This document shows, piece after piece, positions 1 through 64,000 of a stretch of DNA of 64,000 nt. The notes beneath the pieces were generated by a model that did not search any database, was not told the origin of the DNA, and was given only the letters and a program-made list of their open reading frames with translations. Every line of letters starts with the position of its first letter. Position 1 is the first letter of the stretch. Source of the stretch: a virus (lineage: Duplodnaviria > Caudoviricetes). Both the position numbers and the translations under genes were made by a program. The stretch lies in IMG/VR virus record IMGVR_UViG_3300008116_000002; one strand, written 5' to 3'.

Positions 1-2
1 TT

Positions 3-194
3 TTGGTAGATGATCTTTGTGATTCAGGCAAAACCTTAATTGGAATAAAAGAGTTATATTCCTTTTGCGATATTGACACGGCGGTGTTATTATATAATGT
101 GGATCAAATCCATGTACCAACATACTATGCTAAAGAATTTAGTAGAAAAGAACAAAAAGAATTTATTGATTTCTGGTGGGAAGATTATAAATAA
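3..194 (+). CDS. Type I phosphoribosyltransferase, C-terminal part (truncated by window start)
   Basis: PRPP-binding motif VDDLCDSGKT; directly upstream of folE. Confidence 0.8.
   Translation: MVDDLCDSGKTLIGIKELYSFCDIDTAVLLYNVDQIHVPTYYAKEFSRKEQKEFIDFWWEDYK
186..193 (+). promoter_or_regulatory. T4-type late promoter TATAAATA upstream of folE
   Basis: Exact TATAAATA, followed by hairpin TGTCAC/GTGACA (198-215). Confidence 0.55.
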
Positions 195-254
195 CTATGT
201 CACATAAAGGTGACAAATTTCTAAACTCATATCCGTGTAAGGAAGGATTCAAAA

Positions 255-932
255 ATGTCATATAACAAAACAAAAACTGACCCTGAACTTGGTGCAAGGG
301 TACATGAACATCTTGTAAAGATGGGCGTGGAAACTCCCTCATTTAAAACAACACTAGACCGTAAAGATAAGATTGCAGAAATTGAAAAAAGTTTCAGTCA
401 TATCATGCAGGTATTGGGTCTTGATTTAGACGACGATAGTCTAGCAGAAACTCCAAAGCGTGTTGCTAAGATGTACGTGAATGAAATTTTCTGGGGACTA
501 GATTACGACGCATTCCCTAAGTGTACTACTGTTGATAATAAGATGCATTACAATGAAATGGTAGTAGAACGTAATGTCATTGTTCAAAGTAATTGCGAAC
601 ATCACTTTGTAGTTATTGACGGTCTTGCTACAGTAGCATATGTACCTAATAAAAAAGTATTGGGACTAAGTAAAATTAATCGTATTGTGGAATACTTTAG
701 TAAGCGTCCACAGATTCAGGAACGTCTAACAGAGCAAATTTTTCATGCACTAAGTTATATTCTTGAAACAGATGATGTCGCAGTAATGATTGATGCTCAG
801 CATTACTGTGTAAAATCTCGAGGCGTAGAAGATACGGGCAGTTCGACAGTAACAGTTCGTCTCGGTGGTGGCTTTAAAACCGATCCTGCAGCAAGAAATG
901 AATTTTTAAGTATTGCCCGAATGGGAAAATAA
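255..932 (+). CDS. folE: GTP cyclohydrolase I
   Basis: ETPKRVAKMY, SNCEHHF, GLSKINRIVEYFSKRPQIQERLT, HYCVKSRG motifs. Confidence 0.97.
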   Translation: MSYNKTKTDPELGARVHEHLVKMGVETPSFKTTLDRKDKIAEIEKSFSHIMQVLGLDLDDDSLAETPKRVAKMYVNEIFWGLDYDAFPKCTTVDNKMHYNEMVVERNVIVQSNCEHHFVVIDGLATVAYVPNKKVLGLSKINRIVEYFSKRPQIQERLTEQIFHALSYILETDDVAVMIDAQHYCVKSRGVEDTGSSTVTVRLGGGFKTDPAARNEFLSIARMGK

Positions 933-1445
933 ATGACAGTTAATATTATGGTTGATCTGGAGACAATGTCTACTAGATCACACGCTGCGATTTGTTCAAT
1001 AGGTGCAGTAAAGTTTGAAGGTAAAGAGATTCTCGATACCTTTTACTGCACCATTGACTTACGAACCTGCAAAGATGTTGGATTGCATATATCTAAAGAA
1101 ACTGTGGAGTGGTGGTCAAAGCAAAACAAAGAAGCACTAAGAGCTTTAACTAAAGACACAATACCTTTGCAAGAAGCCTTAGATAAATTTGAGATTTGGT
1201 TAGGTCCTAAAAGTTTACCTGTCTGGGGGAATGGTGCAGTATTTGATAATACAATTCTTGCTAATGCATATTTTTATTCGGGTAGAGAACCTCCTTGGAA
1301 ATGTTGGGATGACAGATGTTATCGAACGGTTAAGAATTTATTCCATTGGATTCCTGCAGACGAGAGAGAAGGTGTTTATCATAATGCTTTAGATGATGCT
1401 ATGTATCAGACAAAACATTTAATAAAGATTTTAGGTGAAGAATGA
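933..1445 (+). CDS. DEDDh 3'-5' exonuclease (RNase T/DnaQ-like, phage type)
   Basis: VDLET, WGNGAVFD, HNALDDA motifs. Confidence 0.85.
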   Translation: MTVNIMVDLETMSTRSHAAICSIGAVKFEGKEILDTFYCTIDLRTCKDVGLHISKETVEWWSKQNKEALRALTKDTIPLQEALDKFEIWLGPKSLPVWGNGAVFDNTILANAYFYSGREPPWKCWDDRCYRTVKNLFHWIPADEREGVYHNALDDAMYQTKHLIKILGEE

Positions 1446-2806
1446 ATACGTATCGTAAAAGAATTGCATTTTGCTTAAGTGATCAACATACTATCCCTCA
1501 TGGTGGCCTTGGTCAATTTGCTAAATCCTTCGTTGAGACTTTTACCCCTCTCGGATATAAGATCGATATCATCACAGACAAACCCACAACCAATTTAGAT
1601 TTTAAAAAATATTTAGAATCAGTTGGTGCTAACTTCGAATGGTGTCCTCAACCAATATCATATAGTAATCACACCAAAACATTTATGTTTGAAGATTCCT
1701 ATAACTTTGAGAAGATGGCATCGTTTAGAGATGCTATGATGCATGCTTTAAGTAGAAATCTCTATGACATTATTATCTGCAACACATTAGAATCTTTTCC
1801 CGCAATCTATTCGTTGAACCTACACAAAAATGTACAAATTATTTACTATACTCACAACGAAAGTATGGTATTTCTTGATGACAGAACTTGGAAGAATGAA
1901 TTTACAGAATCCTTTAACGAGGTGTTCAACGCATTGATGCGTGTTAAAGGCATTACTATAGGTACACAGACAGAGAGAAATTTAGTAGAATTAAATCATA
2001 ATGGTATTTTAAATTCAGAGTGTTTACCGATTCCAATGACTGAAACTAGTTTGTTGGAAGAAAATTTTAATATTAGAGAAGGTATTCTTTGGATCGGTCG
2101 TTGGGAGCCAAGAAAGAATCCTGATGAATATATTCGAGTAATTAAAGAAACAGGATTGCCTGCAAAAATTATTACCAATACAAATGGTGCAAAAAAGTTC
2201 GCAGCTGAACTAGATGCAATAGGCGCTAAATATGAGATGAAGGTTGGGGTGTATGGAAAAGAGAAATCTGATTTTCTAAGATCTGCTAGGATAGCATATA
2301 ACCCTGCTATTCGAGAAAGTTTTGGATTGGCATTTTGGGAAACGCTTGGACATATGCCAACCTTTGCTTTAGATGGTATGTCTTGGTTGAAAAATTTTAA
2401 TAGTACTTTTTACTTTGCCGAAAGTAAAAATGTAATGGTCAATAAAATTAAAGATGCCTACGAAAAATATTCTAATCCAAAAGATTGGTATGATACTGGA
2501 GCATTAGAATATGTTAAGAACATTAATAACGAAGGTATCAAAAAATGGATTGCCTGCTTTGATAGTTTTAAACCAACTCAATCAAATTCAGATAAAGCAA
2601 AAATTAATGAAGTGGAAACCACATCATATAAAGAGTTCATTATAAGTCTAGAAAGAAAGGCTTTGGCTATCGACGATGTCAAATCTGTATTGACAAACAA
2701 AGGAAAATTTAATATAATCTATACTGATGAGAACACTTATTTAACCAAAGATAAAGACTTTATACCAACCGAAAGAAGTAACTCCTTAGAAAGTTTATTT
2801 GTATGA
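1442..2806 (+). CDS. GT-B (GT4-like) glycosyltransferase
   Basis: N-terminal HGGLGQF, WIGRWEPRKNP, and ESFGLAFWE (EX7E) motif. Confidence 0.8.
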   Translation: MNTYRKRIAFCLSDQHTIPHGGLGQFAKSFVETFTPLGYKIDIITDKPTTNLDFKKYLESVGANFEWCPQPISYSNHTKTFMFEDSYNFEKMASFRDAMMHALSRNLYDIIICNTLESFPAIYSLNLHKNVQIIYYTHNESMVFLDDRTWKNEFTESFNEVFNALMRVKGITIGTQTERNLVELNHNGILNSECLPIPMTETSLLEENFNIREGILWIGRWEPRKNPDEYIRVIKETGLPAKIITNTNGAKKFAAELDAIGAKYEMKVGVYGKEKSDFLRSARIAYNPAIRESFGLAFWETLGHMPTFALDGMSWLKNFNSTFYFAESKNVMVNKIKDAYEKYSNPKDWYDTGALEYVKNINNEGIKKWIACFDSFKPTQSNSDKAKINEVETTSYKEFIISLERKALAIDDVKSVLTNKGKFNIIYTDENTYLTKDKDFIPTERSNSLESLFV

Positions 2807-4092
2807 GCAAACAATTAGAATATGTTATATCAGGTCCTGCATACTTAAGACTGGGTGCAGAGCAATGTAATGATCCTGAGACTTTAGACATGATTAATAG
2901 CATGATTCTAAATACTGTTCACAATAAAAATAACCATCAGTTTTCTCTTTTGTATAATGGATTTACAGAAAAGAACTTTGGAGCCAAATTACAAAAGTAC
3001 AGACCAGCAATTAAAAATATTCATGCAGACTCAGGCGGTCTGCAAATTATTACTAGGGGTCTACAAAATACTCCTGAGACAAGAGAAAAGGTTTATACGA
3101 ATCAAGGAACCTATGCAGACATAGGTATGGCATTTGACGAAATTCCTGTTAAGGCAACAACTTCATCTGGCACTAGTTCTAAGATTGATACTAAGCGTCG
3201 CTATGTAGATATAGAAAATTTTGATGCTTATGCAAAGCAAACAGGTAAGAATGTAAAAGATCAGATTGAAAAATTTGATGCTATGGGAAGTAAATGCCGA
3301 CCATTTGTTATTGTACAAGGATCGGGTCATGATACCTATGCTAGATGGTCTGAGTTATTATTAAAAGAAATACCACAAAATTTACACAACAGAATAGGCG
3401 GAGTTGCTATGGGATCCGCTGCTTTAGGCATGGGTCCTTTGGAAGATGTTAAACGAGCATTTTATGCAACGACTGTTCCTTTTGATAAACCTTTTCATCT
3501 ACACGTTCTTGGTGTAGGTGCATTAAAACGAATCCTTCCTTATCTATTGTTTAGTCAAACTGGTTTATATGAAGGCATAGATATTTCATATGACTCAACT
3601 ACACATTCTATGTCGCTGGACAATGGATTGTTTTATTTCTCATTTAGCAAAAAGAATGCGCCAGGTGATTATGGCGGATCATCTGTAAAAATGGGAAGGG
3701 CATATTCTAATATTTACAGAACAGTATCTGAAGAAATTAATTCTGTATGTGGTACATCATATGACCCCGAGGAGTATCACAAGTTAATGAATATTGCTGT
3801 TGGACAATATTTAGAAGAAGGCGGAAAGTTTATTGACATTATGAGAGCAAGATTGGGGTTTATTCTAACCAATGTACATAATTTTACATATGACGTTTCT
3901 AATCTAATGAATTCTAAAGAAGCATTTTTAAAATTCTGCAGAGAAAAGAATTGTGAAAACGAATATGCCACATTATTTGACGTAAAAACAATTGATGACT
4001 TCAATCATTGGGAATCTCAGGTAGGTAAATTTATGGATTCAGAGCCAGTGAATATTGTAGCACCATCTTCACTTGAGGAGTTATTTGCATGA
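2803..4092 (+). CDS. dpdA: TGT-family transglycosylase, probable DNA 7-deazaguanine transglycosylase (DpdA-like)
   Basis: HADSGGLQ (TGT DSGGFQ-like), AFDEIP, VQG, HLHVLGVG and YDSTT motifs; context with folE/queD. Confidence 0.72.
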   Translation: MSKQLEYVISGPAYLRLGAEQCNDPETLDMINSMILNTVHNKNNHQFSLLYNGFTEKNFGAKLQKYRPAIKNIHADSGGLQIITRGLQNTPETREKVYTNQGTYADIGMAFDEIPVKATTSSGTSSKIDTKRRYVDIENFDAYAKQTGKNVKDQIEKFDAMGSKCRPFVIVQGSGHDTYARWSELLLKEIPQNLHNRIGGVAMGSAALGMGPLEDVKRAFYATTVPFDKPFHLHVLGVGALKRILPYLLFSQTGLYEGIDISYDSTTHSMSLDNGLFYFSFSKKNAPGDYGGSSVKMGRAYSNIYRTVSEEINSVCGTSYDPEEYHKLMNIAVGQYLEEGGKFIDIMRARLGFILTNVHNFTYDVSNLMNSKEAFLKFCREKNCENEYATLFDVKTIDDFNHWESQVGKFMDSEPVNIVAPSSLEELFA

Positions 4093-4484
4093 TTATTAGG
4101 CAAGACGTTAGACCCAATAAAATGATCTGGGTTACCTTTCGCAAAGAAGGTATTCATTGTTATCCCGCAGCAGCCACAGATCCTAATCTAGCAACAGGAG
4201 ACAAATATGATGTTTCGTTCCTTGCCAATCCTCATCGGCATATTTTTCATTTCAGGGTGTGGATCTCCATCACTCACAATGACCGTGATATCGAGTTCAT
4301 CCAATTCAAACGGTGGTTGGAATCATTGTATTCAGGGGAAGAAGATTGTTTGCGATTGGACTACAAATCATGCGAGATGATGTCAGATGAATTATATGAA
4401 AGAATAACACAAAGATATCCTAATAGAGAAGTTTGGATTGAAGTATCCGAAGATGGTGAGAATGGTTCTTTTATTAAATACTGA
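4089..4484 (+). CDS. QueD-like T-fold protein, DpdL-like
   Basis: LANPHRHIF fits LxxxHRHxF; SCEM and EVSEDGEN resemble QueD C-terminal motifs; overlaps the dpdA stop. Confidence 0.6.
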   Translation: MIIRQDVRPNKMIWVTFRKEGIHCYPAAATDPNLATGDKYDVSFLANPHRHIFHFRVWISITHNDRDIEFIQFKRWLESLYSGEEDCLRLDYKSCEMMSDELYERITQRYPNREVWIEVSEDGENGSFIKY

Positions 4485-4491
4485 GGTTTAA

Positions 4492-5670
4492 ATGAATAAA
4501 TTATATTACATGGGCTTAGAGCCTTACGAAGGTAGATATACTCTTCAGCTTCAACAATGGAATGAAGAAGTATTTAAACGTCGAGGCATTAATTATGAAA
4601 TTATTCATGGTGATACCTTAGATAATTCTAAAGCAATTGTCACGGGACAAGTATTAGATGCACATGGAAGAAGCTATTATTCTTTGACGCAGATGGCAAA
4701 GCTTGTTCAAAAGATGAAAGCGGGCGAAATAAGATATGATGATGTAATTTTCTTTGAGGATATGTTTACCCCCGGTATAGAAGCTCTTCCATATATTATG
4801 GATCAGTGTGGCTGGGAATATCAACCAAGAGTTTTTGTTCGTTGTCTAGCACAGACTATTGATCCTGATGACTTTCTTCATGTCTGGGATATGCAGGAGT
4901 GGATGGCACATTATGAGAAGATGGTAAATGTATGGGTAAACGGAGTTCTTGCTTCTAATGAAGAAATGGTAGCCCATATGAAAATTGCAGGTTGGAATGT
5001 TCCTATGTATAATATTTCTGGTCTTGCTTTTAGTAAAGATGAAGTTAGAAGTAGAGTTAAGGAAATTAAACCTTTTCAGGAAAGAAAAAATCGAGTTGTC
5101 TTTGCTGCAAGATTCGATCAAGAAAAACAACCTGATTTCTTTATGGATATTGTAGAACATTATGGGCCTAATTCTGATATAGAATTTGCAGTATTGTCAG
5201 GTGGCCCATTACGCAGCAATGATGAAAAATATTTAGAAAGAGCAAAGCAACTTCAGGCTACTAATTCTAATTTTAAAATTTATGAAAATTTGCAAAAGAA
5301 TGAATATTATGAAATTCTTGCAGATTCGAAAGTTCTATTTAATTGCGCACTACAGGATTGGGTAAGTAATACTGCATCAGAAGCAGACGCTCTAGGAACA
5401 AATTGTTTATTTCCTGCGTATAGATCATTCCCTGAGACTTTTGCTAATGATGCAGAATGCCTTTATATCCCTTGGTCAAAAGAAGACGCTACAAATAAAC
5501 TTGAATGTTTATTAGAATTTCCTAGAAGCAATATAGGTAAACTAGCAGATTGGACTTCAGGAACTATTGATAGATGTTTAGATATTATTCTTTCAAATCC
5601 TGCAGCAAATGAGTATAATAGAAATGTTAAAACATATCGAAACTTTTTAGCACAAAGTAAATATGAATAA
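4492..5670 (+). CDS. GT-B glycosyltransferase (possible DNA glycosyltransferase)
   Basis: FAARFDQEKQP and DWVSNTASE acceptor/donor-type motifs; lies inside the deazaguanine cluster. Confidence 0.7.
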   Translation: MNKLYYMGLEPYEGRYTLQLQQWNEEVFKRRGINYEIIHGDTLDNSKAIVTGQVLDAHGRSYYSLTQMAKLVQKMKAGEIRYDDVIFFEDMFTPGIEALPYIMDQCGWEYQPRVFVRCLAQTIDPDDFLHVWDMQEWMAHYEKMVNVWVNGVLASNEEMVAHMKIAGWNVPMYNISGLAFSKDEVRSRVKEIKPFQERKNRVVFAARFDQEKQPDFFMDIVEHYGPNSDIEFAVLSGGPLRSNDEKYLERAKQLQATNSNFKIYENLQKNEYYEILADSKVLFNCALQDWVSNTASEADALGTNCLFPAYRSFPETFANDAECLYIPWSKEDATNKLECLLEFPRSNIGKLADWTSGTIDRCLDIILSNPAANEYNRNVKTYRNFLAQSKYE

Positions 5671-6652
5671 TACTGTTATTGTAACGGGTGCCGCCGGTTA
5701 TATCGGTGGTACCATATGCGCTAAGCTCAAAGAAAAGGGGTATTCTGTTGTAGGTATAGATAGAAGAGAATTGCCCTCTCATCTATATCAATACATAGAC
5801 CATTTCCTTAAGGTAGATTTTACACATGAGTTTTCTTTAAGGCGTATTGACAGAAAACCGTTGGCGGTTATTCATTGCGCCGGAACAAGTTTAGTTGGTC
5901 CTAGTATTGAAAATCCAAGTGGTTATTATGACAATAATGTAGTTAAAACTTTAAAGTATATAGATTACATAAGATCTCATTCTCCATATACTAAATTTAT
6001 TTTTAGTAGTAGTGCATCTGTATATGGTAATCCGATGAGTTCAAAACCAATTACTGAAAATTTTGACACTAACCCGATCTCGCCATACGGTCAGTCTAAA
6101 TTGATGACTGAGATGATGCTAAAATCTTTTAAAAGTGCCTATGATTTAAAATATGTTTCATTCAGATATTTTAATGCGTGCGGTGCCTTAAGCGATGGCG
6201 CACATGGTCAGGATCCCGATGCAACGCATATATTTGCCAGACTCTTTGAATCAATAAAAAAAGAAACACAATTCTTTTTAAATGGCAAAGATTATGTAAC
6301 AAAGGATGGAACCTGCATACGAGATTATGTCCATGTAGAGGATATAGCCAATGCACACATAATAGCTATTGAAAAAAATATCGAAGGGATATATAATATA
6401 GGATCAGATACAGGTACGTCTAATCTAGAAATTATTAAACAGGTAGGTAAATTTTTCGGGAAACCTCTATCAATAGAGATTAAAGAACAAAGAATGGGGG
6501 ATCCCGCAATTTTAGTTGCAAGTGCTAAAAAGTTATCTGATGAAACAGGCTGGAAAGCAGAACATAGTATCAAAAAAATTATTAAAGATTTAAATGATTG
6601 GTATGACTCTGAAAACTATGCCAAGAGGACTAAGGCAATCATCCCTCTATAA
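5663..6652 (+). CDS. galE: UDP-glucose 4-epimerase
   Basis: TGAAGYIG, FSSSASVYG, YGQSK, RYFNACGA, CIRDYVHV motifs. Confidence 0.9.
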   Translation: MNNTVIVTGAAGYIGGTICAKLKEKGYSVVGIDRRELPSHLYQYIDHFLKVDFTHEFSLRRIDRKPLAVIHCAGTSLVGPSIENPSGYYDNNVVKTLKYIDYIRSHSPYTKFIFSSSASVYGNPMSSKPITENFDTNPISPYGQSKLMTEMMLKSFKSAYDLKYVSFRYFNACGALSDGAHGQDPDATHIFARLFESIKKETQFFLNGKDYVTKDGTCIRDYVHVEDIANAHIIAIEKNIEGIYNIGSDTGTSNLEIIKQVGKFFGKPLSIEIKEQRMGDPAILVASAKKLSDETGWKAEHSIKKIIKDLNDWYDSENYAKRTKAIIPL

Positions 6653-6666
6653 AGACTCTGCTTGCT
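6624..6666 (+). promoter_or_regulatory. Candidate H-type pseudoknot (preQ1-I-like) in the queD leader
   Basis: AGAGG(6624-28)/CCTCT(6644-48) stem, A-rich tail ATAAAG, loop GGCAA(6634-38) complementary to TTGCT(6662-66); SD AGGAG at 6682-86. Confidence 0.4.
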
Positions 6667-6693
6667 GTCAAACTTGCTCATAGGAGACTAGAG

Positions 6694-7221
6694 ATGGCAA
6701 AATTTTATTCAACAAAAACTTATGGTAATGACAGAGGATTGTCATGTTGTTTCAGACAATGGCGTGCTACACATAGTCATTGTTCAACATTGCATGGTTA
6801 CTCAATTGGTATTAAACTCATATTTGAATGCGATACACTAGATGATAAAAATTGGTGTATGGACTTTGGTGGTCTTAAAGAATTCAAAGCATGGGCAGAT
6901 CATATGTTCGATCACACATTAGTTGTTGCAGAAGACGACCCGCTGTTAGATCGTTTTAAAGAAATGAGCGGCTGGAGTTCTAATCCAGAGCATGACGGCA
7001 ATCCTGAGCGAGTACAAGTAGAACCATATCGCAGATCGGGTGTTTGTGATCTACGTATTGTACCTTCTGTAGGATGTGAAATGTTTGCTAAACTATGCTA
7101 TGACAAAATGGCAGAACTGTTGGCATCAGGTAGTATGCGCTATCCAATCAATCCAAGCGTAAGAGTAAAATCTGTAGAAGTATTTGAACATGCAGGTAAC
7201 TCTGCTACATATGAAGGATAA
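6694..7221 (+). CDS. queD: 6-carboxy-5,6,7,8-tetrahydropterin synthase
   Basis: HCSTLHGY, MDFGGLK, FDH, GCE and VEVFEH motifs. Confidence 0.88.
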   Translation: MAKFYSTKTYGNDRGLSCCFRQWRATHSHCSTLHGYSIGIKLIFECDTLDDKNWCMDFGGLKEFKAWADHMFDHTLVVAEDDPLLDRFKEMSGWSSNPEHDGNPERVQVEPYRRSGVCDLRIVPSVGCEMFAKLCYDKMAELLASGSMRYPINPSVRVKSVEVFEHAGNSATYEG

Positions 7222-7717
7222 AACAAATATAGCAAAAGGTGTCAATAGTAAGGATGAGAAGATAGGTGATTTGACTGTAGCATTTATTAATCAAAGCACT
7301 TCTGAATATCCCGTTACTGTTGGCACCGCAAAGTTTGAACCTGTTCCCGTAACTAAACAAAAAGATTTAATGTTGAATGTAGCTAGACTACATGCACAAC
7401 AAGAGTATGATAGAATAATGGAATTAGTTGCTGTGCTTCAAAAGCAAGCTAAGCAAATTATGAAGCGGCTGGAGTTTACAGATAAAGTCCATGCTGCAGA
7501 ATATAAGTTTCAAATTTATCATGGACAATGTTATTGGTTAGCCTTTGATCTTAATATTAAAAAATATATTTTACACCACTTAGGACCAAATGATTGGTCT
7601 ACTGGCACACCCGATAATTTACAATACGTTACTCGTGTCAAATGGTTAGGTGATCATACCTGGTTAGAAGTCGATGAACATGGAAATACAATAAATGAAA
7701 ATAGCGCTAGTTACTGA
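7211..7717 (+). CDS. Conserved hypothetical protein (DUF2452-like)
   Basis: Start reassigned to ATG 7211; pattern ARLHAQQEYDRI...FQIYHGQCYWL recalled from this family. Confidence 0.55.
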   Translation: MKDKTNIAKGVNSKDEKIGDLTVAFINQSTSEYPVTVGTAKFEPVPVTKQKDLMLNVARLHAQQEYDRIMELVAVLQKQAKQIMKRLEFTDKVHAAEYKFQIYHGQCYWLAFDLNIKKYILHHLGPNDWSTGTPDNLQYVTRVKWLGDHTWLEVDEHGNTINENSASY

Positions 7718-8747
7718 TACACACTTTGGTGCAAGATCAGACTCCTTGGCATTTGATGCTTACTTCAAAAAGTTTTATCAAGAAGTATTTTTCCCAGAAT
7801 TAGATAAGAGAGGCATTGAAAAGATAATACATCTTGGAGATTGCTTTGATCGTCGCAAATATGTAAATTTTAATTCTTTGAAATCCTGCAGAGAGTATTT
7901 CTTCGATGAGGTAACTAAAAGAAATATTCAAATGGACATGATCGTAGGTAACCATGATACATTTTTTAAAAATACCAATGATGTAAATTCGCCTGATCTT
8001 TTACTAGGAGAATATAATAACATACTAGCATTTGATCGCCCGACGGAAGTAGATGGTATCGTTTACTTGCCTTGGTTGTGTGCAGATAATTATCATGAAG
8101 CAACTGATCTAATTAAGAAAACTAAATCAAAAGTTTGTTTCGGACATTTAGAAATTGCAGGTTTCGTAATGTTCAAAGGACAAAACACTCATGAATCGCA
8201 TGAAGGATTAGATCCCGGGATGTTTAAGAAATTTGATTTAGTATGCTCTGGTCATTACCACCACAAACATAGCAAAGGTAATATACATTATCTAGGTAAT
8301 CCCTATCAGATGTTTTGGAATGATCATGAAGATGATCGTGGATTCCATATATTTGATACTGAAACTTTAGAGTTAGAGTTTATTAAAAATCCTTTTTCTA
8401 TCTTTGAGAAATATTACTACGATGATGAGAAAGAGGATCCCGATTCTATAGATTCGGATGTGTTTGCTAAAAAATTAATTAAACTTATTGTTGTCAATAA
8501 AAAGGACTTCGTAAAATTTGATAGGTTTATAGAAAGAATATATTCAAAAGAACCTATTGAATTAAAAATTATTGAGGACTTTTCTGAATTCGAAGCCGAA
8601 GCACTAGACGAATCTATTGACTTAGAAGACACAATGACATTATTATCTAACTATGTAGATAGTGTAGAGACAGATGCCGATAGAGATAAAATAAAAGGTA
8701 TTCTGAGAACACTATACGTTGAAGCGCAGCACTATGAGGAAGCATGA
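7695..8747 (+). CDS. gp47: T4 gp47-like recombination endonuclease subunit (Mre11/SbcD family)
   Basis: DTHFG, LGD, VGNHD, GH and SGHYH metallophosphoesterase motifs; adjacent to gp46. Confidence 0.95.
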   Translation: MKIALVTDTHFGARSDSLAFDAYFKKFYQEVFFPELDKRGIEKIIHLGDCFDRRKYVNFNSLKSCREYFFDEVTKRNIQMDMIVGNHDTFFKNTNDVNSPDLLLGEYNNILAFDRPTEVDGIVYLPWLCADNYHEATDLIKKTKSKVCFGHLEIAGFVMFKGQNTHESHEGLDPGMFKKFDLVCSGHYHHKHSKGNIHYLGNPYQMFWNDHEDDRGFHIFDTETLELEFIKNPFSIFEKYYYDDEKEDPDSIDSDVFAKKLIKLIVVNKKDFVKFDRFIERIYSKEPIELKIIEDFSEFEAEALDESIDLEDTMTLLSNYVDSVETDADRDKIKGILRTLYVEAQHYEEA

Positions 8748-10462
8748 TAAAATTTAAAACTATTCGATGGAAAAACTTTTTATCTACTGGTTCACAATTC
8801 ACCGAAGTTAAATTAGATAGATCTACCACAACTCTTGTTGTGGGTGAAAACGGCGCAGGTAAAAGTACTATCCTAGATGCTCTGTGCTTTGTTCTTTTTA
8901 ACAAACCTTTTAGAAATATCAATAAGCCTCAGTTGATGAACAGCATCAACGGGAAGAATCTTCAAGTTGAGCTAGAGTTTAGTATTGGTCCAAAAGAATA
9001 TAAGGTAGTTCGAGGCATAAAGCCAGGTATCTTTGAAATTTATTCGCAGGGCGAATTGTTGAACCAAGATGCTGCAGCTAAAGATTACCAAAAGTATCTA
9101 GAAGATGGTATTCTAAAATTAAATTATAAATCATTTACTCAAATTGTTATACTTGGCAGCGCATCCTTTACTCCCTTTATGCAGTTACCACTAGGACATC
9201 GAAGAGAAATTATTGAGGATATTTTAGACATACAAATATTCACGGTAATGAACAGTGTTCTAAAAAATAAAATTGCAGATAATAAAGCCAAGATTACAGA
9301 CATAGAAACTAAAATAGAAATAGGCAAGAACAAGGTAAAGTTACAGCAAAGCTACATAAAAACACTTGAAGAAGATAAACAAAAGAAGGTAGAAGATGTA
9401 CGAAAACGAATATCTGAATCGACTGCGGAGATTACAAAACTCAATGGTGACGTTGCAATCGAGAAAGAAAAAGAGACTGGCCTTCAATCCTCTGTACTCG
9501 ATGCGAAGGAGAAGCGCAATAAGAGATCTGAAATGGAAGTTATCCTTAGAAAACTTACCGAAAAAATTAAGAATCAGGAAAAGAATATTGGGTTTTACGA
9601 GCAACATGATGTTTGCCCGACATGTAATCAAGGACTTGACGAACAACATAAACAAGAAGCGATCTCTACGCACACGCACAAGATTGAAGAAGTACAACTT
9701 GCCGTTGAATCTCTCTCCAAAGAACTTGAAGATATTGAAACTAGACTTGATGAGATTGCTGCAATCGAAGAAGAAATATCTCAATGTAAAGAAAATATCA
9801 TCGAGTATAACTCAAAGATAATTAGCGAACAAAACTATATAAAAAGACTGCAAGAGGAAATACAGGAAGAAACAGGTAACGTATCTAATATAGAAGATGA
9901 AAGAGCTACTTTAAAAACATTGGCGAAGGAAGTAGTAGTTTTATCTGAAGATAAAGGTAAGTTAGTTCAGGAAAAACATTACTATGATATTGCGAATATT
10001 CTGTTAAAAGATACAGGAATTAAAACAAAAATTATTCGACAGTATTTGCCCGTTATTAATAAACTGGTAAATAAGTATTTGACCGCAATGGATTTCTTTG
10101 TTCATTTTGAACTTGATGAAACATTCAACGAAACCATAAAGTCAAGACACAGAGATGATTTTTCCTACGCCTCATTTAGTGAGGGCGAAAAGCAAAGAAT
10201 AGATTTGGCATTGCTGTTCACTTGGAGAACTATTGCTAAAATGAAAAATTGCGCTAGCACAAATCTTTTATTGCTTGATGAGGTTTTTGATTCTTCTTTA
10301 GATGCAAACGGAACAGACTATGTAATGAACCTGATAAATACTTTAGGAGACGAGACTAATGTATTCGTCATTAGTCACAAAGGAGATCTTTTATTTGATA
10401 AATTCAGAAGTGTTATCAAATTTGAGAAACAACAAAATTTTTCTAGAATACAAGGAAATTAA
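8744..10462 (+). CDS. gp46: T4 gp46-like recombination ATPase (Rad50/SbcC family)
   Basis: Walker A GENGAGKS, zinc hook CPTC, signature FSEGEK, Walker B LLLLDE, ISH. Confidence 0.96.
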   Translation: MIKFKTIRWKNFLSTGSQFTEVKLDRSTTTLVVGENGAGKSTILDALCFVLFNKPFRNINKPQLMNSINGKNLQVELEFSIGPKEYKVVRGIKPGIFEIYSQGELLNQDAAAKDYQKYLEDGILKLNYKSFTQIVILGSASFTPFMQLPLGHRREIIEDILDIQIFTVMNSVLKNKIADNKAKITDIETKIEIGKNKVKLQQSYIKTLEEDKQKKVEDVRKRISESTAEITKLNGDVAIEKEKETGLQSSVLDAKEKRNKRSEMEVILRKLTEKIKNQEKNIGFYEQHDVCPTCNQGLDEQHKQEAISTHTHKIEEVQLAVESLSKELEDIETRLDEIAAIEEEISQCKENIIEYNSKIISEQNYIKRLQEEIQEETGNVSNIEDERATLKTLAKEVVVLSEDKGKLVQEKHYYDIANILLKDTGIKTKIIRQYLPVINKLVNKYLTAMDFFVHFELDETFNETIKSRHRDDFSYASFSEGEKQRIDLALLFTWRTIAKMKNCASTNLLLLDEVFDSSLDANGTDYVMNLINTLGDETNVFVISHKGDLLFDKFRSVIKFEKQQNFSRIQGN

Positions 10463-10464
10463 TT

Positions 10465-11058
10465 ATGGCTGATACTTGGCAATTAGATGTACATACAGTA
10501 AACGCATATTGTTATTACAGTGGTGTGTTTGATAAGTTAATGGTTGATGATATAGTAAAAATGGGCGATGAGCTGTTACTAGGTGATGCACAGGTCGGCG
10601 GAGATTTTGCATCGGTTGGCGGCAAAAATGAAAAGATCAGAAAAACTACAATCGGCTGGGTACCTACTACTGAGCAAAATGCCTGGTTATATAGAATGTT
10701 AACCGATGCAGTTCAAAGAGCAAACAAAGAATGGTTTGGATTTGATCTTAATCATATTGAATCTTTACAATATTCTATCTACAATAAAGGTGACTTCTAT
10801 GATGCGCATGTAGACCATCACTATCAGGGCGTAGGACAGTATCCAAGAAAGTTAAGTTTTTCTATGCAGTTATCTGATCCTGAGGACTATAAAGGTGGCG
10901 ACGTTATGCTAATTACCTCACAGGACCCATTTCCTATTCCAAAAGAAAGAGGTACAATCACATTCTTCCCATCCTATACTTTGCATGAAGTTAAACCTGT
11001 TACAAAAGGAACTCGCAGAGCTTTAGTTGGTTGGGTACATGGGCCACGTTGGAAATGA
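10465..11058 (+). CDS. 2OG-Fe(II) oxygenase (PKHD/P4H-like)
   Basis: HVD...H facial triad (AHVDH, LHEVKPV) and RRALVGW. Confidence 0.88.
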   Translation: MADTWQLDVHTVNAYCYYSGVFDKLMVDDIVKMGDELLLGDAQVGGDFASVGGKNEKIRKTTIGWVPTTEQNAWLYRMLTDAVQRANKEWFGFDLNHIESLQYSIYNKGDFYDAHVDHHYQGVGQYPRKLSFSMQLSDPEDYKGGDVMLITSQDPFPIPKERGTITFFPSYTLHEVKPVTKGTRRALVGWVHGPRWK

Positions 11059-11198
11059 CACTAGTTATAAATTTTTTAGCTTTTTTGCTGTTATTGACTT
11101 ATTCCATAAGTCAGGGTGATCTTTTTGGAATGCTTCTGAGTTCAATTGGCTTTTTAATTATGCACGTTTTATTAGAGGATCTAAAAGATGCCGACTAA
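11055..11198 (+). CDS. Small membrane protein, 47 aa (below the ORF-track cutoff)
   Basis: MTLVINFLAFLLLLTYSISQGDLFGMLLSSIGFLIMHVLLEDLKDAD; ATGA overlap with the upstream stop. Confidence 0.55.
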   Translation: MTLVINFLAFLLLLTYSISQGDLFGMLLSSIGFLIMHVLLEDLKDAD

Positions 11199-11463
11199 AA
11201 TTCCTTTAGAGTATTTGGACTTAAATAATGATTTTGGCTTTACTGCGGTAAATGAAAATGAAGTGACCGAACCAATTCTAACAGAAGTCAAAACTTCTGT
11301 TGATTCGGAAACAAAACAAAAATTACAAACTCTTGAAAAATTAATTTTACCGCTTTTGGTAAACTTAATGAAGAATCCGGAAAAGGAATATATCCATTGG
11401 CCTAACAGGGTTCCGCTGATAGAGAAACAAATTGAAAAGATTTTGGCTATAACTAGGGCTTGA
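11188..11463 (+). CDS. Conserved T4-like phage hypothetical protein
   Basis: Intact ORF; NDFGFTAV and LMKNPEKEYIHWPNR. Confidence 0.6.
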   Translation: MPTKIPLEYLDLNNDFGFTAVNENEVTEPILTEVKTSVDSETKQKLQTLEKLILPLLVNLMKNPEKEYIHWPNRVPLIEKQIEKILAITRA

Positions 11464-11488
11464 CTTCTAACCTGTTAGGTGTTATAAT
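11460..11488 (+). promoter_or_regulatory. Sigma70-type early promoter
   Basis: TTGACT-17 nt-TATAAT with TG extension. Confidence 0.75.
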
Positions 11489-11513
11489 ATAAAAAACCTG
11501 ACAGGAGACCTAG

Positions 11514-13694
11514 ATGCAAGATTCCAAATCACTACTAGCAAAACTTCTAGCAACCGAAAATATTACTGTAGAACATAAAAAGGTTTCTACAGCATACTTC
11601 GATACCAAAAATAGAGTCATGGTTCTTCCCATGTGGAAGTTTATGTCTTCTAGTCTTTATGATTTACTTCTAGGTCACGAAGTAGGTCACGCTTTGAATA
11701 CTCCCCCTGATGGCTGGCACGATCAAGTTACGGATAAAATGAAGAAAGGTTTTAAGACTTTTCTAAATGTTATTGAGGATGTCCGTATTGAAAAGCTTAT
11801 TCAAAATAAATTCCCTGGTCTAAAGACTTCTTTCCGAAAGGGTTATTCCGAATTGGTGGCTATGGACTTCTTTGGAATATCCAAAATGGCAGTCGACATA
11901 GATGAGCTTCCTTTGATTGATCGTATTAATTTGCATTACAAAGTTGGATCATATCTGAATGTTCATTTTGAAGACTCGGAAAAATACTATATTGATCGTC
12001 TTGACAAACTGAAAACTTGGGAAGAAGTTGTTCAAATTGCAACTGAATTGTATGAATATTCCAAAGACGAATCTAAGATGCGCGATCTCTGTGAGTTAGA
12101 AGACTTCGACGATGAAAACGAAGACGACGATATGGATGACGCTGAATGGGAAGAATCGGATGACCAAGGTAGTAACAAAACCAAAAATGGGCGTCAGTCT
12201 GGAACAGGTGAAGAATTTGATCCGGAGTCTTTAACCGACAAATATTTTAGGGCAAGAGAAAAAGAACTTTTGGATGATAAGGTTAAACCGTATGTCTATG
12301 CAAACTGCCCTAAACCCGATCTAGATAAAATTATTATTCCGCATAAGAAAATTGCTGAGAACTATGATAACTTTACTTACAGAAGTCCTGTGTATGATAG
12401 TGATATCTGCAAGTTAATGGCGCCGAACATAATTGAATCAACTAAGGAAAAATTGTATCAGAAGTTTTTGAATACTAATAAAAAATATATTTCGTATTTG
12501 GTTAAAGAATTTGAATTGCGAAAAAATGCAAATCAATTTGCCAGAGCAGCAATTTCGAAAACAGGTAAATTAGATATGAAAAAGGTTCATCAATATAAAC
12601 TAAACGATGATCTTTTCAAACGTATGACGACTGTACCAAAAGGCAAGTCGCATGGATTACTTATGTTCGTAGATTATTCGGGTTCTATGTCTGAGAACAT
12701 TGGACCAACTATTGAGCAAAGTATTGTGCTGGCAATATTCTGCCGAAAGGTTAATATCCCTTTTAGAGTGTATGCTTTTACAGATTCTACAGCCGGCGAT
12801 TTTTATAAAGAACTCGGCATATCTAGAGACGTTCACGGAAGGTTCCCCGATTCTGAAAGAAAATTTTCTAGAAACAGAGATGATATTCATTTAGATGATA
12901 TGTTTTTTAGACTTCGAGAATATCTATCTAGCGATATGTCTGGTCGAGAATTTAAGAATGCTATTCGTTATTGGCTTCTTGCGGGAGCTGCTTTTGGTAA
13001 TCGAAACTGGAGCAGAAACATGCATACTGATCTTGATAAGGAAGATCAAACTAGATACATCTTTAATAACGATTTTGAAAATTTGAATGGTACTCCTTTG
13101 AATGAAGCAATTGTTTCTGCGATTGAGATAGCAAAACAGTTTAAAACCAGTTATAAACTAGACGTTGTCAACACTGTATTTTTGACAGATGGCGACTCCA
13201 ATGATACAGGAATGAAATATGACAGCGACGAGCGCACTTCTTATCTCGATAAGTATAACGGCGATTATACTCTCATTGTTCGGGATCCTGAAACTAAGCT
13301 TGAAGGCAAGAAAGCTCCTAGGGCAGAAACGACAGTAGCATTGCTTGACTTACTTAAGAAAGTGGCGGGTGTAAATGTTATTGGTTTTCATATTGCAAAT
13401 TATTTTAACCAAGGCGTGGTTTTGGATCGATTGAGAAAGTTTGGTAAATATGATACGGACTTTCATAAAAAGTATAAAGAGGCTCGCCGTAATAAGGTTT
13501 ACATAATCAACGATGCGGGGTTTGATGACTATTACATTATTCCTGGAGGAAAGAATCTACAGATCAAAGATGATGAAATGGATGTTGATGCCAATGCAAA
13601 GAAATCAGAACTTAAAAATGCTTTCTTGAAAATGCAAAGAGGCAAGTCAATAAATCGAGTTCTTTTGAGTAGATTTGCTGAAAAAATTGCTTGA
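11514..13694 (+). CDS. Zn-metallopeptidase plus VWA domain protein (CobT-like partner)
   Basis: HEVGH (HEXXH) with NVIEDVRIE; acidic linker; MIDAS DYSGS, GTPL, LTDG. Confidence 0.8.
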   Translation: MQDSKSLLAKLLATENITVEHKKVSTAYFDTKNRVMVLPMWKFMSSSLYDLLLGHEVGHALNTPPDGWHDQVTDKMKKGFKTFLNVIEDVRIEKLIQNKFPGLKTSFRKGYSELVAMDFFGISKMAVDIDELPLIDRINLHYKVGSYLNVHFEDSEKYYIDRLDKLKTWEEVVQIATELYEYSKDESKMRDLCELEDFDDENEDDDMDDAEWEESDDQGSNKTKNGRQSGTGEEFDPESLTDKYFRAREKELLDDKVKPYVYANCPKPDLDKIIIPHKKIAENYDNFTYRSPVYDSDICKLMAPNIIESTKEKLYQKFLNTNKKYISYLVKEFELRKNANQFARAAISKTGKLDMKKVHQYKLNDDLFKRMTTVPKGKSHGLLMFVDYSGSMSENIGPTIEQSIVLAIFCRKVNIPFRVYAFTDSTAGDFYKELGISRDVHGRFPDSERKFSRNRDDIHLDDMFFRLREYLSSDMSGREFKNAIRYWLLAGAAFGNRNWSRNMHTDLDKEDQTRYIFNNDFENLNGTPLNEAIVSAIEIAKQFKTSYKLDVVNTVFLTDGDSNDTGMKYDSDERTSYLDKYNGDYTLIVRDPETKLEGKKAPRAETTVALLDLLKKVAGVNVIGFHIANYFNQGVVLDRLRKFGKYDTDFHKKYKEARRNKVYIINDAGFDDYYIIPGGKNLQIKDDEMDVDANAKKSELKNAFLKMQRGKSINRVLLSRFAEKIA

Positions 13695-13719
13695 TTGTTT
13701 TTTGAAAAGGTGTTATAAT
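13691..13719 (+). promoter_or_regulatory. Sigma70-type early promoter
   Basis: TTGATT-17 nt-TATAAT with TG extension. Confidence 0.65.
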
Positions 13720-13752
13720 TAGATGTAGTCATTACTTGAGGAAGATTATATT

Positions 13753-14916
13753 ATGTCCAAGACGCATTATACTGAGCAACAACGTCAAGAATTGGTTAGC
13801 AAACTAATTGCTACTCATGGTAAAATTCTTGATAAAAAAGACATTCTAAATTTTTGTGAAAATAATAACCTGCCGAATCCGCATTTTTTGATTAGTCGTC
13901 GAGACATTAAGGTGGGGCGTTCATATGATTTGGGAAGATTTGATTCTTTTATTCCTGAAACTGCAGCTGCGTTGACAGCGCAAGTAGTTCCTCTGAAGCA
14001 ACCTAAAATGCATATGGTAGAAGATAGCACAGTTCCGGTCAAAGATTCTACTTATGTTCCTTTTGGTTTCTTTAAGCAACTCGAGCAAATTATCAGCTCA
14101 AAGACTTTCTATCCTGTTTTTATTACTGGTCTATCAGGCAACGGCAAGACTACTATGGTAGAACAGGTTGCTGCTAAGCTTAAACGAGAATGTATTCGAG
14201 TAAATATTAGTATTGAAACAGATGAAGACGATCTAATCGGCGGCAATACTCTGCAGGATGGTAATGTAATCTATCGTGAAGGCCCCGTTATTATGGCAAT
14301 GCGTCGGGGTGCAGTTTTGCTTATTGATGAAATTGATCGTGGTTCCAATAAGCTAATGTGTATGCAAAGTATTCTTGAGGGTAAGCCTTTGTTCAATAAA
14401 AAGACAGGCGAAGTAATTTATCCTGCTCCCGGATTTACTGTTATTGCAACTGCGAACACCAAAGGTCGGGGCACAGAAGATGGTCGATTTATTGCAGCAC
14501 AGATTCTAGATGAGGCTTTTCTAGAAAGATTCCCTATCACTGTTGAACAAGAGTATCCTTCGACTACTGTTGAGAAAAAAATTCTTCGTAACAAGATGAA
14601 TTTTTATGGTAAGCTAGATGAAGAGTTTCTTGAGATGTTAGTCAATTGGGCGGATATTATTCGTAAGACTTTCCAAGAAGGTGGTGTGGATGAGATTATT
14701 AGTACTCGTCGATTGGTAAATATTGCACAGGCGTATTCGATTTTTAATAATCGAGAAGATGCAATTAAGTATTGTATTAATCGATTTGACGATGATACCA
14801 AAACAGCATTTATGGATTTGTATGAAAAGATGTCCACTCCTGTAGAAGCAACCAGTGCTTTGCCGGAACAGGACGTAGCACAAGTAACAAATTTTGATGA
14901 TGATATTCCATTTTAA
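13753..14916 (+). CDS. MoxR/CobS-like AAA+ ATPase
   Basis: Walker A GLSGNGKT, Walker B LLIDEID, TANT, AFLERF. Confidence 0.9.
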   Translation: MSKTHYTEQQRQELVSKLIATHGKILDKKDILNFCENNNLPNPHFLISRRDIKVGRSYDLGRFDSFIPETAAALTAQVVPLKQPKMHMVEDSTVPVKDSTYVPFGFFKQLEQIISSKTFYPVFITGLSGNGKTTMVEQVAAKLKRECIRVNISIETDEDDLIGGNTLQDGNVIYREGPVIMAMRRGAVLLIDEIDRGSNKLMCMQSILEGKPLFNKKTGEVIYPAPGFTVIATANTKGRGTEDGRFIAAQILDEAFLERFPITVEQEYPSTTVEKKILRNKMNFYGKLDEEFLEMLVNWADIIRKTFQEGGVDEIISTRRLVNIAQAYSIFNNREDAIKYCINRFDDDTKTAFMDLYEKMSTPVEATSALPEQDVAQVTNFDDDIPF

Positions 14917-14931
14917 ATTTAATTAAAAATA

Positions 14932-14955
14932 AACGGCGCACTTCAGTGCGCTGTT
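14932..14955 (+). terminator. Hairpin, likely terminator or processing site
   Basis: AACGGCGCAC-TTCA-GTGCGCTGTT. Confidence 0.5.
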
Positions 14956-14964
14956 CCTACGTAT

Positions 14965-15795
14965 ATGCACACTGATGAAATTACATATGACGCCTTTATT
15001 CGAAGATGGTTCGGTAGGCTAGGTAACAATATACAGCAATTATCTAATGGCATTTACTTTTGTAAAAAAGAAAATGCTCACTTCACTTCCCCAGAACATC
15101 CTATGATCAATGCGATTGATCTATGTTTTGGTACAACAAAATATACTATTCCGGAAACTTCTCATAATTGGTTATTTTTCTTTAACGGACCAGAAGCAGA
15201 TTTTGTTTTTGATGTGGATGATTTAAATAAAAACAGAAAGAAAATTTGCGAGGATTTTATACTACCAAACTTAAAGGTAGATCAAACTAAAATAAAAGAA
15301 CCTTTACCTGACGATCACTTAATTATACACTTAAGAAGCGGTGATCTTTTTACTCATTGGCCAAGTACTCACCCTCAAAATCCTTTGGTTTATTACATGA
15401 GTTTACTTAACTTATTTGAATTCAATGCTACTGTCGTTTCCGAGGATGAGAGGCATCCTTTTATAGAAGTGTTCAAAAAATTAAGAGTGCCTGTAGAAGT
15501 ATTATCTGTGGAGGATACATATGCTAAGTTGTTGAGAGCTGTAAGTTTAGCTACCTCAGGTATAGGTAGTTTTCCTGTATCCGCTGCCCTTTGTTCTAAA
15601 AATATAAAAAGATTTTATTGTACAAATTTACATCAAGAATATAGTTTAAATCATTTTATGTTAAAAGAACATCTTGAAGTTTATGTAATGGATCTAGGTG
15701 ATAAATATATAAAAGTAGGTGAATGGAAATACTCCCCTGAAACCTTTGAGAAGTTTTATAATTATAACGAACATACATTATTTAGGAGACTATAA
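14965..15795 (+). CDS. GT11-like (alpha-1,2-fucosyl/colitosyl) transferase
   Basis: GRLGN and HLRSGD motifs typical of GT11. Confidence 0.55.
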
Positions 15796-15796
15796 T

Positions 15797-16810
15797 ATGG
15801 ACAAAAGAGTTGCCTTAATTACAGGCATTACCGGGCAAGACGGTTCTTATCTTGCAGAACTTCTTTTGGAAAAAGGTTATGAGGTACATGGCGTTATTCG
15901 TCGTAGTTCCTCAATCAATACTTCCCGCATAGATCATATCTATAGTAATTCAAATCTACATTTACACTATGGCGATGTAACTGATTCATTGTCCATAATG
16001 AATATTCTCAAAAAATATAATCCAACTGAAATTTATAATTTGGCAGCACAAAGTCATGTTAAGGTTTCTTTTGAAACTCCTGAATATACAGCAATGGTAG
16101 ATGGTCTTGGAACTTTAAAAATTCTTGAAGCTGTTAGAATTTTAAATATGGAAAAGACAACTAAAATTTACCAAGCATCGACTTCAGAATTATATGGTTT
16201 GGTGCAAGAAATTCCTCAGAAAGAAACTACTCCTTTTTATCCTAGATCTCCATATGGTGTAGCAAAGTTATATGCATATTGGATCGTAAAGAACTATCGT
16301 GAATCGTATAATATGTTTGCTTGTTCTGGTATTCTTTTCAACCATGAATCACCAAGACGAGGTTTTAATTTTGTAACTAAAAAGGTAGTTGATGGATTGG
16401 CGAATATCGGAGCAGGATTTCAAGATTGTTTGTACATGGGAAATCTAAATGCGAAAAGAGATTGGGGACATGCAAAAGACTATGTCAAGGCTATGTGGCT
16501 TATTCTACAACAGGACACTCCTGAAGATTTTGTCATAGCTACCGGCGAACAATATTCGGTTAAAGAATTTATTGAAAGATGTGCTCCCTATTATGGTATG
16601 AAGATCCGCTGGGAAGGCGAAGGACTTGACGAAGTCGGCATTAATGATTATACCGGCAAAGTAATTATTCGTGTTGACCCTAAGTATTTTAGACCGGCAG
16701 AAGTGGAAACTCTTCTCGGAGATGCCACAAAGGCAAAGAGTGTTCTAGGATGGACACCTGAATATTCTTTTGACGATCTAGTCAAAGAAATGTGTACACA
16801 ATTTAATTGA
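15797..16810 (+). CDS. gmd: GDP-mannose 4,6-dehydratase
   Basis: [36 protein letters not shown]; start at ATG 15797 after AGGAG. Confidence 0.97.
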
Positions 16811-16817
16811 GGACAAT

Positions 16818-17444
16818 ATGTATCCTGAGTCATATCAAGAGGTAAATAGAAAAGTAACTGAAAGATACTTAAACTACAATAATGGTTTTTTTATTGAGGT
16901 TGGCGGTGCAGATGGCGTTACTCAAAGTAATACCCTACACCTAGAAAGGTATAAAAATTGGACGGGGGTTTTAGTTGAGCCAAATATTGAGGCGGCAAAA
17001 AAATGCCAAATGAACAGACCCAACTCTAAAGTCTTTAATTATGCTTTAGTTGCAGATGATTATCAAGACGAAGAATTAACCATGTTACATCGAGCTTGGT
17101 ATAATGGCGATCCTGGTCTAACTTCCTCCGCCCATAATTCTAGTATAAACGATATACCTGAATGGAATGGCTTTAATTACAAGTTTAATATACCTGCAAC
17201 AACTTTAACTAATGTGTTAGAAAACTTGAACATGGAAAATCAAACAATAGATTTTCTATCATTGGATGCGGAAGGATATGAATTAGAAATCTTAAAAGGG
17301 TTAGATATGAAAAGATTCTGTCCAAAAATTATTTTAATAGAATGGCATCTTGATCTGCAGGATGTTTTTAACGTGTTAGATTCTACACATAAACTGGAAG
17401 AACAGTTATCTAAACATGATTATGTTTTTATTCTAAAGGATTAA
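16818..17444 (+). CDS. FkbM-family methyltransferase
   Basis: IEVGGADG, LVEPN, LSLDAEGYE. Confidence 0.85.
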   Translation: MYPESYQEVNRKVTERYLNYNNGFFIEVGGADGVTQSNTLHLERYKNWTGVLVEPNIEAAKKCQMNRPNSKVFNYALVADDYQDEELTMLHRAWYNGDPGLTSSAHNSSINDIPEWNGFNYKFNIPATTLTNVLENLNMENQTIDFLSLDAEGYELEILKGLDMKRFCPKIILIEWHLDLQDVFNVLDSTHKLEEQLSKHDYVFILKD

Positions 17445-17446
17445 CT

Positions 17447-18412
17447 ATGGAAATGTATAAAAGTAGTAAAATATTTGTTGCGGGGCATAATGGATTGGTT
17501 GGTTCCGCAATTGTAAGAAAGTTACAAAACGAAGGATATACTAACTTAGTATTGAGGACTAAGGCTGAACTTGATCTTAGAAATCAAGATGCAGTTAAAG
17601 ACTTTTTTAAAATAGAAAAGCCTGAATTTGTATTTCTTGCTGCAGCAAAAGTCGGAGGTATTAATTATAACGCAGAATACCCTGCCGATTTTATCTATGA
17701 CAATTTGATGATACAAACAAATGTTATAGACACTGCATATAGAAACGGTGTAAAAAAATTATTGTTTCTGGGATCGGCTTGTATATACCCGAAAGTTACT
17801 CCTCAGCCAATTAAAGAAGAATATCTATTGACTGCTCCGTTGGAGCCGACAAATGAAGGATATGCTTTGGCAAAAATTACTGGTTTGAGAATGTGCGAAT
17901 ATTATAGAAAACAGTATGGGTTTAATGCAATTAGTTTAATGCCAGCAAATCTATATGGCACTAACGACAATTTTGATCCTGAAAAATGTCACGTTATTCC
18001 TGGGATGATTACTAAATTTAATGCAGCTAAAAAGAATAATACTGATGTAACATTCTGGGGTGACGGTACACCTACTAGAGAATTTTTGTTCGTAGATGAT
18101 TTAGCAGATGCTTGCTTATTTTTAATGCATAATTATAATGAAAGCGAATTTATTAATGTAGGTTCTGATGTAGAAATTGAGATTAAGGAACTATGTGAAA
18201 TTATAAGAAAAGAAATTGGGTTCGAAGGAAACATCATTTGGGATGAATCTAAACCAAACGGAACTCCTAGAAGAAAAATGGACAATACTAGATTGTTTAA
18301 TATGGGATGGAGACCGAAGATAGATTTTAATACCGGACTGGCACAAACAATTAATTGGTTTCTTACAGAAAAAGATCGTATAAAAACTCTTATGTCTAGG
18401 ATCCCAGGATGA
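17447..18412 (+). CDS. fcl: GDP-L-fucose/colitose synthase (Fcl/ColC family)
   Basis: AGHNGLVGS, AAAKVGGI, LGSACIYP, YALAK, PANLYG. Confidence 0.93.
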   Translation: MEMYKSSKIFVAGHNGLVGSAIVRKLQNEGYTNLVLRTKAELDLRNQDAVKDFFKIEKPEFVFLAAAKVGGINYNAEYPADFIYDNLMIQTNVIDTAYRNGVKKLLFLGSACIYPKVTPQPIKEEYLLTAPLEPTNEGYALAKITGLRMCEYYRKQYGFNAISLMPANLYGTNDNFDPEKCHVIPGMITKFNAAKKNNTDVTFWGDGTPTREFLFVDDLADACLFLMHNYNESEFINVGSDVEIEIKELCEIIRKEIGFEGNIIWDESKPNGTPRRKMDNTRLFNMGWRPKIDFNTGLAQTINWFLTEKDRIKTLMSRIPG

Positions 18413-19578
18413 AATGGCCTTTAATGGGTGAGACTATCACTTTGGGTGATAGATTAAAAATGGCACACTTTGCTTTGACCGCTCCTAAGTTTACCAACGG
18501 AGAAAAAGTAAAGAAGTTTGAAAAAGAATGGAACGAGTGGTTGGGATCTAAACATTCTTTGTATGTGTCTTCCGGAAGCACTGCAAACTTTTTATTGGTT
18601 GCTGCAGTAAAAGAATTATACGGTCTTAAGAATGGGGACAAAGTTCTTTTACCTGCATGCACATGGATGACAAATGTTGCACCTATCATGCAACTAGGCC
18701 TTGAACCAGTATTTTGCGATATTAATCTAGATAATTTTAGTTTCGATGTTGTGGACGTGGTAAAGCTATCGAAGAAGCATGATATTAAGATGATCTTCGT
18801 AACTCATCTGTTAGGTTTTTCTGCAAATAATGAAGCTTTAAGAACAATTTTTCCGAGAGCTATTATTATAGATGACATATGCGAATCACATGGATGTAAA
18901 GATGTATATGGTAAAAAGCATGGTTCGAATAGTTTAGGTGCAACATTTAGTTTCTATTTTGGTCACCATATGTCTACAATTGAAGGTGGAATGATTTCTA
19001 CTAACAATACTGATCTATATGATCTAATGAAACTAAAGAGAAGTCATGGTATGGCTAGAGAATCTCTTCGTTTCGACGAATATGCGAAAGCGTATCCAAA
19101 TATAGATAAGCAGTTTTTGTTCGTCACTGATGGATATAACTTTAGAAATCATGAAATATGTGCAGTGCTTGGTTCTTCCCAGCTAAAGCGGTTGGACAAA
19201 ATGATTAGTATTCGTAATAGAAATCACACTTTATTCACTAAAATTATTGACAAATATTCTAATCTCTTTTATAATATTAAAGATCATCCTAGCAATAGTA
19301 GTTTTTGTTTGCCCTTCATATGTAGGTCAAATGAGATTATGCTTGCAATGAAAGAGAAGTTTATTAAGTATGGTATTGAATATAGACCAGTTGTTTCAGG
19401 TAATCTTTTAGAGCAACCGTTCTTGGCTAATTATGTAATCGATACTGATAAACAAAGAACAAATGCAGACATTGTACATACGCAAGGTGTTTATGTAGGC
19501 AATAACCACTTTGTTACCGAAGAAGATATGAAATTTTTAGAAAAGGTCGTAGGAGAGATAAATGAATCGTTTAGGTGA
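18409..19578 (+). CDS. colD: PLP-dependent sugar 3-dehydratase (ColD-like, DegT fold with His in place of Lys)
   Basis: VSSGSTAN and FSFYFGHHMSTIEGG; His occupies the catalytic Lys position of aminotransferases. Confidence 0.72.
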   Translation: MKWPLMGETITLGDRLKMAHFALTAPKFTNGEKVKKFEKEWNEWLGSKHSLYVSSGSTANFLLVAAVKELYGLKNGDKVLLPACTWMTNVAPIMQLGLEPVFCDINLDNFSFDVVDVVKLSKKHDIKMIFVTHLLGFSANNEALRTIFPRAIIIDDICESHGCKDVYGKKHGSNSLGATFSFYFGHHMSTIEGGMISTNNTDLYDLMKLKRSHGMARESLRFDEYAKAYPNIDKQFLFVTDGYNFRNHEICAVLGSSQLKRLDKMISIRNRNHTLFTKIIDKYSNLFYNIKDHPSNSSFCLPFICRSNEIMLAMKEKFIKYGIEYRPVVSGNLLEQPFLANYVIDTDKQRTNADIVHTQGVYVGNNHFVTEEDMKFLEKVVGEINESFR

Positions 19579-19912
19579 ACTAATAGAACAAATTATTCAT
19601 GATACGGTAAATCGTGTATTAGAAGATGACCAGATGCCAGATTCTGAATATATTACAACAGATAATCTAGGTGAAATAATTGAGAAGCTAGCTATTATTC
19701 ATATTCGTATGTGGATGTTGGAAGATGCTATGCAGGCAGCGAAATCTGATGAGGAACTTGCCGATCTCAAAAGAAAGGTTGATATTTGTTTTAAGGTTAA
19801 GCGGCCTAAATATGTTCAAGCAATTAATCTTCTAGTAGATGATGCTATTAGAACAGGAAAGTCTTTGAGAGAAGATTCTGTAAAATTATATAAAGGCGTA
19901 GAGCATGGCTAA
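19562..19912 (+). CDS. Hypothetical protein (DUF4254-like helical)
   Basis: DNLGEIIEKLAIIHIRMWMLED pattern. Confidence 0.45.
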   Translation: MNRLGELIEQIIHDTVNRVLEDDQMPDSEYITTDNLGEIIEKLAIIHIRMWMLEDAMQAAKSDEELADLKRKVDICFKVKRPKYVQAINLLVDDAIRTGKSLREDSVKLYKGVEHG

Positions 19913-20903
19913 AATAATATTCTTTAATCACTATCATCGAGGCGATCTTTTAACTAGTAGAGAATTTGTTAGACAAATAACTAAAGAATTGCAGGATGTA
20001 GAATTTGCGTATATGCATTTTAATCATCCAAAATTAACTAGAGATTTAGATATTCCGAAAATAGGAGACCCCTCTTCTTTGGATCCAAAAACTCCTTTTT
20101 ATCAGGATGGGGATGACCTATATGTTAATACATGGATAGGTTGTTTCTGGGATATCTTTTGTCAGCATGGCGGCATTAATATGTTTTCTCTTTGGCATCA
20201 ATGGGAAAAAGTTTATGAAACAATTAATGCGGTGTTTGGTAGTAATTTGAAATTAAATTCGGAAAAAGAATATTATCTTCCAAGTATAGATTATTCCAGG
20301 TATAATTTAAAAAATGTAAATGCCTATTTAGAACAATCCAAAGATAGAAAAAAGATTCTATTATGTAATGGTGTTCCTAAATCTGGACAATCTTTCGCAG
20401 ACAATATGTCTAGTTTTATACATGAAACTGCAAAAAAATATTCTAATATAGATTTTATTTGTACGGAAAAATTTGAAAAAGTTTTAGATAATATTCTGTT
20501 TACAGATGATATTATCGGAGACAACGAGATTGAAGATAATAGAGCACCCTGGGAAGATAGACAAACTAATCTGTGTGATCTGTATGAGATTTCTTATCTA
20601 AGTACAAAATGCGAAGCTATTGTTGGTAAAAACTCTGGTCCTTTTGTATTTTGTGAAACTAAAGAAAATTATATGGATCCTGAGAAAAAATTCTTATCCT
20701 ATAATGTTAGTTGGGGTCCTGCATTTCATACTGAAAAGAAAAGTCCTACGGAAACTATGTCACATGGGCTAAAGTATAACTGCGATTATATGATACTTGC
20801 TATCGAAGGTCCTTACTTAGAAATAGGTAATTTGAATAATCTTACGGATGACGATAAAATTAATATACAAGTTTCATTAAATGAATTAGCACAGAGTCTA
20901 TGA
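19905..20903 (+). CDS. Hypothetical, probable glycosyltransferase-like
   Basis: HRGDLL N-terminus and VGKNSGP; cluster context. Confidence 0.4.
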   Translation: MAKIIFFNHYHRGDLLTSREFVRQITKELQDVEFAYMHFNHPKLTRDLDIPKIGDPSSLDPKTPFYQDGDDLYVNTWIGCFWDIFCQHGGINMFSLWHQWEKVYETINAVFGSNLKLNSEKEYYLPSIDYSRYNLKNVNAYLEQSKDRKKILLCNGVPKSGQSFADNMSSFIHETAKKYSNIDFICTEKFEKVLDNILFTDDIIGDNEIEDNRAPWEDRQTNLCDLYEISYLSTKCEAIVGKNSGPFVFCETKENYMDPEKKFLSYNVSWGPAFHTEKKSPTETMSHGLKYNCDYMILAIEGPYLEIGNLNNLTDDDKINIQVSLNELAQSL

Positions 20904-21775
20904 AAAAAATAAAATTAGGATTTACTGATACTCACGAACACATTGCACAATTCTTTTCGAGTCTATTAGCTAATAGATTTGATGTAGAAATCGACAACGA
21001 GAATCCTGACTATCTAATTTTTGGTGATGAAAATTTTGGTAATCAAAATTTAAATTTTAATAAAAAAGATGTAGTTAAAATTTTCTATACAGGAGAGAAT
21101 CGTAGACCAGAAAATTATGATTGCCATTATGCAATATCTTTCGATCATAATTTTAATTCTTGGCATTATAGATTACCATTATTTGTAGTCTATATGTGGT
21201 CGTTAGATCAGATTCATAAGACTCCTTTTCAGTATTATCATATCCTTGGTAATTTCCCTGCAATGGAAAAGACTAGATTTGCTTCTTTTGTGGTTGGGAA
21301 TCCTGGGTGCAAAGAAAGAAACGAATTCTTTGAAAAGCTAAATGCAATTAAAAAGGTAGATAGCGGAGGCAAACTTTTTAATAACATTAACGCTTCATTA
21401 GATGGTGAAGAAGCAAAAATTAATTTCCTTGCAGAAAGAAAATTTAATATTTGCTTTGAGTCTATGTCCTATCCCGGATATGTAACTGAAAAGATTCTTC
21501 ATGCTTTTTATGCTAAGACTATTCCTATCTATTGGGGATCGACTACTGTAGAAAGTGATTTTAATTCTAGAGCATTTGTTAATGTACATGATTTTAGTTC
21601 TTTTGAAGAGGCAATCGATCATGTTATGATGCTAGACTCCAATGAAGATCTATACCAAAGAATGATTGCCGAGCCTGCTTTTGCATCTAATATACCCAGG
21701 GACTACGTAATTTTAAATAACTTTTTAAATTGGTTTGAATCTATTGTTTATAATAGAATTGATGCGAGAGAATAA
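20900..21775 (+). CDS. GT10 alpha-1,3-fucosyltransferase-like
   Basis: FYTGEN and ICFES..PGYVTEKI...TIPIYWG motifs. Confidence 0.85.
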   Translation: MKKIKLGFTDTHEHIAQFFSSLLANRFDVEIDNENPDYLIFGDENFGNQNLNFNKKDVVKIFYTGENRRPENYDCHYAISFDHNFNSWHYRLPLFVVYMWSLDQIHKTPFQYYHILGNFPAMEKTRFASFVVGNPGCKERNEFFEKLNAIKKVDSGGKLFNNINASLDGEEAKINFLAERKFNICFESMSYPGYVTEKILHAFYAKTIPIYWGSTTVESDFNSRAFVNVHDFSSFEEAIDHVMMLDSNEDLYQRMIAEPAFASNIPRDYVILNNFLNWFESIVYNRIDARE

Positions 21776-22497
21776 TGAATATACAAACTTTTATTTTCAA
21801 TTGGCGTGGTCAATATGAAAAAACTATTGAAAAAGAAACACAACTAAAAGCCTTAGGAAAATCTCCTATCGTAATTAACAGCGACGATGCTTATAATAAT
21901 GTTGCAGGTTGGCATCACATTGGCGACGATTGTTACTTTGGTGAACAGTTTGCGAAGGCGGTGGAACTATTTACCGGAGATGTATTGTTCCATGTACAGG
22001 CAGATGCATCATATGATAATTGGGAACAGTTGTATGAGGATGCCGAAAAACATTTTGAGAAAACTGATTGGGGTATCTATGCGCCGAATGTAGATTATAC
22101 TTGGTATGATTCTTCGAGAACCGATATTACAAGTTTAGAGTTTCCCATACCCGGTTTAAAAATTGTAGCAAATACAGATTGTACTTGTTGGTTTATTCAC
22201 AAAGATATTATTGACTTATATAAGAAGCGTAATTTAAAATTAGAACAATATAAGATGGGATGGTCCTGGGATATAGTATTACCCGCTATTTGCTATATCA
22301 ATCAAAGACCAGTAATACGCGATTATAACCACACAGTAAAGCATCCGCAGGGAACTAATTATAACACGCAGCAAGCAGAAAAAGAAATGTGGGACTTATT
22401 TCAGTCTTTGCCGAAAGATTTACAAGAAGCCTTTAGTTATATCAAAGGCGACAGACAACAGTTAGCTAAATATTATGCAGAAGATTATATCATTTAG
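21775..22497 (+). CDS. Hypothetical GT-A-like protein
   Basis: QAD, YAPNV, GWSWD; cluster context. Confidence 0.4.
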   Translation: MNIQTFIFNWRGQYEKTIEKETQLKALGKSPIVINSDDAYNNVAGWHHIGDDCYFGEQFAKAVELFTGDVLFHVQADASYDNWEQLYEDAEKHFEKTDWGIYAPNVDYTWYDSSRTDITSLEFPIPGLKIVANTDCTCWFIHKDIIDLYKKRNLKLEQYKMGWSWDIVLPAICYINQRPVIRDYNHTVKHPQGTNYNTQQAEKEMWDLFQSLPKDLQEAFSYIKGDRQQLAKYYAEDYII

Positions 22498-23113
22498 CCT
22501 TTGGGGCGATTCCGCTAAGTATGGCGTAGGTGCTATACGAAACGCACAATTAGCACAAAAATATTTTCCTGATTGGAAGTGTGTTTTTTACTATGATTCC
22601 TCAGTGCCCGGAATTTATATTAGTGCCTTAAATGGTTTTAACAACGTTGAAACTATACAAATAACAGATGGGACATATGGGGCCTTTTGGAGATTATTTC
22701 AAATACAAAAAAATAGTATAACTTTAATTCGAGATACTGATTCTCGTTTATCTGAGAGAGAAAAAAATATTGTTAATGATTGGTTATCCACAAATAGAAA
22801 AGTTTGTATAATTCGAGATCATATACGGCATTACGATTTTCCTATTCTAACAGGTATGTTTGGAATTAAAGGTGAACTACCAGAACAAGCATATGAAGAT
22901 ATGAAAAAACACTGGAAAAATTTTAGTTACGCCTCAGAACAAATTTGGTTGGGGAATACTATATTTAGATTGCTTCCTGAGGAGTGCGAAGTTTATGGAA
23001 TTAAAGAAAAACTTTGGATGAGGGAAACATATTCTGCGCTAGGAAAAGATTTTATTGGACAAGCATATGATGAAAATGATAATGGTATCTATGAGGGGCA
23101 GTTAAATGACTAA
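22475..23113 (+). CDS. Putative glycosyltransferase (large-virus type)
   Basis: ISFSLWG...GAIRN...RDTDSRL pattern with DxD. Confidence 0.5.
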   Translation: MQKIISFSLWGDSAKYGVGAIRNAQLAQKYFPDWKCVFYYDSSVPGIYISALNGFNNVETIQITDGTYGAFWRLFQIQKNSITLIRDTDSRLSEREKNIVNDWLSTNRKVCIIRDHIRHYDFPILTGMFGIKGELPEQAYEDMKKHWKNFSYASEQIWLGNTIFRLLPEECEVYGIKEKLWMRETYSALGKDFIGQAYDENDNGIYEGQLND

Positions 23114-23837
23114 ACGTGTCACTATAATTACTCCGACTACAGGAACTAAATATCTAGACGAATGTTTACTTTCAGTAAAAAATCAAACTTATACTAATCT
23201 ACAACACTTTATAGTTATAGATGGTCCTGATTATAATGAAAAAGCATTAAAAATTATATCCCCCTATAAAGATAAAACTATTCTAACACTTCCGGAAAAT
23301 ACGGGGGCAGGTGGCTACAATGGTCATCGAATATATGGTAGTATTCCATACATTCTAAATACTGATTATGTGATGTTTTTAGATGAAGATAATTGGTTAG
23401 AACCCAATCACGTAGAAAGCCTTGTTAATGTGATAGAACAAGGCAATGACTGGGCTTTTTCTTTAAGAAACATTTATGACAGCAATAGTAATTTTATTTG
23501 CACTGACGATTGCGAAAATCTCGGACTCTGGCCTACGTGCATATCTGAGCAAGAGCTCTTCGTCGACGTCGGAGCATACTTCCTCCCGACCTCAATAGCA
23601 ATTCAAATCTCTCCTCTATGGTATAGACGAGCGAGACACCCCGAAGAGCAGCCCGAAGTCGATAGAATTATAATGCAGGTTCTATTGCAATATGGATTTA
23701 AATATGATACCAATGGAAAGTATACTTTAAACTACAGAGTTGGAAATAGAACTGATTCTGTACAAAAGGATTTCTTTCTTTGGGGAAATGAAAAAATGAA
23801 ACAGAAATACAACGGAGAATATCCTTGGAGAAAATAA
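23106..23837 (+). CDS. GT2 glycosyltransferase
   Basis: TIITPT, VIDG, FLDEDN (DxD). Confidence 0.85.
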   Translation: MTKRVTIITPTTGTKYLDECLLSVKNQTYTNLQHFIVIDGPDYNEKALKIISPYKDKTILTLPENTGAGGYNGHRIYGSIPYILNTDYVMFLDEDNWLEPNHVESLVNVIEQGNDWAFSLRNIYDSNSNFICTDDCENLGLWPTCISEQELFVDVGAYFLPTSIAIQISPLWYRRARHPEEQPEVDRIIMQVLLQYGFKYDTNGKYTLNYRVGNRTDSVQKDFFLWGNEKMKQKYNGEYPWRK

Positions 23838-23844
23838 AATAATT

Positions 23845-24513
23845 ATGAAAAAACCAGTTGTAATTTATTCCAGCGACGATAATCCAGATTATGTAGAGTT
23901 TGAACCAATCGTTAAAGAGTTTTGGGAAACTCTTGGGTTTGAACCGTATTATGCTAAAATTGGAAGTGAGGAATATCCTTTAATAGAAGGGGTCGAATCT
24001 TCATTGCAATCTCAGATTGTACGATTGTATGCGCCGAGACTATTTCCTAACAGAATAGTCTTGACGACAGATATAGACATGTTGCCCTTTGATAAAAATT
24101 ATTTTTTAGAAAAACTACCTCAAGCAAAAAATCAAATATCTATATTTTGCGCAGATAGCTACGAAGGCAAACGATATCCGATGTGTTATTTGGCAGCATA
24201 TGGTAAAACTTTTGAATCTATAGCTTTAGAAAAAAATGAAACGTGGGAACAATTTGTTATAAGATTACATAGTTTAAATTTAGGATGGAATACTGACGAA
24301 TTATACATGACAGAAAGAATCAATAATTCTTCTTTTAAAAAAATAAAATATTCTAGAGGTTGGTTACCAAACGGTGTAGCGAAAAATAGATTATGTAGAG
24401 TATTTTGGTATTGGGATGAATCTGAGAAATATTATGATGCACATTGCCCTAGGCCTTATTCCGCACATAAAGAACAAATTGATAGTTTACGATATTTTCT
24501 AACAACAGAATAA
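23845..24513 (+). CDS. Hypothetical GT-A-like protein
   Basis: TTDIDML (DxD), DELY; cluster context. Confidence 0.45.
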   Translation: MKKPVVIYSSDDNPDYVEFEPIVKEFWETLGFEPYYAKIGSEEYPLIEGVESSLQSQIVRLYAPRLFPNRIVLTTDIDMLPFDKNYFLEKLPQAKNQISIFCADSYEGKRYPMCYLAAYGKTFESIALEKNETWEQFVIRLHSLNLGWNTDELYMTERINNSSFKKIKYSRGWLPNGVAKNRLCRVFWYWDESEKYYDAHCPRPYSAHKEQIDSLRYFLTTE

Positions 24514-24515
24514 AT

Positions 24516-26096
24516 ATGAACACTAGTATATTAAGTATTTACGGGTCGCATGATGCATCCGCTACGTTTCTTGATAAAAATAATAAACTAAGAATTTTAG
24601 AATTAGAAAGATTCTCGGATATACGCTACGCAATGTTTAGTAAAAAATTTGATGATTGGCCTATCTGCGTAAAGGAAAAAGTCCGCGAGGATTTTCTCCT
24701 ACACATAAAATCAGAAATAAAAGAACAACCTACAACTATTATATTTGGTAGTTTAATAGATAAAGATTTGGAATTACTTAGAAAAATTTTTCCTACGTGT
24801 GAGAACTACGAACAATTTGATGCCCATCACCTATCTCATGCATATGGTTCCTATTTTCAATCTCCATTTAAGGATGCGTTAGTATTTACTGTTGACGGAG
24901 GTGGAAGTGATCTTGGGGCATATACCACTACTAAAGTATATGCCGCGAATGGTAATAATATTTTAGAAATTTTAAAACCTAACTTAGACTTTGGTAATAC
25001 GTATTCTTATATTGGAATACCTATTAGTGAAATTAGTCCTGGCAAGGATAACAATGACTTAGGAGTTTTTTTATCCTATGCAGGAAAAATAATGGGATTG
25101 TGCGCATATGGAAACATTAATGATAAATGGATTCCTGCGTTCGAAAGCTTTTATTTACACAGAGATATAAAAAGATTGGGTAGAGAAATAAATTTAGATT
25201 TAAGTTTAAATACTATTTCAGGACAACTTGGATATGATTTAGCGGCAACATCCCAGCATGTTTTTGAAAATCTTTTAATGGAGTTCATGCTAAATATTTT
25301 TTATCAAAATAAAAAGAATATTGTCATGACAGGAGGTTGTGCATTAAATGTTTTGTTCAATCAAAAGTTAAAAAAGATTTTAAATGCTGAAGGATATGAT
25401 TTATATGTACCTCCGAACCCTAATGATTGTGGACAATCATTAGGACAATATTTGTATAAGACAAAAGAGCATATTGAGCCGTTAGTCTATAGCGGCTTCG
25501 ATATACTTGATAGAGATAAGTTTGATTTATTTTTATCTAATGGTAAGTATTTTACCGAGGAATCTTCCCCGGAAAAAATAGTTAGTTTAATTAGTGAAGG
25601 AAAAATTGGAGGCATCATACAAGGATATTCCGAAGTTGGTCCCAGAGCTTTAGGAAATAGAAGTATTATCTGCGACCCATCTTTTAAGGATATGAAAGAT
25701 ATCCTAAATGCAAAAGTTAAGTTTAGAGAATGGTTTAGGCCATTTGCCCCGGTATGCAGAGAAGAGGATATGCATAAGTATTTTGATGATGCCTTTGCTT
25801 CACATTATATGAGCTATGCTCCTTTGGTTAAAAAGGAATACAGAGATAAACTTCCATCGATTACACACTATGATGGAACATCAAGATTACAAACTGTAAA
25901 TAGTAAACAGCATAAACTATTTTATGATATACTTTCTTGTATGCAAAATACTAAGAAAATACCAGTAATATTGAACACATCTTTTAATATTAAGGGAAGA
26001 CCTATACTAACTAAAATAGAAGACGCCTTTTATGTTTTAGATAATACTGAATTGGATTTTTTGGTGGTAGAAAATTTACTAGTATTTAAAAAATAA
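24516..26096 (+). CDS. O-carbamoyltransferase (NodU/CmcH family)
   Basis: SHDASA, HHLSHA, DGGG, AGKIMGL, GGCALN, GPRALGNRS, FRPFAP, LNTSFN. Confidence 0.92.
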   Translation: MNTSILSIYGSHDASATFLDKNNKLRILELERFSDIRYAMFSKKFDDWPICVKEKVREDFLLHIKSEIKEQPTTIIFGSLIDKDLELLRKIFPTCENYEQFDAHHLSHAYGSYFQSPFKDALVFTVDGGGSDLGAYTTTKVYAANGNNILEILKPNLDFGNTYSYIGIPISEISPGKDNNDLGVFLSYAGKIMGLCAYGNINDKWIPAFESFYLHRDIKRLGREINLDLSLNTISGQLGYDLAATSQHVFENLLMEFMLNIFYQNKKNIVMTGGCALNVLFNQKLKKILNAEGYDLYVPPNPNDCGQSLGQYLYKTKEHIEPLVYSGFDILDRDKFDLFLSNGKYFTEESSPEKIVSLISEGKIGGIIQGYSEVGPRALGNRSIICDPSFKDMKDILNAKVKFREWFRPFAPVCREEDMHKYFDDAFASHYMSYAPLVKKEYRDKLPSITHYDGTSRLQTVNSKQHKLFYDILSCMQNTKKIPVILNTSFNIKGRPILTKIEDAFYVLDNTELDFLVVENLLVFKK

Positions 26097-26099
26097 ATT

Positions 26100-26915
26100 A
26101 TGAATGACTTCTTAAGCCATGTTCATTTTGCAAATTTAGCTGACTATGTTTTTGCAAGAAATATTTTTCCTGATACTCCCGGGGAAGGAATAATCACTGT
26201 AGGATTAAATACTAGTTTTAATATAAAGAGTGGGGATATTGTTTATTCCAAGTATGAATTTTTAGGCCCGTTACTAGAAATTTTATCTAGACAAAATTCT
26301 TTAACTGATCTAAAACTAATAAGTCATGAGAGCGATAGGGGAGTCACAAAAGAATTATTTGATCTTAAACCTACGTGTATAACTAAGTGGTATGCGCAAA
26401 ATGTAGAATATGAGCATAGGGATTTAATACCAATTCCTTTAGGATTATCTGCTAGTTATTATAGTAAAACCCATATGGTTTCTCCCCCCGAAAAAAAGTT
26501 TGACGGACCTAAAGAAACACTTCTTTATATAAACCATAGAATAGAAACTCATCCTACTTCTAGACAATGGATTTACGATCACTTTAAAAACGTAGATTGG
26601 TGTACTGTAGACTTACCAAATTTAAAAAAAGAAGAATATCTTAAAAGATTAGAAACTCATAAGTTTATTTTATGTCCAAGGGGAAATGGTGTCGATACTT
26701 GTAGATTGTGGGAATCTTTATATTATGGTATGATACCGATTGTTGAAGATCATTTAACATACAAAACTTTGGATGATTTGCCCGCAATAAGAGTCAAAAG
26801 TTTTAAGGACGTGAATAAAGATTTTCTTTTGAAAAAGGAAGAGGAATTTAAAAACAGAAAATTTAATTTGGATAAATTAAAGGCCTCGTGGTGGATAAAT
26901 TTAATTAGAAAGTAG
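26100..26915 (+). CDS. Exostosin/GT47-like glycosyltransferase
   Basis: FILCPRGNGVDTCRLWESL...IPI. Confidence 0.65.
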   Translation: MNDFLSHVHFANLADYVFARNIFPDTPGEGIITVGLNTSFNIKSGDIVYSKYEFLGPLLEILSRQNSLTDLKLISHESDRGVTKELFDLKPTCITKWYAQNVEYEHRDLIPIPLGLSASYYSKTHMVSPPEKKFDGPKETLLYINHRIETHPTSRQWIYDHFKNVDWCTVDLPNLKKEEYLKRLETHKFILCPRGNGVDTCRLWESLYYGMIPIVEDHLTYKTLDDLPAIRVKSFKDVNKDFLLKKEEEFKNRKFNLDKLKASWWINLIRK

Positions 26916-26923
26916 AAAATGAA

Positions 26924-27580
26924 ATGCAAAATTTTACTATAGATTATAGCGGAAACTGGGATTCGGAGTATTCTAAAATTATAAAGAACTCTGTAAAAAA
27001 AGCTTTAGACAATGATACTAAATTGTCTAATGAAATTTTTCAGATGCCAGGATATTCGAATGTTTACAATAGGATTATTTTAAATACTATAGTTGAACAG
27101 ACTTCAGATGCAAGATATTTGGAAATAGGTTGTTGGCAAGGATCGACAACATGTTCTGCAATTTACAAAAATACAGTTAAAGTTGTTTGTATAGATAATT
27201 TTTCTGAACCAGATCTTGGTATCGCAACTGAAAAAATTTTAATTGAGAACTTAGAAAAATATAAGAATGAAAATGCTTATTATCAATTTATAAATTCTGA
27301 TTTTAGAAATGTGGATTATACAACCTTAGAAAAACATAACATCTATCTGTATGATGGCGCACATGAAAAAACAGATCACTATGATTCCTTAGTTTATCCG
27401 TTAGCTGCATTAGAAGACACATTCATTCTTATTGTTGATGATTGGAATTGGAGTCATGTTAGAGAGGGAACTTTAGATTCTATATCTGATAATAAACTTA
27501 ATATAGTGTCTGATATTCGAGTTATATCAGACACCATAAAATGGAACAACGGTTATTATATGGCAGTTATTCAAAAATAA
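26924..27580 (+). CDS. Class I SAM methyltransferase
   Basis: [20 protein letters not shown]. Confidence 0.8.
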
Positions 27581-27581
27581 T

Positions 27582-28526
27582 ATGAAAAAAATATTAGTGA
27601 CAGGTGGTGCAGGATTTTTAGGTTCGCATTTATGCGAAAAACTTTTAAATCAAGGACATCATGTTTTATGTGTGGACAATTATTTTACCGGCTCTAGAAA
27701 AAACATTGAACATCTGTTAGATTTTAAAAATTTTGAAATTATTAGACAAGATATTTGTTTTCCGCTGTACGTAGAGGTTGATGAGATTTATAATTTGGCT
27801 TGCCCTGCTAGCCCACCTCTTTATCAAACAGATCCAATACAAACTCTAAAAACTAGTGTGTTGGGAGCTTATAATTTATTAGGATTAGCTAAAAGAACTA
27901 AAGCTAAAATATTACAAGCTAGTACAAGTGAAATTTATGGTGACCCCAAGGTTCATCCTCAAGACGAAGAATATTGGGGAAATGTTAATCCAATAGGCAT
28001 TCGCAGTTGTTATGACGAGGGAAAGCGCGCTGCAGAAACTCTTTTTATGGACTATCACAGAATACATAATGTTAAAGTGAAAATTATAAGAATATTTAAT
28101 ACGTATGGTCCAAGAATGGCAGAGAATGACGGTAGAGTAGTTAGTAATTTTATTGTTCAAGCGCTACGTGGTCAGGATATTACCATATATGGAAAGGGAA
28201 ATCAAACCAGAAGTTTTTGTTACGTAGATGATTTGCTAGAAGGTATGATGCTAACTATGGAAAAAACCAAAGCAGATTTTGTCGGTCCCCTAAACTTAGG
28301 AAATCCAAATGAGATATCAATACTAGATCTAAGTAAAAAGATTATAGAATTAACTAATTCTAAAAGTAAAATAGTTTTTAAACCTTTGCCTTTAGATGAT
28401 CCAAGACAAAGGCAACCAAATATAGACAAAGCAAAAGAAGTTTTGGATTGGAAACCCCACACTAAAATAGAAGATGGTTTATTGAAAACAATACAGTACT
28501 TTAAAAATATTGAGAGGAAGATATAA
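27582..28526 (+). CDS. UDP-glucuronate decarboxylase (UDP-xylose synthase)
   Basis: [38 protein letters not shown]. Confidence 0.92.
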
Positions 28527-28527
28527 A

Positions 28528-28806
28528 ATGATAGAATATAAGTATAATGAGGGTGAGCTATTAAAACAATTTAAAGAATATATCGATGCAACTTATAATC
28601 AACACTATTCTATGAATAGGTATCAGGCTACCGAATTTATTATTGATAATGGACATGGTGTAGGATTTACCGCAGGCAATGTCATGAAATATGTTCAAAG
28701 ATACGGAAAGAAAGCCGGAAGGAATAGACAAGACTTGCTAAAGGTGTTACACTATGCATTAATGCTGTTGTATGTGCATGACATTGAAACTAAGGAGACT
28801 AAATAA
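28528..28806 (+). CDS. Conserved T4-like protein (DUF3310-like)
   Basis: HY...GNVMKYVQRYGKK...DLLK; start 28528 after GAGGA. Confidence 0.65.
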   Translation: MIEYKYNEGELLKQFKEYIDATYNQHYSMNRYQATEFIIDNGHGVGFTAGNVMKYVQRYGKKAGRNRQDLLKVLHYALMLLYVHDIETKETK

Positions 28807-29462
28807 TGCAGATTAGTAATGATACAATTCAAGTTCTAAAGAACTTTGCTACTATTAATTCGAATCTTATGATTCGAAAAGGTAAACGTTTGGCAACAAT
28901 TAGTACAGCAAAAAACATTTTTGCTAAAGCGGAAGTTGCTGAAGAGTTCCCTGTAGAGCTTGCAATCTATGATTTGAATTCCCTTCTTGCTCTATTGACA
29001 TTGATGGAAAATCAAAATGTAGAATTCGGTGAAAAGAGCCTAACCATTTCTAAAGACAATGGTAAGTTTGAATATTTCTATGCATCGCAAAATGTGATTG
29101 TAGCTGCCCCTGAAAAGGATATTGAACTTGATACACATTATCAGTTTAAGCTTACCTCAGAAGATGTGAACATGATTATGAAAGCGGCTGCTATTACAGG
29201 CGCGCCGACTATTTCTATTGTTAGTAAAAATGGTACAGTTAATCTAACAGTAGGTGATCGTAAGAATGATACGGCAAATAATTATAAGAAAACGATTGGC
29301 TCAAGTGAAGAAACTTTCGATTGCCACATGGCAGTAGAAAACTTTAAGGTCATCCCTGATGCATATAATGTAATTATTTCTAAGAAGAAAGCATTCTTAT
29401 TCAAGAGTGAAACTAAATCTACTGAGTATTTTATTGCAATGGAAACCGATTCTGTAGTTTAA
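28806..29462 (+). CDS. gp45: Sliding clamp
   Basis: LKNFATIN, IYDLNSLL, VENFKVIP; position before gp44. Confidence 0.93.
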   Translation: MQISNDTIQVLKNFATINSNLMIRKGKRLATISTAKNIFAKAEVAEEFPVELAIYDLNSLLALLTLMENQNVEFGEKSLTISKDNGKFEYFYASQNVIVAAPEKDIELDTHYQFKLTSEDVNMIMKAAAITGAPTISIVSKNGTVNLTVGDRKNDTANNYKKTIGSSEETFDCHMAVENFKVIPDAYNVIISKKKAFLFKSETKSTEYFIAMETDSVV

Positions 29463-29488
29463 TAGTTATATAATATTATGGAGTTGTC

Positions 29489-30430
29489 ATGGAATATCGT
29501 GAAGATGAATTTCTCTGGGTTGAAAAGTTTCGTCCCAGAAAATTAGATGATTGTATTCTCCCACCTAGCCAGAAGAAAGTTTTTCAGGAAATGCTGGCAA
29601 AGGGGGAGATACAAAATATGCTTTTGTGTGGCGGAGCTGGCATGGGCAAGACTACTGTTGCAAGAGCATTGTGTGAAGAACTACAAACTGATTACATTGT
29701 CATTAATGGTTCGGAAGAATCTGGTATTGATGTTCTTCGTACAAAAATTAAACAGTTTGCGTCGGCGGTTTCTTTTAGCGGCAAGCCAAAGGTTGTAATT
29801 TTAGATGAGGCAGACTATCTAAATCCAAATTCTACACAACCTGCTCTTAGAGCTTTTATTGAAGAATTTTCTTCAAATTGCAGATTTATTCTTACTTGTA
29901 ACTTTAAGAATAGAATCATTCCTCCCCTACATTCGAGAACTGCGGTTATTGAATTTAAATTACCTAAGACAGAAAAACCTAAAATTGCTGCAGCATTTTT
30001 TAAACGAGTAAATGAAATACTTGAGATTGAAAAGGTAGAAGCAGATGGAAAGGTAATTGCAAAGGTAATTGAAAAGCATTTCCCTGATTATCGCAGAATT
30101 TTAAATGAACTTCAGAGATACAGCGGTTCAGGTAAAATCGATGAGGGCATCTTTACTAGTCTAGGTGAAAGCAATATGCAAGAGCTTATTGCAACACTAA
30201 AGGATAAAGACTGGAAGAAGATGCGAACCTGGGTGGTCAATAATATTGATAATGACCCACAGACAATTTTTAGAAAAATGTATGATACTTTATGCGATGA
30301 AGTAGTTCAGATTCCTCAATTAGTATTATTACTTGCCGACTATCAGTATAAGTCTGCTTTCTGTGCAGACCAAGAAATCAATCTTGTTGCTTGCCTTACA
30401 GAAATTATGGCAGCAGTGGAGTTTAAATGA
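29489..30430 (+). CDS. gp44: Clamp loader large subunit
   Basis: WVEKFRP, GGAGMGKT, ILDEAD, HSR. Confidence 0.96.
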   Translation: MEYREDEFLWVEKFRPRKLDDCILPPSQKKVFQEMLAKGEIQNMLLCGGAGMGKTTVARALCEELQTDYIVINGSEESGIDVLRTKIKQFASAVSFSGKPKVVILDEADYLNPNSTQPALRAFIEEFSSNCRFILTCNFKNRIIPPLHSRTAVIEFKLPKTEKPKIAAAFFKRVNEILEIEKVEADGKVIAKVIEKHFPDYRRILNELQRYSGSGKIDEGIFTSLGESNMQELIATLKDKDWKKMRTWVVNNIDNDPQTIFRKMYDTLCDEVVQIPQLVLLLADYQYKSAFCADQEINLVACLTEIMAAVEFK

Positions 30431-31428
30431 ATAAAATATTAGTAACCGGCGGTGCGGGATTTATTGCACATCATATCATAGAAGATCTATTAGTAAATAC
30501 TAACTGTAAAATTGTTACTGTAGATAGTTTAGATTTTTCTGGTAATCTAAATCGTTTATCTGATATGCTAAAGAATAGACAAGATTTGTCTAATAGAATT
30601 GAATATCTGTATCACGATATACGAGCAGAAATTAATCCTACTTTGGCCAAACAAATAGGGGATGTTGATTATATACTGCACCTCGCAGCGGGCAGTCATG
30701 TTGATAGAAGTATTAAAGATCCTCTAAGTTTCGTTTATACGAATGTAGTTGGAACTTGTAATATTCTTAACTTTGCGAGAACTCAAAAAAATCTAAAAAG
30801 ATTTTTATATTTTAGCACAGATGAAATTTTTGGCCCAGCACTAAAAGACACAAATTTTTCAGAATATTCTAGATACAATTCTAGCAATCCTTATAGTGCA
30901 ACTAAGGCGGGCGGGGAAGAACTTGCGGTAGCATTTCATAACACTTATAATATGCCAGTGTATATTACGCATTGTATGAATGTATTTGGTGAGAGGCAGC
31001 AAGCAGGCGCATTTATTCCGTTATGCATAAGAAAAATATTAAACAACGAAAAACTTACTATACATTCAGATGTAACTTTAACTAAATCTCCAATTAGGCA
31101 TTACATATATGTAAAAGAGGTTGCGAGTGCTATTAGATTTCTTTTAGAAAACAATTTTACCAGTAATGATAGTTTAATAAAGGTTCCGAAGTTTAATATT
31201 ACGGGCAGAGACGAAATTCAAATACTTGAATTGTCTAAAACCATTGCTAAATTATTAAATAAAGAATTGCAGTATGAAATGACTTATACCCAAAGACCAG
31301 GTGGAGATATGGGATATTCTTTATCAGGCAATCTTTTAAAATCTCTTGGGTGGGAAGCCAAAAGTAATTTTTCAGATCATATTGAAAAAGTTGTAAATTG
31401 GTATGTGGATAATAAAGCCTGGCTATGA
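30427..31428 (+). CDS. dTDP-glucose 4,6-dehydratase-like extended SDR
   Basis: TGGAGFI, AAGSHVDRSI, STDEIFG, YSATK. Confidence 0.85.
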   Translation: MNKILVTGGAGFIAHHIIEDLLVNTNCKIVTVDSLDFSGNLNRLSDMLKNRQDLSNRIEYLYHDIRAEINPTLAKQIGDVDYILHLAAGSHVDRSIKDPLSFVYTNVVGTCNILNFARTQKNLKRFLYFSTDEIFGPALKDTNFSEYSRYNSSNPYSATKAGGEELAVAFHNTYNMPVYITHCMNVFGERQQAGAFIPLCIRKILNNEKLTIHSDVTLTKSPIRHYIYVKEVASAIRFLLENNFTSNDSLIKVPKFNITGRDEIQILELSKTIAKLLNKELQYEMTYTQRPGGDMGYSLSGNLLKSLGWEAKSNFSDHIEKVVNWYVDNKAWL

Positions 31429-31628
31429 GAAAGAAAACTATGAATGATTTCGAAGTACATGAACTTGGAACAACGAAAGAAATTCAATTAAGCAGAGCAC
31501 TTGCTCGTGCTATTCATGATAATGAAGATCGTATTCGTTCCTATAATGTTATGCCAGTTGATGTTTGGAACGCTTATGTCGCACTTAGAAAACATTACGA
31601 CTGGCAAATTGAAAATGAAAAAATGTGA
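31425..31628 (+). CDS. Hypothetical protein
   Basis: Intact ORF overlapping the upstream stop. Confidence 0.55.
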   Translation: MRKKTMNDFEVHELGTTKEIQLSRALARAIHDNEDRIRSYNVMPVDVWNAYVALRKHYDWQIENEKM

Positions 31629-31645
31629 ACGAGATAGTATATTAC

Positions 31646-31653
31646 TATAAATA
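31646..31653 (+). promoter_or_regulatory. T4-type late promoter
   Basis: Exact TATAAATA 6 nt before ORF 31659. Confidence 0.5.
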
Positions 31654-31658
31654 CTGAT

Positions 31659-31892
31659 ATGATTGAGACTCCGTTCCCCTTTCCTATAAGTTCTACTCAA
31701 GATGTCTATAGAACAAGAGCTGTGCCTGCATCTGACGGTACTCACATAAGACACACCGTTATTACTGAAACTAGTTATCCTGAAGGTAACAGTACTAGAA
31801 AAGTTGAGACTTATTCCGTTACAGTATACGATGCTACAGGTAGATTAAATTCTTATCTGTTTGGTTATGATAATGTGAACAGATTAGTATAG
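31659..31892 (+). CDS. Hypothetical protein
   Basis: Intact ORF filling the gap before gp62. Confidence 0.5.
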   Translation: MIETPFPFPISSTQDVYRTRAVPASDGTHIRHTVITETSYPEGNSTRKVETYSVTVYDATGRLNSYLFGYDNVNRLV

Positions 31893-31902
31893 TGAGAATA
31901 TT

Positions 31903-32340
31903 ATGAGTTTATTTGGTGAACCGACAGCGCCCGTTGTCGAAGAAACATACAAGTCCCCAGCAATTACCCCGTTTGAGTTTATCAACGCTATTCATCATAG
32001 TAAAGAGAATCTAATTGTTGACGAATGGTCCGAGAAACAATATAATCCCTATATTATAAACAAGGGTCTTTCGTATGGACATGATACTGTTATTCCTGCG
32101 AATGAGATGAATTCTAGACCTCATTTGGACAAAACCCTTCAATTTCATTTCCTTATAAATATTATTAGGCCTAAAAAAAGATTCAATAAATGGATCAAGG
32201 CCGAGAAGGTCGATGATTTGGAAACAGTAAAAGAATACTATGGCTACAGCACAGAGAAGGCCAAACAAATTCTTCCGCTTCTGAATGAATCGATTATAGA
32301 TGAAATGAGAAAAAGAATAACAAAGGGCGGCAAGAAATGA
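31903..32340 (+). CDS. gp62: Clamp loader small subunit
   Basis: YNPYIINKGLS, ANEMN, KKRFNKW, YYGYS..KA. Confidence 0.93.
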   Translation: MSLFGEPTAPVVEETYKSPAITPFEFINAIHHSKENLIVDEWSEKQYNPYIINKGLSYGHDTVIPANEMNSRPHLDKTLQFHFLINIIRPKKRFNKWIKAEKVDDLETVKEYYGYSTEKAKQILPLLNESIIDEMRKRITKGGKK

Positions 32341-32771
32341 ATACAGATATTATTTCCATTAATTACCCGGGGTATAATCCCCTGGAAGTGATTCTTAAAG
32401 AACCCGACGATTTTCTAAAGGTAAGAGAGACCTTGACAAGAATCGGCGTTGCTTCGAGAAAAGATAAAACCCTATATCAGTCGTGCCACATTTTACATAA
32501 GCAGGGAAGATACTTTATTGTACACTTTAAAGAGCTATTTGCTTTAGATGGTAAAGTCGCAGATTTAACTGATAATGATTTACAGCGTAGAAATACTATT
32601 GCCAAGTTGCTGGTAGACTGGGGTTTGATAGAAATTAATAATTCGCACCTATTTACAGATTATGCTCCCCTTTCCCAGATCAAAGTCATTTCCCATAAGG
32701 AAAAGGATGATTGGAAATTGGAAACAAAATATAATATTGGTAAGAAAAAATTAAGTGGTGCATATAAATAA
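32337..32771 (+). CDS. regA: Translational repressor RegA
   Basis: DDFLKVRETLTRIG, LYQSCHILHKQGRYFIVHFKELF. Confidence 0.97.
   Translation: MNTDIISINYPGYNPLEVILKEPDDFLKVRETLTRIGVASRKDKTLYQSCHILHKQGRYFIVHFKELFALDGKVADLTDNDLQRRNTIAKLLVDWGLIEINNSHLFTDYAPLSQIKVISHKEKDDWKLETKYNIGKKKLSGAYK
32763..32770 (+). promoter_or_regulatory. T4-type late promoter upstream of pqqA
   Basis: Exact TATAAATA overlapping the regA stop. Confidence 0.6.
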
Positions 32772-32869
32772 TTTGTAGTTCGATAATGATCTCAAATTGG
32801 ACCTTGCTACAGCATCTCCAATGAACTGATCGTAACAGCAGTACTTTTTAATCTTTCAAGGAGACTATT

Positions 32870-32941
32870 ATGTGGACTAAACCTACAGCAAAAGATATGC
32901 GTTTTGGATTTGAAATCACAATGTATATCGCAAATAGATAA
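32870..32941 (+). CDS. pqqA: PQQ precursor peptide, 23 aa (not in ORF track)
   Basis: MWTKPTAKDMRFGFEITMYIANR with the ExxxY core; SD AAGGAG at 32858-63. Confidence 0.9.
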   Translation: MWTKPTAKDMRFGFEITMYIANR

Positions 32942-33064
32942 TCATCCCTTCGGGATGGGACTGGTTGGCAGTTCCAGTTAAAACTGCCATCTAAAGAAAG
33001 GACTATGCCGAATGGATAGTTTAATTTCGCAGTTTGTTTTTGGTACCCCAGCATGGGGAAATAA

Positions 33065-33089
33065 CTCGCTTAATAAGGAGACCGATATG
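33065..33089 (+). promoter_or_regulatory. ROSE-like RNA thermometer hairpin
   Basis: CTCGCT-TAATA-AGGAG: the U(U/C)GCU motif pairs with the SD through a bulged G. Confidence 0.55.
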
Positions 33090-33308
33090 TTGTATTACGC
33101 TAATATGGCCATTGATGCCATCCAGTCAGGAAAAACCACGTGGCTTCAAACTTTCGTCAAGGAAGAACAAGTACGCAAACCTCTTCAACAGTTTGTAGAT
33201 GCACAGACAGCCTACACAAAACAGATTACCAAGACATGGTATGATGTAACAGGTGCTGCTGCAAAAGCAACAGTTGATAAAGTATTTTCTAAGGAGGTGA
33301 AAGAATGA
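33087..33308 (+). CDS. Phasin-like helical protein
   Basis: Start reassigned to ATG 33087 after AGGAG; AIDAIQSGK...FVDAQTAYTKQ pattern. Confidence 0.45.
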   Translation: MLYYANMAIDAIQSGKTTWLQTFVKEEQVRKPLQQFVDAQTAYTKQITKTWYDVTGAAAKATVDKVFSKEVKE

Positions 33309-33796
33309 ACTGGCTGCTATCCAATGTACCAAAAGACTTTGACAAATTTTTTGTAGGCTTTGACGAACAGTTCAATCGCCTGGCAAAAATGCATGATGAT
33401 ATCACAAAGAACATTCCTAATTATCCTCCATACAATATCAAAAAAACAGGTGACAATACATACCTGATTGAAGTTGCTGTCGCAGGTTTTGCGAAGCAAG
33501 ATATTGAGATTGAGTTAGTTGACGGCAAGATGGTCGTTACTGGCAAAACTCATAGTGATGATGATAGCAGTTTCTTATTCAGAGGAATTGCAAATAGAGC
33601 ATTTACTCGCACTTTTGCTTTAGATGATCAAATCGAAGTTAAAGATGCAGAAATGTTTAATGGTATGTTAAAGATTTTCTTGGAGCGTATTATTCCCGAG
33701 CATAAGAAGCCTAAGAAAATTGATGTTAAAGATACTAGTGAAACTTCTAAACCTAGCAAAAAGTCTAAAGAACTTTTACTAGAAGAAGACAAGTAA
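33305..33796 (+). CDS. Small heat shock protein Hsp20 (IbpA-like)
   Basis: NYPPYNI, AVAGF, RGIANRAFTRTF, NGML. Confidence 0.95.
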   Translation: MNWLLSNVPKDFDKFFVGFDEQFNRLAKMHDDITKNIPNYPPYNIKKTGDNTYLIEVAVAGFAKQDIEIELVDGKMVVTGKTHSDDDSSFLFRGIANRAFTRTFALDDQIEVKDAEMFNGMLKIFLERIIPEHKKPKKIDVKDTSETSKPSKKSKELLLEEDK

Positions 33797-33799
33797 TTT

Positions 33800-33817
33800 A
33801 GGGGGCTTCGGCCCCCT
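33800..33817 (+). terminator. UUCG hairpin after hsp20
   Basis: AGGGGGC-TTCG-GCCCCCT. Confidence 0.65.
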
Positions 33818-33932
33818 GTACATATGATCAAAAAATGGTTTAAAAAATTTTTTAAGTGGTGGAGCGACTCTATCATTCATATAAGAAAGTATGATAGAGA
33901 TACGCCGCCCTGGTATTGATAAAGGATAAAAA

Positions 33933-34268
33933 ATGGTAAAGCTACTTAAACTAATCACAAGTGAAGAAATTGTAGGGAATTGCACAAAGAAGGGATCTAA
34001 GATTTACATAGACAAACCATGTGCTATTATGTTAATTTCCTCAAAGTCTACTCCAGACCAACATTCAATGGCATTGATTCCCTACGCTGCATATGCGAAG
34101 GATCATAAAATAGAAATTGAAAAGCGTCAAGTTGTATGGGAAGCAGATCTAGAAGATGATGTGTTGAATCAATACAATGCTATCTTCGGTTCAGGTATTC
34201 AAATTGTATCTGGAGATGTACCTAGAAACATTCCGAATATTTCCCAGCTTAGTGTTGTTGGGTCTTAA
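33933..34268 (+). CDS. Conserved T4-like hypothetical protein (Sm-like beta fold)
   Basis: KLITSEEIVG...YNAIFGSGI. Confidence 0.7.
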   Translation: MVKLLKLITSEEIVGNCTKKGSKIYIDKPCAIMLISSKSTPDQHSMALIPYAAYAKDHKIEIEKRQVVWEADLEDDVLNQYNAIFGSGIQIVSGDVPRNIPNISQLSVVGS

Positions 34269-34594
34269 GAGTTTTTATCTTTTCCCGAACCAATAATACA
34301 ACCCTCACCCCCAAAGGCTGGATCATCGCTATATTCTATAATAGTCCATGATCCAGTTTCTTTGTTTCTATACATAACAATTTTAGTGAGAAAATCATTA
34401 TATACTTGATTGGTTACTAGAAACTCTAACTTTTCCCCATAATTAGTTTTTAAATTATTTAGCATTTCGGATAGAGGCGAACACAATACAGGTTTATGTC
34501 TCTGGGATATCTGAGAATAAGCCAGAGGTGAAATTAAAATCATAAACAAAAGAATTAAGGTTTTCATTTCGTATCCTTTGCGTTGTTTTTTCAC
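34265..34594 (-). CDS. Hypothetical secreted protein
   Basis: Signal-like MKTLILLFMILISPLAYS; KPVLC motif. Confidence 0.6.
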   Translation of the reverse strand: MKKQRKGYEMKTLILLFMILISPLAYSQISQRHKPVLCSPLSEMLNNLKTNYGEKLEFLVTNQVYNDFLTKIVMYRNKETGSWTIIEYSDDPAFGGEGCIIGSGKDKNS

Positions 34595-35360
34595 AATCCA
34601 CCCATTTTAGATTGTTGTAATGTTGATAGGGCCATGTGCCTTTGGGTAACAAACATACTCCTAATTCTGGGCTATTTTCTATTCTTACCTGAACTATAGC
34701 CCAGACTAACCATGCAAAATATAGAACTGTTAAACTAGTTAAACACCAGCATAAAATTTTATACTGCAATCTTTTCTTTTTTCTTGCATTTATTTTAGCA
34801 AGCTCTCTTTCACGCTGCATTTCTATAGCAATCGCCCCAGCCTGTTCTTGGCCGACTTTTTCCATCATGTCGTTTACTTCAGTCCATAGCGTACCAAGTT
34901 CGGGTGGGCTGTTATAGACCATGATTTCGCGCAGTTCTTCGCCCATGTGCTGAAGCTGCTTTTTAAGTAAAACACGCTGTAGAGCACGTTTACCTAGACT
35001 GTCTTCTCCATGATAAACTTCTGTTTTACTACGTCGTTCTTCTTCTTCAAATATGGCCTTGCACTTGTAGTAGTTGTCAAAGTATGCACCTAGTTGCTGT
35101 CCAATTTCTGTGTAGATATTAGTTGTATCACCCGACTTCTTGTTTAATTCTATTATGCGATTTTTTTCTTCAATGTACTGATTGCGTTCCTGAACCGTAG
35201 GTTGGCGATCTTTAAATTTATTATGAAATTGATCGTCAAGATCTTTGAGGACCTCCTTGACATCCCCAGCCGCACCTTTAATATCCTTATAAAGTTTACA
35301 GCCTTCCTTGACGAGTTTAACTGCTCCGTTTGCTAAAGCAAACAGTGTTAATGGATCCAT
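34494..35360 (-). CDS. Hypothetical membrane protein (coiled coil plus one TM)
   Basis: MDPLTLFALAN start; hydrophobic segment near the C-terminus. Confidence 0.65.
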   Translation of the reverse strand: MDPLTLFALANGAVKLVKEGCKLYKDIKGAAGDVKEVLKDLDDQFHNKFKDRQPTVQERNQYIEEKNRIIELNKKSGDTTNIYTEIGQQLGAYFDNYYKCKAIFEEEERRSKTEVYHGEDSLGKRALQRVLLKKQLQHMGEELREIMVYNSPPELGTLWTEVNDMMEKVGQEQAGAIAIEMQRERELAKINARKKKRLQYKILCWCLTSLTVLYFAWLVWAIVQVRIENSPELGVCLLPKGTWPYQHYNNLKWVDCEKTTQRIRNENLNSFVYDFNFTSGLFSDIPET

Positions 35361-35366
35361 TTTCTT

Positions 35367-35579
35367 TTATTTTTTATCCCTGTTCTTCACGGCCTCTTTT
35401 AACATAGATTTAATCATTAGTAAAACTCTTCCCTTTTCTCTTTCGGTAAGATGTTTGACTAACATCAGTTTGTCATCATAACTTTTAGCACCATCTAAAA
35501 AGTCGGCAGGAACAGATATCTTTTTCTTTTTCTTAAATTTCTTTAATTCGTTTTTTAGCTTATCTTGTTCCTCCGACAT
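35367..35579 (-). CDS. Hypothetical basic protein
   Basis: Intact ORF in the minus-strand operon. Confidence 0.55.
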   Translation of the reverse strand: MSEEQDKLKNELKKFKKKKKISVPADFLDGAKSYDDKLMLVKHLTEREKGRVLLMIKSMLKEAVKNRDKK

Positions 35580-35590
35580 TTTTTCTTCTC

Positions 35591-35767
35591 TTATTTTTTC
35601 TCTGGAATCTTAGTGCCTTCTAACTTTTTATGCACTTTGATTGTTTTACAAACTTCTTTTTCTTTTTTAGTCTTGTTATCAAACTCTTTGACACAGACTT
35701 TTTTTTCTTCTGCCGCATAAGCCAATGGCATTGTTGCGATTAATAACGCTGTAATTAAATTTTTCAT
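35591..35767 (-). CDS. Small secreted protein, 58 aa (not in ORF track)
   Basis: MKNLITALLIATMPLAYAAEEKKVCVKEFDNKTKKEKEVC...; overlaps the stop of the upstream gene. Confidence 0.6.
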   Translation of the reverse strand: MKNLITALLIATMPLAYAAEEKKVCVKEFDNKTKKEKEVCKTIKVHKKLEGTKIPEKK

Positions 35768-35988
35768 TTCTTTTCCTTTGAAGTAAATTTTTCAGATGCG
35801 GTAAATCCAAGACCACCGATGACGATATACATCATATATTCATAGGTGGTAGGATTTACTTTTCTTTCAAAAAACATTTCTGCAATAAACCCAATGGCTA
35901 GCAAAGCAAATGCCAAAAAGGTTATTACTCTTTTGCTGCTTGGATTTTGCTCTCCTTCACCGGAGAGCATTTTGGCCAGAAAGTTCAT
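35764..35988 (-). CDS. Two-TM membrane protein, holin-like
   Basis: SSKRVITF plus two hydrophobic helices and a basic tail; in the endolysin operon. Confidence 0.5.
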   Translation of the reverse strand: MNFLAKMLSGEGEQNPSSKRVITFLAFALLAIGFIAEMFFERKVNPTTYEYMMYIVIGGLGFTASEKFTSKEKK

Positions 35989-36474
35989 TTATAGCTCCGG
36001 ATGTGGAGGTTGTGCTGGTGCTTCTTTACCACCAAAGCCTGCAGCAACATTAGGCGCAAAGCTTGCAAACGCATCAGGTGCTGCTGCAAATGGGCTTGCT
36101 GTAGATGTTGCTACTGCCGCACTACCTAGTGATATTGAGGCACTCAACCCGTTAACCGGAGGTGTAGGTGGCGGAGTATATGGTTTGTTCGCTGCATCTA
36201 ATGCTTTAGCTCTTAAATCCTTATCGTCACCTGCTAGCATAATGCCAGACAATGTACCAGTTAAGAATGTAGCAATCGGAATAATTAATTCAAAGAACTT
36301 ATTATCCACTGGGCTCATACCATTCATTGGTTGAGTAACAAAGATTAAACTATATAGAACAACAAAAACAATTCCAAATAGTGTTAACCCTAAAACGATA
36401 CCAATAAAGAATTTTAATCTCGCGTTTAATTCTTCAGTTGTATATCTTGGTCCTTCCCATATATCTTTAATCAT
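35989..36474 (-). CDS. Two-TM membrane protein with Pro/Ala-rich tail
   Basis: Two hydrophobic helices then PPTPP and PAQPP; lysis operon. Confidence 0.6.
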   Translation of the reverse strand: MIKDIWEGPRYTTEELNARLKFFIGIVLGLTLFGIVFVVLYSLIFVTQPMNGMSPVDNKFFELIIPIATFLTGTLSGIMLAGDDKDLRAKALDAANKPYTPPPTPPVNGLSASISLGSAAVATSTASPFAAAPDAFASFAPNVAAGFGGKEAPAQPPHPEL

Positions 36475-36716
36475 TTACATTCTCCTTTTTTCGGCATCTG
36501 TTGTGCAGGCTGCGCTATATTTGTATTTCCCGGTGCGGCTCCAACCTTATCTTTTTCATATGGAGTCAAATCCTCAGGGCAAGTTCCATTGGCACTACAA
36601 TATGGTTTTTTACATTCTTTCTTTTCCCAATTGTCTGGATCTTGACAGGGATAACGATAGTTCTCCGAGCAAGCAACCAGCAAAGGTAATAGTAAAAGTG
36701 CTAAATATCTCATCAA
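36471..36716 (-). CDS. Lipoprotein (possible o-spanin)
   Basis: Lipobox LVAC after a signal peptide; immediately downstream of the endolysin. Confidence 0.55.
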   Translation of the reverse strand: MMRYLALLLLPLLVACSENYRYPCQDPDNWEKKECKKPYCSANGTCPEDLTPYEKDKVGAAPGNTNIAQPAQQMPKKGECK

Positions 36717-37330
36717 TGTCCTCCCAGAACATGAAGTGCGTGAGCATAATGCTTTTTGCGATCTTCAAGTCCTATGGTCCCACCATTGATTCTTTTTGTC
36801 ATGGTAAGAATGTCTCCGGTGTCTGCCCATTGATTTAGTTTATTTGTTTCCCAAAACCAACACGCGGATTGTGCAGCACCCTCAAAAGTCTGAGTATATT
36901 CTGCAGCCTCTTCTGGAGAAATTTCTAATGAAGCGGCAAACCAAGTGTAGTTTGTTTTACCTGTCAATTGAATAAGTCCGCGACCTCGGTATCTCCACCC
37001 GTCGCCTGATGCTTCGTCACCGTTGCCCATACGATTCGCATAGATACGATTCGCAATTTTCTCTGGTTTCTTTTCGTAGGTTTTTGCAGTTGCAATATCC
37101 GAAAAGTATTTCCCAAATATTTTTACCAGGCTTTCTGCTTTATAATTTAGATTTTCTGTGAGAAAAACAAACCCGCCCGATTCATGTGCACACTGTGCAA
37201 CGAATGCTGCAATCCTTTGGGGAGTGTTGATTTCATAATCCGGTAATAATTGACTCAATGCATTATGCCACTGATCAATATAAGGATTCTTAGGTAATAA
37301 TTGTTTAAGCTGAGCTTTGGTCAGTTCCAT
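36713..37330 (-). CDS. GH19 endolysin
   Basis: AQCAHES, YRGRGLIQLTGK.NY, INGG. Confidence 0.93.
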   Translation of the reverse strand: MELTKAQLKQLLPKNPYIDQWHNALSQLLPDYEINTPQRIAAFVAQCAHESGGFVFLTENLNYKAESLVKIFGKYFSDIATAKTYEKKPEKIANRIYANRMGNGDEASGDGWRYRGRGLIQLTGKTNYTWFAASLEISPEEAAEYTQTFEGAAQSACWFWETNKLNQWADTGDILTMTKRINGGTIGLEDRKKHYAHALHVLGGH

Positions 37331-37453
37331 TTAGTTTCCTTTAAGTTATGATAATAAAGTCATGTGCTTGACCTTAAGGTTCAACTCAAAAGAAAAACGG
37401 ACGAAGAATGCCAAAAAGCACGAAAAAAGGATTACTTTTAGTAATCTCCCTTA

Positions 37454-37461
37454 TATTTATA
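37454..37461 (-). promoter_or_regulatory. T4-type late promoter for the lysis operon
   Basis: TATTTATA on + equals TATAAATA on -, upstream of GH19. Confidence 0.65.
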
Positions 37462-37490
37462 TTGCACCCTAGCAATAGATATATTATAAT
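37462..37490 (+). promoter_or_regulatory. Sigma70-type promoter for DNA polymerase
   Basis: TTGCAC-17 nt-TATAAT, back to back with the late promoter. Confidence 0.6.
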
Positions 37491-37516
37491 TAGGCGTTAA
37501 ACGAGGAGCAAAACTA

Positions 37517-40006
37517 ATGAAATTCTACACTAGCGTCAATCAGTATGGTAACAATATTTTGGTTAGGGGCGTGAACAATGGCAAAATGGTTCAGGAAAGA
37601 ATCCCCTTTAAACCGACGCTTTTTGTCAAATCCAGAGAGGAAAGTAAGTACAAATCCCTATACGGGGAAAATCTTCAATCTATAAATTTTGAGAATATTA
37701 ACGACGCCAAGGATTATATTTCTCAGTATAAAGATGTAGAAAACTTTCCGATCTTCGGTAATACCAATTTTGCGTATCAGTATATAACTGAGAACTTTTC
37801 TGATAACATAGAATTTGATATTTCTCAGATTAAAATTTGGTCCTTGGATATTGAAACATCTGCGGACAATGGATTCCCCGATGTATCAAGCGCACAGGAA
37901 AAGGTTCTTCTAATTACAATTCAAGATTACGAAACGAAGAAACTTACCACATTCGGTCTAAATGATTACGCCCCTAAAACTGAAAAGCATACCTATATTG
38001 GATGTAAAGATGAGATAACACTTCTCACTAAATTTTTAGATTTTATTTCCAGTGATTACCCTCACATCATAACAGGTTGGAACGTAGAATTTTTTGATAT
38101 CCCGTACCTATGTAATCGCATTCGAAGAATTCTTGGCGAGGATACACTTAGAACTTTTTCTCCCTGGAGAAATGTCAAGGAAAAAAACATCATCAAATTG
38201 AAGAAAGAAAATATTTCTTTTGATCTTCTCGGCATCGCTATTCTAGATTATTTAGATTTGTACAAGAAGTTTACTTATACAAATCAGGAATCCTACAAAC
38301 TAGATCACATCGCAAAAGTAGAACTAGGTAAAGAAAAATTATCCTATGAAGGAACCTTTACAGACTTTTATAAAAATGATTGGGAAAGGTTTGTTGACTA
38401 TAACATTCGAGATGTGGAACTTGTAGATGAACTAGAAGAAAAGATGAGACTAATTGAACTCATCTTAACTATGGCTTATGATGCAAAGTGTAATTATATT
38501 GATATCTTTTCTGCAGTAAGAACTTGGGATTGTATTCTTTATAATGAACTATGGAAAAAGAATATTGTAGTCCATCAAAGAGAGAATAGATCTGGCAGAC
38601 AAATTGCGGGTGCTTATGTCAAGGAACCTAAACCTGGTAAGTACAACTGGGTAGTTTCTTTTGATGCTACTAGTCTGTATCCAAGTATTATTATGCAGTA
38701 TAATATGTCTCCGGAAACTCTAATTACAGACTATCCATATCTGTATGATGTTAGTATATCTAAACTTCTGGAGAGTAAAGAAGATCTATCAGAACTTGAA
38801 GATAGAGATTATTGTATGACATCAAATGGTAGATGTTTCTCCAGAGATAAGCAAGGTGTATTTCCTGAAATTGTTCAAAAGTTATTTGATGATAGAAAGA
38901 AATATAAGAAACTGATGTTGGATGCTCAGAGTCAGTATGAAGAAACTAAAAATAAGCATTGGCTAAAAGAGATATCTAAGTATAATAACTTTCAGATGGC
39001 TAGAAAAATTCAAATGAATTCTTTGTTCGGAGCCATGGCAAATGAATACTTTAGATTTTATGACGACCACATTGCAGAAGGTATTACTTTAACAGGGCAG
39101 TATATTATTCAAAGTGTAGGTAAAGCCTTAGATGATTACCTGAATAAGGTATGCGGCACTAAAGACTTTCCTTATTCTTTTTATTCCGATACTGATTCCT
39201 GTTATATCACATTAGATCCCCTGGTTGAAAAATTCTACAAGAATCAATCCAAGGAAAAGATTGTTGGTATTCTCGACAAGATTTGTGAAACTAAGATTCA
39301 GGAAGTTCTAAATAAAGCATGCGATGGTATTGCATCCTACACAAATGCCTTTGATAAAAAAATTGTTTTTAAACGAGAGGCAATCGCAGAAACGGGTGTT
39401 TGGGTAGCTAAGAAAAGATATGCTTTGAACGTCTCGAATAATGAAGGGGTTCAATATAAAGAGCCCAAGTTGAAGGTGATGGGATTAGAAATCGTCAGAT
39501 CATCTACACCTGAGCCTGTAAGAGATGCACTTAGAGCGGCAGTTAAACTTGCACTAACCTCTGACGAGGAAACGCTTCAGAATTATATTAGAGACTTTGA
39601 ATCGGAATACAGAAAAATTAATCCAGAGGAGATATCCTTCCCTAGGGGAGTAAACGGATTAGATAAATATTCAGATAAAGCAAATATATATAAGCAAGCA
39701 ACTCCAATGCATGTCCGAGGAGCATTGCTTTATAATTTTTACTTGGAAAAATATGATCTAAGTAAAAAGTATCAGAGAATTAAAGAGGGTGACAAAATTA
39801 AGTTCATCTATCTCAAGGAACCTAATACTATAGGTGAGAACTGTATCGCATTTAACACTGTTATACCTCCAGAAATGGATCTTAGAAAATTTGCAGACTA
39901 TGATACAATGTTTGCGAAATCCTTTCTAGAACCTTTAACTACAATATTGGATGGTATTGGTTGGACAGCTAAACCGCAAGCTACATTAGAAGGATTATTC
40001 GGATGA
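37517..40006 (+). CDS. gp43: Family B DNA polymerase
   Basis: Exo DIET; SFDATSLYPSII; KIQMNSLFG; YSDTDS. Confidence 0.98.
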   Translation: MKFYTSVNQYGNNILVRGVNNGKMVQERIPFKPTLFVKSREESKYKSLYGENLQSINFENINDAKDYISQYKDVENFPIFGNTNFAYQYITENFSDNIEFDISQIKIWSLDIETSADNGFPDVSSAQEKVLLITIQDYETKKLTTFGLNDYAPKTEKHTYIGCKDEITLLTKFLDFISSDYPHIITGWNVEFFDIPYLCNRIRRILGEDTLRTFSPWRNVKEKNIIKLKKENISFDLLGIAILDYLDLYKKFTYTNQESYKLDHIAKVELGKEKLSYEGTFTDFYKNDWERFVDYNIRDVELVDELEEKMRLIELILTMAYDAKCNYIDIFSAVRTWDCILYNELWKKNIVVHQRENRSGRQIAGAYVKEPKPGKYNWVVSFDATSLYPSIIMQYNMSPETLITDYPYLYDVSISKLLESKEDLSELEDRDYCMTSNGRCFSRDKQGVFPEIVQKLFDDRKKYKKLMLDAQSQYEETKNKHWLKEISKYNNFQMARKIQMNSLFGAMANEYFRFYDDHIAEGITLTGQYIIQSVGKALDDYLNKVCGTKDFPYSFYSDTDSCYITLDPLVEKFYKNQSKEKIVGILDKICETKIQEVLNKACDGIASYTNAFDKKIVFKREAIAETGVWVAKKRYALNVSNNEGVQYKEPKLKVMGLEIVRSSTPEPVRDALRAAVKLALTSDEETLQNYIRDFESEYRKINPEEISFPRGVNGLDKYSDKANIYKQATPMHVRGALLYNFYLEKYDLSKKYQRIKEGDKIKFIYLKEPNTIGENCIAFNTVIPPEMDLRKFADYDTMFAKSFLEPLTTILDGIGWTAKPQATLEGLFG

Positions 40007-40437
40007 AAAAATTACTATTATTACTAGTTGCACTGCCCCTATTTGCATTTGCACAAAAAACACCTCAAGGTGTAACATATGATGCTCAGATTTTAAAAGT
40101 TAATGACGGAGATACTATCGTTATTGCTGCACCGTTTTTGCCTGCTCCCCTAAAACCCCAATTGGCGGTACGTGTCTTCGGGGTAGACACTCCAGAAAAA
40201 GGCTTTCGTGCAAAGTGTGAAGCCGAGAATCAGCGAGGACTTGCAGCCTCAGAGTTTACTAAAAACGCTGTTGCCAAATCAATTAAGCGTCAGGTCATCC
40301 TCTACGACTGGGATAAGTTCGGTGGTCGTGTATTGGGTGATATCATTTTAGATGGACAAAGCTTAAGAGCGATGTTAATTAAGAATGGTTTCGCCAGAGA
40401 ATATTATGGTGAGGCAAAACAAAGTTGGTGCGATTAA
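40003..40437 (+). CDS. Staphylococcal-nuclease (SNase) family protein with signal peptide
   Basis: DGDT, RVFGVDTPE, DKFGGRVLG. Confidence 0.88.
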   Translation: MKKLLLLLVALPLFAFAQKTPQGVTYDAQILKVNDGDTIVIAAPFLPAPLKPQLAVRVFGVDTPEKGFRAKCEAENQRGLAASEFTKNAVAKSIKRQVILYDWDKFGGRVLGDIILDGQSLRAMLIKNGFAREYYGEAKQSWCD

Positions 40438-40494
40438 TTATAGACTTATTGCATAGATTGCAATATAATATAGATTATTACTTTAGGAGATATT

Positions 40495-41553
40495 ATGTCT
40501 TTACTTGAAAAATTGAAAAAGAATTCTACAATCAAAGAAACTGAAATTTTAGAAAAGTCCAAATTCTTTAATAAGAAGGACATGATTCAAACTTCGGTTC
40601 CCATGATGAATGTTGCTTTATCCGGAAGTCTTGAGGGTGGTCTAACTCCGGGACTAACTGTTTTTGCTGGACCATCTAAACATTTTAAAACCGCTTTTTC
40701 TTTATTGTTGGCAAAATCTTATTTGGAAAAATATGAAGATTCTGTTGTATTGTTTTATGACTCTGAGTTTGGCAGCCCTCAGTCTTATTTTGATAGCTTC
40801 GGAATTGACACCTCACGTGTACTACACACTCCGATAACGGACATTGAACAATTGAAGTTTGATGTTATGTCGCAGATTAATAATGTAGAGCGAGGCGATC
40901 ATGTTATTGTTATTGTAGATTCCGTAGGAAATCTTGCTTCAAAGAAAGAAGTTGATGATGCTCTCGAAGGTAAATCTGTTGCAGACATGACCCGAGCAAA
41001 GCAGATGAAATCTTTGTTCCGTATGATTACACCACATCTAACCATTAAAGATATTCCAATGGTTGTTGTGAATCATACCTATTCAGAAATTGGTCTTTAT
41101 CCTAAGCAGATTGTTTCTGGAGGAACAGGAATTTATTATTCTGCAGATAACATCTTTATCATCGGTCGTCAACAGGAAAAAGATGGAACAGAAGTTGTAG
41201 GATATAACTTTATCGTAAATGTAGAAAAGTCCCGTTTCGTAAAAGAAAAGTCAAAGATTCCAGTTGAAGTTTCTTTTGATGGTGGTATCAGCAGATGGTC
41301 AGGATTGCTTGACGTTGCTTTGGAGGGTGGATTTGTAATTAAGCCTTCGAATGGTTGGTACTCTCTAAAAGGTGATGAAAAGAAATATAGACTAAAGGAT
41401 ACTTATACCAAAGAGTTTTGGTTGCCTGTTTTAACAAATAAAGAGTTTAGAAGTTACATAGAAACAAGATATCAAGTCGCAGGTGGAAGTATAATGAGTA
41501 CTTTCAGTGATGACGATTTAACAGAGGAGTTCGAGAATGCAAGTGAAATATGA
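40495..41553 (+). CDS. uvsX: RecA-like recombinase UvsX
   Basis: GPSKHFKT, YDSEFG, IVDSVGNL, SGGTGIYYSA. Confidence 0.96.
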   Translation: MSLLEKLKKNSTIKETEILEKSKFFNKKDMIQTSVPMMNVALSGSLEGGLTPGLTVFAGPSKHFKTAFSLLLAKSYLEKYEDSVVLFYDSEFGSPQSYFDSFGIDTSRVLHTPITDIEQLKFDVMSQINNVERGDHVIVIVDSVGNLASKKEVDDALEGKSVADMTRAKQMKSLFRMITPHLTIKDIPMVVVNHTYSEIGLYPKQIVSGGTGIYYSADNIFIIGRQQEKDGTEVVGYNFIVNVEKSRFVKEKSKIPVEVSFDGGISRWSGLLDVALEGGFVIKPSNGWYSLKGDEKKYRLKDTYTKEFWLPVLTNKEFRSYIETRYQVAGGSIMSTFSDDDLTEEFENASEI

Positions 41554-41827
41554 ACCTTGGAGCATTCAAAAGGATGGTAAAGATGCTTGGGGAGTAAAAA
41601 TCTTAGAAGGCACCTTCAACGAATTGACAATCGCTATTAACGATGTTAAACTTGAGGAAGATGATAATGTAGCAGTAGACTACGACATTATTTATTCTTT
41701 AGCCCCTACGTCGGAAATAGATGAGAATGAATTCAATGAAGTATTGTCATTTATTATTCAAGACATTTTAGTAAAGGCAATGAATGCACACGAAGATAGA
41801 ATGCGTAATCCTCCAGAACTTACTTAA
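41537..41827 (+). CDS. Acidic hypothetical protein at the T4 gp40 position
   Basis: Synteny between uvsX and gp41. Confidence 0.5.
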   Translation: MQVKYEPWSIQKDGKDAWGVKILEGTFNELTIAINDVKLEEDDNVAVDYDIIYSLAPTSEIDENEFNEVLSFIIQDILVKAMNAHEDRMRNPPELT

Positions 41828-43205
41828 TGATGATGCGTATATGAGGAAAGTAATTCCGTTTTTAAAGCGGGATTACTTTTTAGAGTCAGGTGAGAAAATT
41901 GTATTTGATAAGATTAAATCTTTTATAGATTCCTACAACTCCTTGCCAACCAAAGATGCTTTGGTTATCGCATGTCAAAATGATAGATCTTTAAACGAGG
42001 ATCAATTTCAAGAAGTATTCAATATAGTACAAACTTTAGATCCAACAGAACATAATAAAGAATGGCTGTATAAGGAAACAGAAAAATTCTGTAAGGACAA
42101 AGCAGTTTATAATGCTATTCTTTCCTCGGTTGCTATTCTGGATGGTCGAGATAAAAATAAATCAGAGGATGGTATTCCTTCGATGCTCCAAGAAGCACTT
42201 GGAGTTTGTTTCGATGATACTGTAGGACATGACTATATTAGAAATGCAGATAGCAGATATGATTTCTATCATAAGGTAGAAACGAGAATTCCTTTTGATC
42301 TGGACTTCTTCAATAAGATCACTAACGGAGGCATGCCGAATAAAACTTTGAATGTAGTTTTGGCAGGTACAGGGGTTGGTAAATCTTTGTTTATGTGTCA
42401 TGTAGCAGCATCTGTTCTTGCACAAGGTAAAAATGTTCTTTATATTACTCTTGAGATGGCGGAAGAGAGAATTGCGGAACGTATTGATGCGAATCTAATG
42501 AACATCTCATTAGATCAATTAAAAGAGTTGCCAAAGGCATTATTTGATTCTCGTATCGAAAAGATTAGAAACAAAACCGAAGGCGCTCTGATCATTAAAG
42601 AATATCCTACTACCGGAGCACACTCTGGTCATTTCAAATCTTTATTGAATGAACTGCAGTTAAAGCGCCAGTTTAAGCCTGATCTAATTGTAATTGACTA
42701 TCTGAATATTTGTGCAAGTTCTAGATTAAAAGCAGGTGCAGGTGTTAACTCTTATACTTTAGTTAAGTCTATTGCAGAAGAACTACGAGGACTTGCAGTT
42801 GAAGAAAATGTTCCTATTCTAAGTGCGACTCAGACTACTAGAACTGGTTATGGTAATACAGACGTAGAACTAACAGACACATCTGAATCTTTTGGCTTGC
42901 CCGCAACTGTTGACTTTATGTTTGCTTTGATCTCTACAGAAGATCTTGAAAATATGAATCAACTAATGGTGAAGCAATTGAAGAATAGATATAACGATCC
43001 TACAGTAAATAAAAGATTCGTTATTGGTGTAGATAGATCTAAGATGAAGTTATATGACTTAGAAGCCTCCGCACAAAAGAACATTGCTGATTCTGGTATT
43101 AATCATTCCTCTATGCCTAAGTATGACAAAATGCCTCAAGCAAGAGATATGTTACCAAAAGACTTATCACTAAAGGCTAGAGATTTTTCAAAGATTAAAC
43201 TATGA
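41784..43205 (+). CDS. gp41: Replicative helicase
   Basis: AGTGVGKS, ITLEMAE, VIDYLN, KNRY. Confidence 0.96.
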   Translation: MHTKIECVILQNLLNDDAYMRKVIPFLKRDYFLESGEKIVFDKIKSFIDSYNSLPTKDALVIACQNDRSLNEDQFQEVFNIVQTLDPTEHNKEWLYKETEKFCKDKAVYNAILSSVAILDGRDKNKSEDGIPSMLQEALGVCFDDTVGHDYIRNADSRYDFYHKVETRIPFDLDFFNKITNGGMPNKTLNVVLAGTGVGKSLFMCHVAASVLAQGKNVLYITLEMAEERIAERIDANLMNISLDQLKELPKALFDSRIEKIRNKTEGALIIKEYPTTGAHSGHFKSLLNELQLKRQFKPDLIVIDYLNICASSRLKAGAGVNSYTLVKSIAEELRGLAVEENVPILSATQTTRTGYGNTDVELTDTSESFGLPATVDFMFALISTEDLENMNQLMVKQLKNRYNDPTVNKRFVIGVDRSKMKLYDLEASAQKNIADSGINHSSMPKYDKMPQARDMLPKDLSLKARDFSKIKL

Positions 43206-43411
43206 AAACTTTAAAAGGAAAACTTCTTTCAAACGGCAATTTAAAGAGTCAGGATATGAATACTATATCGGAGATTGATTCGCCGGTACCGATTAATGTT
43301 AAAGATCTAAAGTTACCAAGTACAACAAGTGTTGATTCTTCTAAACCTATGAATGAGGAAGATCTAAAAATTTATATGTTCTGGAAAGAAATATTGGAAA
43401 ACAATCCATAA
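43202..43411 (+). CDS. Hypothetical protein
   Basis: ATGA overlap with the gp41 stop. Confidence 0.5.
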   Translation: MKTLKGKLLSNGNLKSQDMNTISEIDSPVPINVKDLKLPSTTSVDSSKPMNEEDLKIYMFWKEILENNP

Positions 43412-43441
43412 ATAATAGTATAGAAACTTCGGAAGGTTACT

Positions 43442-43927
43442 ATGGAACTTACTGTAGTTGGAGCCAAAGATCGTAATCTTACCAAAATTTTTAAACTAGC
43501 TGCGAACTTCTTTGCAGCTAAACTCTTATCACCTAGAATAGTAAAGAATATAATTCTTAAAATTACTATTCGAGATAGTTTAGATGCAGGCGGATATTGC
43601 GACTGTATCCCAACAACCAATCCCCCTAGAGTGTTTGTGATAGACATTCTCAGAACCAGAAAAAAGATCCATATGTTTACCGCTCTCGCACACGAAATGG
43701 TACATTTGAAACAATTGGCAACTGGTGAATTGAAAGATAGAAAACTAAAAACTAAATACATTAGAGTTTGGAGAGGCGAAATATATGAGGATGATATATC
43801 CTATTGGGATCACCCTTGGGAATTTGAAGCATACGGAATGCAGGACAGTCTGGTTGCAAAGTTTTTAATAGAACAAAATCAATTTAAAAATTTAAATCAA
43901 AGACGACAAGATTGGTATATGCCATAA
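43442..43927 (+). CDS. Putative Zn metallopeptidase
   Basis: LAHEMVHLKQ (HEXXH) and PWEFEA. Confidence 0.7.
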   Translation: MELTVVGAKDRNLTKIFKLAANFFAAKLLSPRIVKNIILKITIRDSLDAGGYCDCIPTTNPPRVFVIDILRTRKKIHMFTALAHEMVHLKQLATGELKDRKLKTKYIRVWRGEIYEDDISYWDHPWEFEAYGMQDSLVAKFLIEQNQFKNLNQRRQDWYMP

Positions 43928-43982
43928 TGCTTAAATTCGGAGGATTCATGATGTAACCTTAGTATAAAATAAAGGAGAAATT

Positions 43983-44165
43983 ATGGGAGAGAGTATTTTT
44001 TCGTTGTATGATATTATACAACTAGGTTTGATGCTTCTAGCTTGCTATTGTTGTAAGGCATATGGATACCAAAAAGGTATTGTGGACACGCTAGAATATT
44101 TTGAAAAGAGTGGAGTTATCGAAATCCCAACGGAAGAGCCAGTTGAGGAAAAGGAGAAAAATTAA
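43983..44165 (+). CDS. Small membrane protein
   Basis: One TM; strong SD AAGGAG. Confidence 0.6.
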   Translation: MGESIFSLYDIIQLGLMLLACYCCKAYGYQKGIVDTLEYFEKSGVIEIPTEEPVEEKEKN

Positions 44166-44206
44166 CAAACTGATAATATTAGCAAATCAACAATATTATT
44201 AAAGTG

Positions 44207-44240
44207 ATAATACCCTAGCGTTTCCCTAGGGTATTATTTT
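44207..44240 (+). terminator. Intrinsic terminator
   Basis: ATAATACCCTAG/CTAGGGTATTAT 12 bp stem followed by Ts. Confidence 0.65.
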
Positions 44241-44256
44241 GGCTGGAAAAAAGTGC

Positions 44257-44285
44257 TTGACAAGATGACCATTTTGTGCTATAAT
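44257..44285 (+). promoter_or_regulatory. Strong early promoter
   Basis: (GTGC)TTGACA-17 nt-TATAAT. Confidence 0.85.
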
Positions 44286-44308
44286 TATGGTATAGTGAAA
44301 GGTCGGAT

Positions 44309-44683
44309 ATGAACTTTAATGTAGGACAAGACGTAGAGATCCAAACCAAGATGCGGTCACACCGACTTGGCGTGGACTATGACTATTCTACTTTTAAGGG
44401 TAAGGTGGTACCTAATCCTAAATGGATTGATTCGGATTACGTTTGTGTGTACACGGGCGAACCGAATTACCCGACCTCAGTAATTCATAAGAGATTTATT
44501 GTGGGACACGTGTTCTCACAAGCAAGAACGAACGAGCGTATATTTCAAGTTAAGTCCAAATCAAAGGGCAAGACATATATGGTCGTATCGAAGGGCGGGG
44601 CGATTACGTGCAACTGTACGGGGTTTGGTTTCCGTCGTAAGTGTAGCCATTCGGACAAAGTCCGTCAGCTTTTGGAAAAATAA
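44309..44683 (+). CDS. Early protein with SWIM-type zinc finger
   Basis: CNCTGFGFRRKCSH. Confidence 0.7.
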   Translation: MNFNVGQDVEIQTKMRSHRLGVDYDYSTFKGKVVPNPKWIDSDYVCVYTGEPNYPTSVIHKRFIVGHVFSQARTNERIFQVKSKSKGKTYMVVSKGGAITCNCTGFGFRRKCSHSDKVRQLLEK

Positions 44684-44686
44684 TGC

Positions 44687-44715
44687 TTGACTTCTTGTCC
44701 ATATGGTTATATAAT
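44687..44715 (+). promoter_or_regulatory. Early promoter
   Basis: (TGC)TTGACT-17 nt-TATAAT. Confidence 0.8.
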
Positions 44716-44770
44716 TATGGTGTAGTAGTTGAAATTGATTCGTTTATTTTATATCATGGAGATCTAAATT

Positions 44771-45151
44771 ATGTCTAAATTTACAGTTGCAGGTGTTTCT
44801 ACTCAGAACGGTATCACTAAGGTTCGTTTCGCGAATGACATCGTGGCTCGCACCAAGCTGTTGTCCAAAGGTGGTCACTCTCCCCTAGAACTTGTTGAGC
44901 TGCCTAAGGCAATGACCAAGGCAGAAGCTTGTCAGTATCTGCTTGATCTAGGTGGCGTGTTTTCTAGTTACAAGAGTCTTATTACTGAGACCAAGGACAA
45001 GAAAAACGGTGTAGGTCCAGTCAAGGCACCGGCGGCAGTTAAGCCTAGTAAGGCTGCTAAGGTTACTAAGGCAAAGCCCACTAAGGTTATTGCACCTAAG
45101 GTGCAGGAAGAAGATCTTGAGATCACTGAGATCAAAGAACTGGCTGCATAA
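44771..45151 (+). CDS. Early hypothetical protein with Lys/Ala/Pro-rich tail
   Basis: Intact ORF; KAPAAVKPSKAAK tail. Confidence 0.65.
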   Translation: MSKFTVAGVSTQNGITKVRFANDIVARTKLLSKGGHSPLELVELPKAMTKAEACQYLLDLGGVFSSYKSLITETKDKKNGVGPVKAPAAVKPSKAAKVTKAKPTKVIAPKVQEEDLEITEIKELAA

Positions 45152-45179
45152 ATAACCGGAAGGTGTTATGAAGTTGAAA

Positions 45180-45195
45180 GCGCCCTTCGGGGCGC
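45180..45195 (+). terminator. UUCG hairpin
   Basis: GCGCCC-TTCG-GGGCGC. Confidence 0.6.
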
Positions 45196-45215
45196 TGTCT
45201 TGTCTTGTATAAAGG

Positions 45216-46034
45216 ATGTTTTTTATGGATGAATATTCAAATTTTTTACCTACGTATGGTATTGTTGGATTGGGGTTCGTAGGCTCTGCAGTTAAGCATT
45301 CAATGCAGGGCAGGGCTAATATTAAAGTAGTCGATGTTGATCCAACCAAATCTTCGCATAGTATAGAACAGTTAATAGATTGTGAAGGTGTTTTTGTTTG
45401 TGTACCAACACCTCAGGCAGATGATGGAGTGTGCGATACGTCAGCTTTAGAAGATGTTTTGACCAAATTAGAATACTACACCGGACCAATTATCAGTAAG
45501 TGTACTGCTCCCCCTGCTTTTTATAAAAAGTTGAGCGAGAAGTATATTAATCTGATCCATGCCCCAGAATTTCTAACTGCGGCAAATGCTAAGCAAGATT
45601 ATATATTAGGCACTTTTGCTATGATTGGCGGATCATCTAGTGCGTTTAGAGGTGAGGCGGAACGTATTATAAGAATTGGGCAAAAGAATTTAAAAGACGT
45701 TAGACATTGTAGTGTTGAAGAAGCAGCGTTGGCAAAGTATGGCATTAATACTTTTCTTGCAACCAAGATTGTGTTCATGAATGAAATGTATTTGCTTTGT
45801 GAAAAGACAGGAGTAGACTTTGATAAGGTTGCCGAGTTAATTAAACTTGATTCTCGTATTGGTTCTACTCATATGAAAGTACCAGGACCAGATGGCTTTG
45901 GTTTTGCAGGAATGTGTTTTCCTAAAGACACTTCTGCACTATATCATTATGCGAAATCAAATGGTATAGAAATGGAACATATGAAAAATGTAATTGAAGT
46001 AAACAAAAAGTTAAGAAACATCGGTAAAAACTAA
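45216..46034 (+). CDS. ugd: UDP-glucose 6-dehydrogenase-like, lacking the C-terminal domain
   Basis: GLGFVG, FVCVPTP, PEFL, K..INTFLATKI, GFAGMCFPKD; only 272 aa. Confidence 0.8.
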   Translation: MFFMDEYSNFLPTYGIVGLGFVGSAVKHSMQGRANIKVVDVDPTKSSHSIEQLIDCEGVFVCVPTPQADDGVCDTSALEDVLTKLEYYTGPIISKCTAPPAFYKKLSEKYINLIHAPEFLTAANAKQDYILGTFAMIGGSSSAFRGEAERIIRIGQKNLKDVRHCSVEEAALAKYGINTFLATKIVFMNEMYLLCEKTGVDFDKVAELIKLDSRIGSTHMKVPGPDGFGFAGMCFPKDTSALYHYAKSNGIEMEHMKNVIEVNKKLRNIGKN

Positions 46035-46043
46035 GACTTACTG

Positions 46044-46051
46044 TATAAATA
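46044..46051 (+). promoter_or_regulatory. T4-type late promoter for the leader peptide
   Basis: Exact TATAAATA upstream of SD AAGGA (46063-67). Confidence 0.7.
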
Positions 46052-46072
46052 ATTGATACTTTAAGGAAACAA

Positions 46073-46177
46073 ATGTTTCATCTAATACAAAACCCCAGTG
46101 TAAGTTGCAAGTCATATGACAGACAGTCAGAGGCCTTTGCACGCACAAATATTCTATGGAGTTATATCGAGGGTTAG
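46073..46177 (+). CDS. Putative attenuator leader peptide, 34 aa (not in ORF track)
   Basis: MFHLIQNPSVSCKSYDRQSEAFARTNILWSYIEG; SD present; last codons form the antiterminator arm. Confidence 0.65.
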   Translation: MFHLIQNPSVSCKSYDRQSEAFARTNILWSYIEG

Positions 46178-46204
46178 AGTATTAAAACGATACTAAGTTT
46201 TGAT

Positions 46205-46240
46205 AACCCTCGGCACTCACAAGGTCCCGAGGGTTTTTGT
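46205..46240 (+). terminator. Conditional intrinsic terminator (attenuator)
   Basis: AACCCTCGG(46205-13)/CCGAGGGTT(46227-35) followed by TTTGT; the 5' arm can instead pair with CGAGGGTTA (46168-76). Confidence 0.75.
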
Positions 46241-46277
46241 TATGAGGTGTTAACACTTTAATAAGTCAAAAAAGTGC

Positions 46278-46306
46278 TTGACACAGATACCAAGTTGTGC
46301 TATAAT
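46278..46306 (+). promoter_or_regulatory. Strong early promoter of the tRNA array
   Basis: (GTGC)TTGACA-17 nt-TATAAT. Confidence 0.85.
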
Positions 46307-46384
46307 AAGCACATATTAAAGAAGTAGGCAATGCAAGACAGCGTTGCTTGTAGTAAATGTTATTTAACAATTTGTACTAGTTTT

Positions 46385-46461
46385 GCCCACTTAGCTCAGT
46401 CGGTTAGAGCACAATCTTGATAAGGTTGGGGTCCCTGGTTCGATTCCAGGAGTGGGTACCA
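46385..46461 (+). tRNA. tRNA-Ile(GAT)
   Basis: Cloverleaf; CAATC-TT GAT AA-GGTTG; TTCGA; CCA. Confidence 0.95.
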
Positions 46462-46462
46462 A

Positions 46463-46538
46463 GTCCCATTCGTCTAGTGGCCTAGGACATCGCCCTTTCA
46501 CGGCGGTAACAGGAGTTCGAGTCTCCTATGGGACGCCA
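46463..46538 (+). tRNA. tRNA-Glu(TTC)
   Basis: TCGCC-CT TTC AC-GGCGG; CCA. Confidence 0.95.
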
Positions 46539-46583
46539 TTTGATATGCCGATTGAGAAATAGTACAGTCAACATATCAAATGG
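46536..46583 (+). repeat. Inverted-repeat spacer 1
   Basis: CCATTTGATATG/CATATCAAATGG, 12 bp, includes the Glu CCA and the Cys 5' GG. Confidence 0.8.
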
Positions 46584-46659
46584 TAAGGTGGCTGAGTGGT
46601 CCAAAGCAGCAGTCTGCAAAACTGTAAAGCCGCCGGTTCAAATCCGGCCCTTACCTCCA
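46582..46659 (+). tRNA. tRNA-Cys(GCA)
   Basis: GCAGT-CT GCA AA-ACTGT; U73; CCA. Confidence 0.93.
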
Positions 46660-46664
46660 GATAA

Positions 46665-46739
46665 GGTCTCAAAGTGTTCATGGACGCACATATGCCTGTC
46701 ACGCATAAAGAAGGGGATCGTTACCCCTTGAGACCGCCA
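46665..46739 (+). tRNA. tRNA-Asp(GTC), atypical T-loop
   Basis: TATGC-CT GTC AC-GCATA; T arm AGGGG-ATCGTTA-CCCCT; CCA. Confidence 0.85.
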
Positions 46740-46741
46740 GA

Positions 46742-46946
46742 ACCCCCGGGATCCCTTACCCGGTAATATTACTAGGGGGTATTGACAGCCACAATGTCAG
46801 GGTGTCGAGATCGGAGCTACCTCAAAACTCCTGGGAAGGAGTGACGAAAAGTCTCGAAGGACAGCGCTGCAACTGACCTTAATAAAAGCGGACGGACAGT
46901 GAAACAACTCAGGAAAGGGCGAGTGCTGGGTGCTCGTAGCTTTCCA
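46742..46946 (+). ncRNA. Unidentified structured RNA A
   Basis: Nested stems ACCCCC/GGGGGT, TGACA/TGTCA, GTCAG/CTGAC, TCGAGA/TCTCGA, ACTCCT-GGGA-AGGAGT, GGAAAG/CTTTCC; ends in CCA. Confidence 0.55.
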
Positions 46947-46948
46947 TT

Positions 46949-47030
46949 GCCCATGTGGTGAAATGGTAGACACGCTTGCCTTAGGAGCAAGTACGAGAGT
47001 GTGGCGGTTCGAGTCCGTCCATGGGCACCA
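46949..47030 (+). tRNA. tRNA-Leu(TAG)
   Basis: CTTGC-CT TAG GA-GCAAG; long variable arm; CCA. Confidence 0.93.
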
Positions 47031-47124
47031 TATTGAAGTGTTGTTTAGGGTGGCAGGTAAAAGTTTAACAAGACTTTGAGGGCTGGAATTCCCGATCTGT
47101 GAACAGCAGAACACTTCAATATGG
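47028..47124 (+). repeat. Inverted-repeat spacer 2
   Basis: CCATATTGAAGTGTT/AACACTTCAATATGG, 15 bp, includes the Leu CCA and the Ala 5' GG. Confidence 0.85.
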
Positions 47125-47197
47125 GGAATTGGCGTAATTGGGAACGCAGTAGCTTTGCAAGCTTCAGTCAGGAGTTCGAATCTCCTATTCTCCACCA
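47123..47197 (+). tRNA. tRNA-Ala(TGC)
   Basis: GTAGC-TT TGC AA-GCTTC; G3.U70; CCA. Confidence 0.93.
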
Positions 47198-47204
47198 AAT
47201 ATTT

Positions 47205-47282
47205 CGGGGAGTAGCTTAGTCCGGTTAAAGCGCCTGCTTTGGGAGCAGGAGATCGAGAGTTCGAATCCCTCTTCCCCGACCA
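47205..47282 (+). tRNA. tRNA-Pro(TGG)
   Basis: CCTGC-TT TGG GA-GCAGG; CCA. Confidence 0.95.
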
Positions 47283-47289
47283 GTTTTAT

Positions 47290-47364
47290 TCCAGAGTAGC
47301 TCAGCGGCAGAGCCGCGGACTGTTAATCCGTTGGTCGTTGGTTCGATCCCAACCTCTGGAGCCA
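47290..47364 (+). tRNA. tRNA-Asn(GTT)
   Basis: GCGGA-CT GTT AA-TCCGT; CCA. Confidence 0.95.
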
Positions 47365-47370
47365 GTTTTA

Positions 47371-47455
47371 GGATGACGAGCAGCATTGGTGACTGCAGCA
47401 GACTGTAAATCTGTCGCCTCAGGCATACGGGGTTCGATTCCCTGGTCATCCACCA
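47371..47455 (+). tRNA. tRNA-Tyr(GTA)
   Basis: GCAGA-CT GTA AA-TCTGT; long variable arm; CCA. Confidence 0.94.
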
Positions 47456-47458
47456 TAC

Positions 47459-47533
47459 GGGAGATTAGCTCAGTGGTAGAGCAGCGCCCTTACAAGGCGA
47501 AGGTCAATGGTTCGACCCCGTTATCTCCTACCA
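47459..47533 (+). tRNA. tRNA-Val(TAC)
   Basis: CGCC-CT TAC AA-GGCG; CCA. Confidence 0.94.
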
Positions 47534-47541
47534 GATTTTAT

Positions 47542-47618
47542 CTGGCGTTAGCTCAGTTGGATAGAGCAACAGCCTTCTAAGCTGTGGGTCGGGGGTTCGA
47601 ATCCCTCACGCCAGGCCA
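47542..47618 (+). tRNA. tRNA-Arg(TCT)
   Basis: ACAGC-CT TCT AA-GCTGT; CCA. Confidence 0.95.
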
Positions 47619-47624
47619 TACAAT

Positions 47625-47698
47625 TGGGGATTAGTGAAATGGTATCACACCGGATTTTGATTCCGAGGTCGTAAGTTCGATTCTTACATCCCCTGCCA
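47625..47698 (+). tRNA. tRNA-Gln(TTG)
   Basis: CGGA-TT TTG AT-TCCG; CCA. Confidence 0.93.
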
Positions 47699-47730
47699 AA
47701 TCGTTATTAAAGTGTTAATAAAACAAATGC

Positions 47731-47759
47731 TTGACAAGAAATTGATTCGGTGTTATAAT
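47731..47759 (+). promoter_or_regulatory. Strong early promoter
   Basis: (TGC)TTGACA-17 nt-TATAAT. Confidence 0.85.
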
Positions 47760-47788
47760 TATGATATAATGTAAATAAGGAGATACAA

Positions 47789-47929
47789 ATGCAACGAAAA
47801 CGTATCGCCAAGCCCCGTAACCCGCTGGTGGCTTTGGCATTGTTTAAGAAAGCGGGTAAGCATCAAAAAACAAACAAAGCATTACGTAGGGAATATAGAG
47901 CGGGCATAGCTCAGTTGGTAGAGCAGTAG
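47789..47929 (+). CDS. Small basic protein, 46 aa, whose stop lies inside tRNA-Lys (not in ORF track)
   Basis: MQRKRIAKPRNPLVALALFKKAGKHQKTNKALRREYR-AGIAQLVEQ; SD AAGGAG; own promoter. Confidence 0.7.
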   Translation: MQRKRIAKPRNPLVALALFKKAGKHQKTNKALRREYRAGIAQLVEQ

Positions 47930-47975
47930 ACTTTTAATCTATGTGTCGTGGGTTCGAATCCCTCTGCCCGTACCA
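47900..47975 (+). tRNA. tRNA-Lys(TTT)
   Basis: GTAGA-CT TTT AA-TCTAT; CCA. Confidence 0.95.
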
Positions 47976-48059
47976 TATTAAAACACATTTCGAGCGGTGT
48001 TCCGATATCGGCCAGCCCGCCCCAAAGTAGATGTCTAGGGTAGTGTGTTTTAATATGGT
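47972..48059 (+). repeat. Inverted-repeat spacer 3
   Basis: ACCATATTAAAACACA/TGTGTTTTAATATGGT, 16 bp, includes the Lys ACCA. Confidence 0.85.
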
Positions 48060-48410
48060 GAAGAAGCAAGGTTGGGATTTCGTCAGATAATGACGGTGCG
48101 CTGAAAAAACCCAGTAATGCGAAGCCGAAAGGCATCCTTGCGGTAAGCAGAAAGTTGGCGTGGCGACCAATCATCATAAAGTTCCGGTTACTACTTTCCT
48201 GAAAGTAGCGTATGGTAAACGAGAAAGTCCCGGTGGCTATGGCACCGTTAGCGAGACATAGACTCTGTATTTCGATGCGGTGTCTCCGGTGTCTCAGACA
48301 ACATAGCAACGTGGACACTACGCAGCAAACCGCTATTAGTGTTTGGACAGGGCAACAACTCCAGCATAGGGGCGATCTGTGGAAAGACGTGGCCTAAGCA
48401 AGAATACGAT
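48060..48410 (+). ncRNA. Unidentified structured RNA region B
   Basis: GCAAGG/CCTTGC, CGTCA/TGACG, GCC-GAAA-GGC, CTACTTT/AAAGTAG, CGGTG/CACCG, GAGACA/TGTCTC with a TTCG loop; no credible ORF. Confidence 0.55.
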
Positions 48411-48486
48411 GGTGTCTATAGTGTAGTGGTCTGCACGCCAGATTGTGGGCCTGGCAGTATGAGTTCAATCCTCATTAGACACCCCA
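48411..48486 (+). tRNA. tRNA-His(GTG)
   Basis: Encoded G-1; CCAG.-TT GTG GG-.CTGG; C73; CCA. Confidence 0.88.
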
Positions 48487-48508
48487 AAGTTAATCGCGTG
48501 TGAGGCGT

Positions 48509-48522
48509 GGGGCTTCGGCCCC
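48509..48522 (+). terminator. UUCG hairpin
   Basis: GGGGC-TTCG-GCCCC. Confidence 0.5.
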
Positions 48523-48540
48523 TAACCTATTTGTACTTGT

Positions 48541-48630
48541 GGAAGTGTGGCAGAGTCCGGTTTATTGCAACAGTCTTGAAAACTGTCGAACAGAAATGTT
48601 CCGTGAGTTCGAATCTCACCGCTTCCGCCA
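48541..48630 (+). tRNA. tRNA-Ser(TGA)
   Basis: ACAGT-CT TGA AA-ACTGT; long variable arm; G73 CCA. Confidence 0.95.
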
Positions 48631-48643
48631 CTAAGGAGTAATT

Positions 48644-48793
48644 ATGCCAATGTATGAAACAACAGTAAGAACGCCACAGGGTGAAGTAAAAGATAGAGTG
48701 TTTGCAAAAGATTTACAAGAAGCAAGAATGCTTTTTGAACAAAGACACGGACCTAGAAACGTACCATATATACCTAAAGTAATTCCAAGTTAG
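48644..48793 (+). CDS. Small protein, 49 aa (not in ORF track)
   Basis: MPMYETTVRTPQGEVKDRVFAKDLQEARMLFEQRHGPRNVPYIPKVIPS; SD AAGGAG. Confidence 0.65.
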   Translation: MPMYETTVRTPQGEVKDRVFAKDLQEARMLFEQRHGPRNVPYIPKVIPS

Positions 48794-48805
48794 AAGGAGA
48801 AACAA

Positions 48806-49369
48806 ATGCCTGCAATTTTTTTAGTTAGTGATACTCATTTCGGCCATGCAGGCGTTTGTAAATTTCTACGTGACGATGGCACTAAATTACGTCCATGGGA
48901 TAACCCCGAGGACATGGATGAAGAAATGGTCAAGCGGTGGAATGAAACTGTTAGACCAAAAGATAAAGTTTATCATTTAGGAGATGTAGTTATTAATCGA
49001 AAGGCTTTAAAAACGCTTAGTAGATTAAACGGTGAAAAGGTCTTAATCAAAGGTAATCACGACATCTTTAAACTTGAAGAATACACTGAGTATTTTAAAG
49101 ATGTTCGAGGTTATCATGTACTGAATGGAATGATTCTAAGCCACATTCCTATTCATGAAGAAAGCCTTGCGAGGTTCGGGACTAATATTCATGGACATCT
49201 ACATTACAATCGTGTAAAGAAAAATGAAGTCATTGATCCTCGTTATCACTGCGTATGTGTAGAGCATACCGACTACCGCCCAATTCTTTTTGAGGATGTC
49301 ATTAAAAAGATTCAAGAAGAGGGTGGGCATATTGGATTTAAAAATGGCAATGGACCTATTATAGATTGA
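48806..49369 (+). CDS. Calcineurin-like metallophosphoesterase
   Basis: SDTHFGH, HLGD, KGNHD, SH, HGHLH. Confidence 0.9.
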   Translation: MPAIFLVSDTHFGHAGVCKFLRDDGTKLRPWDNPEDMDEEMVKRWNETVRPKDKVYHLGDVVINRKALKTLSRLNGEKVLIKGNHDIFKLEEYTEYFKDVRGYHVLNGMILSHIPIHEESLARFGTNIHGHLHYNRVKKNEVIDPRYHCVCVEHTDYRPILFEDVIKKIQEEGGHIGFKNGNGPIID

Positions 49370-49379
49370 GGAGTTTGAA

Positions 49380-49586
49380 TTGAATACTAAGTTGAAAGCA
49401 ATTAAACAGACAGCTATGATGGTAGTTATCATATGTCTTATTCCTATGATTCTAACGTTTTTGTTTACTTCCGAGATAGCATCTTATATTTTTATCATAG
49501 GTATGGTAGCATTTTTTATATACATTATGTATTCTGTAAATCTAGCATTTATAGAATTTGAGGAAAAGTTTAAAAATAAGGAGTAA
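49380..49586 (+). CDS. Small two-TM membrane protein
   Basis: TTG start after GAGGAG; two hydrophobic helices. Confidence 0.55.
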   Translation: MNTKLKAIKQTAMMVVIICLIPMILTFLFTSEIASYIFIIGMVAFFIYIMYSVNLAFIEFEEKFKNKE

Positions 49587-49592
49587 GTATTT

Positions 49593-49687
49593 GGAGCGTT
49601 GGCCGAGTTGGTCGAAGGCACTTTCCTGCTAAGAAAGCATCTGGGCAAAAACCTGGATCATTGGTTCGAATCCAATACGCTCCGCCA
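49593..49687 (+). tRNA. tRNA-Ser(GCT)
   Basis: CTTTC-CT GCT AA-GAAAG; long variable arm; CCA. Confidence 0.94.
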
Positions 49688-49692
49688 GCAAT

Positions 49693-49728
49693 GCCCCCGT
49701 AGTTTAATGGTAAAACAGCGGATTGTAT
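49693..49728 (+). pseudogene. 5' half of a tRNA gene, truncated in the anticodon loop
   Basis: GCCCCCG-TA-GTTT AATGGTA AAAC-A-GCGGA-TT..., with no matching 3' half. Confidence 0.7.
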
Positions 49729-49733
49729 AAATA
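49726..49733 (+). promoter_or_regulatory. T4-type late promoter
   Basis: Exact TATAAATA at the truncation point, upstream of the endonuclease SD. Confidence 0.7.
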
Positions 49734-49752
49734 ATAGTAAAGGAGAAATCTT

Positions 49753-50403
49753 ATGCTATTATGCAAATTTTGCCAAAAAGAATGTAAGAATGAAAACTCA
49801 TTGAGGAATCACAAGAGACTTTGTAAAGAAAATCCAAATAAACAACCACACCCTAAAGGTAATAGCGGAAAAGTTGGTTGGAATAAAGGGCTAACTGCAG
49901 AAACTGATGATAGAGTTTTTGCTAATAGAGAAGCTTTACGAAAACAAAGAAAAGAAAATGGTTCTAATTGGATAGGAAGAAAGCATTCAGATGAAACTAA
50001 AGAATTATTATCAATAAGAGCGTCTGAACGTTTATGTAAAAATTCAAAATACTCTATAAATTTTGAATATAAACCTGGAATCATATTAGAATCTTCATAT
50101 GAAGTTGAAACTGCTAAAATTTTAGATGAATTGAATATAGAATGGATTAAAGTTAGGACTGGTTATAAATGGGATGACAATGGAAAGATAAGAAGATATG
50201 TCCCTGATTTTTTCCTTCCGAAATATAACATATTTCTAGATCCAAAAAATGATTATTTGATTAAAAAAGACAAAATAAAAATAGATTCTGCAATGAAACT
50301 TAATTCAATAACTATTATTGTGTTATCAAAAGATGATTTGAATGTAGAATCTATAAAAAGTAAATTGCCTACCGTAGCTCAAGGAGAGCAGGGTGCCTTA
50401 TAA
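49753..50403 (+). mobile_element. Free-standing homing-endonuclease-like gene (Zn finger, NUMOD3-like, PD-(D/E)XK)
   Basis: CKFC...HKRLC; GRKHSDETKELL; SSYE...YVPDFFLP...LDPK. Confidence 0.7.
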
Positions 50404-50457
50404 GCACTTCGACCAGATAAGTCCCAGGTTGTGGTTCGATTCCGCACGGTAGGACCA
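50368..50457 (+). tRNA. tRNA-Ile(TAT) with long variable region
   Basis: CCTACCG/CGGTAGG acceptor; GGTGC-CT TAT AA-GCACT; TGTGG-TTCGATT-CCGCA; CCA. Confidence 0.75.
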
Positions 50458-50459
50458 GA

Positions 50460-50534
50460 GGTAATGTAGCATAACGGTAGTGCACCGCCTTCATACGGCG
50501 CAAGGTATAGGTTCAAATCCTATCATTACCACCA
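50460..50534 (+). tRNA. tRNA with CAT anticodon (elongator Met or Ile2)
   Basis: GGTAATG/CATTACC; CGCC-TT CAT AC-GGCG; CCA. Confidence 0.85.
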
Positions 50535-50544
50535 TAGTTTCAGA

Positions 50545-50620
50545 CGCGGATTAGGGAAGAGGTCATCCCGCTAGGCTCATAACCTGGAGATCGCTGGTTC
50601 GAATCCGGCATCCGCAACCA
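50545..50620 (+). tRNA. tRNA-fMet(CAT)
   Basis: C1xA72 mismatch; CTAGG-CT CAT AA-CCTGG; CCA. Confidence 0.85.
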
Positions 50621-50628
50621 GTTTATAA

Positions 50629-51216
50629 ATGAATATGAAAATTTATGATAATGTTTTACCGAATCAAACTTTTTCTAATTTAAAAAATAGAATTTTTGAT
50701 TCCAATTTCCCTTGGTTTTTTAGTAGAACTTCTGTAGAAAATCCTATAGAGGATAATATTTTAACCTATAGTTTTTCTCATGCGGTTATGAATCACGGTG
50801 TGCCAAATTCTATAATATTTGACACAATTAATAGTTGCATCTTAACCATGTTAGATAATTGTAATATAAAACTAAATATGTTATTAAGTATTAGACTTGG
50901 ATTACTACAACCAGTGTCTAGAGAAAATCATAGTAATGATCCGCACGTGGATAGTCAAGAAAAACACAAGGTGGGTTTATTCTATTTAAATACTACAGAT
51001 GGCGCAACAACAGTATATAATGAAAAGTACGATCCTTCTACAAAGATGGATCCAACAGAATATTATAGATCGGTTCTAAATAGAAATCTTTCTATTCAGT
51101 CCAAAGTAGAATGCACTGAAAATAGATTAGTTATTTTTGATGGTATGTATTATCATTCAAGTACTACTCCTACCGATGTACCTAGGAGAGTAGCATTAAA
51201 TTTTAATTTTGTATGA
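50629..51216 (+). CDS. 2OG-Fe(II) oxygenase (phage type)
   Basis: PHVD...YHSS...RRVALNFNF. Confidence 0.8.
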   Translation: MNMKIYDNVLPNQTFSNLKNRIFDSNFPWFFSRTSVENPIEDNILTYSFSHAVMNHGVPNSIIFDTINSCILTMLDNCNIKLNMLLSIRLGLLQPVSRENHSNDPHVDSQEKHKVGLFYLNTTDGATTVYNEKYDPSTKMDPTEYYRSVLNRNLSIQSKVECTENRLVIFDGMYYHSSTTPTDVPRRVALNFNFV

Positions 51217-51218
51217 TA

Positions 51219-51296
51219 CCGCCATTAGCTCAATTGGAATAGAGCGCAACGCTACGGACGTTGAGGTTAGGGGTTCGAGTCCTTTATGGCGGGCCA
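51219..51296 (+). tRNA. tRNA-Arg(ACG)
   Basis: CAACG-CT ACG GA-CGTTG; CCA. Confidence 0.93.
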
Positions 51297-51874
51297 GTTT
51301 CTGAAGGTGGAATTGCTATTAATTCTTCAATACCAAAGTAATAGTCTTTAAGAATTTCTGACATTAGATCGCATATTTTTATATTTTTTTCAAAACCAGC
51401 AAGATCATTTTTTCTACCTTCTATTTGCTTTTCAACAAGTTCAAGTATTAAATTTTTTCTTTTGGTTTTAGAATTTACTCGACGTAGTACTTGTTTTAAA
51501 TGTTCGAGATGAACATTACATACATTAATATTGTGGTGCATATCTGTTCGTATTTTTATAACCTCATCCTGCATTAGGACAATTAGATCATCTGTTTCTG
51601 GGTTTAAGTTAGGAACAAGTCTTGACACCATCTGAGAAATATGTTCTAATGCAGCATTGCGAAGAGTTAGATCTTCTGAGGACTCACCTAACAGATCAAA
51701 TTCTTTTCTTCGAATAGGATCGATTAGAATTTCATATGCAAGTTTAATACGAACGAATATTTGTTCATCCCCACCCTTGTCGGGATGATGCACTTGAGCC
51801 AATGAACGAAATTTTATTTTAATTTCTTCATCTGTTGCATCAATCGGAATATCTAATTCGATGTAAGGATTCAT
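51284..51874 (-). CDS. J-domain (DnaJ-like) protein
   Basis: N-terminal J domain with HHPDKGG; helical C-terminus. Confidence 0.88.
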   Translation of the reverse strand: MNPYIELDIPIDATDEEIKIKFRSLAQVHHPDKGGDEQIFVRIKLAYEILIDPIRRKEFDLLGESSEDLTLRNAALEHISQMVSRLVPNLNPETDDLIVLMQDEVIKIRTDMHHNINVCNVHLEHLKQVLRRVNSKTKRKNLILELVEKQIEGRKNDLAGFEKNIKICDLMSEILKDYYFGIEELIAIPPSETGPP

Positions 51875-51912
51875 GGCTATAAATTATTTTATAGTATTTA
51901 TTAGGAGATAGT

Positions 51913-52095
51913 ATGTCAGGAAAAGGATCTAAACCAAGACCATTTGCAATAACCAGGGAACACTTTGTAGAAAACTGGGATATGATTTTTAACAAAGAAA
52001 ACAATACTGGTACAGATAAAAATGAGTATCAAGACATTCTTTCAACCGAGGAAGCAGTATTATCAGCTTTCGAAAACTTAAAGGAAGTAAAATGA
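51913..52095 (+). CDS. Conserved small phage protein
   Basis: MSGKGSKPRP...NWDMIF; SD AGGAG. Confidence 0.7.
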   Translation: MSGKGSKPRPFAITREHFVENWDMIFNKENNTGTDKNEYQDILSTEEAVLSAFENLKEVK

Positions 52096-52991
52096 ATCTC
52101 GCTGGTGTTAACGGCAGCATAGCGGTCTCCAAAACCGAAGGACGGGGTTCGAATCCCTGGCGGGGTGCCAAATATATTGCTCTACTACTTGCATTCGTAA
52201 CTTGCTTTGCGTCTGCGCATGAGCCTAAAAAGAAAAAGAAAAAGAAAGTAGTTACTGCGGAAACTGCAAGCTATGTGGTGTACAACAATACAAAAGATGC
52301 TTACGAGTATATTAGAGAAAAAGAAAAGGTTCGCCCAATAGCAAGTGTCACTAAGCTAATGACGGCAATGGTTGCTCTAAATTATGATTTGAATTTAAAT
52401 CGAGAACTTAAAATTCAATCTAAGGTAGGTGGGACTTTACCGAGAAACAAAAGTTATACTAGGCAAGAATTGTTTGGAGCAATGCTTGTTCGAAGTGATA
52501 ACTCCGCGGCAGAAACTTTGGCTAGTGATTTTCCTGGAGGTAGAGAAGCCTTTATTCGTGAGATGAATAAATTTGCAAACTATATCGGTATGCGAGATAC
52601 AAACTTCGATGATCCAACAGGACTGAGCGCTGCAAATACTTCGACAGCCACAGATGTTGCGGCGATGGTTGCACATGCAGCACAATATACTTTGATTCGA
52701 GAAACTAGTACAAAGAAGCAGGTTGAAATTGATACTCAATATAAGAGAAAAATTAGAAAACTTGTTTTAAACAATACAAACAAACCTGTTCTTTTTAACT
52801 TTGATGATATTGTCGTTAGTAAAACAGGCTTTACCTCCAGAGCAGGATATTGTTTGGCTTTGGCAGTTGAACGAAACAATCAAAGATATTCTGTAGTTAT
52901 TTTGGGTTCTAGAAATAAGCAAGCTAGAATTCATAAAGCCGAGGACATTTTGTATAATCATATTGCATACAAAGATATTGACACTAATTAA
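52092..52991 (+). CDS. D-Ala-D-Ala peptidase S11 (PBP7/PbpG-like)
   Basis: SxxK (ASVTK), SxN (SDN) and KTG motifs; hydrophobic signal segment. Confidence 0.9.
   Translation: MNLAGVNGSIAVSKTEGRGSNPWRGAKYIALLLAFVTCFASAHEPKKKKKKKVVTAETASYVVYNNTKDAYEYIREKEKVRPIASVTKLMTAMVALNYDLNLNRELKIQSKVGGTLPRNKSYTRQELFGAMLVRSDNSAAETLASDFPGGREAFIREMNKFANYIGMRDTNFDDPTGLSAANTSTATDVAAMVAHAAQYTLIRETSTKKQVEIDTQYKRKIRKLVLNNTNKPVLFNFDDIVVSKTGFTSRAGYCLALAVERNNQRYSVVILGSRNKQARIHKAEDILYNHIAYKDIDTN
52096..52170 (+). tRNA. tRNA-Trp(CCA), nested in the S11 peptidase frame
   Basis: ATCTCGC/GCGGGGT acceptor; CGGT-CT CCA AA-ACCG; GGTTCGAATCC; G73 CCA. Confidence 0.85.
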
Positions 52992-53029
52992 GAAAGAATA
53001 TATAATTAGACTAGTTCAAAGGGGAAGTT

Positions 53030-53503
53030 ATGAGAAAAAAGTTGGACATTCAAGAAATCAAAAGTTTCATTGAATCGCAAAGCCCGGAAACTAAAATTTA
53101 TCTTGGAGCGGACTCTGAACGATATAAACATAATGGTAAATGGTATGCGGATTATACTATTGCAGTTGTAGTTCATATTGATGGTCGCCATGGGTGTAAA
53201 ATTTTTGGTGAGGTTCAAACTGAACTAGATTATGATGCAAAAAACAGCAAACCATCTATGCGTTTGATGAATGAGGTCTACAAGGTTGCAGAATTGTATC
53301 AAAAGATTGTGGATGTCGTCGAGGACAGACACGTAGAAATACATTTGGATATTAACCCAGATGAAAAACATAACAGTAGTATTGTGATTCAGCAAGCAGT
53401 TGGTTATATCAAAGGTATGTGTAATGTGGTACCTATGGTTAAACCAAAAGCATTTGCCGCAAGTTATGCAGCAGATAGACTTAAAGAATTGCTTGCAGCA
53501 TGA
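53030..53503 (+). CDS. RNase H-like protein (DUF458/YkuK-like)
   Basis: YLGADS, RLMNEV, IHLDIN, AAD. Confidence 0.75.
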   Translation: MRKKLDIQEIKSFIESQSPETKIYLGADSERYKHNGKWYADYTIAVVVHIDGRHGCKIFGEVQTELDYDAKNSKPSMRLMNEVYKVAELYQKIVDVVEDRHVEIHLDINPDEKHNSSIVIQQAVGYIKGMCNVVPMVKPKAFAASYAADRLKELLAA

Positions 53504-53508
53504 AATTC

Positions 53509-53582
53509 GCCCTCTTAGTTAAATGGTATAACAGTTGATTTGTAATCATCTATTGGCAGTTCGATTCTGTCAGAGGGCACCA
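53509..53582 (+). tRNA. tRNA-Thr(TGT)
   Basis: TGA-TT TGT AA-TCA; CCA. Confidence 0.92.
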
Positions 53583-53598
53583 TTTTAGAAAGGTCGGT

Positions 53599-53799
53599 AT
53601 GTTAGGATTGGAACAGGCAGGTGTATTTTTAGGAGCAACAATTCTTATTGGCTTTGGTATAGCATTTATTGGAATGGTTGTGATTTTTCTTAATAACATG
53701 ATTCATAGATTTTGGAAGCCGTTAAACTGGTTCGGAAAGTATTTTAACTTTAACGAGCCAACCAACCCTGAGCCTCCAAAAACTAAACCTTCATTATAA
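53599..53799 (+). CDS. Small membrane protein
   Basis: One long hydrophobic helix. Confidence 0.6.
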   Translation: MLGLEQAGVFLGATILIGFGIAFIGMVVIFLNNMIHRFWKPLNWFGKYFNFNEPTNPEPPKTKPSL

Positions 53800-53808
53800 G
53801 GAGTTTGT

Positions 53809-53961
53809 ATGCAAAAGGAATTACTAAAAGAAAATGGACCTAAGTGTGGTTGTGGTCGTAGCCCAAGTGGGTATTGCATTGGTTGGCATGGACTTTCTGA
53901 ATCGGAATATAAAGAGCGTTTGGAACAATACAAGCAAGATCTAGGCGAGAACGACAAATAA
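53809..53961 (+). CDS. CDGSH/NEET-like Fe-S or Zn protein, 50 aa (not in ORF track)
   Basis: CGCGRSPSGYCIGWH (3 Cys, 1 His); SD AAGGAG. Confidence 0.6.
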   Translation: MQKELLKENGPKCGCGRSPSGYCIGWHGLSESEYKERLEQYKQDLGENDK

Positions 53962-53971
53962 ATAGTTACAT

Positions 53972-54045
53972 GCGGGATTAGTTTAATGGTAAAACGAAAG
54001 CCTTCCAAGCTCTAATCATCGGTTCGATTCCGATATCCCGCTCCA
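53972..54045 (+). tRNA. tRNA-Gly(TCC)
   Basis: AGC-CT TCC AA-GCT; U73; CCA. Confidence 0.93.
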
Positions 54046-54049
54046 TAAT

Positions 54050-54337
54050 ATGCGTATTCAAAAAGATGAGACTTACGAGCAATGGTCAGAAAAGGTTCGT
54101 CTTTTTGAATATGGAGTTGCACTGCAAAGAATTGCTAAAGGCGACGATATAGATATTGTTTTGGAGTCTATGTCGAAAAAAATTAATCAAAAACTTTTGC
54201 ATCCTTTGATCGAAAGCATCAAACAATCATGTCAAATAGATTATGATCCTTTGATCGCAAGAAAAAATTACGAAGAAAATTACTTAGGAAAAGCAAATCC
54301 TGTAGCAGATCATATGAATGATGTAGACTTCTATTAA
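54050..54337 (+). CDS. Stand-alone glutamyl-tRNA reductase dimerisation-domain-like protein
   Basis: ALQRIAKGDDIDIVLESMSKKINQKLLHP resembles the HemA C-terminal helices. Confidence 0.55.
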   Translation: MRIQKDETYEQWSEKVRLFEYGVALQRIAKGDDIDIVLESMSKKINQKLLHPLIESIKQSCQIDYDPLIARKNYEENYLGKANPVADHMNDVDFY

Positions 54338-54343
54338 TCACAA

Positions 54344-54392
54344 AGACCCCCTTAAACTTTGTGTCTATATAAATAGATATAAAGGAGGGTCT
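54344..54392 (+). promoter_or_regulatory. SD-sequestering hairpin with internal late promoter
   Basis: AGACCCCCTT(54344-53) pairs with AAGGAGGGTCT(54382-92); TATAAATA at 54368-75. Confidence 0.7.
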
Positions 54393-54821
54393 ATGATAGA
54401 TATTAATGAATTCATTAAAACTAGTAAACAAGAACGGCAATCTCATTTATTATTATCTGAAAAATGTATTGAACGTGGGGGAAATTCGACCAATCACAAG
54501 GGGGTATTAGCTCAGTATTTGAATACCTCTATCCCTTCGGGTAGAATACTTTTATGCCATGCGTGCAACAATGAAAAATGTAGTAATCCAAAACATTTAT
54601 ATTGGGGTACAGACAAAGAAAATATTACTGAAGATAATAAAAAATGGAAATCTGTTTGGGAAAGAACCATTGAAAAATATGGATATGAGGAAGCCTGCAG
54701 GATAAATTCTCGTAAGCAAATTGGAAACAAAAATGGTTCGGGCAATAAAGGTAAATCTAAAACTGAAGAACATAAAAAAAAGATAGCAAAGTCTATTAAA
54801 AGCAATTATAATAAGATGTGA
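54393..54821 (+). mobile_element. HNH homing endonuclease with NUMOD3-like tail
   Basis: LCHACNNEKCSNPKHLYWGT.KEN; KGKSKTEEHKKKI. Confidence 0.8.
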
Positions 54822-54831
54822 TGTATTTAAT

Positions 54832-54917
54832 GCGAGTGTGGTGGAACGGTATACACTTTGGACTTAAAATCCAACGCCCGTAAGGGATTGAGGGTTCAAA
54901 TCCCTCCACTCGTACCA
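54832..54917 (+). tRNA. tRNA-Leu(TAA)
   Basis: TTGGA-CT TAA AA-TCCAA; long variable arm; CCA. Confidence 0.94.
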
Positions 54918-54948
54918 GTGTTTTATATTTTTATTTTAAGGAGATTGA

Positions 54949-55485
54949 ATGAAAACAGTAGGTGATAAACTTGAATCATTTTCAGTTACCGGTGTTAATC
55001 CCGGTAAGGATGATTTCTTTACTATTACAGAAAAATCTTTTGAAGGTAAGTGGAAAGTAATTGTTTACTATCCAAAAGATTTTACATTCGTATGCCCAAC
55101 AGAAATCGTAGCATATGATAAATTGTTCCAAGACTTTGCAGATCGTGATGCAGTATTGTTGACAGGTTCAACAGATAATGAATTCTGCAAACTAGCATGG
55201 CAACGTAGTCATGAAGATCTTTCAAAGATCAAGCATATTCAATTTGCTGACACCGCACGTGAATGGGGCGTATCTTTGATCGAGCAATTGGGTGTGTTCT
55301 ACGCACCGGCAGGCGCAGCACTTCGTGCAACCTTTATCGTTGATCCAGAGAACACCATTCAGCACGTTACCGTAAACAACTTGAACGTTGGTCGTAGCCC
55401 AGAAGAAACACTTCGTATTCTTGATGCGCTACAAACTGGTGAACTATGTGCATGCAATCGCACAATCGGCGGAGAGACTCTATAA
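54949..55485 (+). CDS. ahpC: Peroxiredoxin AhpC
   Basis: YPKDFTFVCPTE; RATFIVDP; GRS..E.LR.LDALQ; LCAC. Confidence 0.95.
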   Translation: MKTVGDKLESFSVTGVNPGKDDFFTITEKSFEGKWKVIVYYPKDFTFVCPTEIVAYDKLFQDFADRDAVLLTGSTDNEFCKLAWQRSHEDLSKIKHIQFADTAREWGVSLIEQLGVFYAPAGAALRATFIVDPENTIQHVTVNNLNVGRSPEETLRILDALQTGELCACNRTIGGETL

Positions 55486-56003
55486 TGACTGCTTGGGTAG
55501 ATACACTAAAAGAAGTAAGTATTCCTGAGTATGCCAAGGATACTAAACTTAATTTAGATGCGGTTATCAAACGTAGTTCACTACCCGCAGAAGAGGCGGA
55601 GGCAATTGCTCTTGCAGCTGCCTTTGCTACAGGTAATAGTAAACTATGGACATGGCTTCACGATCAACTTACAGATCGTAAAGAGGCAGATGCCGCTCTT
55701 ACCGCAGGCGCAATCATGGCACAAAATAATGTATGGTATCCATATGTTGAAATGGCAGATGATGCGAACCTAAAAGGTCTTCCTGCTCAACTTCGTATGA
55801 ATGCAATTGCAAGCCATGGTGGTACAACAAAGGCAAGGTTTGAAGCATATAGTCTTGCAGCAAGTATTGTGGGCAAGTGTCATTTTTGTGTAAAAGCGCA
55901 TTACGAAACTTTGAAGCAAGAAGGTTATACTGTAGAACAATTACGAGACATTGGTCGTATTGCTGCAGTAATGAAAAGTGTTGCAAGTGTTTTAGCTAAT
56001 TAA
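55485..56003 (+). CDS. ahpD: Alkyl hydroperoxide reductase AhpD
   Basis: MAQNNVWY and ASIVGKCHFCVKAH; TAATG coupling to ahpC. Confidence 0.93.
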   Translation: MTAWVDTLKEVSIPEYAKDTKLNLDAVIKRSSLPAEEAEAIALAAAFATGNSKLWTWLHDQLTDRKEADAALTAGAIMAQNNVWYPYVEMADDANLKGLPAQLRMNAIASHGGTTKARFEAYSLAASIVGKCHFCVKAHYETLKQEGYTVEQLRDIGRIAAVMKSVASVLAN

Positions 56004-56010
56004 AGCACAA

Positions 56011-56087
56011 GGGCCGGAAGCTTAATTGGTATAAGCGTCCGACTCATAATCGGGGGACAGTGAGTTCGAGTCTCACCCGGCCCACCA
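56011..56087 (+). tRNA. tRNA with CAT anticodon, Ile2-like
   Basis: TCCGA-CT CAT AA-TCGGG; GGGCC acceptor; A73 CCA. Confidence 0.85.
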
Positions 56088-56101
56088 TTTAAGGAGAAGT
56101 T

Positions 56102-56362
56102 ATGCTAGGTATTATAGAAAATGATCGTGTAGATAAAGGTAGATATACCTCGCAAGAAGCAGCAAATAAAGTAGGTGGCATTTATAATTTGGTTTTAATT
56201 GCAAGTGCCAGAGCACGAGAACTAAAAAAACATCAATCCGCAGATACTGCAAGAACTATGATTGTTGCGGCACTCGCAGATGTTGAAGATGGTAAGGTAG
56301 GTGCAGATTATCTGCGTAGGCATCAAAAAGATATTGACAAACAATATCGCAAAAGCAAATGA
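56102..56362 (+). CDS. rpoZ: RNA polymerase omega subunit homolog
   Basis: YNLVLIASARAREL and ALADVEDGKVG match the RpoZ conserved helices. Confidence 0.7.
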   Translation: MLGIIENDRVDKGRYTSQEAANKVGGIYNLVLIASARARELKKHQSADTARTMIVAALADVEDGKVGADYLRRHQKDIDKQYRKSK

Positions 56363-56373
56363 ACAACTTGTGA

Positions 56374-56402
56374 TAGACTTTTTCCGAAAAGTATATTATA
56401 AT
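56374..56402 (+). promoter_or_regulatory. Early promoter
   Basis: TAGACT-17 nt-TATAAT. Confidence 0.6.
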
Positions 56403-56449
56403 TGTACTGTAGTTAAATGCTACATTTTTTTATTTTAATGGAGATCAAT

Positions 56450-56701
56450 ATGTTGAAAGAACGTATTTTGAAAGTACTTAAGTCTGGTCGCCAATACACT
56501 CCTGCTCAACTCGCAGGTTTGACTGGCACTTCTGAGGATTCTATTCGTCCTCGTATCAGCGAGCTTCGTTCTGAAGGCTTCGCAATCTACACTAACAGCA
56601 CCAAGAATGGCAAGACTGCATATCGCCTAGGCACTCCTAGTCGTAAGATGGTTGCTGCTGCTTATCATCTTTATGGCAGCGAGGCATTTGCTCGGGTATA
56701 A
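56450..56701 (+). CDS. Winged HTH DNA-binding protein
   Basis: Start 56450 after GGAG; TPAQLAG...SIRPRISELRSEG...YRLG. Confidence 0.75.
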   Translation: MLKERILKVLKSGRQYTPAQLAGLTGTSEDSIRPRISELRSEGFAIYTNSTKNGKTAYRLGTPSRKMVAAAYHLYGSEAFARV

Positions 56702-56729
56702 TCTAATCCTTATTGCCTAAACTTATATT

Positions 56730-57278
56730 ATGAATATCAATTTTTCCGATCCTTCAGTTAAGAAAGAGATGAACAAACTAGTCGCTGCCAAGCGCAGTGG
56801 TCTAGTCAAGTTGACGCAAGATCAGCTTGAGAGTATCGCCCAATACTCTAAGTGGAAATATGAAGAGAAGAAGGCTTCTTTATCTCCTCAAAAGAAAGCA
56901 GCTCTTCGCAAAAAGACTCGTGCAGCTCACAGAGCTAAAAAAGCAGACCCATCTAAATTCGGAAAGACCGAATACACCGCTCTAAAGACCAGAGCGAAAG
57001 AAAAGAATCTGCCATTTGATCTAACTCCAAGCTTTTTGCAGGATCTCTTTGATACGACAAACGGTGTTTGTCAACAAACAGGTATTCCTTTTGATATGAC
57101 TTTAGGCACTAAAAAGAATAGAAACCCGTTGCGGCCTAGCATTGATCGTATATCCTCAGATGGCGGATATACTCAGGACAATGTGCGAGTAGTCCTTACA
57201 CTGGTAAATATTGCGAAAGCTGATTTTTCAGATGACGTAGTAAATCTGGTAATTAAGGCCTGGGCTGAAAAAATTTAG
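56730..57278 (+). CDS. HNH/His-Me-finger-like endonuclease
   Basis: CQQTG...PSIDRI...GYTQDNV...VNIAK. Confidence 0.7.
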   Translation: MNINFSDPSVKKEMNKLVAAKRSGLVKLTQDQLESIAQYSKWKYEEKKASLSPQKKAALRKKTRAAHRAKKADPSKFGKTEYTALKTRAKEKNLPFDLTPSFLQDLFDTTNGVCQQTGIPFDMTLGTKKNRNPLRPSIDRISSDGGYTQDNVRVVLTLVNIAKADFSDDVVNLVIKAWAEKI

Positions 57279-57293
57279 AGTTAGATCCCCTTG

Positions 57294-57318
57294 GGGCGAC
57301 GAAAGTCGCCCTTTTTTT
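57294..57318 (+). terminator. Rho-independent terminator
   Basis: GGGCGAC-GAAA-GTCGCCC-TTTTTTT. Confidence 0.9.
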
Positions 57319-57335
57319 GTCTCGTATTTTCTAGA

Positions 57336-57343
57336 TATAAATA
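57336..57343 (+). promoter_or_regulatory. T4-type late promoter
   Basis: Exact TATAAATA between the terminator and ORF 57363. Confidence 0.75.
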
Positions 57344-57362
57344 TTATTAAATTAATATTTGG

Positions 57363-58388
57363 ATGGAACTTATGATTCAAGCATTTAAAGAATTCCTCAC
57401 AGAAGCCAGAGAAACCGGCAAAGCCTCAGACGCAGAGGGCAAATTGCATGAACTTCTAACCGGTTTTCATTTCAATAAAAAGAAACACGTAGAATCATAT
57501 CGTGAAGAAGGTCAAACACCTCAAGAAGTTCACGATAGATTAAAGTCCGAAGTTAGTGCTGCAACTTATGATAGAATTCATAAGCATGCTAATGAAATGG
57601 CTAATCATCTACATAACTTTATTAAAGCATCGGGCTTTAAAGGTAAAGTAGGTAAAACAGCCTGGACATCTCAGACATCGGACATTGAGCATTTTACGGG
57701 AAAGAAAGATCCGAATAATGAATCAGATCTGATGACTACTTTGGTTCACGGAAAAGGCTCTACTAAACCTGAAGGCACCACTGAGCATATTGGCTTTAGT
57801 ATGAAATATGCAGATAATGCTCCAACATTAAAAAATAAAACTCCAAAGACAATGGCTGAAAGCTATAACATGGATCATAAAACCTTAGCTGAACCTCACG
57901 AAGAACATATGAAAAATGTTAGAGTTCATCTTCGTGCAGGCGAAAAAACTTCTGCGGCAGAAATGCATAAGAAGTTTAAAGAATTAAAAGGTACAGATAA
58001 AGGTAATGCGATAGAAAAAACTTCTAACTCTTCTCGTATTGAGATGATCGGTAGACTTCATGATCACCTTGCTAAAATGAATCCGCAAGAATTGCACGAT
58101 CATATATTGAATCATATTGCAGGACCAACCAACTCTACTGTTATTATGGCAAGTACCTCAAGCGAAGGTAAACATCATATTCTTGATACCAGAGAGCACT
58201 ACAAAAAAATATTAGCAGAACATAAAGATAGTTTATCTGTTAAAAAGGGTACAGGTACAACGATGTCTATTATCGGAAAAGAAGGTAAGCCATTACTAAA
58301 TTTCCAAGCTGTTAATAAAGGCAGACCAACTAAGACACCTGAGTTTATTGCTAAACCTGGTGCAGCTCTAATGAAAACCTCAGTATGA
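57363..58388 (+). CDS. Late hypothetical protein, possible restriction-endonuclease-like fold, probable internal head protein
   Basis: N-terminus AFKEFLTE; ESD...GFSMK pattern. Confidence 0.5.
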   Translation: MELMIQAFKEFLTEARETGKASDAEGKLHELLTGFHFNKKKHVESYREEGQTPQEVHDRLKSEVSAATYDRIHKHANEMANHLHNFIKASGFKGKVGKTAWTSQTSDIEHFTGKKDPNNESDLMTTLVHGKGSTKPEGTTEHIGFSMKYADNAPTLKNKTPKTMAESYNMDHKTLAEPHEEHMKNVRVHLRAGEKTSAAEMHKKFKELKGTDKGNAIEKTSNSSRIEMIGRLHDHLAKMNPQELHDHILNHIAGPTNSTVIMASTSSEGKHHILDTREHYKKILAEHKDSLSVKKGTGTTMSIIGKEGKPLLNFQAVNKGRPTKTPEFIAKPGAALMKTSV

Positions 58389-59560
58389 AAAACTTTTTAT
58401 CCTTCCTAGCAGAACAAGTTGCACCCGAAAAGTCTAAAGCGGTTAAACACCTTTCGCATTTGGGAGGTGAAGCTCATTTCAATAGTAAAGAAGAATCTGA
58501 AGCTGATCTAAAACGATTAGAAGATCTGCACAAATATCTAAAGGGCGACCAATCTACAACTAAAAGTGTGGTGATTAAAGCAGACGGTTCACCTTCATTT
58601 GAAATGGGGCATGTCAAAAATCCTGAAACAGGACAAAGAGAATTTGGTGTAGCATATAAAGGTGCTTCTAAAGGATATGCCTTCAATCAGAAAGACATAG
58701 ATGAGAAGTTTGGACACTCTGAAGGTTTACATTCTAAGATGTCTCAGCTATTAGAACACGGCAAAAAAGTTTTAAGTCCATTACATGGAGTCTATCAAGG
58801 CGACTTCATGGGCAGTTCTAAGGATGGTACGATTAAAAAAGAAGGCGATGAGATTACTCATAAAGAGAATTTAATTAAGTATCATTACCCTGCAAATTCA
58901 GAAGAAGGTAAGGCAGTAAAGCGAGCAAAAATTAGTCTATCTTTACACACTCGTATAGATAAAGAACAGCCTGAATATGAAGTAGACACATCTAAATTTT
59001 ATTCTCATCCTGATGTTCATATCTTCAATAACAAATTGAACAAAAGAAATCTTAACTATAATTTAGATGATAGAAAAGATTTCGAAAAGCATTACACCAA
59101 GGCGATGCAGCATTTTGCCAACATAGATAACCATGATGAGTTAATACAAGGTCACAGTCAGCATCTACACACATATATTAATAAAACAGTTAGAACGGGA
59201 ACCGCACCTTCGCCTGCAGGCTATAAGAAACATTTAGATACTGTGCTACAAAAAGAAGTAGAAAAAGTAAAGAAGCCTGAGACTAAGATGAAAAAGTTCA
59301 ACGATAAATTAGCAATGATGCATCATGTGGAAACCAATAAACAACAATTCGGCGAACTGTTTAATGCTCACAGAAGTCTTGATAGAGCAAAAAATATTTT
59401 GTTAAAGACTTTAGAAAACTCTGGGCAAAATCAAAAACATACTATTGATGGCCAACATACTAACCCAGAAGGATTTGTTGTTGCATATAAAGATGGCTCT
59501 GTAGCAAAGGTGGTAAATAGAAGTAAAGAAGGATTTTCAGGAAAGAATTTAAATAAATGA
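58385..59560 (+). CDS. DUF6267-like protein with covalent nucleotidyltransferase (RNA ligase-like) motifs
   Basis: KADG (I), YQGDFM (III), PEGFVV (IV), AKVVNR (V); N-terminus MKNFLSFLAE. Confidence 0.55.
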   Translation: MKNFLSFLAEQVAPEKSKAVKHLSHLGGEAHFNSKEESEADLKRLEDLHKYLKGDQSTTKSVVIKADGSPSFEMGHVKNPETGQREFGVAYKGASKGYAFNQKDIDEKFGHSEGLHSKMSQLLEHGKKVLSPLHGVYQGDFMGSSKDGTIKKEGDEITHKENLIKYHYPANSEEGKAVKRAKISLSLHTRIDKEQPEYEVDTSKFYSHPDVHIFNNKLNKRNLNYNLDDRKDFEKHYTKAMQHFANIDNHDELIQGHSQHLHTYINKTVRTGTAPSPAGYKKHLDTVLQKEVEKVKKPETKMKKFNDKLAMMHHVETNKQQFGELFNAHRSLDRAKNILLKTLENSGQNQKHTIDGQHTNPEGFVVAYKDGSVAKVVNRSKEGFSGKNLNK

Positions 59561-60330
59561 TAAGTTTCAAATCCTACTTAGCTGAAGATACTACCAAGCA
59601 TACACTTCATGTCTTTGATATAGACGACACGCTGTTACATACGACTGCCAAAATACACGTAAGAAATAAAGAAGGTAAAGTAGTAGACACTCTTACCAAC
59701 CAACAGTTCAACGATCACAAATTGCCTGCAGGACATAGTTATGACTTTAGTGAATTTAGAAATGCTGCAAAGTTTAGAAAAGAATCTAAACCTATTCATT
59801 CTATGATTAACAAAGTTAAGTCCGTAGCAAGCAAACCCGGTCACCATGTTATATTCAATACCGCAAGAGCAAACTTTGATGATAAGAATACCTTCTTAGG
59901 TGCCTTCAAAGATCACGGCATACCTATGCATAAAATCCATGTTATCAGAGCAGGCAACATTAATATGGAAGGCCCTCCCGCGGAAAAGAAAGCCGTAGTT
60001 ATTCATGGCTATATAAAGAAACATAAGTACAATGATGTACACATGTATGACGATAGCAAAACGAATTTAAGATCGTTTCTATCTTTAAGAAATAAACATC
60101 CGAATACAAACTTCCATGCACATCACATTGTTGGTTCGGATGCTAAACGCTTTGTGAATGAAAACTTTGCTGATGGTCGTAACCCAGAAGACAAGGGTGA
60201 CAGCAAACGCTACAAAGTACCTACTAAAGCTAGTATTACAACCTTGCGTCGTGTTGCTAAAGAAGGAGGACGTAGAGGACAATTAGCGCATTGGATGGCT
60301 AATATGAAGAGCGGTAAACGTAAAGCCTAG
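59557..60330 (+). CDS. HAD-superfamily phosphatase (Pnkp 3'-phosphatase-like)
   Basis: FDIDDTL, FNTAR, K, MYDD; N-terminus MISFKSYLAE. Confidence 0.75.
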   Translation: MISFKSYLAEDTTKHTLHVFDIDDTLLHTTAKIHVRNKEGKVVDTLTNQQFNDHKLPAGHSYDFSEFRNAAKFRKESKPIHSMINKVKSVASKPGHHVIFNTARANFDDKNTFLGAFKDHGIPMHKIHVIRAGNINMEGPPAEKKAVVIHGYIKKHKYNDVHMYDDSKTNLRSFLSLRNKHPNTNFHAHHIVGSDAKRFVNENFADGRNPEDKGDSKRYKVPTKASITTLRRVAKEGGRRGQLAHWMANMKSGKRKA

Positions 60331-60382
60331 CATTATTAATAGGGTACATAGCAAAGTATAATTTCGTGTCAATGGAAAGTCA

Positions 60383-61183
60383 ATGAAAAGTATTAAAGAA
60401 AAGCAAAATTTGGTCAACTTGGCTAAAGCATTGGGTCAGAATGCTGACCCTACTTTGGTTAAAGAACTTGCTGCTTTCAATGCCATTAAGCAAGACGCTC
60501 ATGCATCAATTAAAAAAACTGCGTTGAAAGATCTGACGGAGGCATTTAAAAAAGTAGATTTGGAAAAAGAAATACAACAGGTTATCGAATATCCTGTTCC
60601 TCCAACTTTAGATGAGGTGTTACAAACTTTAAAAGAAGAGGATAACACAAATGAGCTGGTACAACCACAAACCGAAGAAGCACCCATCCGAGAATCAGAA
60701 ACAACCGACCCCGAACCAACCCTCGCCGAAAGAGCCGCAAAGGTAATTAGCGAAGCTCCGAAAAAAGATAGCTTTCAACAACCTGATCCTGATCCAGTAG
60801 AAAAGAATTTTAGAGATGTACAATTAAAATTAAAATTCTTAGAACAAGCTATTGGTAAAATTGCAGCATATGGACCAGGCGGCGGTGCGGGCGATACAAC
60901 ATCAATTACATCGTATACGAAGTTAGTAACCTCTTCTACTTATGTGGTTAGTAGAAAAGATTACTATGTAGGAATAAATTACTCGGGTGCTACTACTATA
61001 ACTCTACCTTCTATAAATGTGGAGAATGGTAGACAGTTGGTAATTAAAGATGAATCTGGTAATGCAAGTTTAAATCCAATTACTGTTTTGGGTAATGTAG
61101 ACAATGATCCGAATGGATTTATTATAAAAATAAACAATGGCGGAATACAATTAATTTATAGAAATGGTTGGAGAATAATATGA
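60383..61183 (+). CDS. Hypothetical protein, likely virion-associated
   Basis: Acidic Pro-rich middle, GPGGGAG linker, beta-rich C-terminus. Confidence 0.6.
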   Translation: MKSIKEKQNLVNLAKALGQNADPTLVKELAAFNAIKQDAHASIKKTALKDLTEAFKKVDLEKEIQQVIEYPVPPTLDEVLQTLKEEDNTNELVQPQTEEAPIRESETTDPEPTLAERAAKVISEAPKKDSFQQPDPDPVEKNFRDVQLKLKFLEQAIGKIAAYGPGGGAGDTTSITSYTKLVTSSTYVVSRKDYYVGINYSGATTITLPSINVENGRQLVIKDESGNASLNPITVLGNVDNDPNGFIIKINNGGIQLIYRNGWRII

Positions 61184-62541
61184 CATATCTTTTTAGTAAT
61201 ACCGTCATTGTTGCTAATGAAGTGGAAATAAAAAATGATGCAGCTAACACTTTACCTATAAGTATAATACATGAGGGAAATGTTGTAAATCATTATAATG
61301 AGCTTCCTGTAACATTGTCAGCAGGTGCATCTGACGCATTTGGTAGATTGAGAATTAGTAATCCTTACACATTGGGAGATTACAAACACTTATATGGCAT
61401 CGATCCCAATTTTATAGATAAACTTGATAACGGCGGAACCATTGCGTTCGTTAGAAATCAAGCATGCGCAAAGCTAGCCACAAATGCACACCCCCATAGT
61501 AATGTTATACATCAAACTAAAATGTATCATCATTATATGCCGGGCAAGAGTCAGTTAATAAAAAGCACCTTTAATTTTTATTCTAACACCACAAACGTAA
61601 TTAAACGTACCGGATATTTTGACGAGTATAATGGTATTTATTTTGAACAAGATGGCAATGGAGTTCTAAGTTTTTGTATAAGAACAGATGTATCTGGTTC
61701 AGCAAGTGATGCTAGAAAGATACCACAAAGTCAATGGAATGTAGACAAATGTGATGGTACGGGACCTTCAAAGTTTAACCTAGATATCACAAAGACACAA
61801 ATTCTTTTTATAGATTTTCAGTGGTTAGGCGTTGGTAGAGTACGCTGTGGATTTGTGCATGATGGTATTTTTATATCCGCCCATGAATTTTATAACAGTA
61901 ATAACTTAGATGTAGTTTATATGAGTAATCCTAATCTACCAGTTAGATGTGAGATTAGAAATGTTGGTGCTACCACCGGAGCGAATCTAGATCAAATTTG
62001 TTCTACTGTAATTAGTGAAGGCGGTTATGTGGAATCGGGACAGGATTGGGGGGTAACTAGTCCTAGTTCCCGTTCGCTAAATTCTGGTAATACTTTACCA
62101 ATTATGGCAATTAAACTAGCACCAACTCTGCGAGGATATCCGAATCGAGAAACCGTAAGAATGGGGCAAATAAGTTTATACAGTTCTGCTAGTACAATTA
62201 AATATAAACTGATAAAGCTTCCAAACGAAGGTTTTTTAATAGGTGGCGACTGGGCAAATGTTAATATAGAAAGCGGAGTTTTATATAACTCAAATGCGAC
62301 TCTGTCTATTGATGGCGAAGAAATTGATAATGGGTTCATAACCGCAACTGCTGGTTCGGGGTCATCGGGTAAAGCGACTGCGGGAACTGCAACACCAAAT
62401 GCCCCAAGTGTTGCTAAGAAAAATTTCATTACGCAGAATTACTTCAATTCTAATAGCGAAGTTTTTGTAGTAGTCGTTACCAATATTGGGCCAGATCCAA
62501 CAACTGTGGAAGCTGGGGTGCAATGGCGTGAGATTTACTGA
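61180..62541 (+). CDS. Putative virion structural protein (beta-rich)
   Basis: Start likely 61180; DAFGRLRIS, FQWLGVGRVR; Thr/Ser/Gly-rich. Confidence 0.55.
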   Translation: MTYLFSNTVIVANEVEIKNDAANTLPISIIHEGNVVNHYNELPVTLSAGASDAFGRLRISNPYTLGDYKHLYGIDPNFIDKLDNGGTIAFVRNQACAKLATNAHPHSNVIHQTKMYHHYMPGKSQLIKSTFNFYSNTTNVIKRTGYFDEYNGIYFEQDGNGVLSFCIRTDVSGSASDARKIPQSQWNVDKCDGTGPSKFNLDITKTQILFIDFQWLGVGRVRCGFVHDGIFISAHEFYNSNNLDVVYMSNPNLPVRCEIRNVGATTGANLDQICSTVISEGGYVESGQDWGVTSPSSRSLNSGNTLPIMAIKLAPTLRGYPNRETVRMGQISLYSSASTIKYKLIKLPNEGFLIGGDWANVNIESGVLYNSNATLSIDGEEIDNGFITATAGSGSSGKATAGTATPNAPSVAKKNFITQNYFNSNSEVFVVVVTNIGPDPTTVEAGVQWREIY

Positions 62542-62557
62542 TCCAAATATCAAAACA

Positions 62558-62565
62558 TATAAATA
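62558..62565 (+). promoter_or_regulatory. T4-type late promoter
   Basis: Exact TATAAATA. Confidence 0.7.
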
Positions 62566-62591
62566 ATAAGAATTATATTCTGATAGAGCTC

Positions 62592-64000
62592 ATGAAATTT
62601 AAAGATTACATCCGAGAAGAAGCCAGCAAACCTGATACCATAGTAGTCCTTAATGGCCGCATGAATCCAATGACTCGTGGCCACGAGGAAAATATAAATG
62701 GTATGCTAAAATTTGCCAAAAATCACAAAGCTGATCATTTGGTAATCGCTTCCCATTCTCATGATAGTAAGAAAAATCCATTAACTCCAGAACAAAAATT
62801 AAAGCATCTTAAAAGAGCTTTTCCCGGGGTTAATATAAAAACGTCATCTAAAGAACATCCTACAATATTTCATCAGCTATCTCAGGTACATTCTCAGGGG
62901 TATTCCCATGTGGTATTGCCCTCCGGTTCCGACCGCACTGAGGATTATGATAGAATAAAAGAATATAATGGTAAGCATGGCAAACATGGTTACTATAACT
63001 TTAAGACAATTACAACTGCCAGCACCGGAGAAAGACAAGAAGGTATCTCAGGAACAGACATGAGAAATCATGTTACTAATAATAATTTTAAAAAGTTCAG
63101 AGAAAATCTTCCTTCTAAATTATCTGCAAATGAACAGCATGCCAGAGAAGTGTTTAATGATGTAAAGACTGGGCTGACACCAAAGAAAAAAGTTACCGAG
63201 GATTATGAAAATCCAAATCGCTTTGATTGGGGCACTCCTGGCGGTACTAAGTATATGCAGAAAATGACTCCGAATAAACCTATTGAGTGCGTAACGCCCA
63301 ATGAGGTCTGGAGCGAAAAGATGGGAATGTGTGTTCCTATTAGAGAAGCATATATTAATAATGAAATTTTTAAATTGGATGAAATCGTTGAAGCAAAAAA
63401 TGGTGACAAAGGTCCTATCGTATTTCGAGGATCAACCTATGTTACTATAAAATTAAACGAAGGTGTTACTGTTAAGCACTGGCTTAAAGATATTAAAGAG
63501 TCAACCGGCAAACTTGTTGAAAAGAAAACTACTGAGCCTGTTGTAACTTATAAGAAAAGATTTAGCGAAAAGAGAATACCTGCCTTATTAATGACTAAGG
63601 AACAACTTGTAGAAATGAATAAAGAAAATTCTCAAATTACCTACATGGGATATAAGACAGAGCATTTTGATATGTGCCCCTCTGCACATGCTTTATTCAC
63701 CAAATTAATGACTTTAGATAAATTAAATCCTAAGTACATTCTTCAAGCAATGCAGGCAACAGATCACTATTTGGGTATAGAAAAAAATGCACAGGCGAAA
63801 GGATTCGCTAACGAACAAATGGTACATGACTTTAATATGAAATTTGCTATTGCACATGACACCTTAAATATGTTATACGTTGAAGATAAAGATTTAGAAT
63901 TCATGCAAGATCATCTTAAGATTATGTCTGATTTAAGTATGCATAGAGACGGAACCTTTGCGAATGAACCTTTAGGTACAGTAACTGTACAAGGTACAAG
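62592..64000 (+). CDS. Cytidyltransferase/NMNAT-like nucleotidyltransferase, runs off the window end (not in ORF track)
   Basis: GRMNPMTRGH (HxGH-type), SHDSKKNPL, GSDR, ISGTDMR; N-terminus MKFKDYIREE. Confidence 0.8.
   Translation, partial: MKFKDYIREEASKPDTIVVLNGRMNPMTRGHEENINGMLKFAKNHKADHLVIASHSHDSKKNPLTPEQKLKHLKRAFPGVNIKTSSKEHPTIFHQLSQVHSQGYSHVVLPSGSDRTEDYDRIKEYNGKHGKHGYYNFKTITTASTGERQEGISGTDMRNHVTNNNFKKFRENLPSKLSANEQHAREVFNDVKTGLTPKKKVTEDYENPNRFDWGTPGGTKYMQKMTPNKPIECVTPNEVWSEKMGMCVPIREAYINNEIFKLDEIVEAKNGDKGPIVFRGSTYVTIKLNEGVTVKHWLKDIKESTGKLVEKKTTEPVVTYKKRFSEKRIPALLMTKEQLVEMNKENSQITYMGYKTEHFDMCPSAHALFTKLMTLDKLNPKYILQAMQATDHYLGIEKNAQAKGFANEQMVHDFNMKFAIAHDTLNMLYVEDKDLEFMQDHLKIMSDLSMHRDGTFANEPLGTVTVQGT

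Follow-up and report, generated by a model that had tools for sequence, protein, structure and literature searches.

What are two glycosyltransferases doing in a gene cluster for 7-deazaguanine DNA modification? The question is raised by positions 3-7221 of a 64,000-nucleotide stretch of DNA (the window) from a freshwater, T4-like phage. Nine co-oriented, mostly overlapping genes lie there on the + strand, in the order PRT fragment, FolE, 3'-5' exonuclease, GT1, DpdA2-type transglycosylase, DpdL, GT2, GalE and QueD. FolE abuts the exonuclease gene (0 nt), ATGA overlaps (-4) join exonuclease to GT1, GT1 to DpdA and DpdA to DpdL, and the DpdL/GT2, GT2/GalE and GalE/QueD junctions measure +7, -8 and +41. 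A first-pass annotation had described this cluster and proposed that the phage may attach a sugar to its inserted deazaguanine. ORF and family checks found every gene that it named, on the + strand and mostly with overlapping start and stop codons; its observation of the cluster is confirmed and its interpretation, taken as a whole, partly supported. Pfam and NCBIfam matches agree with its galE, PRT and exonuclease. The first gene, truncated at the start of the window, is the 3' portion of a gene for a purine phosphoribosyltransferase (3..194; Pfam Pribosyltran 1.1e-3). Its full-length orthologue in one relative (L007) has 145 aa and a xanthine PRT match at 2.8e-9, and the gene occurs in only 13 of 63 relatives and in phage BUCT-ZZ01. 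The Rv2179c-like 3'-5' exonuclease (933..1445; Pfam PF16473 9.8e-47; phrog_255 exonuclease) is flanked by FolE and GT1 in most relatives.

Which base would this pathway supply? FolE (255..932), the GTP cyclohydrolase I that catalyses the first step to 7-deazaguanines, is matched at 1.5e-61 by Pfam and at 322 bits by NCBIfam NF006824 (cut-off 202), and has a TATAAATA box upstream, at 186-193. Of the two QueD assignments made previously, the canonical queD stands and closes the cluster (6694..7221; 6-carboxytetrahydropterin synthase; Pfam PTPS 1.6e-16; phrog_2389 8.5e-36; TIGR03367 9e-9), with C-x3-HGY instead of C-x3-HGH; the "QueD-like" protein beside dpdA is instead DpdL, a QueD paralogue and proposed decarboxylase of 7-carboxy-7-deazaguanine (CDG). 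DpdL (4089..4484) carries the signature LANPHRHIF at residues 45-53, which fits LxxxHRHxF, and is 55% identical to ACP17 gp125 (DpdL; 1e-44) and 32% to phiST DpdL. The family has been defined as QueD-like T-fold proteins with LxxxHRHxF in the place of CxxxHGH; its decarboxylase role is a proposal, and heterologous tests failed (PMC10516641). The upstream check for queE and queC that had been proposed was made in relatives: a QueE-like radical SAM gene is found directly upstream of the cluster, its protein having QueE models as its best NCBIfam matches throughout (1e-16 to 6e-10, below cut-offs), but QueC (PF06508) gave no match in three complete and two partial relatives, in a search that found it in 14/14 control genomes. 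The absence of QueC from the three complete relatives points to a QueC-less, DpdL-type pathway leading from CDG to 7-deazaguanine. DpdL accompanied by FolE, QueD and DpdA here and by QueE in relatives, with no QueC in the relatives examined, fits the DpdL-type gene set. As shown by homology, FolE, QueD and QueE would together make CDG, and DpdL is the candidate enzyme for its decarboxylation to 7-deazaguanine. FolE, PTPS-family proteins and a retaining GT-B enzyme are also what cyanobacterial pteridine glycoside synthesis (BGluT) uses, and all these ingredients are present. That they make a soluble pteridine glycoside here, and no DNA base, is nevertheless very improbable: the cluster has QueE and a DpdA2 transglycosylase as integral parts, and the clamp-type tails described below point to DNA.

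The transglycosylase gene (2803..4092) matches KVP40.0122, which sits between folE and queC in KVP40, at 1e-48 (tblastn), TIGR00430 Tgt at 1e-5 and phrog_10773 at 9.8e-96; a profile search of the PDB gave no match. DSGGLQ, FDEIP, QG, LGVG and SYDS are invariant motifs, and the candidate catalytic aspartates at motif level, D76 (DSGGLQ), D112 (FDE) and D264 (SYDS), are all invariant; we take these three motifs to agree with those of TGT enzymes. The homology shows a DpdA2-type DNA guanine transglycosylase, predicted to swap guanine in DNA for 7-deazaguanine.

DpdA and GT1 both end like the phage's own polymerase. The GT1 C-terminal peptide SLESLFV (2783..2803) and the DpdA C-terminal peptide SLEELFA (4069..4089) resemble the tail of gp43, the family-B DNA polymerase (37517..40006, + strand; Pfam DNA_pol_B 9e-33), which ends TLEGLFG. 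Among window ORFs of at least 60 aa, only these three proteins have an [ST]LExLF ending. The tail is retained under synonymous codon change, L-E-x-L-F of GT1 in 23 distinct DNA versions, and from one phage lineage to another the DpdA tail changes together with that of the polymerase (LDxLFE in ACP17, LxDLFG in Ps15, LxxFF in BUCT-ZZ01). In T4-type phages, the polymerase C-terminal peptide is regarded as a docking element for the sliding clamp, here gp45 (28806..29462, + strand; Pfam gp45-slide_C 9.4e-9), the presumed docking partner of these tails. T4 alpha-glucosyltransferase is itself known to bind gp45 (PMC13216743). Thus, GT1 and DpdA share a gp43-type motif at their extreme C-termini, which would be a putative gp45-docking tail. 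A tail common to transferase, DpdA and polymerase suggests that the DNA probably bears a sugar-decorated purine.

As the first-pass annotation had it, one GT-B gene lies on either side of the dpdA/dpdL pair, GT1 before it and GT2 after. GT1 (1442..2806), the tailed enzyme, was assigned by Pfam, profile and alignment. It matches both GT-B halves weakly in Pfam (5e-3, 9e-3), and a profile of its homologues finds the GT-B enzymes TreT, starch synthase (GBSS) and WlaC in the PDB at 0.007-0.03. Aligned to the GT2 family by hhalign, it reaches 96% probability over the donor domain; R220 and K225 (GRWE..K) and the pair E292-x7-E300 are invariant, and its nearest language-model clusters are GT4 in 10/10 cases. 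By these fold-family criteria, GT1 is predicted to be a GT4-like GT-B enzyme. GT2 (4492..5670) passes Pfam Glycos_transf_1 at 27.2 bits (cut-off 26.4). Its AF2 model (pLDDT 95, pTM 0.93) has a GT-B fold, for which Foldseek returns BshA, MshA, glycogen synthase, PimA and SenB at ~1e-12. Among conserved donor-binding residues, R207, E211, K212 and Q288 are invariant and D289 and E297 nearly so (D-x7-E). The model thus presents GT2 as a GT4-like, two-Rossmann GT-B enzyme.

The slot before dpdA is variable, holding GT1, a GT-A enzyme or an extra GT in relatives. GT1 occupies it in 55/63 relatives; in 7, a non-homologous GT-A enzyme with a DxD motif and Foldseek matches to TarP/TarS (~1e-7) stands in its place and ends SLESLFL. 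The GT1 family also occurs in Erwinia jumbo phages, where DpdA and DpdL gave no match, and this counts against reading the cluster as one for glycosylated deazaguanine.

To our knowledge, the DNA glycosylations described so far are all on hydroxylated pyrimidines. It could therefore be asked whether GT1 and GT2 act on another DNA base (5-hmC, 5-hmU or 5-hydroxycytosine), like T4 alpha/beta-GT or TAGT, with separate deazaguanine genes adjacent by chance. The known DNA glycosyltransferases would be models for such enzymes, the gp45 binding of T4 alpha-GT would parallel the GT1 tail, and T4 alpha-GT itself ranks 39 in the GT2 structural matches. By sequence, GT1, GT2 and the GT-A replacement gave no match to T4 alpha-GT (PF11440), beta-GT (PF09198) or TAGT (PF20691) at E up to 10; the leads are faint, a PHROG match to beta-glucosyl-HMC-alpha-GT at 0.16 and a resemblance to TAGT in language-model features, and a similar mode of action may still apply. 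We consider action on another base improbable. Neither a thymidylate-synthase/dCMP-hydroxymethylase-type protein (PF00303) nor Tet_JBP was matched in the three complete relatives, and the pairing of GT2 with DpdL would be left unexplained.

That pairing is constant. In 67 IMG/VR contigs, the genes of the cluster keep their order. The synteny check that had been proposed was run in relatives and upheld it: besides GT1 before dpdA (55/63), DpdL is present in 51/51 related contigs, each with a GT2-family gene after it. The family comprises 859 clusters at 50% identity, with at least 7,995 close GT2 homologues in metagenomes. Distant metagenomic members (30-38% identity) lay within 5 kb of FolE, PTPS or QueE genes in all seven sampled, and five of six with DNA had an LxxxHRHxF-bearing DpdL alongside. 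Among 50,697 records of cultured phages, all 18 full-length GT2-family matches fall in the 29 DpdL-carrying records, and they span different DpdA types. GalE (5663..6652; UDP-glucose 4-epimerase; TIGR01179 288.9 bits, equivalog cut-off 262.3), which would supply the donor, adjoins the window-type GT2 in 44/45 relatives and the ACP17-type GT2 in 0/4. Membership of the glycosyltransferases in the deazaguanine system is thus supported by conserved synteny, DpdL co-occurrence, the GT1 and DpdA tails and the lack of an hmC, hmU or TET route in complete relatives, and the link between both transferases and the deazaguanine pathway looks real.

Does the sugar reach the base? Eleven DpdL-carrying cultured phages are without GT2, including phiST with plain 2'-deoxy-7-deazaguanosine (dDG), and GT2 is therefore not needed for deazaguanine insertion as such. 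One could suppose that the DNA contains dDG (or dCDG) only and that GT1, GT2 and GalE glycosylate virion proteins or the host envelope, co-located through shared expression timing. The lack of a hydroxyl acceptor on dDG, phiST at 100% dDG with no GT2 homologue, the large separate sugar and GT region in the window and the acidity of GT2 all suit this account, which is unlikely but the most serious of those weighed here. It does not explain why GT2-family genes neighbour DpdL in phage lineages that are unrelated and have different DpdA types, nor the polymerase-type tail on GT1 and on its GT-A replacement, which is sensible only for a DNA-directed enzyme. An SDR dehydratase gene lies at 30427-31428 in the window, and the phage has many further GT and sugar-nucleotide genes; these other genes count against a glycosylated deazaguanine.

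GT2 is acidic (pI 5.0) and without a C-terminal tail, properties equally compatible with DNA and with a small soluble acceptor, and it may act on the free base. GT2 could then be a biosynthetic helper working with DpdL on free CDG, 7-deazaguanine or a pterin, its sugar being transient or on a soluble product and the DNA base non-glycosylated. GT2 partners DpdL and not any single DpdA type, most of the solved structures nearest to its fold (BshA, MshA, SenB, LmbT) act on small acceptors, and HuiG glycosylates a free 7-deazapurine base. In E. coli, ACP17 dpdA and dpdL by themselves did not produce dDG, for which the authors suggested missing enzymes, but phiST dpdA and dpdL likewise failed there although phiST has no GT2 (PMC10516641); the ACP17 failure is therefore uninformative. 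As the tailed GT1 and the GT-A cassette would be left unexplained, and a dedicated GalE suggests bulk sugar use, we regard a pure helper role as rather improbable.

Together, these results favour a T4-like phage system that modifies DNA with 7-deazaguanine by the QueC-less, DpdL-type route and adds glycosylation to it, a reading to which we assign a probability of about 0.5. 7-Deazaguanine has no hydroxyl to take a sugar and thus offers no acceptor for ordinary O-glycosylation; we know of no precedent for C- or N-glycosylation of DNA by a retaining GT4-like enzyme. The sugar might be attached at C7, which decarboxylation would leave free, or at the 2-amino group; the latter is the position used in huimycin, where a GT4-type enzyme glycosylates a 7-deazaguanine base (PMC7439116; a 2026 preprint). 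A more specific form of this reading, which we put forward tentatively, is that virion DNA carries 7-deazaguanine with one or two hexoses, made by a clamp-tethered DpdA and GT at the fork, with GT2 and DpdL creating the attachment, possibly a C7 C-glycoside. DpdA would dock on gp45 through a C-terminal peptide like that of the phage's own polymerase and act at the replication fork or behind it. GT2 and the tailed GT1 would transfer one or two sugars from UDP-hexose to the deazaguanine, GalE supplying UDP-galactose; the sugars would be added to DNA, although GT2 may instead modify the free base before it is inserted. The DNA would then carry a bulky base in its major groove, and this would block restriction; the variable slot before dpdA would behave like a glycan-diversifying cassette.

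The deazaguanine DNA bases of which we know are all small, and no description of a glycosylated deazaguanine in DNA was found in the literature. If true, a purine analogue in DNA would for the first time be seen to carry a sugar. Such a base would unite DNA glycosylation with deazaguanine bases, adding a new natural base and new enzyme chemistry in the form of a glycosyltransferase whose acceptor is a purine analogue, with relevance to restriction evasion, modification-dependent nucleases and sequencing artefacts. The GT2-DpdL module is abundant in metagenomes and in cultured phages of six host genera. The polymerase-type tail on DpdA suggests replisome-coupled base exchange, which bears on how some phages replace guanine efficiently.

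Among the closest characterised pathways is the dDG system of Cellulophaga phage phiST, with FolE, QueD, QueE, DpdL and DpdA3 (Cui, Hutinet et al., NAR 2023; PMC10516641). Both combine FolE, QueD and QueE without QueC with an LxxxHRHxF DpdL (32% identical) and a TGT-family DNA transglycosylase; the present enzyme is DpdA2-type with a polymerase-like tail, and the operon adds two GT-B genes and GalE, whereas phiST gave no GT2-family match. Vibrio phages nt-1 and KVP40 are T4-like, as the present phage is, with a DpdA2-family enzyme (29% identity, 1e-48) next to folE. Their system makes preQ0/dG+ with QueC plus QueF-like, Gat or ArcS, preQ0-type bases amounting to ~0.1% of G (Hutinet et al. 2019, PMC6884629). 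Unlike the present phage, they have neither DpdL nor GT, and the KVP40 DpdA tail is unlike that of its polymerase.

Among cultured phages, DpdL lies next to or near a GT2-family gene in Synechococcus BUCT-ZZ01, Acidovorax ACP17, the Pseudomonas PA5oct group, Xanthomonas BUDD/X1, Sinorhizobium Phosso and Burkholderia BCSR5. BUCT-ZZ01 has the full GT1-DpdA-DpdL-GT2 order and matching tails, whereas in most carriers there is a single GT (ACP17-type, 22-38% identical), with no GalE beside it. PA5oct, with DpdL and a GT2-family gene, uses another DpdA-like protein; its DNA, reported only as "modified G", resists enzymes cutting G-containing sites and is cut by a hypermodification-sensing nuclease (PMC12191111). 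For the other cultured carriers, no publication on DNA chemistry was found.

Outside phages, HuiG of the huimycin and dapiramicin pathways is a GT4-type enzyme encoded with FolE, QueD and QueE homologues, which places a sugar on the 2-amino group of a 7-deazaguanine-derived base (PMC7439116). HuiG, compared here by description, differs in serving a soluble actinomycete antibiotic made from preQ0, with QueC and without DpdA. Animal tRNA queuosine is glycosylated by QTMAN (GTDC1), a GT4-like GT-B enzyme, and by QTGAL. These also put a sugar on a 7-deazaguanine derivative within nucleic acid, but their acceptor is the cyclopentenediol of queuosine; QTMAN_N (PF12038) was unmatched in 41 GT2-family members, and GTDC1 is absent from the top 30 Swiss-Prot fold matches of GT2. 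The T4 alpha- and beta-glucosyltransferases differ in family, and the acceptor here, a purine analogue, would lack a hydroxymethyl group. They nonetheless share the arrangement of a GT-B pair in a T4-type phage using UDP-sugar after replication, one enzyme tethered to the clamp (putatively so here) and the other not, with glycan cassettes that vary between relatives.

The nine genes of the cluster (3-7221) are co-oriented on the plus strand and tightly joined, with junctions of 0 nt, three ATGA overlaps, +7, -8 and +41. All the genes that the first-pass annotation had listed are present: the 3' end of a phosphoribosyltransferase gene (PRT, 3-194), FolE (255-932), an Rv2179c-like 3'-5' exonuclease (933-1445), the GT-B glycosyltransferase GT1 (1442-2806), a DpdA2-type transglycosylase (2803-4092, phrog_10773), DpdL (131 aa, 4089-4484, phrog_17812), the second GT-B glycosyltransferase GT2 (4492-5670), GalE (5663-6652, exceeding the TIGR01179 cut-off) and QueD (6694-7221). 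By gene content, the genomic setting is that of a T4-like phage: gp47/gp46-like genes lie at 7695-10462, the gp45 clamp at 28806-29462 and gp44 at 29489-30430, a family-B polymerase is encoded at 37517-40006, and relatives carry gp23, UvsY, UvsW and gp55 upstream. Megablast of 1-7800 matched no cultured phage at the DNA level; 67 related IMG/VR contigs, including three complete genomes of 190-222 kb, share 70-96% protein identity over the 2803 gene.

Other features were recorded around the cluster. A DUF2452 protein (7184-7717, Pfam 1e-7, TTG start) shares its first 38 nt with the 3' end of queD and is kept 3' of QueD in many relatives. Directly after the gp47/gp46-like genes lies a 2OG-Fe(II) oxygenase (10465-11058, PF13640, 4.8e-16), which could in principle be a base hydroxylase; nothing ties it to the cluster. 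Directly 3' of gp44, in the slot expected for gp62, a GDP-mannose-dehydratase-like SDR (30427-31428) is part of the phage's broader sugar-nucleotide gene set. A T4 late-promoter-like TATAAATA box is found at 186-193, 62 nt upstream of folE; such boxes are not enriched in the window (10 versus 11 expected), and 9 of the 10 are on the plus strand. A preQ1-I-like riboswitch before queD (6624-6693) was unsupported, Rfam covariance models returning nothing at E up to 1 over 1-12000.

The deazaguanine core of the cluster, in which a DpdA2 enzyme is joined to a pathway of the DpdL type, is already known. The 2803-4092 protein has tblastn matches in 71 cultured-phage records, and KVP40.0122, which is flanked by folE and queC, matches it at 1e-48. 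Its similarity to bacterial Tgt is sub-threshold (TIGR00430, 1e-5), single-sequence phmmer comparison of DpdA with Tgt gave only 0.15-0.3, in the central barrel, and a PDB search with a profile built from seven DpdA2 sequences gave no hit up to E = 1. In an alignment spanning five phage groups, DSGGLQ, FDEIP, QG, LGVG and SYDS are invariant; we take these to be the TGT motifs with the catalytic and base-binding aspartates. The catalytic aspartates, whose lack had been named as a refuting result, were thus checked at the level of motifs. DpdA2 was defined in nt-1, a Vibrio phage of the same genus as KVP40, where preQ0 insertion was shown (PMC6884629, PMC10516641).

The gene beside dpdA, first described as encoding a QueD-like protein, is present, but its product is to be assigned to DpdL. 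It bears LANPHRHIF, which fits the LxxxHRHxF signature given by Cui et al. for this QueD paralogue (PMC10516641), and shares 55% identity with the ACP17 protein that they named DpdL (PMC10516641) and 32% with phiST DpdL. As to queE and queC, a QueE-like radical SAM gene lies between gp55 and FolE in relatives; QueC was not found in three complete and two partial relatives, the control search being positive in 14 of 14 control genomes. Thus, the encoded route ends at 7-carboxy-7-deazaguanine (CDG), and then at 7-deazaguanine if DpdL acts as the proposed decarboxylase. The latter outcome would match Cellulophaga phage phiST, whose DNA is fully 2'-deoxy-7-deazaguanosine (dDG) (PMC10516641). Introduction of dpdA and dpdL from ACP17 or phiST into E. 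coli yielded no dDG, and Cui et al. proposed missing enzymes; glycosyltransferases go unmentioned in their study (PMC10516641). PRT, found in a minority of relatives, could serve in salvage of guanine freed by base exchange or in ribosylation of deazapurine. Two variant arrangements of DpdL were seen. On a distant contig (L082:1030-2142), a 370-aa protein encoded between FolE and a GT2 homologue has a DpdL-like region at its N-terminus and may be a DpdL fusion. In Rhizobium phage RHph_I1_18 (L077), the DpdL shares 60% identity with that of the window, and the next gene encodes a macro-domain (Appr-1-p processing) protein where a GT2-family gene would otherwise stand.

Both GT-B genes encode recognisable glycosyltransferases. 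GT2 clears the Pfam Glycos_transf_1 threshold and is predicted to adopt a GT-B fold (pLDDT 95), the closest solved and Swiss-Prot folds being retaining GT4-type enzymes (glycogen synthase, BshA, MshA, PimA and SenB) and T4 alpha-glucosyltransferase ranking 39th among its structural matches. In 41 GT2-family members (21-58% identity), four residues never vary (R207, E211, K212 and Q288), and the D-x7-E motif formed by D289 and E297 is nearly invariant. Many N-domain residues are also conserved (R15, Q67, D90, D124, D127, W137), which suggests that the family shares one acceptor. Identification of GT2 as QTMAN was rejected, PF12038 being absent from the 41 members and GTDC1 from the top 30 Swiss-Prot fold matches. 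Pfam matches of GT1 are weaker (5e-3 and 9e-3 for its two halves). A profile of six GT1 homologues matches TreT, starch synthase and WlaC, hhalign aligns the donor domain of GT1 with the GT2 family at 96% (1.7e-9), GRWE..K and E292-x7-E300 are invariant in GT1, and the ten language-model clusters nearest to it are all GT4.

We then consider whether these enzymes belong with the deazaguanine genes. Across the 67 related contigs, the gene order is gp55, QueE, (PRT), FolE, (extra GT), exonuclease, GT1, DpdA, DpdL, GT2, GalE, QueD. DpdL comes after DpdA in all 51 contigs long enough to show it and is itself followed by a GT2-family gene, again in 51/51; the synteny of glycosyltransferases with dpdA, put forward earlier as a check, is kept in related phages. 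Four contigs have a divergent GT2 type, closer to ACP17 gp124 (38% identity) than to the GT2 of the window (22%); it occupies the GT2 position (L058:11716-12789; also L056, L057 and L067) without an adjacent GalE. GalE adjoins the window-type GT2 in 44/45 contigs and the ACP17 type in 0/4, counts that come from close-kin contigs and are suggestive only. As to insertions, a third glycosyltransferase (Glyco_trans_1_4, phrog_18799; L018:7184-8119), not in the window, lies between FolE and the exonuclease in six relatives, and about 1 kb separates GT1 from dpdA in three contigs (L050, L043 and L052); the gap inspected, in L050, holds a 333-aa GIY-YIG-like homing-endonuclease ORF on the minus strand (8999-10000).

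The association extends well beyond close kin. The GT2 family comprises 859 clusters at 50% identity. All seven distant members sampled (30-38% identity) lie no more than 5 kb from FolE, PTPS or QueE genes. For five of the six with DNA, a DpdL bearing the HRH motif is encoded at a distance of about 2.5 kb or less; the contigs differ in polymerase and DpdA type. Among 50,697 cultured-phage records, 18 carry a full-length GT2-family gene (ACP17, the PA5oct group, Phosso, BUDD, X1, BCSR5 and BUCT-ZZ01); all 18 belong to the 29 with DpdL, mostly with the one gene next to the other. The converse fails, since 11 DpdL phages, including phiST, are without GT2. Thus, GT2 behaves like an optional extension of the DpdL pathway, much as the glucosyltransferases extend hmC.

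A further line of evidence comes from C-termini. Among window ORFs of at least 60 aa, an [ST]LExLF ending is found only in GT1 (..NSLESLFV), DpdA (..SSLEELFA, 4069-4089) and the polymerase (..ATLEGLFG, 39983-40003). Every relative retains this ending even as the residues preceding it drift, and every conserved tail codon has synonymous variants (23 and 26 distinct DNA versions), indicating that selection acts on the protein. A ribosome-binding-site artefact of the overlapping downstream starts was rejected on this variation and on the gap 3' of the tailed genes in Ps15 and ACP17. Beyond the window (phage records L070, L071, L001 and L078), the tail co-varies with that of the polymerase across phage lineages: polymerase and DpdA end in ..SLDDLFE and ..TLDELFE in ACP17 and in ..SLEDLFGW and ..SLDDLFG in Ps15, neither of which has GT1, and BUCT-ZZ01 has ..TLDDFFS, ..SLDSFFD and, for GT1, ..SLEDFFND. 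In contrast, the DpdA tail of KVP40 is unlike its polymerase tail. The gp43 polymerase of T4 and RB69 docks on the gp45 clamp through its extreme C-terminus. T4 alpha-glucosyltransferase binds gp45 (PMC13216743). These tails suggest that base exchange by DpdA may be clamp-tethered in several T4-like phages (the window phage, ACP17, Ps15 and BUCT-ZZ01). In a predicted complex of GT1 residues 405-454 with three gp45 copies, a control scored almost as high.

In seven relatives (L035:9102-10004; also L031-L034, L055 and L063), the place of GT1 is taken by a protein of 300 aa that is unrelated to it, carries a DxD motif (ADNDTY) and is predicted to fold as a GT-A glycosyltransferase (pLDDT 89). It ends in ..SSLESLFL, and most of its homologues have an LxxLF-like ending. 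That two non-homologous glycosyltransferases share both a slot and a tail is hard to explain unless this slot is one for a DNA-directed, replisome-associated glycosyltransferase. A language-model lead naming the replacement a TAGT was dropped, HMMER finding no PF20691 and the fold being generic GT-A/GT2-like. Together, synteny, distant co-occurrence with DpdL and the tails all argue, at the level of sequence, that the glycosyltransferases belong to the deazaguanine system, in support of the link first claimed. They weigh against a plain dDG product with unrelated glycosyltransferases, which phiST, fully dDG without GT2, would favour and which we consider unlikely.

What, then, might be glycosylated? 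In three complete relatives, no thymidylate-synthase/dCMP-hydroxymethylase homologue was found and, in a search without positive control, no Tet_JBP domain; these absences, like that of QueC, rest on the three complete IMG/VR genomes, and they weigh against a sugar carried by another DNA base. 7-Deazaguanine has no hydroxyl. One candidate attachment site is C7, a nucleophilic pyrrole carbon in the major groove that is freed only by decarboxylation; a sugar there would account for the pairing of DpdL with GT2. Others are the 2-amino group, with a precedent in huimycin and dapiramicin, where a GT4-type enzyme acts on a free 7-deazapurine (PMC7439116 and a 2026 preprint), and an ester of CDG. Since GT2 is acidic (pI 5.0) and without tail, its substrate may be the free base, prior to insertion by DpdA; GT1 would then act on DNA. 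The DNA of PA5oct, which carries DpdL and GT2, withstands several enzymes whose sites contain G and is attacked by a hypermodified-DNA-sensing nuclease (PMC12191111).

We put the probability that the end product is a glycosylated deazaguanine at about one half; what plain dDG leaves of the remainder falls to a helper role, a sugar on a different DNA base or a glycosylated pterin. Literature searches found no glycosylated deazaguanine in phage DNA, and no published account of integrated GT2, GT1 and GalE or of polymerase-type tails on DpdA and GT1.

Follow-up and report, generated by a model that had tools for sequence, protein, structure and literature searches.

Does a reading frame of 23 codons in a T4-like phage encode a genuine precursor of the redox cofactor PQQ, and what might a phage gain from it? 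PQQ is built from the cross-linked glutamate and tyrosine (spacing E-x3-Y) of PqqA, a small precursor peptide of typically ~20–40 residues, and its synthesis uses up PqqA one to one, a peptide for each PQQ. PQQ dehydrogenases pass electrons from methanol, ethanol and sugars into the respiration of abundant lake and coastal bacteria. For the 64-kb stretch of phage DNA analyzed here (the window), a preliminary description had proposed an unannotated pqqA under a late promoter and had hinted at a methylotrophic host; its statement that PqqA is consumed stoichiometrically agrees with established biochemistry.

A genuine PqqA-family gene between T4 core genes

The ORF and its Shine-Dalgarno sequence were found in the place originally proposed (Table 1), and the PqqA pattern seen in its 23-aa translation, MWTKPTAKDMRFGFEITMYIANR, was borne out by comparison with the Pfam model, the check that the preliminary description had named. 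Against PF08042 the peptide scores 40.2 bits (E 3e-10; gathering cut-off 21.1 bits) with the whole profile covered, and against the NCBIfam equivalog model TIGR02107 39.3 bits (cut-off 20 bits), in both cases about twice the curated cut-off. After correction for the ~900 ORFs of at least 20 aa expected per 64 kb, a number scaled from 57 in 4 kb, the E-value for PF08042 is still ~3e-7. The Glu-x3-Tyr pair claimed for the peptide is present as E15 and Y19 within the motif FGFEITMY. Nearly all viral copies of pqqA have a GGAG- or AGGA-type site at a spacing to the start as in the window. These observations confirm a genuine PqqA-family peptide gene, equipped with a ribosome-binding site, in a phage.

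Table 1 Features surrounding pqqA in the window, with nucleotide positions
Feature	Position	Strand	Remarks
gp44 clamp loader	29489-30430		
gp62	31903-32340		
regA (T4 translational repressor)	32337-32771	+	Upstream neighbor of pqqA; PF01818, 159 bits
TATAAT, sigma-70-type -10-like	32730-32735	+	In the 3' end of regA; encodes Tyr-Asn of the conserved KYNIG motif
TATAAATA, T4-type late-promoter-like motif	32763-32770	+	99 nt 5' of pqqA; overlaps the last codons and stop of regA
Shine-Dalgarno AAGGAG	32858-32863	+	6 nt 5' of the pqqA ATG
pqqA	32870-32941	+	ATG at 32870; 23 codons; stop TAA at 32939-32941
Glu15 codon of pqqA	32912-32914	+	GAA
Tyr19 codon of pqqA	32924-32926	+	TAT
Hairpin CATCCC-TTCG-GGGATG	32943-32958	+	2 nt 3' of the pqqA stop; UUCG loop, no U-tract
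Small ORF before hsp20	33012-33308	+	Family not recognized
hsp20 small heat-shock gene	33305-33796	+	Downstream boundary of the slot; PF00011, 57.7 bits
gp43 DNA polymerase	37517-40006		At most 49% identity to cyanomyovirus polymerases

The phage is T4-like with ~35% GC, and besides the genes of Table 1 the window encodes UvsX, a gp41-like helicase and 25 tRNAs. T4 core genes flank pqqA on both sides and its GC3 is phage-like, which places it within a bona fide phage genome. The exact 72-nt gene was not found in IMG/VR; its 2.4-kb surroundings are present at full word share in 14 DNA runs from freshwater or lakes, and contigs from six freshwater metatranscriptome runs contain them too. Relative to L120, the IMG/VR contig most closely related to it, the window holds ~1.5 kb extra between gp44 and gp62 (30427–31892; the gap in L120 is only ~280 nt), comprising a NAD-dependent epimerase/dehydratase gene (GDP-mannose dehydratase-like) and two small ORFs without known family.

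Viral pqqA is conserved and keeps a fixed position in T4-like relatives

A tblastn search of GenBank phages recovered intact pqqA in the Methylophilales phages Venkman, Melnitz (four records), MEP301 and MEP401/402, in Methylophilaceae phage P19250A and in a spring-water podovirus, and every cultured Methylophilaceae phage among the matches carries a stand-alone copy. These copies are covered by no feature, or only by a hypothetical CDS on the opposite strand, so that the gene was rightly called unannotated as far as the GenBank phage copies are concerned. Being below gene-caller thresholds, pqqA is missing from phage annotations and from surveys of auxiliary genes, and antisense ORFs are sometimes called where it lies. 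A 68-aa antisense ORF of the window (32848–33054, minus strand) overlaps pqqA and its hairpin and would be favored by gene callers; the Melnitz and Manatee Spring GenBank records have such "hypothetical proteins" of the opposite strand annotated across the pqqA ORF. Two matches in "Acinetobacter phage MD-2021a" were set aside as host DNA, since they lie within a bacterial ppk-pqqABCDE stretch; the 144-kb record CAKLQF020000010.1 under that name (L007) appears to be host chromosome deposited as a phage.

A generic PqqA codon pattern matched at least 120 IMG/VR contigs, and the matches listed are all clean ORFs of 23–25 codons behind a ribosome-binding site. When the N-terminal part alone was fixed and residues 15–23 were left free, 16 contigs were added, giving at least 136, and 120 of the 120 matches listed for this second pattern keep Glu-x3-Tyr and have their stop no more than 22 codons from the Trp. 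Over 116 distinct viral sequences pN/pS comes to 0.19; with several residues fixed by the search pattern, this value errs on the low side. At R11 these sequences draw on all six Arg codons, and positions outside the search constraint (F12, F14, N22, K/R23) are likewise kept. As far as sequence comparison goes, this demonstrates that pqqA is held under protein-level constraint across many phage lineages. Stand-alone copies also occur in three jumbo-sized IMG/VR records (L036, L055 and L063, of 356, 166 and 148 kb; 96%, 48% and 43% complete by CheckV), and L055 and L063 have the IANR core, as in the window.

The layout gp44-gp62-regA-pqqA-(small ORF)-hsp20 is common to the window and 13 T4-like IMG/VR contigs, whose RegA proteins are 62–88% identical to that of the window and which keep hsp20 too. 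L120 is the closest syntenic relative (RegA 88%, gp44 91%, Hsp20 ~70% identical). A RegA tree was discarded as evidence on core types, having a single well-supported branch (the window and L120); the scatter of the IANR type over two of its groups is apparent only and not reliable. The window gene has a GC3 of 0.23, whereas bacterial copies average 0.58, and its nearest nucleotide relatives are viral, which together argue for a long-resident phage gene rather than a recent capture.

These data bear on the idea that pqqA is a neutral passenger or recombination leftover with no role in infection, in temperate relatives an attachment-site piece within host pqqA. Orphan pqqA copies dispersed over Methylophilaceae chromosomes do offer recombination targets, and recombinases lie near pqqA in several small methylophages. 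A leftover does not sit well, however, with a full-length ORF that has its own ribosome-binding site in lytic T4-like phages, occupies a fixed slot in 13 diverged contigs, keeps its peptide through heavy synonymous change and is AT-adapted, all of which mark pqqA as an old resident under selection. A passenger is thus largely refuted by the conservation data, and we regard it as barely credible.

The gene stands alone and would need host enzymes

As the preliminary description had stated, no pqqB-E is found in the window: tblastn with pqqB, C, D and E returned nothing, and two bacterial PQQ alcohol dehydrogenases used as queries found no homologue there. pqqB-E are also absent near pqqA in 126 viral loci, and neither these loci nor the window hold a homologue of a PQQ dehydrogenase, methanol dehydrogenase included. 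The search was extended to five viral records in full, namely the complete Melnitz genome, a 356-kb phage at 96% completeness, a 66-kb phage at 100% completeness and two large fragments; none of them yielded PqqC, a PqqE match above the cut-off or a PQQ alcohol dehydrogenase.

Among bacterial loci with the window's core, pqqB adjoins pqqA in 104 of 120. The window pqqA is not encoded beside pqqBCDE, and nor are 15 of the 16 Methylophilaceae copies examined, so that this adjacency is typical of PqqA and not obligatory. Because the window gene stands alone, any function that it has needs the enzymes of a host.

Peptide type and a possible host outside the Methylophilaceae

The C-terminal 15-residue core of the window peptide, DMRFGFEITMYIANR, is identical to that of PqqA from Comamonadaceae, Limnobacter and Rhodocyclaceae. 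Limnohabitans, Rhodoferax, Polaromonas, Hydrogenophaga, Limnobacter, Thauera and further Burkholderiales commonly have this core, and it occurs in none of the 121 genomes sampled from the inferred Methylophilaceae family. The best matches over the whole peptide, with 20 of 22 residues identical, come from Limnohabitans sp. DM1, a Rhodoferax MAG and an Acidovorax MAG. The peptide, 23 aa long, begins with MWTKP like the phage and Methylophilaceae copies and has a core typical of other Burkholderiales. Candidate hosts with this core type carry a pqq operon, and of five lake genomes with the core, four have a PQQ alcohol dehydrogenase above cut-off and the fifth a truncated match.

Of 401 Burkholderiales genomes sampled, just 4 have the type that all cultured methylophages carry, EMRFGFEVTMYVMNK. 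The four come from a single family, which we infer to be Methylophilaceae; each has 3–6 pqqA copies, hexulose-phosphate synthase and XoxF/Mxa-type dehydrogenases, and two of them are 1.3 Mb in size. The commonest viral PqqA peptides are identical to Methylophilaceae copies, 15 of the 16 corresponding host loci being orphan copies, and a minor VCNK subtype is shared by 14 viral contigs and 7 of the 121 Methylophilaceae genomes. Phage subtypes therefore tend to mirror host subtypes. Five Methylophilaceae genomes of 1.3–1.4 Mb (G425, G454, G470, G484 and G496) have two VCNK pqqA copies at conserved chromosomal positions, and VCNK could be a marker tying the 14 viral contigs to a small-genome subgroup of this family. 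Host inference from peptide type is nevertheless imperfect, as Melnitz infects OM43 and yet has an IMTR tail unlike the usual Methylophilaceae type. A further caution is that comparable phages from Lake Baikal were assigned to Methylophilaceae hosts.

Two other host clues were rejected. Phage GC is uninformative, since all pqqA-bearing viral contigs have 30–47% GC, whichever their peptide type. A homologue of the RNA-polymerase omega subunit (56102–56362) has one match, in Limnohabitans sp. DM1 (30% identity, E 0.004), and none in the inferred Methylophilaceae genomes, and is too diverged to be used.

Judged by its core type, the phage may have a Burkholderiales host that is not a member of the Methylophilaceae, for example Limnohabitans or Rhodoferax. 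On balance we hold a non-Methylophilaceae member of the Burkholderiales to be somewhat probable, a member of the Methylophilaceae to be a real but lesser prospect, and a host of any other kind improbable. The absence of the core from the 121 genomes leaves the hint at a methylotrophic host unsupported, and the core type argues against presuming such a host. A bolder proposal is that the core of the pqqA in the regA-hsp20 slot is exchanged according to host type and so marks the host, the window phage infecting a non-methylotrophic or facultative freshwater Comamonadaceae-like bacterium. We advance this only tentatively and consider it rather unlikely to hold; were it true, viral manipulation of PQQ would reach beyond phages of methylotrophs to general PQQ-dependent oxidation of alcohols and sugars in lake bacterioplankton.

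A probable role in precursor supply

The stand-alone pqqA of this lytic T4-like freshwater phage is probably an auxiliary metabolic gene whose product would feed host PqqD, PqqE, PqqB and PqqC and keep the host's dehydrogenases loaded. During infection the 23-aa peptide would be translated and the host chaperone PqqD would bind it by its N-terminal part, whereupon the host radical-SAM enzyme PqqE would cross-link Glu15 to Tyr19, and a host protease, PqqB and PqqC would complete PQQ. Host transcription is expected to drop after infection; with one PqqA spent per PQQ, precursor supplied by the phage would then keep the periplasmic PQQ alcohol and sugar dehydrogenases, and respiration with them, going until lysis. 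A phage that brings the consumable precursor alone would show where the pathway is expected to run short after shut-off, and its 72 nt would be an unusually cheap means of steering host energy metabolism.

Methylophilaceae keep 3–12 pqqA copies per genome with one enzyme set (PMC4109929), and orphan copies are the most highly expressed as PQQ output rises (PMC9851590). These extra precursor genes, which serve a single enzyme set, are a bacterial precedent for raised precursor dosage. Like the window pqqA, the orphan copies are stand-alone 23-aa genes with an MWT[KT]P start, away from pqqBCDE, and they differ from it at 7 of 22 positions, in the core.

A different outcome at the host enzymes is conceivable, in which the phage peptide acts as a decoy or inhibitor, occupying PqqD or PqqE without useful PQQ and shutting down or redirecting host synthesis. 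Nothing specific speaks for this: the conserved N-terminal part would suit any PqqD ligand, and the mixture of an MWTKP start with a core of other Burkholderiales would be compatible with it. A decoy could afford to lose the reactive pair, however, whereas Glu and Tyr, like the intervening and following residues, are kept in all 120 listed viral copies in which the core was free to vary, and the viral peptides found most often are identical to host copies of functional type; we therefore give a decoy little credence. The phage might instead use the peptide or PQQ for itself, in redox protection, as cofactor of a phage enzyme or as a signal. The nearby stress gene hsp20, which may share a transcript with pqqA, and the intervening ORF of no recognized function would fit such a use, but no PQQ-binding enzyme was found in the window, the 126 viral loci or the five large viral records, and PQQ dehydrogenases are present in candidate hosts, which leaves it very improbable. 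The invariant reactive pair, the conserved slot and the lack of a phage quinoprotein in these searches make a passenger, a decoy and a phage-specific use all unlikely, and precursor supply to the host pathway is the reading that we prefer.

Comparison with known viral and bacterial PqqA

The novelty implied by the preliminary description does not hold up, for PqqA in T4-like lake phages has been in print since 2020. The Lake Baikal T4-like phage populations VP_266 and VP_139 carry PqqA, were assigned to Methylophilaceae hosts and are said to encode methanol dehydrogenase (Coutinho et al. 2020, Microbiome 8:163, PMC7678222). The window phage resembles them, in a comparison made by description, in being freshwater, T4-like and ~35% GC with a stand-alone PqqA that is read as a PQQ-boosting auxiliary gene, and departs from them in lacking a PQQ dehydrogenase homologue in the window and in having a core type from outside the Methylophilaceae. 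The principle and proposed role of viral PqqA were thus published in 2020, and the window is one more example; what it adds is the regA-hsp20 slot of a T4-like lineage, a core type from outside the Methylophilaceae and an occurrence in RNA libraries.

At 13753–14916 the window encodes an AAA+ ATPase of the CbbQ/NorQ (MoxR-like) type. Such genes are sometimes named by pipelines after methanol dehydrogenase regulation, and this may be relevant to published calls of a viral methanol dehydrogenase.

Melnitz, Venkman, MEP301, MEP401/402 and P19250A share with the window an intact stand-alone pqqA of 23–24 codons behind a ribosome-binding site. Identity of the window peptide to those of cultured Methylophilaceae phages is 65–73%. 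Cultured methylophage cores end in VMNK, VLNK or IMTR, their hosts are known methylotrophs and the genome contexts differ, pqqA of Melnitz lying beside tRNA-Leu and gp5 and that of the window beside regA. In the papers that describe the cultured methylophages, pqqA goes unmentioned. The Comamonadaceae, Limnobacter and Rhodocyclaceae genes that encode the same C-terminal 15 residues are of 24 aa (M-x-W...), GC-rich and mostly joined to pqqB, whereas the window peptide has 23 aa and an AT-adapted gene.

Expression signals and RNA-library contigs

For the late promoter attributed to pqqA, the window offers only a conserved candidate motif. This TATAAATA is kept at the end of regA in L120 and lies in a non-coding spacer in L048. 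Its count in the window is that expected by chance (10 vs 11.0 ± 3.6), and RNA-library contigs start upstream of it. The placement of its copies is non-random: 6 of 9 on the plus strand lie outside long ORFs (p ~5e-4), and most plus-strand copies sit just 5' of ORFs. As a weak hint, the TATAAT within regA is a possible alternative start region for a pqqA transcript. The contigs in question begin at 32737 (X15) and 32745 (X17), positions that as contig ends cannot prove a start site, and in X15 the depth rises from 6.1 over regA to 26.9 starting at 32737, a figure from contigs that cannot rank genes. The syntenic relatives L084, L100 and L097 have no TATAAATA before pqqA; TTGCTT-spacer-TATAAT-like sites, of sigma-70 or T4 middle-promoter type, are found there instead, so that the timing of pqqA may vary between relatives.

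Contigs 100% identical to the window span pqqA in four freshwater metatranscriptome runs from four studies. RNA-library contigs of this kind show neither strand, level nor timing and may include DNA carry-over, and on this basis expression of the window pqqA is plausible.

The core of the hairpin behind pqqA, TCGGGATGGGA, is kept in L120, L048 and L073, and the hairpin may stabilize the 3' end of a short pqqA RNA or belong to the leader of the operon that follows. Rfam has no match within 32600–33400, and the predicted fold of a 324-nt region is unremarkable (z = -2.6). A second hairpin, GGCAGTT...AACTGCC, follows 3' of pqqA (both within 32943–33030) and is common to the window and L073. In L073 its stem reads GGTAGGT...AACTACC, a compensatory change relative to the window that hints at conserved RNA structure in the stretch from pqqA to the small-ORF/hsp20 operon.

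Follow-up and report, generated by a model that had tools for sequence, protein, structure and literature searches.

The stretch of DNA analysed here, 64,000 nucleotides in length and called the window below, originates from an uncultured T4-like lake phage. Its DNA polymerase is of the family-B gp43 type and shares at most 49% identity with cyanomyovirus polymerases, a DnaB-like helicase is also encoded by the phage, and the DNA sequencing runs in which the stretch occurs are freshwater and lake metagenomes. A large tRNA array is present in the window, and a short leader region with its own promoter and open reading frame (ORF) lies directly ahead of it. The features of the locus, with the grounds on which each was assigned, are as follows:

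46044..46051, plus strand: putative T4-type late promoter TATAAATA (motif, position and conservation)
46063..46067, plus strand: Shine-Dalgarno sequence AAGGA of the leader ORF (kept in leader types I and II)
46073..46177, plus strand: leader ORF of 34 codons plus TAG, containing all 20 amino acids (ATG at 46073)
46091..46096, plus strand: segment 1, AACCCC, in codons 7-8, predicted to pair with A as an anti-antiterminator (folds and type-specific complementarity)
46098..46146, plus strand: hairpin P1 inside the ORF, with an apical stem at 46117-20/46126-29 and the loop AGACA (covariation)
46159..46176, plus strand: segment 2, consisting of A (46168-76) and its 5' extension GAGU (46159-62) (pairing with B and its extension)
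46204..46218, plus strand: segment 3, consisting of B (46204-13) and ACUC (46215-18), pairing with A as antiterminator or with C as terminator (folds and covariation)
46227..46238, plus strand: segment 4, consisting of C (46227-35) and the U-tract T5 (46234-38), a predicted intrinsic terminator with B (fold and covariation)
46278..46306, plus strand: early promoter of the tRNA array, matching the sigma-70 consensus (12/12 match plus TG)
46385..56087, plus strand: tRNA array of 25 genes with interspersed ORFs (putative regulated target)

The window array begins with tRNA-Ile at 46385 and covers 19 amino acids, Phe being absent. Relatives have arrays of 21-24 tRNAs that serve these same 19 amino acids; a Phe tRNA was missing from all arrays examined (46385-56087 in the window and those of L175, L183, L169, L182, and L178). 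A preliminary description of this DNA had placed an early promoter at 46278, and a perfect extended sigma-70 promoter, TTGACA-17-TGnTATAAT, is indeed present at 46278-46306, downstream of the attenuator proposed below; a similar sigma-70-like promoter was found 79-125 nt past the stop codon of the leader ORF in nearly every homologue. Two further structures were observed in this part of the locus. The 5' leader of the tRNA-Ile precursor contains a conserved 7-bp hairpin (46327-46352), also present in L004, L005, L036, and L046, with compensatory changes (GCAATGC/GCGTTGC versus GCAATAC/GTATTGC) and a loop, AAGACAG or AAAACAG, that resembles the AGACA loop of P1. In one clade, an extra GC-rich stem-loop that may be a second terminator lies between the terminator and the early promoter (L004 3866-3900, L005 3812-3846, and the same in L045).

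Homologous loci were collected from lake metagenomes and IMG/VR. No match was obtained when 45900-46400 was compared with GenBank phages by blastn, or when IMG/VR was searched with the neighbouring gene and two exact patterns. Protein relatives of the upstream UDP-glucose-dehydrogenase-like gene led to the leader contigs L001-L005, L035, L036, L045, and L046, and gapped DNA patterns over the conserved 3' part (A and B) led to L047, L048, L074, and L167-L188 (IMG/VR). The gapped patterns left the N-terminal 25-30 codons free, and the resulting set is unbiased in composition except for Trp, Ser, and Gly near the end of the ORF. A scan of metagenome contigs with an 18-mer core gave 29 matches, which were rejected: L013, L018, L020, and L024 were unrelated (for example, Bacteroidetes promoter regions), and the other 25 loci showed no similarity past the 18-mer. 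A generic terminator pattern matched more than 119 loci, the only related ones being L074 and the already known L048. In total, about 35 homologous loci were obtained, encoding 17 distinct peptides of four divergent types: type I, to which the window belongs (34-36 aa), type II (38 aa), type III (35 aa), and type IV (32 aa).

At all loci with enough DNA, a sigma-70 promoter and then the initial tRNA of a 20-25-tRNA array come directly after the leader, and no tRNA was found upstream of it. Leaders ahead of the tRNA arrays of related phages are what the preliminary description had proposed to look for; those found all have an in-frame ORF stopping at or just after A. In most type I loci the dehydrogenase gene lies upstream of the leader, in L005 and L045 an additional ORF does, and in L048 and L074 a gene for a 126-residue protein takes the place directly upstream. 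Since the upstream gene varies, the module travels with the array. More distant relatives (L037-L042) carry the array without any leader.

The late promoter, the Shine-Dalgarno sequence, and the 34-codon ORF with all 20 residues, the first ten of them all different, were found exactly where the preliminary description had placed them. Nine of the ten copies of TATAAATA in the window lie on the gene strand and one on the other. Five copies, including that of the leader, are situated 25-34 nt ahead of the ATG of an ORF, and the other four of these precede long ORFs. The motif is invariant among the homologues except in L003 (CATAAATA) and L048 (TATATATA). In the homologues that bear AAGGA (types I and II), it is located 5-8 nt ahead of the ATG. 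In three lineages, namely L035/L047, type III, and type IV, AAGGA is absent and the ATG follows TATAAATA by exactly 5-6 nt. T4-type late transcripts begin about 6 nt downstream of the late promoter motif, and because the ATG of these three lineages sits where such a transcript should begin, the spacing suggests that their mRNA is leaderless.

Complementarity within the leader RNA was examined next to the ORF and inside it. A, CGAGGGTTA (46168-76), comprises the last codons and the first two bases of the stop codon, and is complementary to TAACCCTCG (46204-12); B, AACCCTCGG (46205-13), pairs alternatively with C, CCGAGGGTT (46227-35). Bases just 5' of A can pair with the first bases of the terminator loop, and this extension helix lengthens A:B. 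Each homologue was folded at three lengths, namely RNA ending at A, RNA ending at B, and the full leader. In the RNA ending at A, pairing of segment 1 with A belonged to the minimum-energy fold in every homologue, and in the window it enclosed P1. In the RNA ending at B, A:B with its extension was the minimum-energy fold in all homologues but L003, at -21.5 kcal/mol for A:B in the window and -17 to -24 kcal/mol for A:B with the extension across homologues. The complete leader folded into segment 1:A plus the B:C terminator in all homologues but L001. The terminator alone had -17.5 kcal/mol in the window and -16 to -20 kcal/mol in all homologues, with a 9-bp GC-rich stem and a tract of U3-6. 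The segment 1:A helix is short (5-9 bp), and the two alternative states are near-isoenergetic. The preliminary description had claimed the alternative pairing of A:B and B:C with a U-tail; the complementarity is present at those sites, and both structures fold as it had claimed.

These pairings are conserved in spite of sequence differences among the types. Segment 1 is AAACCC, UUUUAACCU, or ACCCU according to type, each form being complementary to its own A, and the extension helix occurs as GGAGY:RCUC, GGAGUG:CACUCC, GGG:CCC, or GUAC:GUAC. In the terminator, the pair formed by the T of B and the A of C occurs as U-A, U-G, and C-G. A:B with its extension shows two compensated pairs, and 94.9% of cells were paired versus 33-52% when the partner was slid. 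P1 shows three compensated pairs, and its covariation score was reached by 0 of 500 shuffles; these compensatory changes alter residues of the peptide (Asp to Gly or Ser; Ser to Pro or Leu). P1 is conserved in types I, II, and IV, and type III carries another sequence in the same place. All 17 distinct leaders kept the alternative A:B and B:C pairing with covariation, as the preliminary description had expected of homologues. It had the 2:3 versus 3:4 logic right, but its account was incomplete, with segment 1 and P1 missed. Taken together, the predicted folds have the full 1:2, 2:3, and 3:4 anatomy of an attenuator, and in the model an untranslated leader also terminates. Runs of regulatory codons are absent; instead, the leaders contain 19-20 different residues over 32-38 codons.

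Other elements of the leader RNA were also considered. The loop between A and B is not conserved and is unrelated between clades, and it therefore holds no aptamer. A search of 45000-57000 against Rfam (E ≤ 1) gave no family in the leader, and T-box (RF00230) was not matched. The window's own fold contains an alternative local hairpin, UAUCGAGG/UUUUGAUA, which was rejected as a conserved feature since L004, L036, and the other types lack it. The Trp codon UGG was considered as a T-box-like acceptor-binding motif, and support for this was not found. Separately, the 12-mer TTTGCACGCACA (46143-46154) in the 3' strand of P1 is nucleotide-invariant in types I and II, beyond the needs of pairing.

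RNA from the locus was sought in eight lake metatranscriptome sets from at least six studies, available as assembled contigs that had a depth of 2-7 and could include DNA. All eight contained contigs on the leader or on 46240-46312, that is, from the terminator to the expected start of the early-promoter transcript; RNA from 46240-46312 lies upstream of that start and hence does not come from the early promoter. None of the eight contained contigs on the upstream gene (45400/45600-46064). The RNA contigs begin at or after 46071, none upstream of the late promoter, and two (46071-46368 and 46147-46306) span the terminator. Because the contigs cover the leader and the read-through region and not the upstream gene, transcription of the leader starts close to the late promoter and some RNA reads through the terminator, as judged from unstranded contigs of low depth. 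One RNA contig ends at 46240, which is weak evidence for the terminator; contig ends do not show true RNA ends.

Two additional RNA signals were observed. In four independent metatranscriptomes, RNA contigs begin at 46216-21, within the terminator loop and immediately past the 3' side of the antiterminator extension, and no promoter that would explain these starts was recognisable there; reverse transcriptase could have stopped at the A:B helix, the RNA could be processed or cleaved at this site, or, at such low depth, the coincidence could be due to chance. Another RNA, discrete and very abundant, covers 46752-46914, between tRNA-Asp (46665-46739) and tRNA-Leu (46949-47030), with one contig at 46755-46914 (depth 250) and a second at 46752-46893 (depth 168) that has adaptor letters directly at both ends. 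This stretch is about 80% conserved in L047 (7009-7217), has no Rfam match, and has a fold energy no better than that of shuffles. The tRNA cluster may thus encode a stable small RNA, comparable to the species 1 and 2 RNAs of T4.

We propose, with a probability of roughly 0.6, that the leader region is a ribosome-mediated (leader-peptide) transcription attenuator heading the tRNA array. From this anatomy and from the trp paradigm we infer the effector (the ribosome), the direction of regulation, its late timing, and the following steps. The late promoter would give rise to a short RNA whose first feature is the ORF of 32-38 codons, followed by the four-segment switch. If the ribosome is absent, segment 1:A and B:C would form and transcription would terminate. 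A ribosome slowed within about the first 27 codons would mask segment 1 and melt P1, and A would pair with B; with A:B formed, the terminator would be blocked and late transcription would continue beyond the early promoter and reach the tRNA genes. A ribosome keeping step with the polymerase would reach the stop codon and cover A, B:C would form, and transcription would terminate. The early promoter downstream would supply tRNAs early regardless, and the extra tRNAs are probably made late only when decoding is slow.

With about one codon per residue, the leader would report the supply of charged tRNA, or the decoding speed, for the whole pool. It is tentatively suggested, at somewhat less than even odds, that the leader acts as a universal sensor of aminoacyl-tRNA supply, in which depletion of any single tRNA causes a stall and a replacement tRNA set is produced on demand. 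The causes of depletion envisaged are starvation, codon-usage mismatch, and host defences that cleave tRNA; connecting the leader with anticodon nucleases is purely conjectural. Among the points that count against the attenuator reading, single regulatory codons are of low sensitivity except under severe depletion, and a trans-acting factor could bind the over-conserved TTTGCACGCACA or the AGACA loop.

The amino-acid content of the leader was compared with several expectations. The preliminary description had proposed simulating how often a 34-mer holds all 20 residues, and this gave a probability of about 1e-3 with the amino-acid composition of the phage; the frequency in real 34-residue windows of phage proteins was 9e-4. 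Among the 96 ATG-ORFs of 30-40 aa in the window, the leader is the only one with 20 residues. Nucleotide shuffles of the window ORF gave a mean of 16 residue types (P = 0.003), and shuffles of all 17 ORFs gave a mean of 16 types and probabilities of 0.002-0.05 each for reaching the observed number; the other two frames of the same RNAs hold 15-19 types. The expectation of the preliminary description that homologues would retain the amino-acid diversity was borne out: 12 of the 17 peptides hold all 20 residues and the remaining five hold 19, three lacking only Asp and two only Phe.

The four types have only 13-23 residues in common, yet the diversity is 19-20 throughout. His, Asp, Val, Lys, and Ile occupy differing positions across lineages: Asp occurs at three different positions among type I lineages; His, Val, and Asp are at new positions in type II; and in one type III variant Ile has disappeared from one site and appeared at a different one. 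To allow for the relatedness of the sequences, a conditional test was used, in which residues identical to the nearest other type were held fixed and the remainder was randomised. The P values came to 0.007 in type III, 0.11 in type II, and 0.14 in type IV; L004, tested against the window, gave 0.036. Combination by Fisher's method gave 6e-3 for the three types alone and about 2e-4 with the root observation included, values that are approximate given the relatedness of the homologues. A column-shuffle test on seven type I and II lineages gave P = 0.008. Evidence from these comparisons that the diversity itself is selected is real but moderate.

Not every residue would be sensed equally well. 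The preliminary description had noted that Gly occurs only at the last codon and that Trp lies near the edge of the ribosome footprint. For Trp this applies to all homologues: its codon always precedes the stop by about six codons, which places it at the margin of the ribosome footprint over A; for Gly it applies to the window's own clade. Because of these positions, Trp and, in the window clade, Gly would be poorly sensed. The match between the leader codons and the phage tRNAs, which had also been pointed out, is no better than in the genes of the phage: 15 of 33 codons have Watson-Crick cognates among the phage tRNAs versus 0.43 genome-wide (P = 0.44), with no enrichment. The arrays encode tRNA-Asp though some leaders lack Asp, and most leaders contain Phe though tRNA-Phe is absent. 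As a separate observation, the type IV leaders lack exactly Phe, as the arrays do, and the other leader types contain it.

The same attenuator could operate with a diversity that is incidental, the switch sensing ribosome-polymerase coupling or late ribosome availability and not the tRNA pool, in the manner of pyrBI-type or antibiotic-sensing attenuators. All structural and frame evidence applies to this explanation too, 13 of the 20 residue types of type I lie in nucleotide-invariant columns, Asp or Phe can be lost, and codon matching is absent. It does not readily account for the retention of 19-20 residues in four types with so few residues in common, for conditional probabilities of 0.007-0.14 per type (2e-4 to 6e-3 combined), or for the reappearance of lost rare residues elsewhere while other frames reach only 15-19. 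On balance, we regard it as unlikely.

The evolution of the ORF bears on whether it is translated and whether its product matters. The ATG and the reading frame are invariant in all homologues, with the stop at or just after A. In types I, III, and IV, the stop codon and the 3' edge of A overlap; in type II, including L048, the stop is found 10 nt past A. Indels between the ATG and A, of which at least five are independent and in-frame, are all multiples of 3, or sum to one in L048; the indels of the 5' UTR and the A-B loop do not follow this rule. The GAG/CAG-GGN codons of A are in the same reading frame in every homologue, and the two other frames are closed by stops in most homologues. In the type III leaders L167, L168, L172, and L174, unlike in other types, the +1 frame across the ORF was observed to be stop-free as well. 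Variable columns at the three codon positions numbered 15/17/17 in the leader ORF versus 108/74/226 in the neighbouring gene of the same genomes, and the leader shows no third-position bias. Synonymous differences are 2-3 times rarer in the leader than in the neighbouring gene (pS of about 0.25 versus 0.45-0.75), and dN/dS is 0.2-1.4 versus about 0.1. A search of the ESM Atlas with the leader peptide gave no usable match, and neither relatives nor recognisable protein features were found. Since the codon positions vary equally and compensation in the hairpin rewrites residues, the sequence of the peptide appears unimportant. At the level of sequence comparison, this is the signature of a regulatory leader, in which translation and RNA structure matter and the residue sequence largely does not.

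The equal conservation of codon positions and the low synonymous divergence would also fit a riboregulator that is not translated, in which a protein or small ligand binds P1 and the linker and picks the fold, the ORF being a by-product. The invariant 12-mer in the 3' strand of P1, the AGACA loop, and the similar AGACAG/AAACAG loop in the hairpin before tRNA-Ile point in the same direction. This explanation is distinctly improbable in view of the invariant ATG with either a Shine-Dalgarno sequence or the exact leaderless spacing, the at least five independent in-frame indels, the stop fixed beside A, and the mostly closed other frames; in addition, no Rfam family, including T-box, was matched, and P1 has a different sequence in type III. 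An ordinary late gene for a 34-residue protein with an insulating terminator, the extra pairings being due to chance or stabilising the mRNA, would have the canonical late-gene geometry of the four other TATAAATA-ORF pairs in the window and would suit a peptide whose C-terminal half is fairly conserved, but it is highly improbable given a dN/dS of up to 1.4, RNA-compensatory changes that alter residues, mutually exclusive pairings kept with covariation in all types, no protein relatives or features, and a leader tied to the array and not to neighbouring genes.

Read as an attenuator, the phage leader can be compared with three known systems. Classical leader-peptide attenuators (trpL, hisL, pheL, thrL, and leuL, with ilvL and thrL multivalent) contain runs of regulatory codons. 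The phage leader resembles them in its short leader ORF, its four segments with 1:2, 2:3, and 3:4 pairings, a terminator ahead of the putative target, and a stop codon placed so that a finishing ribosome would mask segment 2. It differs from them in having no codon run and about one codon per amino acid, in having a tRNA array and not biosynthetic enzymes as its target, and in being phage-encoded, with a putative T4-type late promoter and, in several lineages, an apparently leaderless mRNA. Attenuation of amino-acid operons is the subject of a modelling paper (PMC1183508).

In the ribosome-stalling attenuators vmlR, bmrCD, and the erm type, a class represented in Term-seq work, slow translation of a short ORF frees the antiterminator (PMC9226507, PMC5314783). 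As in these, the signal proposed for the phage leader is translation speed and not one metabolite. The stalling attenuators respond to antibiotics or arrest peptides and control cellular resistance genes, whereas the phage leader has a conserved ORF composition and tRNA as its putative output. T-box riboswitches share with the phage leader a terminator/antiterminator switch and, on the present proposal, tRNA charging as the signal; unlike them, the leader has no specifier stem or T-box motif, and an ORF replaces the tRNA-binding platform. In the literature searched, attenuation of tRNA genes was not reported for either phages or cells. Two recent reports tie phage tRNAs to escape from tRNA-cleaving defences and treat them as constitutive (PMC10264068, PMC11555353).

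It has long been asked for what reason phages have large sets of tRNA genes and by what means they control them. The putative attenuator is self-contained within about 195 nt, and the hypothesis is directly testable without culturing the host. If it is true, the phage would measure decoding speed and answer with tRNA synthesis, which amounts to feedback on the translation apparatus. Attenuation would then be extended on both sides, from single-codon runs to a maximally diverse leader as the sensor and from enzymes to tRNA genes as the output, and it might be a widespread means by which phages control tRNA expression.

Follow-up and report, generated by a model that had tools for sequence, protein, structure and literature searches.

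The 64,000-nt window analyzed here derives from a T4-like phage, as judged by DNA polymerase and UvsX matches (a gp41-like helicase was also named by eye), and contains an ORF at positions 47789 to 47929 whose only stop codon lies within a tRNA-Lys gene. As indicated by a large family of relatives and by purifying selection, this ORF is a real gene, and its sequence is that of a small, very basic protein belonging to an unnamed family. By analogy with ArfA and BrfA, we favor, at a probability only slightly above one-half (about 0.55), a role for the product as a tmRNA-repressed ribosome-rescue factor, the message for which would here be made non-stop by RNase P.

The ORF and its overlap with tRNA-Lys

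The window contains 25 tRNA genes predicted by ARAGORN (46385 to 56087), and the ORF lies among them together with a set of features that are all on the plus strand. A putative sigma70-type promoter (TTGACA-17-TATAAT with an extended -10 TG, 47731 to 47759) matches the consensus at 12 of 12 positions, with only one other such site between 45000 and 51000, and is overlapped by a second putative site with a 10/12 match (47742 to 47770). The Shine-Dalgarno sequence TAAGGAG (47776 to 47782) is 6 nt 5' of the ATG at 47789, and sequences matching the strong promoter and ribosome binding site described in the initial annotation are thus both present. We found no terminator-like sites between the upstream tRNAs and the ORF, so the ORF can also be carried on a long transcript of the array.

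The distance from the ATG to the tRNA is 111 nt (47900 - 47789), and this stop-free stretch of exactly 37 codons (47789 to 47899) is predicted to become a non-stop mRNA once RNase P has cut. The whole ORF has 46 codons (46 aa), and the final nine codons and the TAG (47927 to 47929, nucleotides 28 to 30 of tRNA-Lys) are tRNA sequence; the coordinates agree with the earlier description of a sole stop inside the tRNA. The 37-residue peptide is as basic as first reported, with seven lysines, six arginines (13 K/R), and a single acidic residue. The tRNA-Lys(UUU) gene (47900 to 47975; ARAGORN and Rfam) is the best Rfam tRNA match in the window (71.8 bits), with a G1-U72 first pair and an acceptor stem and encoded CCA that fold correctly; its +1 position is the presumed RNase P site.

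Relatives in phages, plasmids, and chromosomes

A profile search (E<=1e-3) recovered relatives in 663 clusters at the 50% identity level, usually unannotated, which are distributed among the Betaproteobacteria, some Gammaproteobacteria, their plasmid tRNA arrays, and T4-like phages. The initial annotation proposed a phage rescue factor, and in this respect it was too narrow, because the protein is also encoded in bacterial chromosomes and plasmids; in a Burkholderiales-level sample of 301 genomes the family profile matches 47 (∼16%), and in a class-wide sample of 151 it matches 8. The conserved core is about 40 residues long (consensus PRNPxVAxALFRKAGxHxKxxKAxRR; RN-x2-V-x7-AG-x-H-x-K-x-NKA-x-R in the phage protein), and the tails, of 17 to 150 residues, are unconserved and vary with reading frame among relatives. 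Across 53 viral cores pS is 0.71 and pN is 0.18, and 11 of 26 positions are invariant. The AlphaFold model (mean pLDDT, 82) has helices at residues 12 to 18 and 29 to 36 joined by an extended linker. Scans of the phage protein and the family against Pfam, PHROGs, and NCBIfam gave nothing significant, and PDB searches by profile and by Foldseek with the 37-residue model gave no match by sequence or fold. A Shine-Dalgarno sequence precedes the ATG in most relatives, and the promoter is rejected as a conserved part of the arrangement, since many relatives lie directly 3' of an upstream tRNA and keep only the Shine-Dalgarno sequence. The literature searched, most of it open-access, yielded no account of the family, of DUF7230 (see below), or of phage ORFs made non-stop by RNase P.

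Every relative with an intact tRNA-Lys downstream (about 50 loci) lacks a stop codon 5' of the tRNA. The spacing between the conserved His codon and the tRNA +1 takes ten values (39, 43, 47, 48, 49, 50, 51, 52, 53, and 55 nt) that cover all three reading frames, and the linked tRNA-Lys sequences differ widely (30 distinct). With relatives cut in all three frames, the exactly in-frame cut highlighted in the initial annotation is not a meaningful feature. The tRNA concerned is tRNA-Lys(UUU) at 47 of the 49 linked loci; the relatives L062, L074, and L172 enter tRNA-Arg or tRNA-Met instead. Among 56 distinct viral loci, 45 have a frame that is still open where an intact tRNA begins (tRNA-Lys in 43, tRNA-Arg in 2), two are on contigs that break off within tRNA-Lys, about six have a tRNA-Lys that is decayed or missing, and one has a stop 14 nt 5' of tRNA-Met; in the cultured phages ACP17 and V45v66 the gene has ordinary stops. 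The layout recurs in cultured phage BUCT-ZZ01 (ON615601.1, CDS UTS52149.1), in GC-rich tRNA arrays, among them that of Burkholderia aenigmatica (L100) and the loosely spaced ones on plasmids from Burkholderia sp. M701 and Pandoraea (L156, L157), and at loci L171 and L173. By a rough count, 64 of the 148 top clusters have tails resembling translated tRNA, and all three of those checked on DNA enter a tRNA. Five close phage relatives (L005, L008, L036, L089, and L091) retain the ORF next to a tRNA-Lys that has decayed to a 5' remnant supplying an ordinary stop.

The family overlaps tRNAs more often than expected by chance, as its stop is inside the tRNA in 39 of 42 instances, versus 11 of 41 other Shine-Dalgarno-led genes abutting tRNAs at the same loci, the latter giving a background overlap of 27% in these phages. 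The linkers are also open: in 39 distinct linkers there are no stops in 287 in-frame codons (17.7 expected), versus 33 in 536 off-frame triplets, with the caveat that part of the linker is probably necessary coding sequence. Because the loci are related, we counted each spacing class once, which gives a P value of 0.003 for all linkers being open, or about 0.06 when the tRNA-Arg class is left out; the independence of the loci is only bounded in this way, as 40 residues are too few for a tree.

The most telling evidence comes from bacteria. Forty-two chromosomal loci are without a tRNA, and we scored these for terminators and hairpins with a shuffle-controlled test. An intrinsic terminator is read through before the stop in 14 (1.3 expected from shuffles), and an arfA-like long inverted repeat precedes the stop in 4 (0.03 expected), the E. 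coli arfA hairpin itself scoring 18.8 in the same inverted-repeat test. Eighteen of the 42 loci thus have a layout giving a non-stop mRNA, 20 have neither element and ordinary stops, and only 4 have a terminator 3' of the stop. That three unrelated RNA elements, a tRNA, a terminator, and a long hairpin, occupy much the same position in one family and in each case take away the stop is a convergence hard to explain except by selection for a non-stop message. The non-stop layout is nonetheless dispensable, as the ordinary stops in the 20 chromosomal relatives, in ACP17 and V45v66, and in several phage loci with decayed tRNA-Lys illustrate. The ArfA-like logic first proposed for this ORF is therefore upheld in part: the stop-less layout is conserved, by three different means, and all tRNA-Lys-linked relatives have it, whereas ordinary stops in homologs, which were regarded at the outset as counting against the proposal, are present in nearly half of the chromosomal loci and in two cultured phages. 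A further point in its favor is that rtcB is a same-strand neighbor, no more than 1.7 kb away, in 11 of the 42 chromosomal loci, and just upstream in ten of these, and that the L173 tRNA array has both an RF1-like gene and rtcB; RtcB has been tied to ribosome rescue via PrfH (PMC6514570). Other recurring chromosomal neighbors, named by eye, are dapF just upstream, a dapA-like gene downstream, and hslU upstream (L102, L103, L137, L114, L116, L117, L123, L128, and L135).

Rescue-factor likeness and alternative readings

The family resembles ArfA (YhdL, PF03889), the RF2-dependent rescue factor of E. coli, in being a small basic protein with a conserved N-terminal core and an unconserved tail (PMC8012679), encoded by an ORF that crosses an mRNA-truncating element; in arfA this device acts by stem-loop cleavage or termination (PMC8012679), and four chromosomal relatives have an inverted repeat scoring like that of arfA. 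Both traits, the small basic protein and the non-stop layout, are present at the phage locus, and the layout is present in all relatives linked to tRNA-Lys. It differs in that RNase III or termination truncates arfA whereas an RNase P cut at a tRNA is predicted here, in length (about 55 residues for ArfA versus 37), and in sequence. There is no match to the ArfA profile in Pfam or NCBIfam and no KGKGSY-x-RK-x-KH motif in the family; neither of two hhalign comparisons with ArfA is significant (score 9.9, reached by 4 of 30 shuffles), and the family HMM gives E. coli ArfA a score of -1.7. The KKAGKH sequence that had been likened to ArfA is coincidental: the invariant His is centrally placed and follows a variable residue (mostly V, S, or A), and the family lacks the conserved KH near the C terminus that typifies ArfA and BrfA. 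We detected no homology and rejected both ArfA membership and the reading of KKAGKH as an ArfA KH motif. ArfA itself is present in only 3 of the 301 Burkholderiales-level genomes, none shared with the family, numbers too few for a test of mutual exclusion.

BrfA (YqkK) of Bacillus subtilis offers a second parallel, with an intrinsic terminator within the ORF before the stop (PMC6881298), as in 14 of the 42 chromosomal relatives, and an extended segment leading into a short basic helix at the C terminus, a likeness that compares our model with the published description of BrfA (PMC6881298). BrfA is different in having about 62 residues, an N-terminal helix, and a KH motif, and in coming from a different phylum; the family profile does not match it among PDB chains. 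ArfT of Francisella tularensis, to which the family scans gave no link, is a charged, helical rescue factor of about 40 residues, so that such a size can work (PMC6299226, as reviewed in PMC8012679). The nearest named family is DUF7230 (PF23876), which came up in two Atlas searches (0.83 and 0.88, both under 0.9). An hhalign comparison gives a probability of 46% and an E value of 2e-4, above all 30 shuffles, against a DUF7230 alignment of only five sequences, and both families start with RNP-x-[AV]; their C-terminal halves are unlike, and neither the phage protein, nor 71 alignment members, nor 10 bacterial members pass the DUF7230 Pfam cut-off. The family is a candidate distant relative of DUF7230, through a link of moderate strength. 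One DUF7230 member (L141:1477-1638) has a 24-bp inverted repeat within the ORF, ahead of the stop, a hairpin suggesting that non-stop mRNA may be the source of DUF7230 proteins too.

Two further ORFs bear on these families. At L139:76-340, a 38-residue ORF of the true ArfA family (above the Pfam cut-off) has its own TTGACA-17-TATAAT promoter and Shine-Dalgarno sequence and an ordinary stop 6 nt 5' of tRNA-His, in what is otherwise the architecture of the phage ORF described here. In T5-like Proteus phage PM135 (L151:1225-1419), an ORF between RNase H and metallopeptidase genes has a motif intermediate between the family and DUF7230; it scores weakly on the family HMM (10.2), above 300 shuffles, and has relatives in 31 phage records.

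RNase P cleaves at the +1 position of tRNAs, and tmRNA tags the products of non-stop mRNAs. From the observed layout, the ORF would be co-transcribed with tRNA-Lys, and RNase P cleavage at 47900 would leave a 37-codon message without a stop. As in arfA and brfA, ribosomes would then stall at the message end and tmRNA would tag the peptide for destruction, such that untagged peptide accumulates only when tmRNA is overloaded; repression of this kind is, by that analogy, the likely arrangement. The peptide might then bind stalled ribosomes through its basic helices and aid release, probably by recruiting a release factor, which is the weakest step and one toward which we lean only slightly. Control is probably leaky, because the uncut precursor also yields a terminated 46-residue form, and in the commonest spacing class the stop is as early as tRNA nucleotides 8 to 10, so that control must hinge on the speed of RNase P cutting. 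In the predicted complex of the peptide with domains 2 to 4 of a Burkholderiales RF2, the score is 0.09 against a mark of 0.32, which counts neither for nor against an interaction. The length of the cut product counts against an ArfA-like reading, as 37 residues is below the 40 to which ArfA has been shortened with loss of activity (PMC8012679), though ArfT is about 40 residues long.

All of the non-stop evidence would fit equally well if the product were under the same tmRNA-repressed control and induced by translation stress, but recruited no release factor; it could, for example, assist RNA repair by RtcB, act as an RNA-binding chaperone for cleaved tRNA or rRNA, or protect or inhibit ribosomes. 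The rtcB link is as suggestive of RNA repair as it is of rescue, and the family has no ArfA or BrfA sequence features. Nonetheless, the characterized small basic proteins that we found to be made from non-stop mRNAs, ArfA and BrfA, are rescue factors (PMC8012679, PMC6881298), and tmRNA feedback is most sensible for a product that substitutes for tmRNA, such that we consider a product of this type rather unlikely. Genome compaction provides another account, in which an ordinary small protein of unrelated function has its stop in the tRNA only through crowding and the pair is inherited as one module. The 27% background overlap among control genes, a second ORF ending inside a tRNA in this genome (49753 to 50403), and the ordinary stops of many relatives are all in keeping with this, but the overlap persists at all ten spacings and in all three frames, with tRNA-Lys sequences that diverge, and in loose plasmid arrays, and compaction cannot account for terminators and hairpins within the chromosomal ORFs; we regard it as improbable.

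The strong preference for tRNA-Lys raises the question as to whether the ORF is instead a cis-acting leader that senses lysine. With plentiful Lys-tRNA, ribosomes would enter the tRNA and block its folding, and upon depletion (e.g., by PrrC-type nucleases) stalling at Lys codons would free the tRNA for processing. Such a leader likewise predicts that no stop precedes the tRNA, and would explain why tRNA-Lys(UUU), a PrrC target (PMC10264068), is the partner in 47 of 49 linked loci and why Lys accounts for 7 of the 37 codons; a few chromosomal relatives are also near dapA- or dapF-like genes, as named by eye. However, invariant residues other than Lys (N, V, A, G, H, and R) are common to relatives without a tRNA, K and R replace each other freely at several positions, and the K:R ratio is similar in linked (K 5.4/R 5.5) and unlinked low-GC (about 5.0/4.6) members. 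In the chromosomal copies, moreover, the terminator comes before the stop, an order unlike that of classical attenuators. We therefore give leader action as the sole function little credence, although it could operate in addition to a protein function.

Returning to the rescue-factor reading, the protein probably works like ArfA and BrfA without belonging to either family, and by a new RNase P route. Because tRNA-Lys(UUU) is cut by PrrC (PMC10264068), its pairing with the ORF might, speculatively, make a counter-defense cassette that supplies the phage with fresh tRNA-Lys and a rescue factor when host defenses damage tRNA or ribosomes. More broadly, and with odds that we put a little short of even, this could be a fourth, independently evolved family of release-factor-recruiting rescue proteins, common in Betaproteobacteria beside rtcB and on phages and plasmids, the mobile copies of which are under tmRNA feedback through RNase P maturation of a fused tRNA-Lys, so that a single transcript would counter tRNA-cutting defenses with a replacement tRNA and a rescue factor together. 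Such a feedback route through tRNA maturation was not found in the literature searched.

Reviews anticipate further small rescue factors beyond the reach of sequence searches (PMC8012679), and this family is a concrete candidate in the Burkholderiales-level genomes sampled, where ArfA is nearly absent. If the reading is correct, it would represent a phage-borne rescue factor, tRNA maturation would be added as a third route to a programmed non-stop mRNA, and ribosome rescue would be joined to RtcB RNA repair and to phage tRNA-Lys replacement. A search rule for further hidden factors also follows, namely, small basic ORFs with a stop beyond a processing site.

Other features of the tRNA arrays

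A perfect 16-bp inverted repeat (47972 to 48059, plus strand; z -4.8), the left arm of which overlaps the ACCA end of tRNA-Lys, may have a bearing on tRNA 3' processing; of the 43 viral tRNA-Lys genes linked to the family, about 9 are followed by such a repeat. It is one of three inter-tRNA spacers with long terminal stems that start at the CCA end of the upstream tRNA (46536 to 46583, 47028 to 47124, and 47972 to 48059, following tRNA-Glu, -Leu, and -Lys, respectively; z -4 to -5 for Leu and Lys), which are possibly 3'-processing signals or small mobile elements. Two other inter-tRNA stretches (48060 to 48410 and 46740 to 46948) are GC-richer and ORF-poor, share a 17-nt repeat (at 46894 and 48345), have no match in an Rfam search, and are candidate ncRNAs. 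The second ORF/tRNA overlap in this phage genome involves a zinc-finger/NUMOD3 endonuclease-like ORF (49753 to 50403) with its stop 36 nt into a 90-nt tRNA(TAT) gene (50368 to 50457). Elsewhere, the 33-tRNA array of L173 contains an RF1-like release-factor gene without the N-terminal domain (L173:5072-5741), which is split at a CTT-TGA-C site resembling the prfB +1 frameshift, and rtcB lies 3' of that array.
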